Program-made: the position numbers and the translations under genes
Source of the DNA: Pecten maximus
Lineage: Eukaryota
DNA length: 64,000 nt
Reading direction: 5' to 3'
Assembly: GCF_902652985.1 (NCBI RefSeq)
Contig: NC_047018.1
Coordinates: 33,294,001-33,358,000, forward strand
Shown here: piece by piece, positions 1-64,000 of the stretch
How the letters are laid out: every line of letters starts with the position of its first letter
Position numbering within the stretch: position 1 is the first letter of the stretch
Notes under the pieces: generated by a model
Told to the model about the DNA's origin: nothing
Seen by the model: the letters and a program-made list of their open reading frames with translations, nothing else
Databases searched by the model: none

Positions 1-2
1 AC

Positions 3-104
3 ACCGACATTTCGCCTCGTTACCTGTGCGATGGTCAGCTGTTTGTACTACCCCCGGGATATAGCCGTGTTACCTATTCACACATGGTCATACCTTTGGT
101 CCAG
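3..104 (+). CDS. Probable upstream tetraspanin exon (open to the window edge)
   Basis: The frame is open from position 3 (TDISPRYLCDGQLFVLPPGYSRVTYSHMVIPLVQ) and ends at a strong donor CAG|GTAAGC (104/105). It is phase 0 and compatible with the acceptor TTTTGTTACAG|9132, from which the frame stays open into ATG 9201. Confidence 0.55.
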
Positions 105-2964
105 GTAAGCACCTCGGGCTAATTTGACGTAATAGTTGTCAGAAAGATTTGAGACCGATAACAGACCACAATTCATTACCGTGGTAGGGCTTTATCAGGA
201 GAGAACGTTGCCGTATTAAAAAGGGAAATCTATTGAGGCCGCTTTTGCTATCGATCTTTTCCAATAGCTTTGCTTGTACCCATCTTCACTACGTCCAATC
301 TTTCTATACAAAGAACGAGCGTTGTTCAGCTCAGCCAACCACTGGGAAACAAACGGCAGTATTTACCGGTACAGCAAAAGAGGACACCAACTTAATACGC
401 TTGATCAAAACGAGGAACAAGTTGCATTAGCAGGATATTAAATTCCGAGACTGTCAGCACCGCCGACAGGTACAGCGAACGACTATTGAGAACTTTAGTG
501 GCTGATCAAAATTGTATGACCAAATAAGGAAAAGTGTGATATGTGAAACTTTGTGATTATTAAATATCACGAGCTATGTTTGTGAAGTGGATTACTTATC
601 CCACACATAAGTTTGTGTGTTCGGCCGCGGGATAACTAAGACGTGAGTCGGCTGGCTTTTCCGGAAAAGAACACTACATATTAAAGAAAGGAGTGCGTTT
701 TCAGTAGAATATTGTATGACGACAGCTTATTATTCATTCATCATGACTTGACATTCGTTTTGTTCACCTTTGGCCTTGTCACACGATTGGTTGTGTTCTG
801 ATTTTGAGTGATTTTACCTAAAAATTGATAGAAAAGGTATCGTCATGTTTACTAAATCTGGATTATACAAACTTCCCGGATTGGCGGATGACACGAAAAA
901 AGAGGTATACTATTCTTTTACATCTTCAGTGTATAAATGATAATATGTTTAAGTACATTTTACAAAAAAAATGTAAACACACAATTTCTGTTCGCGTTCC
1001 ATTTATAAGAAAACAATGAATGTTGAGAGATAACACAGACTACAAATTAGTGTGTGGTCTGATCAGTCGTTCCCAGTTTATTATCGGTAGTTTATACATG
1101 TATTATAGAACTGTTGAGATTCATTACTTTGCTTTTGAAACTGGTTACGCTGCCGTTGTTTCCTACCTAACGATTCCAATAGATTTCACAGTTTAATAAC
1201 ATGGACACAGATTTCTTCACCATATGTGATGCTATACTGCTGGTAATTACAGGTATCTAGGTTACACAATATGACAAATACTATATTTCAAAAATGTACA
1301 GTATGTAGATATTAACGCGCGCCGACCATGCTTAAACCAAAACAACAATTTGCAGAAAACTACATTTGGTATACCTTAGATAATGGGTGTAATTTTGCAG
1401 CTATTACATTTCATAACGTTTTGAGTTTTAATGGCAGTTATCGTTATAAATAGATAAAATATTTCTTATTCCAAAACAGGCAATAAGTATTTCTTTGATT
1501 TCCATCACGTATTCCGTAAGCCATTCGGGTAGTATTCATACAAAATCATGTCGGCAATTTTGAATGGGTGAAAAATGTTACAGCTGTTATCAAAGACATG
1601 CATACATTTCTTATTTTACTGCAGACATCATCTGATTAGTAAGAATAACTTATTAAACAACTTAGCAAACAAGTGGATACTATACCATTTCGTGATGTTA
1701 TTTTCCGGTGACAAAATGTCGTCATCAATGCAACTTTTAAATTTTCTCAAAAGGGTTTCGAGTTACAACCTCCCTACTGAAATATTATATGTGCAATTCT
1801 AACCGAACTCCTTATATACAGCTACAGATCATATGTAGGAAACGCTAAAATACCCATTAATAGTGGAGCGTCATATTTTAGGGTACAAGGGCAATTAGGA
1901 ATTCTGGGAAAGTTTTGCGTTTAGTGTTTCTCAGAAAGAAGCAGTGCAACTAATACCAAAGTAAAAACAATCATTTTAGTATGGACACCGCACAAACTGG
2001 ATTACTTCAATTCTTTATTAATTACGCGAATTCTATTCTTTCTTTGTGTGTATTTTTGAGGTAAAAACTTGTGATTTTAACATCCGGTCTATAGAATCTT
2101 CATGAGTTGTCCATTTCACGTTAAGATTGGCTTGGGAATATTGTAGTATTGTTGAAACTATGTAATATAGTCTTAGAAGAATGGCATTTGTTGGTTAAAA
2201 TGTGATGTTAAGGTGAATTTTGAGAAATTTCATAAAATATGTTCTAATTAGTTCTTTCATTTCAGACTTGGTTTTTGAAATGTTATATCGACACAAGTAT
2301 ATGTAGTTATAAAACATGGCGCATTAGGTAGATTTCTACTAGCATTTTGATAGGAGTGCTATCTTAAGACAAAAAATGAATAACAATAATAAAAAAACCG
2401 TCATGTAGATGTATACACTGTGCCCTTCGTGTGAATTTTGTGAATTAATGAATTTATAAAATTTGCAATTTATATGTTCAAATACCCATTTTCATGGTCT
2501 GACGCCCTTAAACTGCTTATCTACACAAATAGAACTTTTATAGATATATGTTTTATCGAGGTTTTATTTATTTTAAAATTAATAATTTATCTTCAAACTA
2601 AAACCCTGTTTAAATAATATGGGTATACATAAATCCTTCTTAGGACACAAAAATGTCTGAGCAAATACTGAAGGACGTTCTGTGCGCTCAGATTGTATAA
2701 AAAATCCTTCATGTACAGGATAGGCAAGTTATAGAAGAACAGCTGTGAGATCTTCAAGTGAAAAAATCGAAATAAAAATAATGGACACTCTCACAATGAA
2801 GTTTAAGGTTCAGTAAGTCAGTAAAACCTATTTTCTTTCGCCATACCTGTCAAATAGATAACCGCTCACGCCGTGGAATGCTCCTCGAGACATTGTGTAT
2901 TGTCGGTCACATTTGTAAGGATTGCTGCCATTTCTTCCTGATCGATGATGATGGTTGTTGCCAC

Positions 2965-5900
2965 TTCCCTGATTTTTATAGATTGTTGTCGGCTCTGATT
3001 TGTGTGGATTGTTGTCACGTCTCTGATTTGTGTGGATTGTTGTCACGTCTCTGATTTGTGTAGATTATTGTGAATTGTCTGATTTGAATGGATTATTGTG
3101 AATTGCCTCATTTATGTGGATTGTTGGGACTCTTTGATTTGTGTGTAACGCTGTCACGCCTCTAATTTGTGTGTATTGCTATCACTTCTCTGATTTGTGT
3201 GGATTGTTGTCACGTCTCTGATTTGTGTGGATTGTTATCACCTCCCTTATTTGCGTGGATTGTTGTCACGTCTCTGATTTGTGTGGATTGTTATCACCTC
3301 CCTTATTTGTGTGGATTGTTGTCACGTCTCTGATTTGTGTGGATTGTTATCACCTCCCTTATTTGTGTGGATTGTTGTCACGTCTCTGATTTGTGTGGAT
3401 TGTTGTCACGTCTCTGATTTGTGTGGATTGTTGTCACGTCTCTGATTTGTGTGGATTGTTATAACGTCTCTGATTTGTGTGGATTGATATAACGTCTCTG
3501 ATTTGTGTGGATTGTTATAACGTCTCTGATTTGTGTGGATTGTTATAACGTCTCTGATTTGTGTGGATTGTTGTCGTCTCTGATTTGTGTAAATTGTTGT
3601 CACGTCTCTGATTTGTGTGGATTGTTATCACCTCCCTTATTTGTGTGGATTATTGTCACGTCTCTGATTTGCGTGGATTGTTGTAAAATCTCTGATTTGT
3701 GTTGATAGTTGTCACGTCTCTGATTTGTGTGGATTGTTGTCACGTCTCTGATTTGTGTTGATTGTTGTCACGTCTCTGATTTGTGTGGATTGTTGTCACG
3801 TCTCTGATTTGTGTGGATTGTTATCACATCTCTGATTTGTGTGGATTGTTGTCACATCTCTGATTTGTGTTGATTGTTGTCACATCTCTGATTTGTGTGG
3901 ATTGTTGTCACGTCTCTGATTTGTGTTGATTGTTGTCACGTCTCTGATTTGTGTGGATTGTTGTCACGTCTCTGATTTGTGTGGATTGTTATCACATCTC
4001 TGATTTGTGTGGATTGTTGTCACGTCCCTGATTTGTGTTGATTGTTGTCACATCTCTGATTTGTGTGGATTGTTGTCACATCTCTGATTTGTGTGGATTG
4101 TTGTCACGTCTCTGATTTGTGTTGATAGGTGTCACGTTTCTGATTTGTATGGATTGTTGTCACGTCTCTGATTTGTGTAGATTGTTGTCACGTCCCTGAT
4201 TTCTGTTGATTGTTATTACGTCTCTGATTTGTGTGGATTGCTATCACATCTCTGATTGGCGTGGATTGTTATAACGTCTCTGATTTGTGTTGATTGTTGT
4301 CACATCTCTGATTTGTGTTGATTGTTGTCATGTTTCTGATTTGTGTGGATTGTTATAACGTCTCTGATTTGTGTGGATTGTTATCACGTCTCTGATTTGT
4401 GTGGATTGTTATCACTTCTCTGATTTGTGTGGATCGTTGTCACGTCTCTGATTTGTGTGGATTGTTGTCACGTCTCTGATTTGTGTGGATTGTTGTCACT
4501 TCTCTGATTTGTGTGGATTGTTGTCACGTCTCTGATTTGTGTGGACTGTGGATTGTTGTCACTTCTCTGATTTTTGTAGATTGTTGTCACGTCTCTGATT
4601 TGTGTGGATTGTTGTCACTTCTCTGATTTGTGTGGATTGTTGTCACGTCTCTGATTTGTGTGGATTGTTATAACGTCTCTGATTTGTGTGGATTGTTGTC
4701 ACGTCTCTGATTTGTGTGGATTGTTGTCACGTCTCTGATTTGTGTGGATTGTTATCACCTCCCTTATTTGTGTGGATTGTTGTCACTTCTCTGATTTTTG
4801 TAGATTGTTGTCACGTCTCTGATTTGTGTTGATTGTTGTCATGTCTCTGATTTGTTTGGATTGTTGTCACGTCTCTGATTTGTGTTGATTGTTGTCACGT
4901 CTCTGATTTGTGTGGATTGTTGTCACGTCTCTGATTTGTGTGGATTGTTGTCACGTCTCTGATTTGTGTGGATTGTTGTTACGTCTATGATTTGAGTGGA
5001 TTGTTGTCACGTCTCTGATTTGTGTGGATTGTTGTCACGTCTCTGATTTGTGTGGATTGTTATAACGTCTCTGATTTGTGTTGATTGTTGTCACGTCTCT
5101 GATTTGTGTGGATTGTTATAACGTCTCTGATTGTGTGGATTGTTGTCATGTCTCTTATTTGTGTGGAATGTTGTCACGTCTCTGATTTGTGTGGACTGTG
5201 GATTGTTGTCACGTCTCTGATTTGTGTGGATTGTTATAACGTCTCTGATTTGTGTGGATTGTTGTCACGTCTCTGATTTGTGTTGATTGTTGTCATGTCT
5301 CTGATTTGTGTGGATTGTTGTCACATCTCTGATTTGTGTGGATTGTTGTCACGTCTCTGATTTGTGTGGATTGTTATAACGTCTCTGATTGTGTGGATTG
5401 TTGTCATGTCTCTTATTTGTGTGGATTGTTATAACGTCTCTGACCTGTGTGGATTGTTGTCACGTCTCTGATTTGTGTGGATTGTTGTTACGTCTCTGAT
5501 TTTGTGGATTGTTGTTACGTCTTTGATTTGTGTGGATTGTTATAACGTCTCTGATTTGTGTGGATTGTTGTCACATCTCTGATTTGTGTGGATTGTTGTT
5601 ACGTCTCTGATTTTTGTGGATTGTTATAACGTCTTTGATTTGTGTGGATTGTTATCACTTCTCTGATTTGTGTGGATTGTTGTCACGTCTCTGATTTGTG
5701 TGGATTGTTGTCACATCTCTGATTTGTGTTGATTGTTGTTACGTCTCTGATTTGTGTGGATTATTATAACGTCTCTGATTTGTGTGGATTGTTATAACGT
5801 CTCTGATTGTGTGGATTGTTGTCATGTCTCTTATTTGTGTGGATTGTTGTCACGTCTCTGATTTGTGTGGACTGTGGATTGTTGTCACGCCTCTGATTTG

Positions 5901-6248
5901 TGTGGATTGTTATAACGTCTCTGATTTGTGTGGATTGTTATCTATTCTCTGATTTGTGTGGGTTGTTGTCACGTCTCTGATGTTTGTGGATTGTTGTCAC
6001 ATCTCTGATTTGTGTTGATTGTTGTCACGTCTCTGATTTGTGTGGATTGTTGTCACGTTTCTGATTTGTGTGGATTGTTGTCACGTTTCTGATTTGTGTG
6101 GATTGTTGTCACGTCTCTGATTTGTGTGGATTGTTGTCACGTCTCTGATTGTGTGGATTGTTGTCACATCTCTGATTTGTGTTGATTGTTGTCACGTCTC
6201 TGATTTGTGTGGATTGTTGTCACGTTTCTGATTTGTGTGGATTGTTAT
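2965..6248. repeat. 28-bp minisatellite, about 115-120 copies
   Basis: Unit TGTCACGTCTCTGATTTGTGTGGATTGT with period 28 (GTCACG at 3014 and 3042). The left edge is degenerate back to about 2895. Confidence 0.98.
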
Positions 6249-9131
6249 TATACACCTAGCTTGTACATTGCTCTCTAAAGTTTACACTTCTACACTGACT
6301 TGTTTTATCATAGAATGACAACCTAATTAAGATGTTCTATATTTATTACGGCTACAATGTATTACTTAATGCCCATACAGAACGAAATCGACACCACTGT
6401 CCTCGTGCGCCGGTGTATAGTAGGGGGTACCATTGATAATGGAACTTGTCAATACGACAATCTGAAGTTACAATTGTTCGCACTTGTGTACTTGACCCAT
6501 ATTGTGTAAAATTTATACACATCAAATACATGAGCCGAATTTCCTGTATTCTCAGACTTCGGTACAAGAGCAGAAATCATAACAAAGTGTAGAGTAATAA
6601 CGATAAGAGACATAGTCATGTTTACCATATATGGTAACAGTAACAATTAGCAAGACAACACCACTGACCACGGCAGAGAAACAACAACACGATAATACGA
6701 GCAATTATGCGACAGCATTATATTGTCAACTGAACAGCACGTCATACACATATAATCATGGGCGTGGAATGGCGTGCTTTGTACAATTACGACAGTTTTC
6801 TCCTCGGGCAATTTTCTCAACAAGATTTTTATCCAAAACTGATCTACACTACAAATATTTGAACAAGTTACTGTTTACTTTTTGTATTATTGCGTTAAAT
6901 GGAGATCCCGGTGAAGACGACTTCCTTTACACCAGCATAGTCTTTTTGTTATTGTTTTTCCTAAACGACCGCATACTAGTAACATGGCGCGGCAATTAGC
7001 GGCCATTATTGGGGTATTATCGTTCGACAGGCGCGTATACGTAATTGCCCTTTGATACTGAAGCGTAACGTTCCAGCATTTGCGAGTCTACATTTGGTCC
7101 TTTTTTGACATAATTACGCGACAATTGTTTCTCGTAAACGTAATGATAATTCTGTCTACGCTCTGCACTGCGGTATGCGATATCTGTAGTACAATATTGC
7201 CTATATAGACCTATTGTCGCACAATTCTTGTGTTCTCGGATCAGTTTCGACGGCTGTTCTCTTTAAACCGTCCGCGTCTTTGTGCCGACAACAATGGACG
7301 ACACTGAGGATACCTACTCGTACGTCTTCAGTGACATCCCGGCAGCATTTCCGGTGTGTTTGATTTGCAATTCCGTTTGTGTGGGCCGCTGTTTTTTGTT
7401 TTATGTCACATGCTTTCTTGAAGACAATTGATGACAAGTTGGTCTTGTAATGCATCTCAATGGCCATTTTGTCTCGACGTCTAACCGTGTGAACATGAAC
7501 TGTACGTGGTCCTGTTCTATCCGAACGCTTTATACATGGAATGTAAATTACAACATATATAAATAGGTATGTTATAAACGCAATTAATAACCTAAATTAA
7601 AGTTATTAAGACTATTTAACGTAGTAAATTGCTGCTTAATCTAAATACACGCTGCTATTTTGTTTGTAAATTTTCATACTGAAAGTATATATCTTTCTTT
7701 AATTGAACGTCGGTCAAGTTTTTTCAAACACTCGGGAATATTAGATTTCTTCTTTTATCAGTTGAATCTTTTTAATCTTTTCAGCTAAACATGTTTTTAG
7801 GGGTCATAAGTATATACCAATGTCATATTGCTGCCGCATTGAATAGTCACCATTTATTATTTGCACGGCAAATTGTACAACTGTAATTGCTGTGAACGTC
7901 TCAACAAGGTTACATACATTAACATTTCAACTAGCGTTATAATTGAACAACATATAATGTACGTATTGTGTGTACACTCAAGCTAATTGTATACGCACAT
8001 GTGTCAAGTATGTTTTTCTTTGAGATCAACATTGAACTGACCTCTCTGGCCAGTCTTGACCATTGTAATCTCCGTTACAACCGTTTAGTATGTCCTTATT
8101 AGCTCGCCCAGGAACTCCTCTCAGGATCTACACTGCTTGACAGGGAGTTGGTAAAGAGTTAGGTGTCAAAACAAAATAAGTAACATTGATATCCATAGGA
8201 TTAAAAGCTGCAAGAATTCGAAAAGGAACATGTGATAGTGTTTGAGAGTGTATAGATTTTCGTCCGGATTCAATAGAAACTATACTACAGAAGGACCTCA
8301 ACATTTTCGAATTCTCGGATTTCAAACGTTTGTGTCTGTTTATGTGATGGGATATAATTCTGTTATGAACAATAACAATATTAGGCAGTAAAGATACGAG
8401 CGGAATTTTGTAAAAGAATGTACAGTGCAAGGTGGTGTAAAATATAGGTAAAACATAGCTTTTATACACAGGTTGCTTATCTCCCTTTGCTGATGCGACC
8501 ACAGGATAAGAACAGCAGGCTTACTAAATGATTATAAGCCCATCATTTTAACGTGGATTTAAGCACCTCTCAAATAACAAGAAATATTTGCATTGATGAT
8601 ATTATTATATCGACATCTATTTTGATAAACTTCGTATACTGCCCGGTAGGAATAAATGGAAATGAAATTTCTATCTTATAAATGCCAAAACGAGGCGACG
8701 TGCTTTTTAGATATATATTATGTTGTAAGGTATACGGTCTACATGTCAGGTATAAAGGGAATACTTTGGGAAGCCTTTCGTGGATATATGTATGTACGTC
8801 ACTTCCTGAAGGACATAAGGAATAAAAAGAGACCTATTCGCTACTGCATTAGGTATTTTAGATATCCTGGTAAATTCAGTTAAGAAAAAATGTTAATTTT
8901 GTCATGTATAAATGTTTCTTTAATGAACGCGAACGTTTTTTCTAACAGTTGGATTACTGTGGAGGTTTGTATCTTCGTAATGACAACAAAATTTGAGTTT
9001 AATATTCAGAGAAAATAAGAGAAGTTGTTTTTGCTGATTGTTTAATTTCGCGATGTAATATTCAGCAAAAAATGTCGCGATAGATAAGTAATTGAGAATA
9101 AGTATGACTAACCGTGTTGCTTTTGTTACAG

Positions 9132-9305
9132 CCGCTGAGTCGAGGCACGTCTAGGAAACATTCAAACAATTACCATAATAATCACAGTCACAGAGGCTAC
9201 ATGGAGCATCAGAGGCACCAGAAGATCCGTCTAAAAAGGGAGCCGACACGGAACTGTGTCTCCTACCTTACCGGAATTCTACACTGCTACAATGTTTTTC
9301 TACTG
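9132..9305 (+). CDS. Tetraspanin exon (N-tail and first half of TM1)
   Basis: Acceptor ttacag|9132, ATG at 9201, MEHQRHQKIRLKREPTRNCVSYLTGILHCYNVFLL, donor GTACGT at 9306. Confidence 0.85.
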
Positions 9306-12300
9306 GTACGTAACAAACACGATTTTCAAATTCCACTAATTACCGGTATCATAGCCATGACCTAGCTACTTACCTAACTACGTGTTATACAAATTAGCCT
9401 TTCACCTCTTTGAAATTGATTGCTGTTTTATTTTTGACCGGCTGCCAACTTAATGATTCTATCTTCTTATCGCGATTACGACCTTCCAGAAACCATTGCC
9501 TGTTTAGTAGTTTCAAAAGACGAGTGTATGAAAGGATGAATTTTTATTTTTTCAAATAGCTTCAACATTCTTTGACCCGTCGTCCATTAAGCTTATTATT
9601 TTTCTACGCATGTTCGTTACACAATGAGTTCGGTCTACTTGTTCGGTATAAACAACGGTTGTCGTAAAACACATTTGAGTTGTAGTAGCAGCAATACTTG
9701 TGGTTCTGGTAAGAACGATTTAGAAATACTACGGCGGTCTTGCCGGAATCCCGGATGTGACGTCACAATTATTCTTACCAACACGTTTTTAACGGTTCTT
9801 TATTGATATTCATGTTTTTGTTTAGGTACTTATGCGATATCTGCATGCTAGCGATGTTATAAAAGTAGCTATATTTAGTATTGATAAAGGAATCACGCAG
9901 TCATTGCCCAAAACGGAAATACGGAATTCACACCGCCTGGTGGTGATTTGCGTTAGTTAAGGGAGATAACCACAATATCTATGAGGAAAACTTTACGATG
10001 GAAATAGCTCCCTAGGCCTACGACATCAATATTCCACGTTCTATGTCTTACTTACAAAATTATCTAATATCCATTATCATAAGAAAAATGTTTATAATAT
10101 AAGATTGAATACAATTTGTCCTTGGGATTGTGTTTTGATGGGAGTGCCGGTAGGTGGAGTGGGTGTTACATTAACTCACATCACGAATACAAAAATTAAA
10201 TACCACAATAGAATGTAATTTAACATATACTTGAGTATATACAGACAGCGCATTGTATATTCCTATGTTTGTTATAATGGGTGCCATTTATTTTTATAAA
10301 CATGATGCATTCTGCCATTCCGTGTAGCAAGATCCGTGATCTAACCCCGTATCTGTTCCTGCGATATACACTGAATATGTAGTTATAACTCTACACGATA
10401 AAGATCTCTGGCGAAATATGAAGAAACATGCATGTAACTGGTAATAAAAGCACATAGAGATGTCGAAGTTACGGCAAAGGTCAGAAATAGGTCATTTGTG
10501 AATTAGAAACATAAATACAGTCACTCTACAGTTACAAATCGCGTGCCTGGTTTTGATCGATTTAGGAGACCCCGTGAGTTAAAGGCACCTATTTAACTCC
10601 AACCGTTATCTACAATGTTTTGTCGCGTATTTCATGATGACGACCATTATCAAAAAGCAATTGTGTTATTATATTTCGCATGAACAACAGAAATATCTCA
10701 AATTATATTCCTTCTATTTTGATTGATTATTCTATCAAAAAGGCGTTTGTCGGCTATGTTTAAAGGTTTTCAATCTCCGGTTAAATACCCACTGCGAATG
10801 TTGGTGGCCAACTCGCGCGATAGGGAATACTGGAGTAGTTTATTAATATACGTGTATGTATTTACATGTCACATAAACTACATGTATGTAAATAATAATA
10901 GGAGTAAAGAGATGCCGTTTCCAGTTCAGATCAGGGCACTCGGTAAGACGGCGTTTATCTCGATATAAGGAGTGTTCTTCGTGTCGAAAACAATCACCTG
11001 TTGAGGACCGTATCGCATGCTCCAAGATTATACACAAGTGGAACTATATACCAAAATAAGCAAAGAAAAAAAGGAAAAATGTAAGCATACAAACCAAGAC
11101 ATTGGGAAAGAAACCCAGAAAAAATAAACGCCTGCAAGGAAAAGTATAATTACAGGGACAGAAAGTATGTGCGAGGAAATGAAATTGGAAGATAAACAAA
11201 TATATGAACTTGATACACTAGAAAAAATAGATTCATGGGAAGAAGATAGTAGCTTGATTAAAATTTGATGAGAAGGCGTTTATAATTAGCGAGGTTATTA
11301 ACAATCTGGAAGGAATTTCATACCATGCAGTGTGTCGCTGTCGAGCTCGGAATAATGGACCGGCATTCTACTCGAGTGTCTTTGAGTTAGCAAGAAATTA
11401 TTTTGAGGAAAAAATCGTTTAATTCATGTACTCGTTATTGGTTGATTTTATAACACAGCTCTAATGGAAGAGTGCGAATCTAAGAGAGTTTTATTAGGTG
11501 TTATTAGCTAAACGCAATTCACCCGGTTGTTTACAACTCTTCATGAAAAGGCCAATGTTCATATTGGTTTCATTCTGATTAAGTTTTTTTGTCGGTTCCG
11601 ATTTTAAAGTTCAGAAACCCCATGTGTTTATGCCATTGTTCGTCCACCAACAAATCTGACTTAAAAGAAGAGGTTTAAGATTTACAAAGATAACAATTAG
11701 AAATTGTCTTCTATCCTTCCAGTCGCAGCACAAGATACTGACATTTTCTGTTCCAATAGATGTGAAAAAGGTCTAAAATAAGTGTCTATTGACTCCTGAC
11801 AAATCTAATATTAAGCTCTCTATCATAAAATAGGCGAATTTCGATTCAAGTGGTGCATTTTTCATTATAGAGACAATCGATTGATGGCATTCATGACGTC
11901 ACAACTGTGTTTTTATGGGGACGTATGGCATTGTGGAACAGGCCAGTTACATGAATGTATATGTGAAAATATGAAAGAAATCTTTCTGATTCTCAACAAA
12001 GACTGAAATTCAATTTAAGCAGAACTGTCATCTTTCTTGTCAAGATTTTGTTTAAAAATTAACAGTTTGATTAATCAACACAAGAGTTGAGAATCTCCTA
12101 CTATATATCGATCACTGTTGTAAGAGAGAGTTCCTTGCGCGCGCTCAGTCGAGTCGGAACTCTCCTTTTTATTATCGTTATCTGAGGTTTTGAGAAGTGA
12201 CTGAACTATTCAAGGTCTTGCTTGCCCATCGATATCTTTACCTAGACAGCATGTGTACGATGCATCGATAGGCGGAGAGGGATTGAAGGAGGGGTTATAT

Positions 12301-15300
12301 CAAGCGTAAAAGGGATCTGACAGACACTTGACAGTACTCGAAGCGCATGCTTCAAAGATTTTACGTAAAACTGATGCCAAGTTTCACATTGATTTCGTCA
12401 TACGTCGAGATCAAGCGGCAGATATGGGGAACTGTTTGTCGGCTTTACGCATTGCTCTGCGATAATGTATTTACATAAAAATGTCATCCTTGTCAAATCA
12501 ACCCGAAACGATTCGCACGTGATTTGTTTGTAGATCAATATCATAACTTATAAACCCATATGTTTCTCTCAAAGACAATATTCTGTTATATAGCCGATAA
12601 GACATAATCATGGGATGGGTAATACATTATTCCATTGTCATGCTGTATTGTCTGAAAACAATCTCATAGTTTAACGATATTGAGCATTGAAATAATTTCA
12701 TTCCAATGGTTTTTAATATATGGTCTTAAGATAATGCCGTTGTCTTTGAAATAATCATGAACTATCTGAAAGTAAAAGGAATTTCTGATAAATGCATCAC
12801 CTTAATGAATAGCTGATTAAGTGAAATAGAGAACATATTCTGAACAGCCGGATCTAGTGTTGGCATTATCCGCATGCCTCATGAACAGTCCTGCTGGCCT
12901 GTTAAGTTAATGTACTGAGTTTGTCAATTCAAAGATCTCCGCCAACCATCGTTTTGTAAGATATGATAAAATGTATGTATGCCTTGTTTACTATTTGAAG
13001 ATAAAAGTACAGCCAGTATAGAAGAGACCTCGGGAAATTGTTGTCGATAGTTCTGGCCAGGTCCGAATCTCTTGTTAAAGGTGTTCCGTCGTGTTTTATT
13101 CCAATTTAAACGTATCGGAGATACAATTAAATTGACTGAAAATACAATTCTTTCAGAGCGTGCAAATCGGTTTTTTGGTGAATACACGTTACCCGGGTTT
13201 CTTTTCTAAATTAAGTCTGATTTTCCTGTAAAATTGGTCAAACCGATCGAAACACGTACACGAAAGACAACTTGAGAATAATTGCATGTATTCATGCGGA
13301 ACTATTGCAGTGTTCTCTCGGTGCTGCTCGGAGGATGACGAATCTGTAGATTGTTTTAATCACTATATTTCCTCGGACGCACCGAGCAAGTTGTCACTGC
13401 CATTAGGTGTAAGACGACTCTTTGTCGATGATGGATCTGCTAGACTAACGAGAAGAACGCGACGCCATGATCGAACACGTGATCATAGTCTTTCTAATCA
13501 ACAACGCGGTAACGGATCCGGATATTGCCCCCGCCCAACATACACCGATCGCGGATTGAGCTTACGCAGTTTTCCTGTCTCTCAAATGCTTGATGACCGA
13601 GGACGTCTGTGATTTGACGGGGCGACACACAAATTGATCATGACACTTTACATATGTTTCCCTTTGAATTTGCAGCAATATTCTTGAAACAGGAAACAAT
13701 TATTTTGGCAAGACATGTCAACTAAATGACCCGTCTTCTGAAAATTGTGTGTCTAGTGTGACAAATGACTGAACATATTTGACATACAAAACATACTTAT
13801 TTTTCACTTTTGACATAGCGTCTGTTAAGATATGGAGATACATCGGTTGTCACGTACCGGAAGTTTTACTTCATGAGGCAAGGATGATTTTGACAAACGT
13901 CGAATCTACACGCCACTAAGTAAGAAGGTTTTGTGAAAACAATTTCGAAATGTTAATATCAGTTCATCGCTACCGACAGACTACTGGGCGTATCATGTGT
14001 ATGAGCAGGAGATACAGTCATGAGGTGCCAGCGTGTGAATGGTCCTATATTGTCCAACGTAAGTCTCAAGTACTTATCTATTATTCATGGCAAACGAAAC
14101 GAGACATTTTCTTGTAGGGGTACTGTCAAAATTACCGGCGGCTTCAATTTCTCCGGGGAACTAAAATTAGATTCCTCCTCGTGTCGGACTGTATAGTATT
14201 TTTATTTATAGTGACATTTGAATTTATGTTTTAACTGCCAATTGTCTTACAATCTGTGAAGAGTGAGATTGGCGCTCGCTACTTAATCAGTGTTTAACGA
14301 ACGACACAAGGGGAGGTCGCTAATTTAGTACAACACGCGAGGTCTGCTCTGTTTGTATGGATATAAATGTGGACTGTGCTGCCATGCGCCCTATAAGTCA
14401 GGGCCTAGAGTCCTGTCCGTGACCAAACGGCTTCACTCCTAATTATCGGACAATTCGAGTTCCCCCTCAGTTCATGCTGAAACATCATTACACCGGTGAT
14501 AAAAAGTGTTGAAAATCTGTCTGTAGATATTTCATCGGCTATCATAAAATTAATCTAAATAAAAGATTTTGTTTCGTTTAAAAACGTCCCTCGTTTAAAA
14601 ACGAAATGAAAGAAATAGCATAAAGGTACCGTCAAGTTAAATGGTATTGTTTAATGTACGCATTGTGATTATTATGGAATATTCATAGTCATTTTATATG
14701 AAAGTTTCTTTTAAAAGACAACGTACTTTTATCATCGCAAACCAACAATTTTGCCGACGTTGCTGTCCAGGTATCACAATTACATAGAATTAAAACTGGG
14801 ACAAATATAATGACAAGGGAAGTAACTGTCAAGAGACAAATCTAATTGCACAGAATTAAAACTGGGACAAATAGAATGACAAGGGAAGTAACTGTCAAGA
14901 GACAGACTCTATTGCTCGATCTTTTATACATTCATTTTCCAGACATGTATTAGTCAACAGTGTGCATTGTCCGTTGAAAGCACCAAAGACACCTAGACCA
15001 TTGTGTATAATCTGGTTCACTATTTCTTTTTAACGATAAGCGTCGGTATGGAACAGTTGTTTCCTTGTGCCATACCTTTTTAACATCTTAACAAGGATAC
15101 ATAGATTCCACCTGCAGCCTTCCCTGGTTCTACAAGTACCGTCTGAAAACTAATTAAAATACAATAACTATAAAGTAACTCGTGAATAATTTATATTTTA
15201 TAGGTTCTAGGATCCGGTGTTTTAGCTGTCGGAGTATGGCTGCTTGTGAAAGACTACAACTCTCGCGAGATTTCTGCGATTGTGGGATCTCGTCTTTTCG

Positions 15301-18300
15301 AATATTTAACGTATGGTCTGACGGCAGGTGGTGGTGCCGTCGCCATTCTTGCCTTTTGTGGTTGCTGCGGGACCATGCGTCAGGACAAATTTGTCCTTGG
15401 ATTTGTAAGCATATTTTCATACATATCTGTAAATATATACTGACGTTTTTGAAAAGTGATATTTAACAGGTTATTTAAAAGATCTTCTTTATCTTTGGTA
15501 GTTTGAACTACAAAATTCTTATTAATTTTGCAGATTTTAGTGGATCAAACGATCTTTTCTCAAAACAATATAGTGAATTGTTCATAAAAAGAATAATCTG
15601 AATTAAATAATTTATTAATTGTTTTTACAAGTCTACCATAAGAACCATAATTATATAACAATAGTTGATTTATACTACTTACTGTCCAAACTGTAAACGA
15701 TGATTACTAATTTAGGTATTTCAACTTATCACCACTATTTTACAACATGTACACAGTATAGTAGTTGCATCAATATATGACATTGTTATCAAAATATTCT
15801 CATCAATAAATGGTGTCACAAAACAAGATTGTTATCATTTACACGATATTTTGGATTTATGGTCGTAAGCCAGGTTTCATTTTGCTGGTCTAAAATCATC
15901 GTAAGCGACTTTACAACAATCCCATATCATTATACTGTGCTTCAGCAGATGAAAAGTAATTCCATGTTACAGATTTTGTTTGTGCAAATCATACATCCAT
16001 TTCCTTATACTTTGGACTAGCAAAAGGGATGTAACCTTCGTGAAATATTGTTTACAAAACAAACCATTTCAGTAAAAAAAACTAAAGTAAATTGAAATAA
16101 ACAAACAATAATCACATCTCATATATTCCTTTACTTGTGAAATCTTTTGGAAAAGAGATGCATGTTATAAAGGTACCTAACAGCCTTAAGGGAAAATTGT
16201 TTTTCTTGTTTCAGTATGGTACCGTTCTAACTCTTGTGATATTGATGCTGTTTGCCGGATTCGCGCTCGGGATCACGTTCAGATCGGAGGTAATTGCTTG
16301 CTAATTGTTATTGCCTAGGTAATAAACATTATGTTAATTTCGGGTGGTAATAGCTATGATTGTGGCCCTGATTGAGTGTGTGCGAGGTTCTATGAGCTTG
16401 ACAAGTACTGCAATCGATGGAGAGATTTACATGTAATTGTAGGCGTCGGCTTGGAAATTACGGCGAATTGTTGCAGACATTATTGGATACAATGTACGTA
16501 CAAAAATACATAAATGATAATTCAACATTTGTATATTGGCAGATTGTATATCCGATTGTAAACTGAGGCTACTGGTCGGCATGTTACAATGCAATACGAT
16601 TAGTTTCTTTTGACGGGTAATAAAAATAATAACGGCGTCCCGAAATAAGCCTGGCCATGTCTCTAGAATGTGAAAATTATAAATCAAGCTGACCTTTATG
16701 ATTTTATTCTCTTGGGTATGTCTGTTTCAAACTTGGAGTTGATCAAACTTAGCGGATTGAGGCCAGTCTATAGCTACCCAAAACTTCTATTACGTACTTC
16801 CTCAACAATAATGTCCTATTCTGATAAAGTCGATGACAAATCTTGACTGACACGGTATATCTTCATATCTCGTATGTTTATTCCTGTTGTAGTCATATTA
16901 TTTGGAACATTTTTTTATTATTGCATATTGAAATCCATATATATATCTTATCTGTGCAGTGTAAAATGTGAACAGCATGAATGGGGTCAGTCTGTCTACA
17001 TCCTTCCTAGACTTCCAGGGCTCCGAGATAATTTTATTCTGTTTTCATTTGTTGATACAATCAGAAAGTTTCCTAGAAATCAACCGAGAAGTAATGAAAC
17101 AGCACGGTGAAAATGCAACAATATTTGATATCGTCCAAAAAAGTTTGGTTTTTTTAAATTGAACACTAGATTGCATCAGGGAACAAGGGTACTGACAGTA
17201 CCGTCAAAGTGCAACAGAAAATAATTAGGTTGCTTTCAATTTGATTAAGCACGACCCAAAATGTATTCATTGTAACAATCCTTACCTTTATGCAATAGCA
17301 AGTGAAGAAAACGGCCCGGTGTGTTTGTATGACGGGTTGGTATGGGTAACCACGCTACGTTGTAGAATTTCGTAGATCACTTATACATAATTCGACTTGG
17401 GTCTTTACGCATATACATTTGGTATAATGAAAACAGTTGCGGAACGGACTTGGGATATTGGCAGCATATTGTCAATAAGGTTTCAATTGAGCCTTCAATA
17501 ATCTTCACTGCATCAAACTCATACTTTAGCTGGTCCAATCAACCTTGTGTGCTGTCGTACGCCAGCGAACTTATTTCAAGACAAACGCTGCGTACATCAC
17601 TGTGCGCATCAGACTTCCTGTGGGCTTTACCACTCCTTCAATGACTCCATTGTGCGGCCGACGGGCGTGCTGTATTCATGTACGAATTTAATTAGAAGCA
17701 CATAGCCGACTTTTAATCTTAGACCTCTTTCACGCAATAAATTAATTCGTACATTTCCTTTTTATTTGTTATTTTTTTCAGTTAAAAGAAGATCTTACTG
17801 AACATTTTAAGTCATCGATTATCAAACACTATGGAGTTGACGTGGAACGAAATTCCTTCAACCGATTGGTAACAGACGCTTGGGACGCCATGCAGAGAAC
17901 GGTAAGATTAAATTAATTACTGAAACAGTCGTTCAATCTAGATTGGAAAATATTATTTCCGGGTCATTAAATAATAACTTGAATTGAGTACACGTAATTG
18001 AAACATAATCACATTCGTTACAATAACGTAACATATCTATTTATTTGAGAGCTTGGTTGGTTGTTGTTGCTTGGGGTTTAGGGTGGGGCGAGGAGATACA
18101 GCAGCCTCAGGTGAATAAGGTCAAGTTTTGTGGTTTAATAAATACAATCACTAACTGGGGTAAATTGAATTTCTCATAGAGCTGAGGTCACGAATCATCT
18201 TGTACTTTCTGACTTGTGTCGTTGGGAACGACACTTATCATGAATCGCAATGGATAGTATATAACGAATCTCCCTCGATGAAGAAGCTACCAGTCGCTGC

Positions 18301-21300
18301 ATGCAAACCCTGCAGGCTCAAAATAACCCTAGCTGTGTAATGATTTACGAGGTGCAATATCATTTGAAAAAACACAATGTACAGTATACGGCAGTATTTA
18401 CAATATTTACAATTATGTCAAACAGTCTTTGGTTATTTTGGTGTGAACAGTTGTGATTTTCGCGGAAATGGAGACATCTAGACTCCTAAAAGGAGAGGTG
18501 TCTTCAGTAAGTCAGCATTGACTATTTTACCTCATAGTCGATCTATAAGGAATAGCCTCCAATCTGAGAGGCACAGATCGAGTATCTGGAAGGTCGTAAC
18601 ACTAATCCCATTGCTGGAAACCAATTGTATTAATTAAGTAATGGGAACCAGATTACAAAAAGGTTTGCTAGGAAAAGGTAATGTAAAAAGGGTATCGTCT
18701 TTGGGATATGGTGGCCTGCTACGTAATACAATCTACTTATTGAATTTAAAGTTTAATGTCTTGCAATTTGTTCGTATTCTAGGGTCTTCTGTTTTATTTA
18801 ACTTCAAGTGATTGGTTCTGGTTTTTTTTTTATCTTCCAGCCATTTCTTTATTCCCCTGGTACATCACTCAGATTTTATCTTTGTATTTTTTATGGTTAG
18901 GTTAGTTAGTCCCACTTGTGGGTAATAGTTATTTCACATTGAACAACAATCGAACATTCCAATACGTAATCAGACACAAAGTGACAATTTAACTGCTAAT
19001 TTAGTAATACATTTCGTCAGGGAAAGCCCGGAAGTGTGAAGTTGAGAAATTCAAGGACCACGCCATTCTTGCCAGTACGAGTAACCCACAACATTCTAAG
19101 ATACACGACTAAGCTTTCCTCAAAACTACATTTACCATACCAACACACACCTTTGTTGATGCCCTGTAATGTTAAGATACATCGACAGACTTTCCCCTCA
19201 GTACATGTCGTGCAACTTTCTCTCCAATCAGGAGCAACCTGACAAAATATACACGGGCCGGTAGTAGACAGGCAAATATGGCTCTTGCATTTGTTGAATA
19301 CATGAATTAGAAAACTATACAATTGTCTTTTACTAGATCTTCAATACTTTTCCACACAGCTCTTGCTTCTACAATCAGTTTTATTTTGAGAAAGAAGTGA
19401 TCGGCCATGTGATTTAACTTTTGTTTTGTCTTTTAGTTACAATGCTGTGGGGCTGTTGGGAACGAAGATTCACTCTTCAGCTGGGCTATATTCAAACTAC
19501 ACAGCGACTGGTACGCTGTGGAAATGCGAGACAAACGTAAGTATATATCGTTTTTTCTTTTCTAGTTAAAATTGCACAGGAATCCCCCCATGAAAATTTA
19601 GTGCTTGGTCTAATTAAAATGTTTCCGATTCCATATTGTGTGATGAAATTCCGGGCGCTGGGAGTTATCACGGTATGTATGTTGCAAAAGTTGAAGCCCT
19701 GGTTTTTAGTTCAGTATAATGGTAAGCTCAGAAAAGGTAGCAAAGGTATTGTGTTAGTATGTTTTCGAAATTATTGACATAATCGCAATAAGATGAGACA
19801 CAAAAGAAACCTCACTTTTTTGTTACTTAGATATTGAAGTTGTAAAATGTGCTTTAACGATTTGTAAATCAACCCTTTACCTAGACTTTGATCTTGACTT
19901 GTTTAAGAAATTCATTTTCTGTAAATCACTCAATTACCTTACCTTTACGACTTCCTGGTTATGCTTCATATGGTTTTTGGTCGCAAACATTTTCATTCGC
20001 TAAAATAAGACAGAAATTAATTAATTAATACAATGTAGGCTACAGAAGCCTATACGTGCCATGTCATAAAAGTTAACTCGCTATAACAAGATAAAAACCA
20101 AAATTAACATGACTCGTTTAAACTGCTGTATAGATTTGAATAAAAACTAGGAAGAAGTTTGGACAAAAACGTGCACTCTAATAAAAACTAATTCGATTTT
20201 ATATACAATGTAAATGTATATCCTGTAAGTACAGTGAAACATTTGGCTACATTTTGTAATAGGATAGTTCATGATTATACCGACAGGTGGTAGGTACTTG
20301 CTAGATGATAAACTCAATTGATCATATCGGAAGAGAACACCAGACCTGCGTATATATAGTGATGAAAGGCACTACATGAAGTCAAACTCCGCTAATGTAG
20401 TGTGGTCGATGTTTTCTTTAAATAATGCATCGCATTGTCTTATCATGGAAAATCCAGATTCCATGCTCGTGTGTACTGTTATTACTGAAAACCTTTATTT
20501 CTAAGGTTGAGCCAGGGAACTCGACCAACAGTATGGCCATGTATAATTGATATGGGGCTATGAGGATAGGGAGGCTTCTCGAGAACCTGGCTTTCTGCTG
20601 ACTTTTTTGGTGTTAATTGATTCCGCCCCTATGTAAGGGTACGACACCGCAATACGACTTGTAGCTCCTTTGATTATATCCAATTCCTTAATCTGAAATT
20701 GATCTCAAAAGAACATGCGGGTAACTTAGATCTAGGAAATGAAGACAGAAATAGACATTTACAACACCTTTGGTTATTGTAGAGTGGATCCCCCAATCGT
20801 CCTGGGAATAAAATCAATACATATTCCCACAGTACCTTACAATAATTGTTCAGTTTCGATGTATTCCGCAATAAAAAAAACGCCTGTTGATGAATTCGTG
20901 TAAACTTAGGTCCACTATAGACTAACTTGTAAGTATTATTTTTCTCGGAGAACATGAATAAAATGTCGCCATCTTGATAACACGTGTGAACAGTATAATG
21001 GCGAGTCCATTAGAAGCTGCCATGCCCCATCAGCACCAAAGGTCGGTGAATATGTGTTCTGCCAATAGCCATGGGGAAAAGATGTTTATATTTATTGACA
21101 GCACAATAATATCATTATATACAGATATCTTACCGTCGTGTTCCGAACATTGACTATATCAACAATAACACGTATGATATCAAGGATTGTACAAAAGATA
21201 CACAAGACAAGATGCACATTTAAATGTAAATTTGACACAGGACATAACACATGATTAATCGAACTGCATCATACAGCTGCTTAGCGTCTTCTTGGACAAG

Positions 21301-24300
21301 TAAGTGATGCAAGGGACCAAAAGTTTGAAAGGGAGGTTCGGAAAATCAGAACTGATGCAAGCGGATCTCAAAATATAGAATGGGGTCAATTAACCCAACA
21401 TTTTAAGATTGATACTGTATCACATGACATGTTCGTGGTGTAAAACATGGTAAACGTGGTTTTCGTGGTTGGTAAGGAACCTCTAAAATAATACAACTAA
21501 TTGAATTAAAGTACTTCCCTATACTTGAAATACTTGAGTGTTGGGTTACATTACCAGAACATGCCAATGATCTGATGATAGCATGATATGATAGCATACT
21601 CCCCTCCCTGCAATAACAGTGATATCTCCGATAACATGCACCCTGTTCTCGCCAAATGCTTTCTCTGATAACAGCTGATAACACGTGTGTGTTTTATCCA
21701 CAGAAAACAGACCGTACGTCCCGGAAAGCTGTTGTGTGATTGGCATGTCAAAGTTGGACTGCCAGGGACTGGGGAAGATAAGGAGAGGGTTTCCCGTAAA
21801 AGGGCCGGGACAGAGCTACGTCGAGGAGGCTAACGATGCCCTTTTGAAAAAGGTGACTTTTTATCCAATTACAAACAGCGTTATAAGTATACATGTGACT
21901 ACTTCCTGTTTACAAATTATATAGATCTGATGCTTCATTTTTTTTTGTCTTCTTAATATCTAAGGTAATATTGATAAGTACTTCCTGTTCAACAAATTAA
22001 GTTGAGAAGGAAACCCGTCGATGTTTTGTTATTATCTGTAGTGGGGATAAGGAAGAGCAATGGTATTCACTTAAAACTATTTAACGGTCATCAGTTTGTA
22101 TTCACTGTCAAAATGCAATCGAGATGACAAATCAATTGCATGGTGTCCGTTACCTGCAGTCATCTGATTACAATCCAGAATTTCAAAGAGTCATGGGAGG
22201 CCACAGGACTAAATGCAAACTGGATAGACAAGATACAGTGGTTTAATAAAGCCATGCGTAGGCTGTACCAGCTACATAAGTTTTTTAAAATGAAGGTGAA
22301 CAGGAGACCCGAACACCTCATTAACGTATTATAGTGTAATATTTCAGTATGCTATCGAAAGTCCATAGCCTTTGTTCATGATAGGTCATAGAATGTCGGG
22401 TTATATTTGTAGTCTCTGATACACGTGGGATGCGGGGGCTTTATACCATCGAGAAGCGTTACATAACCCGTCCAAGCGAAATTCTGTTGAAAGATGAAAG
22501 CAGATAAAATTTCAAAATGATAACTGATATTTGTAATAATCCGTGAATATGTCAAACGTCAATTGACTTCCATTCTCTTTTGTGTTGATAAGTAAAGATA
22601 GACAATGACAGTAAGTTCTGGGTCGCGTCACTGACGTCATTAGATAGGACGGGTTTGCTGATATAAATGCCATTTGGAGATGACCCCCAACACGGAAGGT
22701 CAAACCCACACAGTGTTCCAGCCATTCTATGGAATCTTGTCTATCTCAAATGACGTCTGTGATGATAATTAATTATCTTTGAGGAAATAAGAGAGAAAGT
22801 ACAATACATGTACAAGAAAATCTGCTTTCAAAAGTACGGAAGCATTGATTAGGTGCCGACGGCATTGCAGACACGAGCGTTTATTTATATGTAGCGTTTG
22901 AGAGATAGTCGTGTCGACATGGCTCGTACCAGTAACGATAGAGAGGACCAATGTTCCTTTGCACAATACCAGCAAACGTGTCTCGACATTTATATTACAA
23001 ATTAAAGGGAAAATAAGTCACGATCACATCTCTTTCCATTTAAATATTAGTACGGAGCTATTTTTGTGTCGATAATGGAGTTTTTGTTAAGAAGCATACG
23101 CCATTGATCGATCGATAGCAGTTGGATAGAAAGTATGGTCAGCACACGGACTGTATGTTTCCCTACGGAGATGACCAACTCCCCCAAAGCGGCCATTTTC
23201 TGTAGCTACAAAACAACAATATAATCCTAGTCAATAACTGGTATTTAACATTGAAAAAAAGGCTCGTGCCAATGTCGATTATTCCAACAGGTTCAGGAGA
23301 TATGTAGTCTATATTATCAAATGATCGTCCAGTGCATGCGCTAAAGTGTATCTACCAGAAGGAAGAGAACACTCAAAACTCATTTACTGCACATCTTTCT
23401 GCCCTGACGATATTATATATCTTACTGTTAATCGTGTAGTTTTGCTGTCACTTATTTTCGCGGTTCTATCTAACTGAAACACATCTTTTTGGAATCATTA
23501 ATTTTCGCGGTTTTGGTGTCTCTACTTCTTTGCGTTTTTTCTTACTATTAATAACATTTTCCTGTCATTATTTACGGTTGTTCTCCAAACAATTATTTGA
23601 ATTCGATAGGGGAACGATATCATATATCGCATTTTAATGATTTGATGATTATCAGAATGTTGCAGTTTCAGAATGTTCAAAGACCAATAAATAACGAATA
23701 AATAACTATATTTAAATATTTCATGAAAATAGAATAAAAAATGCTGTTTTGTTTGTTTCAGGGTTGTTATGACCGAGCTCTAGATTACATAGAAAACAAT
23801 AGTATGTACATTACGATAGTTGCTGGTGCTGTTCCGCTTTTACTGGTAAGTCACTTACGTAAACGGTTCTAGTTACTCCACTACCTAACTTACTCCTACT
23901 AATGTACATGACTGTACGTACTTTAGTATTCTATGTTTCCTCTAAACACTTAATTTAATTATGTATTACATCTGAATGCGTTGTTTTTAACAATTAATTC
24001 AATTATGTATTACATCTCAATGCGTTGCTTATAACACCTTATTTAATGATGTATTACATCTGAATGCGTTGTTTATATCACCTACTTTTATTATGTAGTA
24101 TATCTGAATGCGTTGTTTATAACACATGATTAAATTATGTATTACATCTTAATGCGTTGTTTATAACACCTTATTTAAACATGTATTACATCTGAATGCG
24201 TTGTTTTTAACAATTAATTCAATTATGATGTATTACATCTGAATGCGTTGTTTAAAACAACTGATTTTATTATGTATTACATCTGAATGCGTTGTTTATA

Positions 24301-24764
24301 ACACCTAATGTTATTATGTATTATATCTGAATACGTTGTTTATAACACCTGATTTAATTATGTATTATATCTGAATACGTTGTTTATAACAACTGATTTA
24401 ATTATGTATTATATCTGAATACGTTGTTTATAACACATGATTTAATTATTTATTACATCTGAATACGTTGTTTATGACACATGATTTAATCATTTATTAC
24501 ATCTGAATACGTTGTTTATAACAACTGATTTAATTATGTATTATATCTGAATACGTTGTTTATAACACCTGATTTAATTATGTATTACATCTGAATACGT
24601 TGTTTATAACAACTGATTTAATTATGTATTATATCTGAATACGTTGTTTATAACAACTGACTTCTTTGTTCCAGATTGTTGGAATGATAATATCATTCTA
24701 TCTCTGCTGTAAAGTAAAAAACGAGGACGACGATTTCGACGATGGAGATGAAGTGGAGGTATAA
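9201..24764 (+). CDS. Tetraspanin family gene (6-Cys EC2), spliced, 307 aa from ATG 9201
   Basis: Exons 9201-9305, 15204-15404, 16215-16289, 17782-17901, 19437-19536, 21704-21852, 23762-23845 and 24675-24764. All introns are GT-AG with matching phases (0,0,0,0,1,0,0). The protein has 4 TM helices, TM1 Asn (CYNVFLL), AFCGCCG after TM2, EC2 motifs WDAMQ, LQCCG, PESCC, DCQ and GCY, and stop TAA at 24762-24764. Confidence 0.95.
14778..14909. repeat. 66-bp tandem duplication
   Basis: AGAATTAAAACTGGGACAAAT...AAGGGAAGTAACTGTCAAGAGACA at 14786 and 14852. Confidence 0.9.
15204..15404 (+). CDS. Tetraspanin exon (TM1 end, EC1, TM2)
   Basis: VLGSGVLAVGVWLL...AILAFCGCCGTMRQDKFVLGF, bounded by tag| and |GTAAGC. 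Confidence 0.95.
16215..16289 (+). CDS. Tetraspanin exon (TM3)
   Basis: YGTVLTLVILMLFAGFALGITFRSE, bounded by ttcag| and |GTAATT. Confidence 0.92.
17782..17901 (+). CDS. Tetraspanin exon (EC2 helices A/B)
   Basis: LKEDLTEHFKSSIIKHYG...VTDAWDAMQRT, bounded by ttcag| and |GTAAGA. Confidence 0.93.
19437..19536 (+). CDS. Tetraspanin exon (CCG motif)
   Basis: LQCCGAVGNEDSLFSWAIFKLHSDWYAVEMRDK, bounded by tttag| and |GTAAGT, phase 1. Confidence 0.95.
21704..21852 (+). CDS. Tetraspanin exon (PxSCC motif)
   Basis: (Q)NRPYVPESCCVIGMSKLDCQG...DALLKK, bounded by cacag| and |GTGACT. Confidence 0.92.
23762..23845 (+). CDS. Tetraspanin exon (GC motif, TM4 start)
   Basis: GCYDRALDYIENNSMYITIVAGAVPLLL, bounded by ttcag| and |GTAAGT. 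Confidence 0.94.
23945..24661. repeat. 44-bp minisatellite (about 16 copies) filling most of the last tetraspanin intron
   Basis: Unit TTAATTATGTATTACATCTGAATGCGTTGTTTATAACACCTGAT with period 44. Confidence 0.95.
24675..24764 (+). CDS. Tetraspanin last coding exon (TM4 end, acidic tail)
   Basis: IVGMIISFYLCCKVKNEDDDFDDGDEVEV*, with acceptor tccag|. Confidence 0.93.
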   Translation: MVGMIISFYLCCKVKNEDDDFDDGDEVEV

Positions 24765-27700
24765 CCTGTGTCGATGACAGCATAAAGGTGTTTAAGAAAG
24801 AAAAGAAACACATTCCGTCCGTCGGTGTTTATATACCGCTCCGTATGGGGAGCAATGTGGTTGTGTACCTAACCTAATTATCTGCCTGTACTTCCGGTAC
24901 ACGGAGGTCAAGGTCAAAGATGATGCCATTCGACAAGTGGATTTAAGAATGACTACTTTGTTGTCAAAATGACTTCTGGTTTGCTGTCGATAGCCACTTA
25001 GTGGGGAACATTTCATTGAAGATCACCTTACAAGTCGGCTACCAAAAGTCATCTCAGTGCTGTGTGTCTTCCATGTTCAAAATAATTTAGGCTTATAGTT
25101 ATTTCCTCACCAAAGTGGAATCATCTCACTTGACGAAAGTCGAAATGCAAACGGGACCAGAGAGTTTAATTGCATACAATGCACATTCGTTAGCTAAACA
25201 TTCCTTAGATTCCTTCGAACTCGTTCAAGCTATGCATTCTTAAGATAGCAAATGTGAGGGAAAAGATTGCGAGCACGAGCAAATGAGGACCGATGCTCAG
25301 ACAATGTTGCTGAAAATTGCTATCAATTGTGCCTCACTACTTGGACAGGTGTGTCACATGGACAGGTTTAAAACAATGCCTACCTGTCTACTGTTGATAT
25401 CACTATATCATCTATACACCACATCATCATGTCACTTCATCAGGTCAGATTGTCGGGTGAAAAAGAGAAACTGTTGGGAGCTACTGTAATTTCCGTCACA
25501 CATTTTATTTACAAACATATAAAAAATGGGGAAAATGTGGATGTATACCTAAACGTGTGATATGAAAAACTCCATAACACTTTGGCTAAAGTCAACAACT
25601 ACGCAATCCAATCTGTTGAATTATAGTCAAACATCGTCAATGTACATGAAAACGACAGTCAACATATTTGCATGCGCATTTCATCATTCATTGAAGATAT
25701 TCTATCACGTGGAAGTTACCTAGCAACAAACTATTGGAATCTTGCAATCCGGAGACCACAGTTATTCATCAGGAATGAAAATCCTCGCTATCATGTTGAC
25801 TATGAATATACTATTCAAGGATACTCCACCCATTAATGAAATGGAAAACACTGATTATCATCCCTTTTACGAAGTTTAATTAAACGTTTGTGGTAAGTTT
25901 TTAAGGAATTTGTTTGGATTAAATGCCATGGAAACTCGACACTGTTGATACGCGTAGAAACGCAAAGCAGTTATAATGCAATGGATGCAGGATCGCTTAG
26001 TGGAGGAGTCATGCAACCACATATACAATATGTACATTTTATTACTAACTAAACTCATGACTGTATATAATGATTTATTTTTACTTTGATGAATTATATC
26101 ATTTCCAACACTACCCGGTATCGGAGACATATTTTAAAAGGGGAGGGAATCCATGTATTTTAACTGTGGCTGTTCTTATTACTGTGATAAATTGGATATT
26201 TTATAATAATAATAATCTTAATACTTGGTAGTAATTAGTTTTTATGTTAAATACACTCATTGTCGTTAACAAATTGGGTGAAACCAAATTTGTTCTAGGA
26301 AGTTATGAGTGATGAACATTTACACGTTTAATACACTAAACGACCTCTTTTTCATTTTATAAAGATACATCTGAATGCATAATAAGCATGTTATTCATTG
26401 TTTGGTGAATTAGTTTATTTTGTCATTTCTCGCTGTTATTCGATATCTTTTTTTCTCTAAATAATTTCATGAGTAACAATCGCGGTACATTTCATTTAAG
26501 AAGCGTATGCGATGAGAGTGTACAATTTCACCATTTTCGGTTTGCATTTTGAGGTACTGGAAAGCCTAGGATCTAACCTGGAGATCACCGTTGATTCGAA
26601 TCTGGTATCCAACTTTCGTACTCTCACGCACGTAAACAAGTTTATATATTTTCAGTATTATTTTGAAGGGGATATTATGTATATCTTTGATAGTTTTACA
26701 CACATCTACGATATCATGTTAAAATAAATATGTAATTCACTTATATACTTTATATGATAGTATTGCTCCACACACCTTCTCGTGCCAGATAAACACAAAT
26801 TTACAGACACAGAATATCTTTTATTCAACAGGATAACGAATAAAAATAGCGATATAAAATATTCAGCGTATTTTCTACCATATGTCATGAAATTTAAATT
26901 TAAATGAAATCTTCTGAGAGAAAGCACAACATGGGAATACTTATAAACTTGTGAGAAGAAACAGAATTTAAAAAAAAAGTATGTTTTATATGAAAAGTCA
27001 ATATTACGTTGACGGCTAGCACTACACCTCTATATGTATCATCGCGCTACACAAGTCCCAAATGGCCTTCAACATAGATAAGACCATATATGGAAATTGT
27101 CTTGGTCATAGATAGAGAAGAGTTGTCTTTGAAGATAGTATCAATTATTGACTAAAACTGAAAGTATACATTGTTACTTACGTTATTTTCCCATGCACAC
27201 TAGTTTTACAATTGTCATCCATCTATTTAACTTGATAGAAAGTTCTAGTCTAATTTTAATTCTCCCACTAGTCTGCCGTCCCAGCGGCTAATCTAAGGGG
27301 CCTTGAGTGTATTATGCTCTTCCGTATAGCGGTAGTTCACTCAGACCAACGTTTTTTTTTAATTTTCAGTTTTACAATTAAAAATCAGGAATATGTATTT
27401 TATTTATGTCCCAAAAAACATGATTTTTTTTTGTAATACACGTGTGTGTGCACTTTGTCAAAATATCAAAGACAAGTGTTGATGCCAAATGAAATGAAGA
27501 CTGAAAACAAACGTTATTTTCCCTCATTTTAACTTCCTGAGTCGATGGAGGAATGAACAACTAAAACATGAAACGTTGGTCTTATTTACACACGCAATCA
27601 AATTTTATACCTGTCTCATATTATCTCTACCACAGCAATTAAAACATTTTATTATTTTTTTTATCATTTCTAATTTGCTTTGTTTAAGTTTCAGCATTAT

Positions 27701-27909
27701 CGTTATTATTTTTTTTTTACACGCAAATGTACAATCGAACTTTGTTTAGAGGATTTTTATTAATACTCATGTGTATGTATGTCGAAGTCATGTCTTGGTG
27801 TATTAGTATATGTATTAACTTTTTTACGTGCACTCTTATTCACTTCGTTTCCTCAACATGATATCGTTCACATAACGGAAATTTACTCATACAGTTTTCA
27901 GAAAGACTT

Positions 27910-28215
27910 ACAGTTCGACATAGCGAAAGCTGACTATACTAATACTGTTCGGCTCGTAGAAGACTGGCTGTATATATGTTGATACCAAGGTAATGTTACA
28001 ATAATGGTTCGACATAGCGTATTTATGCTAATACTCGATGATATGACTTTTCGACATAGCGAAGACTGACTATTTATGATAATACTCGACGGTATAACTT
28101 TTCGACATAGCGAAGGCTGACTGCTTATGATAATACTCGACGGTATAACTTTTCGACATAGTGAAGGCTGTAATAATGTAAATGTAATGCTAGAATTCGA
28201 CATAACGAAGACTTT
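27910..28215. repeat. About 51-bp degenerate tandem repeat
   Basis: TTCGACATAGCGAAG recurs at about 27913, 28008, 28050, 28101, 28152 and 28196. Confidence 0.85.
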
Positions 28216-29134
28216 AAGGTTGACTGTATTTAATACATTGTTCCATTTACTTCCTTGACAGGAATGTCCGAGATAGCGCAGTCTGACAGCAGATTTCTTC
28301 TTTGATATAGAAATATTGTTCAACAGATCGAAAGATGGAAGTATGCCAACTCCGTATAAGATTTGCTGTTTGACATATTGGAGGCCGCTCGTAAATTTCT
28401 TTCCTGATGAAATTTATAACTTGAAACAACTTTAAAGTTCGCCAAATTATTCTTTATTGAATTTTGAAACAAAGCACGTGTTCAATTTCTTCATGGGAAA
28501 ATTAAACAATTCTTAACAACATTGTATAAAAAATCACTAGACAAACGGTGAGGAATCTACCCGCTTCCACGCACGAGCAATCATGCTACGTCTGCACTAC
28601 GAACTCGCGCAGCAACCTGCACGTGCTCCCCGGTCAAGGTCATAGATTCTCTTTCACCGGAACGCCATCATGGCCACATGTAGGATTGTTTATCATGCAA
28701 AGCCTTCATTCTCGGATAACGATAATCTAATACGATTTTTGAAAGCTGACAATGGTTCAAAGGTGTCAGATATCAAACCGAGTCGAACATTTTTGTAGAT
28801 GAGGAGAGATGAGTAGCGTACCAGCTACGTACATGAACTCGATAAATGCGGTCATTTTAACGGAATATTCGCTGCGATGAATTTTATTTGAGAAAAGATT
28901 TATATAAACTGTATAGAATGATTTCCATCAATTTGCCTTAGTTCGATTTTGTTTTAGCCATACTTCCTTCTAAATTAAACTGCAGATTGCTCGTAACATT
29001 TGTTACACGTGATCATCATAAATAGTTGCTGTATGGCATTACATACATAGTTGTATTATGTTTCTTTTACAAGCGCCAAACGCAATATTGTGTAACTATT
29101 GTGTACAGCTATAAACTCATATATTTTGCATATG

Positions 29135-29800
29135 ACGTACAAAGTTGTGTTATCGGCATACAAATTTGTGTCATTGACATAAATTATGATATACAATATG
29201 TACAAAGTTAGTGACACGTGATCTACAAAGTTGTTTTAATGACACGTGACACAAAAACATGCTATGAACAAGATATACAAAACTGAAAGTTGGGTTAGTG
29301 TCATGTGACATACAAATTAGTATTACTGACATTAGATATACAAAGTTGTGTTATTGGCACGGGACTTACAACGTGTGTTATTGGCACGGGACATATAAAA
29401 TGACGCTATTAGCAAGAGAAAAACACTTAAAGTTGTGTTATCGACACGTGACATATAAGTTGTGTCATTGATACGAGATACAAAGTTGTGCTGTTGGCAT
29501 TAGACTTACATACAAAGTCGTGCTATCGACACGCCATGCATAGATGTGTTATTAGCACGTGATCTACAAAGTTGTGTTATCAGCACGTGATCTACAAAGT
29601 TGTGTTATCAGCACGTGACATACAAGGTGTGTTATTAGCACGTGACTTACAAAGTTGTGTTATTGGCATTAGACATACAAAGTGTGTTGTTAGCACGAGA
29701 CGTACAAAGTTGTGTTATTGGCATTAGACATACCGGTACATACACAGTTGTTATTATTGACACGAGTTGTCAGTGACACGTGGCATACGAACTTGTGACC
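29135..29800. repeat. About 28-29-bp degenerate minisatellite
   Basis: The unit resembles ACAAAGTTGTGTTATTGGCACGTGACAT and repeats about 20 times. Confidence 0.88.
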
Positions 29801-31915
29801 TACGCAATGGGATAAAGGACGCTTGGAATTAAAAACTACGCACTGTACATTTTTTTCGATTTTTAAAATCTACGCATATCTTTTATCAAATTGAGAAACT
29901 ACTCAAGTAGATTTCAAAGTTGTGTTGAACGGCTTATACGTTTGCTGATAATTTCAATGTGACACTATACGTATATATGTTATGTATTATGATTATTATA
30001 CGTAAATATAGAATGTTATAACTGGCTGTGTATCAATATTAGCAAATTAAATTACCACAGTGAAATTGTTGATGTGTTCTAATTTTAAAAACATTTGACA
30101 TGAACTGTATCTAAATTTTAATGCGTTTTTTCATGTTTATTGATGTGTGTATGATGCATAAATGTGTTCAATTTGTATTTACAATCGATTTTTAAAACAG
30201 ATTCACGTCATTAAAATATTTCATTTTATTCTGTTTTTAAATACGAAGTTCAATGGTTTTACTGAAATGATTACTATAAAAATTATATTTTGTTTTGAAG
30301 GGGAAGGTAAGCTTATTTTTATATACAATACTCACTAAATTCTGTCTATGACAAATTCATGTGCATTTAAACATACGATCCCGTTATTAATTAATATGAT
30401 TTGATAAGATATATATAATAACTAGAAATGAATAAGAATTCGTGGAAATTACAAGTAGATATCATATTTTACCCCTTTCTTGGAGATTTCATGTAGATAA
30501 AATTGTATAAAAAGCGCTTGTTATTTACTACTTTGATATTGTACGTTCTTCTAAAGTGTTTGATAGTGTTTCTCGCAAGATAGAGTACAGATATAACGGT
30601 CAATTCAAGTTATTAATGAATTACAAATTGAGAGATTGGGATCAGAGGTTATGATCGGAAATGACGTGAATGCGTAATGAGAGGAACAAATGCAGACAAA
30701 TGCCGCTTGTCTATAGAAAAGACAGACAGTAGCAAAATGAGAAAGAGTGAGTAAGGTTTGTAACGTAATTAAAGAACGATTCATCATAGAATGCTTGCAC
30801 GTGAGAAAAGATCATTTACTGAGACTTAATCATGATGAGGATGCTGTTTTCCGATCTGCAGAAACTGAATTCTCCCGTGGGACCAATTAACGTCATGCGG
30901 TTACACATGCGCATTTGAACAATTCGTATCATTTATCGTTCCATTATCTTCTCATCATAAACACTAGATATAATGGTTTTTATATTATGGTCGTTCTTCT
31001 ACAACTAATTCTGATTTTGACATTTTCCCGCATATGAGATTTTATACACTACTTGTTGCAATGTGTGAATATGTCATTTTTATATTGGGTTATTTAATAT
31101 CTTTAAACAAAACATTTACTATCAGTTTCTATATGATATTTGTTATTGTGTCACTCGCACGATTATTATATATGATGATTAAATTTGTAAATATTGTAAA
31201 AAGTACATCAAATTAACTCAAATTATTTTATGTAATAAAACCAATATCTGGTATAAGCATTTCGTTTTGTTTTTATCTGGCAATAACACCTTACACCACT
31301 TATGCTAATTGATTGAATACATATTCTGTTACACCGCTGACGTAAACTGATTGAGTATACACGTTAATACGTTACAAAGACTGTTAGTCTACAAAACAAC
31401 AAATAATACTAACATATTGACAAAACCATCAATTAATCTCAAAATCGATTAACAGATTTGCACGGAGACTCCTGAAAGCTCCGGAAGGTTAAGCGTCTTT
31501 TACTTCATCGACGACATCCGCCAATTCGTGTTAAGTTATAATCTCAAATGAGAGATCGGGTGGTGACAACGAAACCAATAGTTATGTCAACAAGTATCAA
31601 ACACGACGGACTTAAAATCGGACAAGGTAATAGAATATTTCCAAAGTAGATGATGGTGCCTACCATCAAACGTTATATTATGGTCTTCATCAACCTGTAT
31701 ACCTACATTGACATAGCATATTTTATAGCCAAAAACAGAGGATTTGACACAAGCTGAAGTTACATCAAAATAGATATACATGTATATCGTACGTATTAAA
31801 TAGGTATCATAAAAATGATAAAAAAAAGCATTTTACCAAGAACTGTTAATGTAAGAAAGCAGAGTGTTTAACTGAATGATTATCAACACAGATACTACAA
31901 GTACCATATGCGGCT

Positions 31916-32135
31916 TTGGTTTGTTTGTTTTTGTTTAACGTCCTATTAACAGCCAGGGTCATTTAAAGACGTGCCAGGTTTTGGAGGTGGAGGAAAGATG
32001 GAGTACCCGACCTACAGTCAGTACCTGGCAACTGCCCCACGTAGGTTTCGAACTCGCAACCCAGAGGTGGAGGGCTAGTGATAAAGTGTCGGGACACCTT
32101 AACCACTCGGCCACTGCGGCCCACTGCGGCCCCCC
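31916..32135 (-). mobile_element. tRNA-derived SINE, near full length
   Basis: On the - strand: GGGCCGCAGTGGCCGAGTGGTTAAG (A box), GAGTTCGAAAC (B box) and an (AAAC)n tail. It is flanked by the near-identical CCATATGCGGCT (31904-31915) and CCAAATGCGGCT (32134-32145), read as a TSD. A homologous copy lies at 39259-39372. Confidence 0.88.
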
Positions 32136-32664
32136 AAATGCGGCTCGTGGAGTTCTCTATGTATAATGGTGGAGACAAGGTAAAACTTGAACCCTTGTAT
32201 GTGAAAGTAGACTTGATCTCATATACAAAACAAAAGAAAACGTGCCGTTTTCAGTGAGGTAGGCACGTATTTTGAATCATGAAATATAGTATACAATCTA
32301 CAGTCGAGAGCCTTTAAAACTAATTCAGATATGATGTCTGCGTGCTTCAAACAAAATACATCAGGATGGTTTTAGCGGTAAATTTGGACAGAGTCCATCT
32401 AAAGACTAAGAGCGCCTCTCTCATCCCGGTTATAATGATGATATGCTAGTGTACATTCAAATTCTTCACAAACACCTTCGTAAACTACTTTATATGTGCT
32501 TAAATCGCACCGAAATACACTGCAACATTTAGCAGATCACATATACCTGAACATTTAGTATACCGTGACATATGTGGGGCTATGCGTATTAATGGTCAAA
32601 TGAACTCAAATCATCATTCGGTAAAAATCTGTACCCCTCTTTGATGTAAACAGCATTCGATTTT

Positions 32665-33275
32665 AAACAAGAGGTTCATGGGCTTGAACGGTCATCTGAC
32701 TTTAACGGACCCTAGTACTTTTGTATATACATACTCGGTAACTGCTACTGACAATTGGAATTGTGCAGTACTGTATGCTGGCCATCTTGGATTACTGAAC
32801 AATCCGAAAAATGACTACACCTGGTCAGGCAAATTTCGGTTGAAACTTGAGAAGAGGTTTGAAATGTTAGTTTCAAAATGGCGATCATGCAGTCATCTTG
32901 AATTTCAGACCGACCTGATAAATAGCATTTGGCAAAGACCATCTCAAATTTATTTCAAGAAAGTTAGAGCTTTATCCGCCAGGTGGAATTTGAGAAAAAA
33001 AGTTCAAAATGTGGTTTTGAATATGGCGGCCATCCCCAACAATTTTCATTTCATTGGCACCACGGAACTTGAGAAGTTAAAAATGTGTTTTCAAGATGGC
33101 GAACATGGTGGTCATCTTGGATTTCAGACCGACCCGAAAAATAACAAAACTCGGTAAGGACCATCTAATGATCATTTTGGCAAGTTTGAGTTGTATCCCA
33201 TTGGTAGAACTTTGAAGTTTTATATGTGAACAGTTTACGGGCGGCGGACGAAGTACGCTGGCGAAAGTTCATTTT
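32665..33275 (-). mobile_element. HINE/DINE-1-like non-autonomous element
   Basis: The 3' end AAACAAGAGG...GGTCATCTGA is the reverse complement of the CTCTTGTT ends at 50977 and 61462. It has internal GCCATCTTGGATT/AAGATGGC subrepeats and a GGACG microsatellite remnant near 33240. Confidence 0.65.
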
Positions 33276-33294
33276 TCTTAAAGCTAGGGCAATC

Positions 33295-33700
33295 ACAACA
33301 TGGCGATCTACAAACTTATCTCGATAGACCTATTACAACGTTGAGACGTAGTAGAATCTACCACGGGAATATAAACAATGACGATCTAATATAGCTTATC
33401 TTTAAAGATCAATTACAAGATTGAGATGTACATGTAGTAGAATCTACCACGGGGGGATATCAACAATGACTTGATGATCTACAAGCTGCTCTCGATAGAC
33501 CTATTACAAAGTTGAGACGTAGTAGAATCTACCACGGGAATATAAACAATGGCGATCAACTATAGCTTATCTTGATAGATCTATTACAAAGTTGAGAAGT
33601 AGACTAGTAGAATGCAATGACGATCTACAAGCTGATCTTGATAGATCTATTACAAAGTTGAGATGTAGTAGAATCTACCACAGCGGGATATAAACAATGC
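33295..33700. repeat. About 78-bp tandem repeat, about 5 copies
   Basis: GATCTATTACAAAGTTGAGACGTAGTAGAATCTACCACGGG recurs. Confidence 0.9.
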
Positions 33701-36700
33701 GTCTAGGGGCTTCTATCAGAGGACCCAGTTATGCAAGACCAACAGAAAAAAGACCCCAATCCGAGAAAATGAAAAGCCGCCGTTGGGTGTACATGTACAA
33801 CCACTTGGCACGGTGAGTGCAAAATGAACCAGATTTCACAAGACGAGTCAATACAATTCAATGTTTGTCAAACTGAATGATATTTGTCCTAAGTTCAATC
33901 TGGAATATCCGACAATATGTTCTGCATATCGGATGTCATTGGCGGCAGCTGGCTATAAAAGCAAGCAAGCTATGATGGATTTATATAACACGCAATATCT
34001 TTCATAGCATTCCCGAAATAAAGATATACATGTAATGCGTTGTCAGACTCACTCATGACACAAGAGCAGAGTAAAGTGATCCATACAACGCGAAAGCTTT
34101 GATACTATTCCCACACAGGATCATTACTGTCAGAACATTTTCCCTCAAGATGGTACATTTTGCAATGTCCCATCTTTTATTCTATAAATATGCTGAACAC
34201 AATCTTCTAGGATATATGCCAACTCTTGAAGGACAAAAGATAACGCGGTAACGATTTTTTTCTCAAATTTCATCGGTTTACTTTCTCTTATTTATTTCAT
34301 ATTTAATATATATCTTTTTATTTAATGGATATTTTCCGATATAGAATGAAAACCCCCCCAAAAATACAACATGGATACTGGTGTTCTTATGAACGAAGGG
34401 AGGTAACTCTTACTATAAAATCACGTTTCTTATGTCCATTAATATGCATATAATAAATACAAAATGTCCAAAGGGGAAATCAACATAACACAATTAACTT
34501 GATTTTAGAAGAGTATGGGACTACTGATAAAAGAGTGGCCGAAAATACCGTGTGAGGCGTAACTGTATAATCTCCACGCGGATTTGAACCGATATCTTAA
34601 AGTTAGTCAAGCATGCTTTTTATAATTCAAGCAGACTCGATAAAACATATATCCAGACAAAATAATCTGCAGTCAACAGTTATCTGCTACGTAGCCAATG
34701 TCCAGTATAACGAATGTTTAGATGAAACAGCTGCAAGGTGCAGTTTAATTCTTGTTCTTGCTTTGAGTGCGAATGCTGATATCATATATAATCCTTGATC
34801 AGAAAGAAAAAGTTACTACAAGCCGTGAATACCAAGTTTCGGAAAACATCTCGAGCGGGATGTTCGAGTTAGGAGGGGGTTCAAAAGACCATAGAGCAGT
34901 AATAAACTAAAATGTTACACAATATATATATACCAAATTCCAGCTTTTTATCTGGAGATATGACGAAAAACCGAAACCTCTCAGGTAGGACAGTCAGTAG
35001 GATGGAAAGACGGAAAGGAAAAATCTTAAATGACGACACATTAATTTTCAGGGGCGAAAATAATAGATACGAACACTAACAAGATTGTTTGTGTAACGCA
35101 AGACTTGTGGAACGAACACGTCCACAATACAGTATCCGTGTCACGCCCCGACCCCTTCAGATGTACTGATTCCTCAAACGTTGAACACAGGCGTCGACTT
35201 CTGGTTAGTATAAAATATATATATATATATATATTAACCCCTACTGCTAATATATCAACAAGATGTGCATAGTGCGAGTAGGGGCAGAAGCAGATTTTAT
35301 ATACTAGTACACTGAATATGTATGACTTTCTTTGCATTTCTACAAATCGAGACATTTTCGTTTTTCGTTTTACTTTTCATTTAGTTTTATTTAATAACAA
35401 ACAAAAATGTGGAAAGAATTATACCTGTATACAAAACTTTGTCGGCCTCTCGTTCAAACATCAACAAGTTTCCCTTAACAATATGCAGATAATCACACAT
35501 CCGATGACACTGCAATCATTCAGATGAAATTGATTACCGATGAAAAGGGAACGGTACGACTACCACGACACCAAGAAAATACCGCGCGTTTCACAGAAAA
35601 TAGAAAATTTGACATAACTGTAGCCTTTTGGCCGGAGTTTCCTCTGACCCCAGCACCGGATCTACACGAGACATTTGAAGGACTGGTGTGGTCTATCTAG
35701 GACCAGTGATTTGTTTATTGATTCGAACTACATTGTATATCATTTATGTGAACTATCCAAGATTATCATAGTAAATCTGAGTATTTTTCTAAGAACTTTT
35801 CATATTTTTTCAACCCATTTTTTCTAGTACATACCCCCCCCCCCCCCCCCCGAACTAATAATAAAATAACTGAATTACTTAAAAAAAAAAACACTCTTGA
35901 GTAATATTCAAAGGCAAAATGTTAAAATTCAAGCACTTTGACAGTCTGTCTGAACCAGGTGTGAGGTTAGAATGATTACGTAGTATCCCTGCTATTGTCG
36001 GTTCGTCGTTGATAAAAGGTTGCCGTCGCTTTGAACATTTTGAAGAATGTGCTTTCGTTAATTAAACTCGTATTATTTACAATAAGATAAAATTACCTTC
36101 TCTCCTTTGGAACAATGCCTTTAAATACCGTTTTCTTCTTTGAACCATTCCGTCTTCTCATTCAAAATTTAAAGATTCAAAACTTTTAAATATGGCTACG
36201 CTTTTCTTGCAGACGACACTAGGCCTGTATAGAAATTAAACTTTTACGCATGTGCAGCTTTTGTGATAATTGATTGGTACCGAATTCTTGGAACAATATC
36301 ACGCCATTTTGATTGATAGGTAATAGCTATTTCGGGGCGTGGTTTAATATTCGTTTTCAGCTAATCTGAAGAGACAACATTGTACGTCAACGATGGAGAG
36401 AATACTAGTAGTAAGAAATACAACTCGTGAACGATATTAATTTTAAGTTATTCAGTTCAAACCTTTAGATAGTTATAGGTGTATCGTGATAAAACATTAA
36501 AAGCCAGCTGCATTACAGTAGAACGTTACACAACCCAATTATGGATATTGAATTTAGTTGGACATAATTACCTGTATAACTGTCGCGCTATTTTTGTTAG
36601 TCGTCCATGTAAAACGATACTGCTTGTTTGGTGGTCGACATTGTAATTACTCCAGCAATGTTACAGGATTACACAGTGAGAAACTTATCACAGGCGCCTT

Positions 36701-37616
36701 GTAACCAAGTAATTAGCCAGAGACCTTGAGCTAGCTGAAGAACATAGCAATATCCATTAACGGCAGAATGACGTCCCATCAACAAACATTCCAAATATTT
36801 CTGACGTTTGATCGTGTAATGGGGCCCAACTAATTAAGGATGTCACAAACAAAAGGCGCAATGGACCAGTATCACCTATATATACCCTGTTCTACAGCTT
36901 AGTTGGAAGACATCATTGATGTGGGACATCAAATTCATACATTTAATTTATAATTAATTATTCTAATTGAAGATTTTAGCATGCTTAAAGAGGCTTGCCC
37001 GCAGAGAGATCAGAAAAATTGACTAATAGAAAAAGATTTTTTACACATGAGAGATTGTTGGAATTGTTGAGTTTTTCATTTTATTTTCCTTATAAAACGC
37101 TGAAAAGTGATATTAAAACCTCATTTTTTAAATATTATTTATTTAATCGCAACCCGCAATAAGTCCCCGCTATAAAGTGGAGTCTAATTTGATTGACACA
37201 TCAAAGAAACAAGCACGTGCACAGTGCCGCACAGTGATAACTTCAAAGGCAGCGGCGATTTACAAAGAAGATTTGACGTTATATTCCATACATTTCCTCT
37301 CAGGTTGAGTTTTAAAACGTCTTTTAAATACATATTCTGTAATTGCTTTCAAGAAATAAAGTCGGAAAGCCTCTAATTTTGTCACATAGAAACGTGTACT
37401 GAAGTGTATTTAGTGATCGGAGATGTGCCGTTTACCGGTCCGTCTGCGGGTAAGCCTCTGACACGTATATTAATAAATTTGATCGACCTTCATCTCTGCA
37501 CATTCTAGACAATATATATGAAGGATATTGAGAAGTCGTTTAAAAGATCTTCACACATGAATTTGACATCAATATGACCTTTACAGTACATTTGTTGTAG
37601 GTCAAGGCCATTGAAT

Positions 37617-37648
37617 CAGAGACCTATATACTAGTATATAGGTCTCTG
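37617..37648. mobile_element. 32-bp perfect palindromic insertion with a 7-bp target-site duplication
   Basis: ATTGAAT[CAGAGACCTATATACTAGTATATAGGTCTCTG]ATTGAAT. Confidence 0.7.
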
Positions 37649-37725
37649 ATTGAATTGAACAGACAGCGTGGCTAAATGGCCCTTTGGCAAATTTAACACG
37701 TTTTTGACTAAGTTTCCTGCAACAT

Positions 37726-37822
37726 TTTATTAAAAACATTAACAAACAACATATGTACTCCATTATTTCATTATCATGCAGATTAAATCACACAGTCACA
37801 TGTTCATTTTAAAATTTTTATT
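37726..37822 (-). terminator. Candidate PTER polyadenylation signals
   Basis: AATAAA on the - strand at 37817-37822 and 37726-37731, about 160 and 250 nt past the stop codon. Confidence 0.5.
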
Positions 37823-37979
37823 CCAATTTTGTTGCGTTTAAAAAAAAAAATCACTTTAAACTTTTCCACAAAAGTTTAAATCTGCAGCAAAACCAGTGAC
37901 CTTTGCTGATTATGAGTTTGGTGGATAAGATGTAGATTGTTAATTGTCTGTCTGATGATGAGACATCTTTTGCTGGTTA

Positions 37980-38123
37980 TCAGTTGGGAGGAATAAATGC
38001 CAGCCATCTCTTAGGATTCTCTACTACCATTTTGTATGCAACTTTTTTGGAAATTCCTCGTTGCTGCATCTTTGGAAGGATATTCAACAATATATGGGAG
38101 AATCCATGGCCACCATATTTCAT
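37980..38123 (-). CDS. PTER: PTER last coding exon
   Basis: [19 protein letters not shown]...[13 protein letters not shown]. Confidence 0.95.
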
Positions 38124-41100
38124 CTGAAACAGGTATTCACAATGTAGATTTATAATGTTATTTGAAATATCAACAATTTACTACATTTTTAATAAGAAAT
38201 AAAGGGGCTTTAAAACTAAATCTATAAAACAAACAATGCAGACACCATCTGCAAATGTCTTGTATATATATACATGTATATTTCAGGAAAAGGGTTGGGT
38301 AATTGTTTATTTCGGTTGGAGTCTGGAAAATAAAATATGCTGGTGTTCGTATGGATAATTTTACATCTTCCTGAGTATTTACTTATGAACCTTACCAGCC
38401 GGTTCTTAGTGTGAATATCGTGGGCTATCGTAATCCGGTCTTCAAACCCTGCATATACAAGAGACTTGATTCTTCGAATCCTTTCCGCATCATTTGGCAT
38501 GTCTAAATTTTCGCTAAACTGGTAATGTGAATTTTCCACCCCAAACAGGTCATATTCACAATAACAGCCTAGTCTGGCAAATTCGATGAGGCGATCCACA
38601 TCAGTGAACGTTCCTGAAATGAAACATGGAAAATTGCTGAAAAATATTATCATTCTCAAAACGAATAATGAAAAAAAGTACTGAATAACCAGGACAAAAA
38701 CAAATATCTAAAGACCCGGATACAGCGTCACTCAAAGACTATCTGTGTTAAAACAAGAGAACAGTAAACAAATATAACCTGTCTAAACCTCGTTAAAACT
38801 TTAACTGAAAAAAATGACACTAAGACATTAAGTCCCAAACATATCTGAAGAAAAAAATCACAAATTGAAACTTGTGAAAGAAGAGGACTGAGAATTTAAA
38901 TATATAAGATTATGTAAATGGATGCTAATTATACTTCAACTTTTTTTTAACATTCTGTGATATTTCATTGTCTTGTAATAGAACATTAGATAGACAATGA
39001 TCTTCAGTTTTACAATTACATACCTACATGTAATTAATACATGAAGACCCAGCACTTAGAAATATTTAAATTTTATCTTCTATGATGAATAATGCATAAT
39101 CTACGGTCCTTGTATGACGTGTTATCTATCCAGTATGGATCCAATAATGCCTTTCCATGGACAATTTTGATTTAAGGTAAGGAATTTTCATTGATTAAAT
39201 CAGGGACCAGACAGGGACTTTTTAACATGACCTGATCATGACCTGAAGTACGGTATATCTTGGTTTATTTTGTTTAAAATCCTTTCAGGACGTCATTTAA
39301 GGACGTGCCAGGTTTTTGAGGTGGAGGAAAGCCAGAGTACCTGAAGAAAACCACTGACCTACAGCCAGTACCAGTAGTATATATACTTACTGTCTAAGTG
39401 AGACATGATGAGCTTGTCTACTCTGCCACCAGCCTCCTGGTAAATACGCACCAATTCAAACGGTGCATCAGGATGACGACCAGGATGAAAAATAACGGGA
39501 CATCCGAGGTCCTGTTGTACCATTCCAGATGCCTGGACCGCCCGCTTCTCAGATGCTGTCAACAAAGAATGGATCATTTCCAAAAATACAAATTTTCAAT
39601 ATCACTTTACATCATCATTAATTTTCAAAAATTTTCCATATTTGTGTTTCACTGTAATTTATGATTAATCAGTTGTTTTGTATATATTATCACCCTATAC
39701 CTGTATTTTATTTTGAGTACTTTTCATATTATGAACAAAAGTTATATTTCATATCTTTCCCAGCTTAAATTATTCATGAAAATTCGAGTCAACATATAAA
39801 GTAGCTTTCATACCTTTTCCTACGTGTAGTTAAATTTTCCAACTCATATGTATCATAAAAAGACAATTAATGTGGTTTGTTATCTGGTTCAGGAGATCTG
39901 TACAAACTATAGACTCGGATTGCCTTTTTGTTCATTGAGAACAAGTAAAATTTTCTTTTTAATTTCTGTATTATCTTTAATACATTATTATCTTTCACAG
40001 TTGTTTATTGTTCTAATCAGTAAAAAAAGGAGTTAATCTATGTACTCACGGCCCAGTGGCCAGGAACAACCAATCTCTCCAATACATCCACATTTAATAT
40101 CGGTATCATCACAGCCGCTCGTGATGTCTGTCGTCATCACCTCAGCCATTTCCTCAACTGTCATGGCAACGGTTTCTGGTCGGGCCGATTCTACATAATA
40201 TCCTGAAGAAACAAAAAACATTTCAAACATACAATTATCTTCTCTTCCCAAGTCTTATATTTCAGGATGCCATGTTTGGTTAACACTATTGATAATGATG
40301 AATTGTTAATTTAATGATTTTCGTGGAATTTTCGGCAAAAGATTATTGAACTTTAGTTGGTCTAACTTGCTCATACAATATTTATATATATATATTTTTA
40401 TTTTCATTGCTTCTTAAATCCATATTAACATATATCTTACATATGACAGTCCATCATTCTTGGTATAATATGACATTTCAAGAGATTTGAATTATTCTGG
40501 GATGTGGGGAGAAAGACATACAGATAATCTGTTATAAACTTATGGCATTGGTAAATATAAAAGGTGGCAAACAAATATGACCGAGAGTACCACAACTCAG
40601 GAAAAATAACATTCATGCTGTGTGGCAATATTTCTGTTGAAAATAAACAGGAGTATGTTTCACACAAGTGTAAATGGAAATCAAATGATAAGCAATTGAT
40701 GCGTTTAGAATATATGCTGTCTTATGTCAAGGAAAATATTTCCCTTCTAGAAGAGTTTCACTTTCAGATACAAACATTATATGTTTACATAATAAATAGA
40801 AGCCATCATTACCACTGCCAGACACTACATTGACCCCGGTCTCCTTTGACACTTTCTGGAGGAAGTTGATATCTCGTTCTATACCGATGGTTGTATTATC
40901 CACGATCGTCCCTCCTCCGTTACTCTACGTCACAGTAAAACAAGTCCATCAGATCACCGGTAATAATAATATTTTTACTCAAATAAATCAGATCACAAGT
41001 AATAATAATATTTTTACTCAAATAATATATCTGTATGTTAATTATTAATGAATCAGAATTTCAGAAGCTACTACAACTTCTATCTTGTTCTATCTTGCAA

Positions 41101-44100
41101 TACTTCTGTTTTAAATATCTAATAATGAAAACTCCTGAAACTTTTACCTTTAGCTCAGTCTTCACTTACTTTAAACTCTGCCTCGCAATTTTGACCTTGA
41201 CGACATTAGTTTACACTTACTTTGAAACACCCTGTCGTAAAACTTAGACCGTGAACTTTGTCTAAACTTACTTTTAAAACACTCTCCCTAAAACTTTGAC
41301 CTTGAACATGGTTTACTTGGAAACAGTTTGTCCTAAAGCTTTGACCTTGATATATATGTCTACACTTCATTTAAAACATTTCAATCCTAAATCTATGACC
41401 TTGACTTTTATCTACACCTAACATGAAATACTGTTTATTTTCCTTAATCTGTGATCTTGACCTTTATTTACACTTACCTTGTAATATTCCATCTCGGCCA
41501 CTACAGCTTCCTGTACATCATTCAGATAGAGGTTTTTCATACTGCTGTATCTGATAACAAAATCATGGTCACCTAATTCTTAAGTAAATCAAGCCATATT
41601 TTAAATATGAATAACATAAAATATGAATTAATAAATACCAAATGTCATCTTTTCATTTTTGAACACAACAAGTGTAGAGGATTAAGATATTATACAGCAG
41701 CAGGTGTAACAAACAAAGCTGGAGGTCGTGGAGGTCATGGAGGAGGTCGTGGAGGTCATGGAGGAGGTCATGGAGGTTGTAAGCCACACAACCACATCGC
41801 CTTTTTATCATTGTTGGGGGAGGGGATTGGACACAGACAAAATTGAATCCTTGAATCTAGTTCAAGGTGTTAAAACACACAACGTCTAGTTTTTTTGGTC
41901 CCAACAGGTTATTTCATCACATTCAAATTTACCTCTGTCATTTGACCTATTAAAAACAGAGCCTGTATCTATAAATGTTATCAATTAGAACATTTAGAAC
42001 AGTGGGGTTTAAACTTACGGATGCTGACGTATCCACCACAGATTTTCCATTGTGATGTCATCATTCTTCTGATCTTGTATTTTAGGGTCAGGATGTGGCG
42101 TGTACATCGTGTGAAACTCCATCTTGAGATGTTCATGGCACATGGTTACTCCAGCCTCACTCGGCTCTATCAGACCCAGCACTGAAACAGAGTCGTGTAT
42201 TTTTAAAACTGCGTTAGAAAAAGATTTTAGACATACATTAAACTAATGAAACTGTGTTTTGCTAAATATTAAACATTATTATTTAAATTTTCTACACACA
42301 AGGAAATAAAATTTAAAAGTAATGTTTTACAAATTTAAAATTTTAATTCACTTTAATTAATGAAAAGTTCCAGGAAAAATTATGAAGATTTACATTTCTA
42401 AAGATAAATTGTGAAAATATTTTTCCACTTTTAATATACAATAATAACAATAATTTTGGCAGAATGTTGTGTCGTCCAGCATAAAATCGTACCAAAGTGA
42501 TCTCTGTCTACCTTTTAATGACTGAATGGTGCTCTCTTTTCTAACGTATCTCAAATGGTGGATTCTAGCTTAATGAGGAGTTCTGGCTTTCCAGTTTGAT
42601 TTAGGCATAGCTTAACGTCATTTAAATTAACTTGAAGTCCAGCCATCCCGCAGAAGAACCATCCACATGTCAATAACATTTTTTTTTTTCAATTAATCTA
42701 TGATTACAGAACACGTGTCTTCAGATTTAGTCCTCTTCATATCATACAACAGTGCAGTAGGCTATCTTTACATCTCCTTATGTGTAACGTATCTACCACT
42801 GCAACAGTGCACAACCCACATAGATTAGAACAGGTCTGGTTTGAACTGGAATAACATGTCATTGATAGTCATATAATATTACTGTAATCAGTTCCTTGAC
42901 ACAGTTTATGAGATGTGCCACAAAAATTTGTGATAAAAATAACTCTGTAAAGTGGGTAATATCACTCCATCATTGCATGAAAATTGACAGCAAGATCAAT
43001 TTTGGAAGAGAAATTAACTACAACAATAACAGGACATAGTGGGTATATAGAATTTATCTATTATTCCATATACATTGTACATGTATCTAACAAAGGGCAT
43101 TAACTCTGTATATAAAGGTAACAAAATTTCGACCCGATTTCAGCATTTGACACTCCACCATAATGCATTGTATGAGATATGATCTCAGATAATAAAGGGG
43201 GGAATGGAGGTGCCAAGTCAGTTTCTCAAGCACTATTGTGAGATAAAAACTGGGGCCAAGTCAGTTTCTCAAGCACTATTGTGAGATAAAAACTGGGGCC
43301 AAGTCAGTTTCTCAAGCACATGTGAGATAACAACTATGTATTGCATTCAAAGGTTTAAATCCAAATTTATATGTAGAAAATATCATAAAAAGGTAGAGTT
43401 TTGATTAGTATGAATTCAAAATTTATGTGACCATGGATCACTGTTAATGATGTTTCCAGTCAGAATGATTGATACAAATATAAAATATCTTCAATGATGT
43501 AATTGAAAGGAATAGAAGGATTCACCAGCTATGTGGAAACAAACAATACATTTGTTTTCTCAACTTAAAAAAAGGATATTCCCATGAAAGGGAGTTGTAT
43601 GGGTTTTTTTTTTCTTCTGACAGTACATATATCTATGTATGACTTTTTAAATTGAAATTTATGTGAACAATATATACATGTATCCAGTTTTCAGGGAAAC
43701 AACTCCAAATGTGATGAGTTAAAAAGAAACATTACATTGTATTGTTTTCACTGTCGTAATCATGATAAAGGAGAGAGTGACAATTGTTTTCCTCCAAATT
43801 CACTATCACTGTACTGATAATAATTACCTACTGATTTTCAACATATTCAAGGTAAAAGAAAGCTTCATTACACAATATATAGTTATAGCAATTAAAATGG
43901 TAATGTTAACCAGGTATGTGAGGAAATATCACAAATCCTTATATGCTTTGAAGCAGAAAATCTATTTATAACTATTATATAAAGAAATACACTGATAAGC
44001 CGGGTGTTGTCCACCATTAGAGACCACAAACTGACCCGATTAAGACACAGGATGACTTCTCCTGAGTCCTCTACATACCAAATTTACTTTGGAATCTATT

Positions 44101-45822
44101 ATCTTTCCCATATAACCTACAATGTATCTATAGCACAACCCTAACCTTGCTTATCAGATATGGCTTGAAAAATTTGTACAAATGTATGTGCTACCCAGTA
44201 ATGGTGAAGCAAGTCCAGTGTCCAGGATTTTAGAAGGTTATGTTGTTATGTAGATTAAAATACTTATTTTTAATATTATTTCTAGATGTTTAAAAGAGTA
44301 TACATGTATGTGAGCAATTTTAATTTTAAACCATTTTTTTTTATGAACTAACAAATAAATGTTTTGTCAACTTAATAGAAGGCATGATATTAATCAAACT
44401 TGTTAGCCTGGATGGAAGTGTGCAAGGGGTCTTACTGTAGAAGGAGACTGAAGTATCCAGAGAAAATTAACCCATGTCTTCAGGCAGGTGACCCCTATAC
44501 CTTTCCACATTTGATTGGGGTTACCATAGTGCCACCAAACCACCACTCTATTGTATGTACCTACTGGCCACATAACAGGCCTTTGAAGCCTTTGCTTGGG
44601 TCTTCAAGAAAATGCTTGAAATTTTAAACACATATTACTATGACCTTAAAAATATGCCAGGGTCACTTGCATATATATAGAAACATTTTGTACCTGCTGG
44701 CAAAACATCAGGCACAATGACTGGGTCTTCTCAAACTTGATAATTTTTTTTCTCACTTTATTGACTAGTTGACAAGTACCCTTGAAGAAAGGTCAAGGAC
44801 ATTTACATGAGGCCACTGGCAATTTAAAGCGTAGGGCTTTTGGGAACTTGAGAAGATTTGAGAGGTTTTAATTTAGTATGCATTGTATTAAATCCCTGTG
44901 GCAGTGAAAACAATTTTATGTAATTTATATCAGGGAACTTGATTTTTCCACTCTTTCTATGGTAGCTAGATGCTGGCAAAATATAAGGCATCTTGGTCAC
45001 AAATAGCTTGAGATAATTCTAGAGGATTTTTTCCTATTCAACTCCGGTGACCTGTAAAACAGGTAAATGTCAATTACATGAAGAAACATTATAGCACAGT
45101 CCAAGAGAATATGGCCTCTGAAACTTAAATTTAATGATAAAATTCTTTAAGTTTTTAACATATTTGATTCCCATGATCTTGAAAATTAAATAGGTCAAGG
45201 TCACTGCATGGTATGCTGATGGCATGCTTTTATCTGACCTGATGGCAAAATATCAGACGTCTCCGAGTCTCCTGAAACTTGAGAAAATAATTTCAAATGG
45301 ATTGTTTTAACTGTTTGACCACTGTGACCCTAGTATGTCAAAGTCTTCCATATTAGGAATCTTCAATGTATAGATTCTACTCTACCCCGGGTACATTGTT
45401 TTTATCTCCTGACCAAATATCAGTTACCAGTTGTTTAGTTTTTCTAGAAGTCACCAATCCAAATTAACAGAAAGAGAATGATCACAAGCATTGGCACTTT
45501 GAACAGTGGAAATTAAAAACGAAAGTAAAGCAGTGTAGCACTGTTCATGCATGTCGTGTTTACCTGGCTTAAGAATATTGTTTTTTTATTCCAGTATCAA
45601 ACATAATGATTGATGTGTATAAAGGATTTGATGGAGTTATTTTCCATACTAAAATAGTGTACTTGTTGTCGAGATACATACACAACGCATCAATTAATTC
45701 ATGCACGTGTATACCTACCTGTACATGTGCGTAAAAATCTAAATGGCACAGTACCAACACATGCAGTACTCTGTTTTGAGTCTGCACCTTCCATTTCACT
45801 TACCTGTCTGTATCTTCGCCAT
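37980..45822 (-). CDS. PTER: Phosphotriesterase-related protein (amidohydrolase superfamily), complete, 348 aa
   Basis: Exons in + coordinates: 45804-45822, 42019-42181, 41478-41550, 40813-40924, 40050-40202, 39391-39555, 38396-38613 and 37980-38123; total 1047 nt, all GT-AG and in phase. Motifs: [83 protein letters not shown]. Confidence 0.97.
38396..38613 (-). CDS. PTER: PTER exon 7
   Basis: [25 protein letters not shown]...[10 protein letters not shown]. Confidence 0.95.
39259..39372 (-). mobile_element. 5'-truncated copy of the same SINE in PTER intron 6
   Basis: GTCATTTAAGGACGTGCCAGGTTTTTGAGGTGGAGGAAAG matches 31958-31997. Confidence 0.85.
39391..39555 (-). CDS. PTER: PTER exon 6
   Basis: [33 protein letters not shown]...MSHLD. 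Confidence 0.95.
40050..40202 (-). CDS. PTER: PTER exon 5
   Basis: [11 protein letters not shown]...[15 protein letters not shown]. Confidence 0.95.
40813..40924 (-). CDS. PTER: PTER exon 4
   Basis: [38 protein letters not shown]. Confidence 0.95.
40948..41026. repeat. 39-bp tandem duplication next to the PTER exon 4 acceptor
   Basis: ATCAGATCAC(CG/AA)GTAATAATAATATTTTTACTCAAATAA, two copies. Confidence 0.85.
41155..41480. repeat. Degenerate 50-57-bp tandem repeat built on the PTER exon 3 donor
   Basis: TTGACCTTGA...TACACTTAC units, with ACTTAC (GTAAGT on the - strand) at 41164, 41215, 41266 and the true donor at 41472. Confidence 0.7.
41478..41550 (-). CDS. PTER: PTER exon 3
   Basis: [24 protein letters not shown], bounded by atcag| and |GTAAGT. 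Confidence 0.93.
41721..41778. repeat. GGAGGTCRT / GGA short tandem repeat
   Basis: (GGAGGTCGTGGAGGTCATGGA) x2 plus a partial copy. Confidence 0.9.
42019..42181 (-). CDS. PTER: PTER exon 2 (HEH metal ligands)
   Basis: [23 protein letters not shown]...[10 protein letters not shown]. Confidence 0.95.
43212..43332. repeat. About 43-bp tandem repeat, about 2.7 copies
   Basis: GCCAAGTCAGTTTCTCAAGCACTATTGTGAGATAAAAACTGGG. Confidence 0.9.
44570..45520 (-). mobile_element. Decayed HINE-like element with internal subrepeats
   Basis: Recurrent TGACCTTGAAAA..GGTCAAGGTCA and GGCAAAATAT..AAACTTGAGA subunits, the same style as the other HINE-like copies. Confidence 0.45.
45804..45822 (-). CDS. PTER: PTER coding exon 1 (MAKIQT)
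   Basis: ATG GCG AAG ATA CAG ACA G|GTAAGT, phase 1, joins VLGLIEPS. Confidence 0.88.
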
Positions 45823-46351
45823 ACTGTCTCTAAGGTATATCACAGAAGGTATTTCACAGAATGTGTGTAGTCGTATTCCCAACTACAACAGTAGGCCTAC
45901 AGTACCAGCCTATCTGTGACCCGTTCCAGACAGTTTTTTTATTTTTAGATAACCGGCTTCGTGGGAAATTTCTACCGGATTGAATTCTCCTAGCATAAAT
46001 TGTTTATAAACATTTAACGTTAGGCCTATATCCAATTCTCTAGTGTTGGCTACTTGTTTTTAAGGTTTTTGTCATGTGATCATATGAAATTGATATGGGA
46101 TTCTTATTTTTAAATAATCAGAATATACAGCGTATTTCTGTTAATCCGGACGATGGATTTTCTGTTATTCAAACAAAAATTAGAAAGCCGTTGTAAACTT
46201 CCTGTTTTGAATTGAGTGACACGCATGAAAATGGCCTGAAGGCCTAGCTTATACACTACAGGAGAGAAAACGAACAGTGATGATTCTGTGATACTTGCAT
46301 AAAAGGTATGGGTGTCCCGGCGACATGAGATAATGTATGATAAATGACAAG
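45823..46351. promoter_or_regulatory. Bidirectional promoter region for PTER and SLC2A10/12-like, including a probable non-coding first exon of the transporter
   Basis: The genes are head-to-head and the region is locally richer in CpG than the flanking introns. ETS-type ACTTCCTG at about 46197-46204. Candidate + strand donors AAG|GTATGG (46305) and AAG|GTAAAT (46351) could splice to the acceptor tttcag|47154. Confidence 0.55.
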
Positions 46352-46550
46352 GTAAATAATTCCTCAACGGTGACGTATTGAAAAAAAATCATGAGCTTTC
46401 TTGATCAACTCAAATTACATCCATAACCGCAGTATGTTACAGATGAGAGCTGTCACCACAACATGTAAATTAATATAGATGTACCATTACGGGACATGGT
46501 GGCAAAAAGATGCAGCTCTTGATGTTGCAATATAAATGGAATATCAAATT

Positions 46551-46623
46551 GGACCGGGAATCGAACCCGTGACCTCCAGCTTGGTAGGCGAGCGTTCTAA
46601 CCAAATGTCCGGACGTTCGGCCC
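46551..46623 (-). pseudogene. tRNA-like fragment (pseudo-tRNA or SINE head)
   Basis: On the - strand: TGGTTAGAACGCTCGCCTACCAAGCTGGAGGTCACGGGTTCGATTCCCGGTCC. The T-arm/B box is good, the anticodon stem is mismatched and the 5' end is disrupted. Confidence 0.65.
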
Positions 46624-47153
46624 GAGGACTATTAACGGCAATGCAGTCTTATTTTACCACATTTCTCCCCATCTTATTTTTAAGGTCCTTTTTATCTCTC
46701 CGAGATCATACCATTTTGACGTACAGGAGCTACCACACATCATTTTATTTAGCTATAATTACAGTCATTGAATATAGCTTGAAAATATATATTGTTACCA
46801 TGAATTATTAGTAAACATGTATACACAAATATGTATAAATGACTATCGCCTGTTGACTACAAAATGTTTACAAGGTGTTGCATTTTACTCCTCATGGGAC
46901 ATCCACAAAATTAAACAATTCTAGTATTTCCCTTCTTGTAAGCTTATTCTCACTGTAATATTATTGTCAGGGTTCGGGATCGATTTTCTTCAGCATATTT
47001 AACAAAGGGGACATAAGTAAACAATTTTAGAAGAATACCTTAAGATTTACCGTAAATGGTTTCTGAATGACACATTGTAATCATGTTAGTTGATGGCAAC
47101 ACAAATTACGTAAAAGATATACAAATATGTATATATCTTTACTTGTGTTTCAG

Positions 47154-47275
47154 TCCTCATTTATTTGTACATGTAATAAAATTGGTAAAACTCCAAACTT
47201 TCAGGTCCACTTAAGGATCTAAAGAAATCCAAGAGGGGATACTCATCATGGAAAATGAGGATCTACAGGAGGGAG
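47154..47275 (+). CDS. GLUT candidate start exon A (ATG 47248, MENEDLQEG)
   Basis: Acceptor tttcag|47154, in-frame upstream stop, Kozak-like atcATGg, donor GAG|GTAAAT; phase 1 matches the acceptor at 55399. Confidence 0.7.
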
Positions 47276-50200
47276 GTAAATATTTGACTTTCATCATCCA
47301 CCCCATCAACAAAAATTTACTATGATAAATCTGACCATTTAATGAATGTGTTATATTTAAAGTCTTTTGATAAATACACACTATGATCAAAGTACTGTAT
47401 TTATACTGCAATAAGGCAAGACAGCATACAATATCTGAGGAAGATGGACTTATTTCTGGGCAATGGAGTTTTGCACTTGTTGGCATTACTTATAAACTAA
47501 AATAGATAGGGGTTGGCTTTAATTACATAGGGTATATAGCTATAGGCTTATTGCCATATGAAAACAGCATTCATAGTTTGCACACTCTCTAGTAGAATCT
47601 TGGAATATTGGACCAGATAGCTATATATATAGATGTTGTGTCAATGTGTTCAATATCAGTAAATTATTCTGTAGGTTTTTATTAGTGAGTCTTTAATAAT
47701 AAAAACAACATTCTTTAGTCGTTTGGTGGTGGAATAGAATGACAGTCCCAATATTTGATTCCCTATGGGTGATGGAAGGGTATATGATATCACAGGTTTA
47801 TGGTATGGTTATCCCGTAATCCGTGAATGCTAATGTGTTGGCAAGAATTGCTATATACATACTGCTCTCTTCAGTAAAGGGTTCCAGTACTTAGGGGCAT
47901 TGTCTGTTGGGTTTGCTGTCCCCATGAAGGCACAGTGGTTTTCCCTTGTGATTTTCCTCCACTTTAGACAGCAGTGGGTGTCAGTGCATTCTCGGGTGAT
48001 GCAGGCAGAACTGGTGTATGATAACTTAAATTGTGTTTCCTTTCATGGGTATGCTTCGATGCTATCTATACACAAGACCCAGTAATCTCCTTGACGGGAA
48101 TGTATGTAAAATATTGTTGTACCATATGCATATATTTTATATCAGTGAGTGCTCTGACAACTCAGCAGAGAAATTTCAGTATCATACATACTGGTATATG
48201 TATGGTAAAATTTGATTCAGAAAAAAAAAGAAAAGAAAGAAAGCATCATCTCCCTAAGTACATGAATTTAATTGACAAATGATGCAATGTATTTAAACCT
48301 TCTTTATTTCTTAAAAATCCAATATACAATTTTATAAAGTCAGCACATCTGTAATGTATAGAAATGGAAATAAACTGTATAGCTTGTTTTATAATCTGAG
48401 CCAGCTTAAAGCTGCATACGCCCAAATAACCTAAAATTGTAGTTGCGTACATGTATTAATGGCAATCCAAGACGCTTATTCACACTCTCCTACATTAAAA
48501 TGACCATTGGACTGGGTGCTTGACAGGGAAAATCCTTGCGACATCAGTGTATAAAAATAACTCGCCGCATTTATCTTTATCACAAGTTCTAGTTTTGTCA
48601 CAGAGTTCGGGAACAAGGCTTCAACAACGCACACTGCACATAAACTACACACATGAATGTTGTTTACATATCGAGTATACATTAACTTGCCTTATAATGC
48701 TTTCATTTGAACATATCAAAATACACTCGTAATAACTGATCAGTATAAACAAACCTACATTTTTATAGCAATATGGATACAACAAAACATAGACAAAATT
48801 CAGGTCGGTAAAGCTGACAATGTAATTAGAGGAATATGGAACAAGCTAACCTGAGCAATCCAATACACTGCCAGAAAAATCGAAATTTGAGTCTATTCCT
48901 TTTTCTTCTTGTGATAAGTTCACAGGAATCAATTCTTTTCCTAAAGAAATCCTGGAGTTTTGCTGATTCCAGTCCCTTTTACATTTCTTATAGGCAGAAT
49001 CTGTCTGTTTTTGGGTGCCCATGCTTTCGGCGGTCCACCATTTTGTGTTGACTGATAATATAACTCGCCTGTTGCATTGTGGGACTAATTTGCACAGAAA
49101 CTTGGTCCGTCGGACCCATTTGGGAATTTCCCTTATACTTTTAAAATACATATTTTTCTCCAATTTTGGATTCAGGATTATTTTTTAGGTGTATATTTAG
49201 TTTGAAGACTTTAAAGAGATTAAAATGTAAACATTTATATATATATTTCTTTGGGAGTATGTGGCTTTAACACAGATCATATATGGGCATGTATATGTAT
49301 GGTCATACACCTGACACAGATCTGTGAAGGTTATTTGATAAAACTGCATTTTAGCTACCACTTAAGATGGCGTAATCATGGAGGCATTTGTAGTCTGTAT
49401 TAATTATATATATAAGTACACATGCATTGACATAGAAAAGCACAAAAAAGAGTCACTAGGTCATAATGATGTGAGTTGGTAAATTATTACCCTATTGATT
49501 TAGTTCCAGGCTTGGGAGATATGACGTAGTAGATTACATTATCTTGCTTGATCTGAATTATGTCTAAGCTCAAATGTATGTCATATAAATAAATTTCCTA
49601 TATCATTAGATACAAGGTGTATCAATGAAAAAAAAAACAGCATCAATACGAACGTCTGCACGACAGCGTTCTTTTCCTCCGGCTATTTTCTTACATCAAA
49701 AGAAAGCGTGCTGACAAAAAGTTCAACTACATCCATTTTTTTGAGACTACATATGTTACTATGTCTTATGTAAGCCCAGACTGGTACAAATTCTCCTTTG
49801 ACATATAGTTGAAGGGTGCCATCTTAGAGAGTTCAATAACTTCAAACCCCATGTAGTCTAGATCTATGGACATATATTTTCATGACATATACAAATAGAA
49901 AAATAAATAGTGATTGAGGCTACTTCCGGCAAAGGAAATGTAGTGATTTTTTACATACTCATGCTGGGTTAAAAGGTTTTATTGTGATCTTTGGCCGAAT
50001 CAGCTGACAATATGCATGTTGCAATTCTTATAATTTCGCTTCCTTGATTTGAAGAAATGTGAAATGCATGGAGAATTTTATTATCTAAATGTTATTACTG
50101 GTTTAAATTATTTAATCCTGCTACATCAATTCCATTTTTAGAAATCTTTAGAACTGTTTTATGCATACAAATAGTGTTTTATTAGCTCACCTGGTCCAAA

Positions 50201-53200
50201 AGACCAAGGTGAGCTGATGTGCCTGACAGTGGCATCCGGCATCCGTCCGTCCCTCCTTCCATCTCTCTTTTCATCAACATGTACAATTACCTTGTTAACA
50301 TGATAACTTGATGTAATATCAACCAAGTTTGATAAATTTGGACGTAGCCATGTATTGTCAAGATCTCGGACAAGTTTGAAAATGGGAAACATTCAACAGT
50401 AACTTAATTACAGTATTATTACCCTTTGTAATAATATTATTATAAGACCTTGTTTATACGATAACTGCAGTAAATATCGACCAAGTTTGATGGAACTTTG
50501 TATGCTGCCTTTATCAACAAGATATATCAGACATTTTCAAAAATAATAATTTTTTGATAGTACTTTACAGAGTTATTGCCCTTTGTAATAATAATATTAT
50601 TATTAACATTTTTTGGTTCACCTGGGCCGATAGGTAAATCTTTTTAAAACGCTACCAGTCCTGAACAACTAAATGGATTTTGATGAAATTTGGTCAGGAG
50701 ATTAGTGTTGTAATATAAATTAAGGATGTGACAACCTTGGGGCAGGAGAAAGGAGTCCAATAGGGGAAATATCGCAAAAAAATAAGAAATGTTTTCTCTT
50801 TCAAGAATGACAGGATATTTATTTAGTCCACCTGTAGTTTGAACCATAGTTGGTAGAGGCAGTTCAAAAGAAAGAAAATATTTTAAATACACATGTATAA
50901 CTTAACTTAATTAGAGTATTTTGCCATAAATAGTGAAATATCCCGGTGAGCGATGCAGGCCCTGTTGGCTTCTTGTTCAGGATATTGTGTTTGAAGTAGA
51001 TCATTTAATTGCATCCAACATCAATATCACTGTTATATCAATGATGTCAAAAAGCTTTATTTATATAATATGTAAATGTATAAAGATATAATATATTCGC
51101 TGTATTAAGCACCCAGGGGGTTAAAAAAATGGTTACAGAGGGGGTAATTTACAGGTAACTAAATTTGTGTTATGAGCTTGATGCATGAATATTGTGAACA
51201 AATATTTCAGACTTAGCAGAAGTCTAGATTTGATCACCAATTACTAAACTCTCTACATAAAAAATGCAAGTAATATGACTTATTTTGAAGTTATTTCACG
51301 ATTAGGAGAGGCGTGATATAATTTGAATTTCTCCGCTGGAAAGGGGAGGGGCACTTATCGGGGGAAGGGCGCTAATCGCAGCGAATACAGTAACTGTAAA
51401 AATGATATGTGTAAATGGCTCAGTGTACATGTACTGTATGGTATATATTGATATGTATGAAATCATGTCTTGATTATGTACGTGTATATGTAAGTAAATA
51501 TGGGTAACAGGTGTGATCAAATGATTTCTATTGATCGTACCATGACATAGGCGTGTTTTATCATTTCCCTTATGAGTTGAAATATTCATTATTAATTTGG
51601 TGAGCAGCATATACAGTGTTTATGATTTAGTAGCTGTATATTAAACATATATGTTTGGAAGATTGAATTACTGTATTCTATATGTACCTAATATGGGCAC
51701 ATTCCCCTAAAATCCAACCACACTTTCTTTTGCTAAGAAAGGCAATTAAGTAATAACCTTTTATTAGCTATTTATACACATTTACAACTATACAAGGTAT
51801 TCAGTATTTAATTATCATATTCTACCCCATGTGCACCATCCCCTATAAGTCAAATCCGACCTTTAATTTCTGAGAGAGGCAATTTAGCACTTACAGTACC
51901 TTAACTTTCAGGCAGTTTGTACAAAACTTTTTGTCCGTCTCAAGAAAATCAAATAGATACTGTTGAATCTTTTCCAGTTATAAAAAAACTATGCTCTCCA
52001 GAAAAGTTCCAACAATCTGAGTCGACATCAGTAAAAATCTTAATTAAGTGTAGAAGCAAAAATGCCTATTCCAGGTCATTGTAAATAAAATATGGTACAA
52101 CAAACAGCCTGGTACAGAACATGTTTACAAATGGTTGATACTTCATTAATAATGCTGGTTGATCTTTAGTGTAGTTACCGTATTCAATCTAATAAACACA
52201 CCTACCCCTATGACCACATTTCCTACTTTTTTCAGGAAAAGAGGATGGGTGTGCTAATTAAAACATATTAAATGTTCCTTACCTCACTGATCTGCCAATA
52301 TCATCTTCAGTAACTAAATACCCTAGATTGTTTTTGCTACATATATAGAAATATGTAAATTACAAAAAAGTTTTTTCCCCCCAAAGTTTCACAGAAATTT
52401 TCCCTGTACATCGTTTTATTAAGCACACGTGTGAATTTATTAGGCCAAATACAATATGTTGATTCCTGTTGACTGCATAAACAGTTCACACGTGTGTCTT
52501 GTGTATCTGTGAAAAATACATGTACATGTACAACATGAGTGTTACCTGGTCATTTTCAGCACTATACCTATGCAATCAGTTACCTGTTCAGTCTGAACGG
52601 TATGGGATTGTATATGTATATTATATGTGAAAGCTGTTGCTTGTGTTTCACACTGGCTGGTAATTTGTGAGTTTAAACTACATTATTATACCTGGAGCTA
52701 TAGGCTGTGTTTAGTGTCTAAAATAAAGATGGTTTGAGATGTGTGTTCAATTAACTGAAAAAATTCAATAACAATATGACCAGTGTAAGATTTAATCTGA
52801 TTAGGATGAGTGGTTTTACTTGAGTGATTTCGGATGTTGTGAACCACGTCAATTATCAACTGGAAGTAAGAGCTAGTATACAGTAAAATCGGACCAGGGA
52901 AAACCTGTGAATTGTATTACAGCTCGACTCTACTTATTAGTGACAGAGGAACACATTTTACGAAGTTTGGATATCACTATGGGGAGTTTACTGAGCAAAA
53001 CATTCGGAGTATACAGTGATAATTATAACACTCCACTAATTAACACTGGTGACTCCAAAAAGGCAACTGGCCCTCTGGTTGATAAAGGTAGAGACAACTT
53101 TATATAAGTTCTATTATTGAAATATAAAATTTGTTATGTTGTTGAAATGATCTAGCTGGTATATATTGTATTGAAAAGAAAGTTAAATTAGTATGTTTGA

Positions 53201-56200
53201 TTTGAATATTAAATAAGGAGATAAATTTATGCTTGCTGAACCTTTGGAGATTCTCAATTAACACATCTAGTTTAACTTACCAGCAATATTTTGTTATTAT
53301 TCATATAATTCTAAAAAATCTGATTTGTTGAGAAGATGAAGTAAATCAAAGTTTTCAAAAGAGGTATATAACTGTCGAACTTCATTATCTCAAAGTCACT
53401 GGTCCTGGGTATGTTTTATATGAGTTTTACTGTCAGGACTGAACTTTTACTTTGAGTTGAGCAGAGCCTTTGAGTTATTGGGAGTTTGGGATAACAAAGT
53501 TGGACCCCCCCAAAAATTAAGCATGCATAATCTCCTCCATGGAAGTTTTTTTCAGACTTGTAAGCGAGATATATTTGAAAAAAATATCAAACACCTTTGA
53601 AATACAGGCATCAAAATAGGAATAGGGGGACTTACTGTACATGTTATTCCACCGGTATTGGTACAGGTCAGCATCCATAAACAGTTAAGTTAAAGTTTAT
53701 ATAAAACAGTGTTGTTTCAATACTAATGAGGATACAGCTTAGTTGTTTGACATCTGTTACCTTTGTGGACCTGCTGACCTTGACCGTAACCTTTGTCCTA
53801 CTTTAAAAAAAACTTATTCATATTTGAAACCAACTCAGCCATCTATTTTGTCTGATAACTATTGTTTTGGTTGTATTATAATAAGGTAACACAGTGTTAA
53901 TGATTGTCATATCATTAATTATATGTCAATACATATTTAAGTTAATAACAGGTTTTAATGATCACAGTGATAAAAGTGAAAAGTGATAAAAGTGAAACCT
54001 AAAAATTTCCCAAGCAATATAGTTTGATATACTAACACATATGGCTTGGAACATTTTTTGTATACTGTATTAGTAGTTTCACCAGCTGTTACAATTGTAC
54101 TTTTTGTAAGTATAAATCAATAAATGACACAACAGTGTGATAATCTGAAAGATTTTTTGTCCAGATAGATATAGATACACATGTATCATGTACAGTGAAA
54201 CCAGACTTTACTGACAACTGACTTTAATGACATCCTGTAACATCCACATTCGACCAGACCTCAAATGTCATTGCCGACACTGATTTAACTCTTTACCACT
54301 TAGCACTCCCTATACTTTACCACCTAATGATGACATCCGACGCCCCTACCTGTATCCCTAATGACGACATATGACGACATTTCAAATTTGCCACCTTTTT
54401 GTAGGGCTCGCTGACCTACCTGTAAATATGAGTTGAAGTGAAACTTTATTTTTGGATTTGCAAACTGTAATTCAATTCTGGAGACTCTCATGATTAATTT
54501 GGTGTATGGGAATCATATCTTCAACAATAAATTCTTTTCTTCTCAGTGTTTTAAATCATTGATTAATTTAAATTTTTCAGTTAGCTATTAATCATTCTAG
54601 GGCTTCACCAAGTATAGCTTTTGGGGAAATAGCAGGGGCGTCATATGTCGTCATTTAAAGGTGGTAAAGAGTTAAACATCCTTAACATCCAACCAAATCT
54701 ACCAGAACGGCAACATGCTCCACTATCATTACAGACACTGATTTTAATGACACCCTGTCACATCTGAACATATCTGACCATATCTACCTGAACGGTGACG
54801 TAACATCCAACCAAATCTACCAGAAAGGCAACATATGCTTCACTGACATTACCGAATCTAACTCTATACCAACACCCTGTAACATCCAACCAAGACTAAT
54901 AGAACGGCGACATTACCGACTCTAACTTTACCAACACCCTGTAACATCTGACCAAGTCTACCAGAACAGTGACATTACCGAATCTAACTTTACCAACACC
55001 CTGTAACATCTGACCATACCTACCAGAACGGCGACATTAGCGACACTAACTTTACCAACACTCTGTAACATTTGACCAAGTCTGGTAACTTTAACAACAC
55101 CCTGTAACATCTGACCAAGTCTACCAGAACAGTGACATTACCGACTCTAACTTTACCAACACCCTGTAACATCTGACCAAGTCTACCAGAACGGCGACAT
55201 TACCGACTCTAACTTTACCAACACCCTGTAACATCTGACCAAGTCTACCAGAACCTCTATTATTAAAGAACGTTGGTATGCTTACCTAAGGTTTATAATA
55301 TGTCATATTGTTTAGGAAATTTATCTATTTTTGTCATCATAAAAATGACAGTTGAAAAAAAGTATAAATTCATTTGTATTTTTGTTATTTTATGACAGAG
55401 ATTCTACTGAAGAATTACAGTTCCCACAATGGGTCCATGGACTCCAATTTGGATGAGGATCCCATACAGTCCATACAGATGGAGCTGGAGGATCATCACC
55501 TTGACAACAGTCCTGTTGTTAGTCCCACCCACCAGGAATACCCCTCTGAAGATTTCTCTCCCAACTGCTACCTCAGTCTGGCGGCTGTCATGGCCTCCCT
55601 TGGGGGTATCCTCTTTGGATATGACATAGGTAATTTCATATTGAAATTGTTTTTATGCCCCCACCATTTTGGGGAGCATTTATACATGTATGTTTGACAA
55701 TTGTGGTACCTTGCCCCATTCCATTCTGAATCAATATTGTACTTTGAGAACCCCTCGACAGATCCAGTTAGCTTACACCACAGTATTATAACCACTAATT
55801 CCTTTGCGTACGTAGGGGCATTCATGTCTTACAACAGACATTTTCTAGTTCCTTTAACATTTCAAAAGGGTCTACAACTATTCTAATTTTTCCCTGTGTA
55901 CTGAATGAATTGGTATACCTGCTGGTAGTCATACTTTGATGTCGTTGTATGAATGTCTTTGTTTGGTTGTTCCCAGGTATCATATCCGGTGCTGTCCTTC
56001 AGCTGCAGGACCAGTTCTGTCTCTCCTGTTTCCAGAGGGAGCTGGTTGTGAGCATCATGCTTGTAGGGGCCATGATGGGATCCCTATTTGGAGGTACGAT
56101 GCCGATCATTACTTTTAAAACTCTCAGAGAAGTCAAATGTTTGAACATCATCAAAGCCTCCACAGGAAAGAGTTATACAGTTATTGGCTAATTGCGAGGT

Positions 56201-59200
56201 GGATATAAAATTATTAACCAGAATTGGTAGTAAGTCACTATAAGCGAATAAAGTTTAAAACTCAAAACTATCAGTATCCTCTTGATTTGGAGGTATTTTG
56301 TTTCGCCATACTGAAGGTGCAAATAAGTTGATTTCAGCTACAAATAAAACAAATTTAAACTTAGAGTGATACCAAAGTTTGTGATAAACATGCTTGCTTA
56401 TTATTTAAGCATTGATGTCATTTTTTTTTTAGTTTCATTGGGGAATGAAAAAGAATTGTTTGAAAACTGTATGAATCCGTGTTGCGGATTCTTACAAAAG
56501 TTTGCAAACATTTTTTTTTTCATACCGTCCCATGAATAATTGACATCAATGCTTATAATTAATTTTTGAAATTGATTTTCAAAATTAAAACATGTTTTAT
56601 GTACAATTGAACTGTTCTTATAAGGGATTCTTTTTCACAAGTCAGTACGCAATGTCAATGGCCGTATTGTGACGTCACATATTTCGCGCCATGTTCGGAT
56701 TTTTTCATAGAGGTATGAAAACAAAATCTCAACCAGTCAGAAAGGTGCATTCTGTGTACAAACACTGGACAATTAATTATATAACTATGAACTTTACTAT
56801 GAATGGAAGACTGATTGACAAAAATGTATCAGAAAGGTTGATTAAACAACTGTTACATGTATTAAAAAATATATTATTTAAAAACAAAATACTGTAAAGT
56901 GACCAATTTGATTTGTCTTACATCAATTACTATGTCAGAGAAAACAAGATTTAGGACATTTTGTTGATACAATTGGAATTGAAAACTGATGAATGTGAAT
57001 ATGAGTTCCAACGGAGACCAAGATATATTTACATTGTTGGTTCTTGCAGGTTTTGTGATAGACAAGTATGGACGTAGGATGACAATCATTCTCAATGCTG
57101 GAGTATTCCTCGTAGGAGCTTTTATTCTAGCCCTGTCCACAAGTTATCCCCTCTTGGTAAGTACTGGAATGATCCTGTTAGGGGGTTTAATTCTGGTCTC
57201 CAAGTTATCTCCCCTAGTAAATAATGGAATGATCTTATTAAAGGTTTAATTTTGGTCACCAGTTATCTCCCCTAGTTAGTACTGGAATGATCCTGTTAGG
57301 GGGTTTAATTCTGGTCTCCTGTTATCTCCCCTAGTAAATAATGGAATGATCTTATTAAAGGTTTAATTTTGGTCACCAGTTATCTCCCCTAGTTAGTACT
57401 GGTATGATCCTGTTAGGGGGTTTAATTCTGGTCTCCTGTTATCTCCCCTAGTAAATAATGGAATGATCTTATTAAAGGTTTAATTTTGGTCTCCAGTTAT
57501 CTCCCCTAGTTAGTACTGGTATGATCCTGTTACTGACTTTAATTCTGGTCACAAATTATCTCCACTGGTAAGTATTTGATTAATCCTATTAAGCGCTTGA
57601 ATTTTGGTCACCAGCTATCCTCAGGAAAATCAGAATTTCTGGGCAAATGATTATATCCATACATTAATATCAGTGTTTTGTTCCCCAGTCTATATCTATT
57701 GTATATATGAATTAGTCGATGGTAATGAAACCACACCAAGTCCATTACAATTTAATTAAAAGACAAAAACATTCTTTGTCATTATCCAATGATAAGCCTA
57801 CCTTCCAGTGACCACTTGACCATTTGACCTTATATTTTGGGGGTATAATTACAATAATTTTGTTTCATTGTTTTTGCAGTTGTTTGGTCGCCTGGTCATT
57901 GGCATAGCTGTTGCTGTGTCTGCTACAGGAGAATGTGTTTATATATCGGAGATAGCACCTGCTGTAAGTCTGTTTACATAATTTCAGTTTAATTGTATTT
58001 TGCTGAATAGATCAGGAAAATACACATGAATTTAGTGGGAAACTGTTTCCCTGACTATGGATAAATATTGATCCAAACATGGATGAGTTTTTTATGTAAA
58101 ACTATAAACAGACATTCAAGGGACACGGGAGGGATATGGCAATGTACTGAAAATATACCCTTGGTATCGCTCATAATGAAAGTTTATAAAATCGTTAATA
58201 AGATAAATTGCTGCTTTGGTAAGTTTTTAACCTACATTTGTACGCCTAAAATAGTAATATCTACACACAAAATGATAACTCAGTGTATTTACTTCACAGA
58301 CCACAGCACGAGTCTGTACTTTTGTATTCCTGTTTTCAGAAGAAGCGAGGAGTGCTGGTATCTCTGAATGAGCTTGGCATTACTCTTGGACTTCTCTTGG
58401 CTTACCTCATTAACTACTTCTTTATTCAGGTTGACAATGGCTGGTATGTAGTGTACAATACATTGTATGATGTCTGAAGTTTTATTGTTCAACAAAATTT
58501 TAAGTAAAAACAACATATATTTTGCAGAAATAAATATTGTGAAATGAATATCCCCGGTTTTAATTATTTTCTGAATCAAGTTTCAAGTTATCAAATTCAT
58601 AATTGTATTCTATTCAAAAACAGTGAAAAAACAAAACCCTTTAAAAATACATCGTTACTACCTTACTAAAGTACAGAAGAAAAAAAGATTATTTGTGAAT
58701 CTCCATTACTTATAGACACTTGAACTTGTGTCATGTTTTCGGACAGGCGTTACATGTTTGGGCTGTCTGCAATTCCTGCAGTTGTACAAGGTATAGGGAT
58801 GATGTTTCTTCCTAAGAGTCCACGCTTTTTGATGTTGACAAGACAGGAGGCAAAGGTCGGTTCAAGGTCACATTTAACCAAATCAAAACCAGAGAGTATA
58901 ACTTGTCCCTAATGCACGCTTTTATCCTTTGGTGAAAGACAAGTCCCCTGCGAAACGATTATGAATAATTCATGAACATTCATGAATAGTTCATGAATTA
59001 TTCATGAACGAAATTCATGAATATTCTTGATTTATTCATGAATATTTTCATGAAATTCATGAACTTAAAACTTCATGAACATTTTTTTCAAATTATGTTC
59101 ATGAATATTCATGAATTATGTAAGAAAGTTTTTCATTCATGAAATCATCATAGTTCATGAATGTTCATGAACTTTTTCATTCATGACAATTCATGAACTT

Positions 59201-62200
59201 AAAACTATGATGAATACTCATGAACTTTTTCATTCATGACAATTCATGATTAGTTCATGAATTCTCATGAACTTAAAACTATGATGAATTACTGTGTTAC
59301 CACTGTGGAAGCTGACTTCCCAATGTCACATTTCATAGATTTCTCTCCATCAATCATGGGGTATATGTACCCGGTATATGATAATTGAAAGAATAAAAAT
59401 GAACACATTTGATGAATCCAGTTGATTTATTATGTTTTTTTTTGTTATAATCATATCCTGACTCTAGATTTTAAGATGTCAAACATTGATGGCCTGTATA
59501 TATTTCTCTGTGTATCCGGACCTCAATAAATGTAGAAGTTGTTTGGATGTTGTTTTTATTTAGGCCAAGGAAGTGTTGATGAAACTGAGAGGCAGAGATG
59601 TTGAAAAGGAGATGAATGCCATGAAGATATCCATTGCTGGAGAAATGGTATGTATTGATCATTGAAGCATTAACTTCTGAAATGGAGACTATTCCCGGGT
59701 TGATTATAAAATATTTAATTAACATAACCAGTTAATTTTGTGAATCTTTATTTCTTTATATTAATTGATACAAAAGGAGGATATTATTCATGCTTATTAA
59801 AATTTTGAAATCAAATTTTTGCATTCTCTGATTATAAATGAAATACTGTTTAGCTTGTTATTTTCTTGAGTGATATTTTTGTATACTGATGCTGTGTTTC
59901 AAACAATTGTATCTCTTCTTAGCCAAATATCATAAGGTGGTGTGATTTTCAAATCACTCTTTGTCGGTGGTTTACCCATCTCATAAACAATTTGTGTCGC
60001 CCCTGTTTTGAATTTTGAATTTAATCAGATATTGATATGACTCCCAGTTTGCTATGAAGTTTCTTGCTGATATTCCTCTTGAAAATTTAGGGACATGTTG
60101 TGCATGCTACTTTTTGAAGTTGCAAGAATATTCAAAATGGCTGCCATCCCTATTGTGTATTCTCTTCTATACCTCTAAAGAAAACATAAGATGGCAATGA
60201 ACTGTTCTGTTTACCTCCCCAGAACCAGACCTGCTGTAATCTGTGTAGCAGTGTAGACAACATGAGAGGGCGGATGTTGATTGGGGCAGGACTTGTCTTC
60301 TTTCAACAGTTTACAGGCCAGCCTAATGTGCTGTATTACGCACCCACCATTTTTGAGGCTGTAGGCTTTGGGTCACATTCTGCGGCTACTCTAGCAACAG
60401 TAGGACTAGGGGTTATCAAGGTAAGCGTTGACATATGGAATTTATAAAAAAAACAATAAGGCTATCAAACTTGTCAAATTTAGTAAATCCTTGTCATCTT
60501 TTGACCAAAATAAAAAATCATGAACTAAATTTATCCTTGTAGTTCTTGAGGAAGTAATGCTATATGATTTCAAGTATATCAAAACGAATAAATGAAAGTA
60601 CCGGGGCTTTTGATTATGTTTCATTTAATATGAAATTGATGTTAACAGGTTATCATGACTGTGATTGCCTTACTGTGTGTGGATAAATGGGGAAGAAGGA
60701 AGTTTCTCCTGACCGGTGCTATATTGATGGGTGTGGCCATCCTGTGTCTGGGGCTCGTGACCCACCTTCAGAATCACAAACTTGACAAAGAGACATGCTC
60801 CGAGAGTGAGGCATGTGTGCCTGGCCATCATCAACACCAAAAGTTTCTATACAACCAATCACACAGTCTCACTGGAGATAACCTGACTAACTCAATCATA
60901 ACCACACTGTCTAACTCCACTGATGATGCACCTCTGGTACACGGGGACACAGCTGGGAAAGTGGTGGCATTTATAGCCTTAATGACATTTGTGGCAGCTT
61001 ATGCCATAGGATTTGGACCAGGTATATAATCTGGTTTTAAATAGATAATGGTGTCACAAAGAAATGAACTTTTCAGTTTGGCCCAAGGTCATAGGGGTCA
61101 CTTTGTTATGTTATTAAATTAAAAAAAACTGATCTGACTAACAAGAATTCCTAGAATCATGATATTATTTGGTCCTCAAGATTAAGTTTGCAAAAAAAAC
61201 AAAAAAAAACCTTAACCCATATTCAAGTCACAGGGGTCAACTTTTAAAGATTTGTGGAATCATTCAAATGACTTCTACTGATTTGGCCTGTGTCATTCCT
61301 CACAGAACTAGTTTGTTTTGAAAATAAACAAAAAGTTTCAGGCTTTCTTTTCCTTCAACCAAGAATCAAACATATTTAACCTTAATTTTCACGAATATAA
61401 AATATGTTTGCCAATTATATTGAATACCGGTGAGCAGTGCAGGTCCATTGGGCCTCTTGTTTTTGCTTCACTGACTTGAATGAGATTTTGTCCATATCTC
61501 GCTTATGCATGCACATATTTTAAGCTTGATTTCCATCAAAGTATTGGTGTGGGGCAGGTATATAATTATGTGTTTTACCAATATATTCTCTTAAGGTCTG
61601 AATGTCACATTCTTAGAACATCACAAATATCACTGTTCCATTTATCGATTGAAACAAGTTTTGACTTAATTAATACGGATGCAATATATTGTATAGGTGT
61701 ACATATAATATATAACTTTTGTGATGATCTTAATTCAACTTAATCTTCATGATTGTAATGCTTTTACTTGGTAACATACCTGGTGGATAATATATTAAAA
61801 TACATTTATGTGATATTTTAGATAAGATCAAAAATTATAGTTTTGAAAACATTATTTTCATTTTCATCCTATAGACTCATCATATCATATGAGTGTTGAC
61901 CTCAAATGTTTTAATATTTGAATAGATGAACTTACTTTCACTTTGACCTTATATGTGACAACCTCTGAGCTGCAGATTCTTTTTTTTTTAAAACAGTTAC
62001 CTGGCTGATCCTCAGTGAGATTTTCCCATCCTCATTGAAGGGACGGGCCATTGGTATGGCAACAGTTCTCAACTGGGGCACCAATATGGTTGTCTCCTCT
62101 GCGTTTCTCAGTGTTATTGGTATGTACCACATTGACATTGAAATAATCATACAACAAAAAAAAATCAATTAAAAACGTTACTTTTGTTAAATTCATGCAA

Positions 62201-62811
62201 TTATATTGGAAAACACCAGTTTAAGAAATTTATGCTTATGAAATGTAGTATAGTTGAGTTTAACATTTGGTGAAGGCAGAAACTGGAAAACTCACAGCTG
62301 GATGGACAGATATAGTAATACATTTTTACACAGGATCAGATCATTTAACCTTGGCCTTCTTGGTGAAAGGTTTGTCTTTTGTAAACAGTGCCTCCTTAAC
62401 ATCTACATCTTATAACTAGTTATAATTGACTGATTTTAGTACCTGTATATGAAAGCAGAATCTTTGAAGTTTACACTAGGAAAATGTCATTTTCAGTTAA
62501 CAGAGCTCTTAAGTCACATGTGTGGTACGTTTTAAAACCTACTTCATTATAACCATAATATAGATTAGATGTATTTTGAAAATTTCAAGCCATAATTCCT
62601 AAATCTGTTGTTAAAATGTATACATGAAATGTAGTCATTAATATATGCATGTACATTATTTTGTCTTTGACCTTCAGATGAGGTTGGAGTGTCCTTGACC
62701 TTTTTCATATTCAGTCTGATCTGTGGGTTATCCACAGGATTTGTATTTCTGTTTGTCCCGGAGACAAAAGGACGTTCCTTGGAACAGATATCTTCAGATC
62801 TTACAAAAGAG
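47248..62811 (+). CDS. SLC2A10: Class III facilitative sugar transporter, GLUT10/GLUT12-like (C-terminus unresolved)
   Basis: Core exons 55399-55629, 55977-56093, 57050-57156, 57880-57963, 58340-58443, 58747-58855, 59564-59647, 60223-60420, 60649-61021, 61997-62119 and 62678-62811, all in phase. Motifs: [76 protein letters not shown], a large glycosylated loop 9 (NQS, NLT, NST), [15 protein letters not shown] and PETKG. Probably a pro-orthologue of both SLC2A10 and SLC2A12. Confidence 0.93.
50177..50977 (+). mobile_element. HINE/DINE-1-like (Helentron-associated) element
   Basis: TTTT flank, 5' AGCTCACC..GGTGAGCT hairpin/subTIR, CCGTCCGTCC microsatellite, internal repeats, 3' GGTGAGC subTIR, AGGCC..GGCTT stem and a CTTGTT end. 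Confidence 0.8.
51094..51392. mobile_element. Tc1/mariner-type MITE remnant
   Basis: Imperfect TIRs TATTCGCTGTATTAAGCACCC (51094) and GGGCGCTAATCGCAGCGAATACAG-TA (51367-51392). Confidence 0.6.
52979..53087 (+). CDS. GLUT candidate alternative start or cassette exon B (MGSLLSK...VDK)
   Basis: actATGg context, 36 codons, donor AAG|GTAGAG; phase 1 matches the acceptor at 55399. Confidence 0.55.
53374..53505. mobile_element. Short MITE remnant
   Basis: Imperfect TIRs GTCGAACTTCATTATCTCAAA and TTTGGGATAACAAAGTTGGAC. Confidence 0.5.
54200..55255. repeat. 62-bp minisatellite interrupted by the piggyBac-like MITE
   Basis: Unit CACCCTGTAACATCTGACCAAGTCTACCAGAACGGCGACATTACCGACTCTAACTTTACCAA with period 62 (54935 and 54997). 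Confidence 0.92.
54289..54671. mobile_element. piggyBac-like MITE (383 bp)
   Basis: TTAA|CTCTTTACCAC ... GTGGTAAAGAG|TTAA, with subterminal inverted ATGACGACATATGACG (54361) and CGTCATATGTCGTCAT (about 54639-54654). Confidence 0.85.
55399..55629 (+). CDS. GLUT exon (N-tail, TM1)
   Basis: [10 protein letters not shown]...[17 protein letters not shown]. Confidence 0.92.
55650..55850 (+). mobile_element. Mini HINE-like element (about 200 bp)
   Basis: TTTTTATGCCCCC start, 3' GGGGCAT subTIR (55815-55821), ATGTCT-TACAAC-AGACAT hairpin and a CTAGTT end. Confidence 0.6.
55977..56093 (+). CDS. GLUT exon (TM2)
   Basis: [39 protein letters not shown]. Confidence 0.95.
56406..56555. repeat. 150-bp foldback inverted repeat
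   Basis: Outer arms TAAGCATTGATGTCA and TGACATCAATGCTTA, with inner nested arms ATGAAAAA/TTTTTCAT, TGTTTG/CAAACA and GAATCCG/CGGATTC. Confidence 0.85.
57050..57156 (+). CDS. GLUT exon (TM3)
   Basis: [35 protein letters not shown]. Confidence 0.95.
57157..57620. repeat. About 59-bp minisatellite with an A/B dimer higher-order structure, derived from a GLUT exon end and its donor
   Basis: Alternating units ...GTACTGGAATGATCCTGTTAGGGGGTTTAATTCTGGTCTCC.GTTATCTCCCCTA and ...GTAAATAATGGAATGATCTTATTAAAGGTTTAATTTTGGTCACCAGTTATCTCCCCTA. Confidence 0.92.
57880..57963 (+). CDS. GLUT exon (TM4)
   Basis: [28 protein letters not shown]. Confidence 0.95.
58340..58443 (+). CDS. GLUT exon (TM5)
   Basis: [35 protein letters not shown]. 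Confidence 0.95.
58747..58855 (+). CDS. GLUT exon (TM6)
   Basis: [36 protein letters not shown]. Confidence 0.95.
58955..59292. repeat. TTCATGAA palindrome-rich array
   Basis: About 20 or more TCATGA palindromes in about 340 bp, with recurring CATGAACTTAAAACT subunits. Confidence 0.85.
59564..59647 (+). CDS. GLUT exon (central cytoplasmic loop)
   Basis: [28 protein letters not shown]. Confidence 0.92.
60223..60420 (+). CDS. GLUT exon (TM7-8)
   Basis: [44 protein letters not shown]...GVIK. Confidence 0.95.
60649..61021 (+). CDS. GLUT exon (TM8-10, loop 9)
   Basis: [21 protein letters not shown]...AAYAIGFGP. Confidence 0.95.
61060..61464 (+). mobile_element. 3' part of a HINE-like element
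   Basis: Ends CCGGTGAGCAGTGCAGGTCCATTGGGCCTCTTGTTTTT, homologous to 50943-50977. Confidence 0.6.
61997..62119 (+). CDS. GLUT exon (TM11)
   Basis: [41 protein letters not shown]. Confidence 0.95.
62678..62811 (+). CDS. GLUT exon (TM12, PETKG)
   Basis: [45 protein letters not shown], donor GTAGGT. Confidence 0.95.
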
Positions 62812-63197
62812 GTAGGTCAAGTTACCAGATTGTTTAAACTGAAGTTTTAATTACTAGTATATGGTATATGTGCTTCCTTTAAAATCAGCTGATGATAAAG
62901 ATATTACACAAACGCTTAATTAGATGTGTGTGCTTCTGTCTTTCAGTCTTAATCTAATATGTACAAGAGTTATTATTCAAACTAGCAGTATTGTTCCATA
63001 TTTACTAATTAAAATAAACAAGTTTTGTTATCAAAATTATTATCTGCATAAAAATTATGTTTTGGTACATTTGTTTGGTACATTTATAACAATGATATTT
63101 TTGTAGTGTAGACAAAGGTTTTTTTTTTATATATAAATTTTGTATATCTATGTTACTTATAAATATTGATATTTTATATTAACATTGTCTACCACAG

Positions 63198-63227
63198 TTG
63201 TGTAGTTGGGAAATGTCCTTGTTCCTG
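63198..63227 (+). CDS. Possible 30-nt GLUT C-tail micro-exon
   Basis: Bounded by ccacag| and CTG|GTAAGA. It is open in phase 0 (LCSWEMSLFL) and phase 2 (CVVGKCPCSW), so the frame is unresolved. Confidence 0.45.
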
Positions 63228-64000
63228 GTAAGATCATTCTGCTCACGTCTTGGGTGGTGGTTCATCTGTACCTTGTTAACAATGAACTTTGGTTTAACTG
63301 GTGTTGGTTTGATACTAATGAACACGGTTGATAGATTTTACTCACTGGTCAATGGAAAGAAAGGTTTTTGCACATGTTTTTCTAGAACTATTACCATGAA
63401 ACTTTCATGTGTGCTTACAATTCAAAGTTTCTACAGACCTATTTCCGTTTCTGATTGTCAAAAAATTGACATCTTCATAAACTTATCACCTTTTTTTTAA
63501 AACTGCACAATTTGACATTCTTTTGTCAAAGAACAAAGGTCACTGTTAAAAAATAGAATTCTGATATTTCACTCTACTTTAACTTCTCATCTGAATGGGT
63601 AAATGATCATGAAACTTACACAGCTCCATATTCACAAATACCACCTCCGGCATGAGTAAGACTTCATACATGTTCTGGGATGGATAAACAAGGTCACCTT
63701 CACTGTTGACTCAAACTTATAGATGATCATTTTACAGACAATGTTTTACATCACCAGTCAAAAACACTATTCCGAATTGCCATTTAACTTTACACACAAA
63801 CATATGTGTGTTCCAAGATATCACCCTTTTTTCGTGTTTTCATTTTGACCATGCAAAATGGGGCTGCTGGCAAGTAAATATTTCTATTGAACATTAATCT
63901 GCCAGTAGTGAAGAACAACTGGTTTAAGATCAGATATAAAAATGTAATTTTTAGTTCATAGAGCTCTTCTGAAAGAAAGTTATCTTTTTTGTTGAAGCTT

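Follow-up and report, generated by a model that had tools for sequence, protein, structure and literature searches.

A sugar transporter gene of the scallop Pecten maximus raises the question of whether one sorting signal can be completed by more than one first exon, and whether one of these exons would also lipidate the protein. The gene lies in the window analysed here, a 64,000-nucleotide stretch of contig NC_047018.1 to which all positions refer. The first-pass annotation proposed two ATG exons, A and B, each spliced to a shared exon and each completing an acidic dileucine motif at the junction. Exon B was additionally predicted to be N-myristoylated, such that promoter or exon choice would switch the transporter between an unlipidated and a lipidated form.

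Gene identity and layout

The protein P0001, named in its source as an SLC2A10-like protein of Pecten maximus, matched the exon 2 peptide at 100% identity in a protein search that also matched three other scallop proteins. Its spliced mapping is exact and comprises 14 exons, from 47248 to just past the window end. The features of the locus are as follows:

45804..45931, minus strand: likely first exon of the neighbouring gene, where long X1 and X2 RNA contigs end
47248..47275, plus strand: exon A, coding part, the first coding exon; 9 codons and 1 base, with a Glu codon (47269-47271) at position -4 of the dileucine motif; seen in an X5 RNA contig and in scallop proteins
52979..53087, plus strand: candidate exon B, letters confirmed, likely unused intron sequence; MGxxxSK start and an Asp codon (53081-53083) at -4
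55399..55629, plus strand: shared exon 2, from the P0001 mapping and RNA contigs of X1, X2 and X5; completes the Glu at -2 and encodes Ile-Leu-Leu (55401-55409), the remaining cytosolic N-tail and TM1
55977..62811, plus strand: exons 3-12 of the 12-TM sugar porter, from the exact spliced mapping of P0001 (exons 3-7 at 55977-56093, 57050-57156, 57880-57963, 58340-58443 and 58747-58855; exons 8-12 at 59564-59647, 60223-60420, 60649-61021, 61997-62119 and 62678-62811)
63198..63227, plus strand: 30-nt cassette exon used by P0001
64196: start of the last exon, just beyond the window

P0001 scores 381 bits against Pfam Sugar_tr (cut-off 22.3), which places it in the sugar porter family (MFS), and it resembles the solved sugar porters GlcP, STP10 and GLUT1. 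Its alignment reveals a long, variable loop 9, and three N-glycosylation sequons are found at residues 423, 432 and 443. A long loop 9 with glycosylation is described for GLUT10, GLUT12 and HMIT (PMC2890515). Judged by its sequence, the gene is an ordinary scallop class III GLUT of the GLUT10/12 type (SLC2A10/12-like), a label that follows the source names of the matches; the 99 protein matches include neither vertebrate GLUT10 nor vertebrate GLUT12. The initial call of a GLUT10/12-like transporter is borne out by the P0001 match, the Sugar_tr score, the loop 9 sequons and the N-terminal [DE]xxxL[LI] motif. A metagenome scan for scallop loci gave no match.

The neighbouring gene is likely a phosphotriesterase-family gene arranged head-to-head with the transporter. 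Its exon at 42021-42179 matches Pfam PTE with an E-value of 0.0004 and 20.4 bits, below the 22.4 cut-off. A promoter shared by the two genes likely lies just to the right of 45804..45931.

Exon A and the junction-split dileucine motif

The letters at the proposed boundaries are exact: an ATG at 47248 with a GT at 47276 for exon A, an ATG at 52979 with a GT at 53088 for candidate B, and an acceptor AG at 55397-55398 ahead of the exon starting at 55399. Each of the two ATG pieces ends in phase 1 and continues in frame into ILLK, yielding EGEILL from A and DKEILL from B, with an acidic residue four positions before the first Leu in both. The motif straddles the intron, with positions -4 and -3 drawn from the upstream exon and the remainder from the shared exon. 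EGEILL corresponds to residues 8-13 of P0001.

Splicing from 47275 to 55399 is seen in a 293-nt contig of run X5 (depth 3.3), which aligns to 55397-55563 and whose loose 5' end equals window positions 47244-47273, such that B is skipped. A 196-nt X2 contig begins at the same place in exon 2 from its letter 31, and the bin depth of 0.37 over exon A matches, by arithmetic, the contribution expected from its first 30 letters, the joint row being hidden by repeats; this contig very likely joins exon A to 55399 as well. The first 14 residues of P0001 are identical in 4/4 scallop species, an in-frame stop lies upstream of the exon A start, and the codon score of the exon is +11.2 bits over 8 codons. 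The ATG has a purine at -3, as does that of B. Exon A is a real exon.

The motif that it completes is conserved, as had been anticipated: [DE]xxxL[LI] is found in 109/153 homologous N-tails, with isoforms counted singly. The GLUT8 motif is described as binding AP1/AP2 and GLUT12 localisation as requiring its dileucine (PMC2730553, PMC7462842), and further literature on GLUT8 and GLUT12 concerns dileucine motifs, AP complexes and retention (PMC6929180). GLUT12 is described with dileucines at both its N- and C-terminus (PMC4592010). By analogy with GLUT8 and GLUT12, the conserved ExxxLL completed when exon A is spliced to 55399 likely binds clathrin adaptors and likely keeps the scallop transporter on internal membranes.

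Alternative N-termini in relatives

Sixteen isoform groups were compared, most of them RefSeq model isoforms whose junctions were placed from the points at which the proteins diverge. Seven lineages have alternative N-termini that join shortly before the shared leucines: the oysters (3 genera, counted once), Mytilus, Mercenaria, the chiton Liolophura, the ribbon worms Lineus and Tubulanus, and Ptychodera. Seven other groups, Mizuhopecten included, have a single N-terminus, and Octopus, Hydra, Amphibalanus and Ixodes were excluded from the count, as their variants join elsewhere or lack the motif. Among the bivalve lineages with isoform data, 3/7 have a second first exon, the oyster pair having the strongest backing, from several species and a single Logan record.

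Asp or Glu stands at -4 of the shared LL in 13/16 of the alternative N-termini from the seven lineages (1/3 in the chiton, 1/2 in Ptychodera and all in the others). With one N-terminus per lineage removed, 6/9 are acidic at this position against an acidic background of about 25% (binomial P 0.01). None of the 16 is myristoylatable. Among the oysters, the second N-terminus of Magallana begins MGD, and those of Saccostrea and Ostrea begin MCE. On the strength of these isoform sequences, the architecture in which several first exons complete one motif appears to be real in the relatives.

A Glu/Asp exchange at -4 is also seen in the oysters, Lineus and Tubulanus. For OCA2, a Glu-to-Asp change at this position is described as abolishing AP-3 binding and weakening AP-1 binding (PMC3418312). 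Because of this effect, first exons that differ in the Glu/Asp swap would be expected to tune adaptor choice in other molluscs and in ribbon worms, where several first exons each complete the motif.

Candidate exon B

The start of B, MGSLLSK, does fit the MGxxx[S/T] and MGxxxSK patterns. MGxxx[S/T], in full MGxxxSK, is the consensus of N-myristoyltransferase (NMT). The same pattern was not found in relatives, where 0/153 homologous N-tails begin MGxxx[ST], and the conservation looked for by the first-pass annotation is contradicted on this point. Only 5/153 tails start with MG, comprising two oyster MGD and three octopus MGLWKC sequences, the latter passing a looser pattern only.

The donor strength and coding make-up of B are unlike those of the real exons of the gene. 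Under a matrix built from the gene itself, which is biased toward the real donors, the donor of B scores -0.1 bits and the 13 real donors score 3.2-8.0; under a generic matrix the values are 1.3 and 1.5-7.1 bits. It falls below all 13 under both. The codon score of B, -1.3 bits over 35 codons against intron, indicates an intron-like composition, and 366/500 simulated introns hold a candidate that scores as well. A real-sequence control for this score was set aside, as repeats and real exons dominate it.

In intron 1, 55 ATG-to-phase-1-GT candidates free of stops make use of 48 donors, and 6-9 distinct intron donors, that of B included, score at least as high as B's. Candidates with a donor as good as that of B arise in 565-594/600 simulated introns; 78-111/600 also place an acidic residue at -4, and 20-34/600 instead pair such a donor with MGxxx[ST]. 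All three features coincide in 1-2/600, and in 0/600 when Lys7 is included. The acidic residue at -4 alone is therefore ordinary, and only its pairing with MGxxx[ST], chosen post hoc, is rarer than chance.

RNA cover of B was absent from 8/8 runs aligned (X1-X7 and X9; 23 listed), a thin test made on contigs only, at a gene depth of 2-5 and with only two contigs crossing the 55399 junction, and one that does not prove the absence of B. Among scallop proteins B was found in 0/5 (4 clusters), and none of four scallops has an annotated isoform carrying it. Its peptide had no match among longer proteins, in an exact look-up or in Pfam. One match to a 1324-aa repetitive protein (E 7e-4) showed no likeness to a transporter and was taken as chance. 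The long open frame around B was likewise rejected as coding evidence, as the six frames of the intron hold 15 frames of at least 70 codons, and an origin as a repeat or transposon piece was dismissed on a single genome match, itself no proof of rarity.

Of the candidates in the intron, B best matches the second first exon found in Magallana, with a shared stretch TFGxxSDxxN and Asp at -4 in both. This likeness has p 0.002 against 3761 null peptides and 0.01 against shuffles, and 4/150 simulated introns equal it; it weakens for Saccostrea and disappears for Ostrea, with 10 comparisons made in all. A likeness to the long chiton N-terminus (p 0.02-0.11) was discarded.

The C-terminal end

The cassette exon at 63198..63227 would provide alternative splicing at the other end of the protein. 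In the orthologue frame, it encodes the Cys-rich ending CVVGKCPCS and then a stop, with loss of the YxxV tail. The identical Cys-rich peptide ends the Mizuhopecten isoform P0003, and the cassette is skipped in P0005. Read in the frame of the other scallops, the last exon matches Argopecten at 39/44 residues and contains YKPV. Motifs of this YxxPhi (YxxV-type) form occur in 73/119 long tails against 24% in shuffles, and short mussel isoforms carry 4-6 Cys in their terminal 12 residues. P0001 itself reads both the cassette and the last exon in another frame because its exon 12 carries one base more than the frame of the orthologues requires; the extra base is likely an assembly error.

A YxxPhi-type motif is described as driving the endocytosis of GLUT10 (PMC13196150), and palmitoylation is known for GLUT1 (PMC10940682). 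If the gene has a splice-controlled lipid switch at all, the C-terminus is the better candidate for it.

Competing readings of candidate B

B is unlikely to be an exon in any capacity, and that it forms a myristoylated start is improbable. The model of the first-pass annotation, an alternative first exon with its own promoter, an N-myristoylated product and DxxxLL in place of ExxxLL, is an improbable one. It has in its favour that MGxxxSK with an acidic -4 residue is rare by chance (0-2/600 simulations), that B faintly resembles the oyster second exon and that members of the family often have a second first exon. Against this stand the weakest donor and intron-like codons, the lack of an annotated scallop isoform, the absence of MGxxx[ST] from all 153 N-tails, and the replacement of the Magallana Gly2 by Cys in Saccostrea and Ostrea; furthermore, its features were picked after the sequence had been seen, from among the very many introns scanned. 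A broader version would have B as a tissue-restricted first exon that shares descent with the oyster exon and gained myristoylation, with promoter choice between ExxxLL and a myristoylated DxxxLL and, together with the C-terminal cassette, a switch at both ends; it is equally improbable.

B might instead be a real minor first exon homologous to the second of oysters, its role being the Glu-to-Asp exchange and a longer tail, with MG incidental. The TFGxxSDxxN stretch and Asp at -4 held in common with the Magallana exon, the same exchange in Lineus and Tubulanus, and the loss of AP-3 binding upon this substitution in OCA2 (PMC3418312) are consistent with such a role, but the likeness is marginal across 10 comparisons and absent for Ostrea, and B does not share the acidic composition of family tails and is unannotated in four scallops, which leaves this reading very improbable. 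Least to be expected is that B serves as a cassette reached from exon A, in which MG would be internal and unmyristoylated. The AGs at 52922, 52940 and 52946 are indeed in phase with exon A, entry at any of the three would give an uninterrupted frame across exon A, B and exon 2, and their pyrimidine content of 0.53-0.65 falls within the range of real acceptors (0.41-0.82); this cassette would nevertheless share the weak donor and intron-like codons, the junction contig omits it, and no scallop homologue has such an insertion.

The account preferred here, and a probable one, is that of a GLUT10/12-type gene in which exon A completes ExxxLL, B is likely unused intron sequence and the myristoylated form is likely absent. 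Scallops have only one motif-completing first exon on record. Of the two ATG exons originally proposed, A is upheld by the RNA contig and scallop proteins, and B, with its weak donor and intron-like codons, is unsupported as an exon. The proposed exon-choice switch survives in part: the isoforms of relatives support different first exons that each complete the motif, but neither the use of B in the scallop nor a myristoylated form finds such support.

Relation to known transporters and implications

The scallop protein resembles GLUT12 (SLC2A12) and GLUT8 (SLC2A8) in its 12 TM segments, glycosylated long loop 9 and N-terminal acidic dileucine, as described for these transporters (PMC7462842, PMC2730553, PMC2890515). 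Unlike in GLUT12 and GLUT8, an intron divides the scallop motif, which in relatives is completed by several first exons. The C-terminal YXX-Phi motif (YSRI) described for GLUT10 (SLC2A10) is similar to the YxxV-type motifs of the invertebrate long tail (PMC13196150). In contrast to GLUT10, the invertebrate protein has an N-terminal dileucine along with the C-terminal tyrosine motif, and its short-tail isoforms drop the latter. This combination of a GLUT12-type N-terminal and a GLUT10-type C-terminal signal in one protein is likely the ancestral state. Alternative N-termini that alter trafficking are also described for the long and short isoforms of GLUT9 (SLC2A9; PMC3883675). GLUT9 differs as a class II member; its putative dileucine had no effect in that study (PMC3883675), and no lipid anchor is involved.

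Literature searches, which covered few subscription papers, found no account of a junction-split dileucine in an invertebrate GLUT10/12 and no myristoylated GLUT. Were B both real and myristoylated, it would represent the first myristoylated GLUT in the literature searched. The intron-split motif, which several lophotrochozoans restore with alternative first exons, provides a natural test of how a sorting signal is tuned by promoter choice, and the Glu/Asp exchange among these exons falls at a position known to shift AP-1/AP-3 preference.

Upstream region and probable promoter

The class III GLUT-like transporter is arranged head to head with a gene of the phosphotriesterase family, and a promoter common to the two likely lies near 45950-46350. 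The features that bear on the transporter's 5' end are as follows.

38500-42181 and 45804-45931, minus strand: phosphotriesterase-family gene
46352-46358 and 47205: sites resembling splice donors and acceptors, 5' of exon A (first coding exon, 47248-47275)

These donor-like and acceptor-like sites point to a possible non-coding first exon 5' of exon A. The contig from RNA run X5 that joins exon A to the shared exon at 55399 carries 128 letters before the junction. Within 46550-46620 lies a stretch judged by eye to be tRNA-like, probably the remnant of a SINE. Further downstream, the segment 52426-52700, 5' of candidate B, contains two CACGTG boxes, along with several TACCTG words that are donor-like if read on the minus strand.

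Repeats

Tandem arrays occur at four places.

2955-6246: period 28
23945-24660: period 44
54845-55254: period 62
57138-57619: period 59/117

A 42-base array with a long open frame is also found 3' of the transporter gene, in the DNA past the window end (L002), and 56360-56754 is a very high-copy repeat among the RNA contigs, with a summed depth reaching 70,000.

Reading frame and C-terminal tail

In P0001, the RefSeq-type transporter protein, the cassette exon (63198-63227) and the last exon (from 64196, in L002) are not read in the frame that three other scallops use. The shift comes from a surplus base in exon 12 (window 62800-62811), where a run of A was probably misassembled. Read in the orthologue frame, the cassette replaces the tail bearing the putative tyrosine-type YxxV sorting motif with a short, Cys-rich, CaaX-like end, and short tails rich in Cys are found in mussels, clams and Tubulanus as well.
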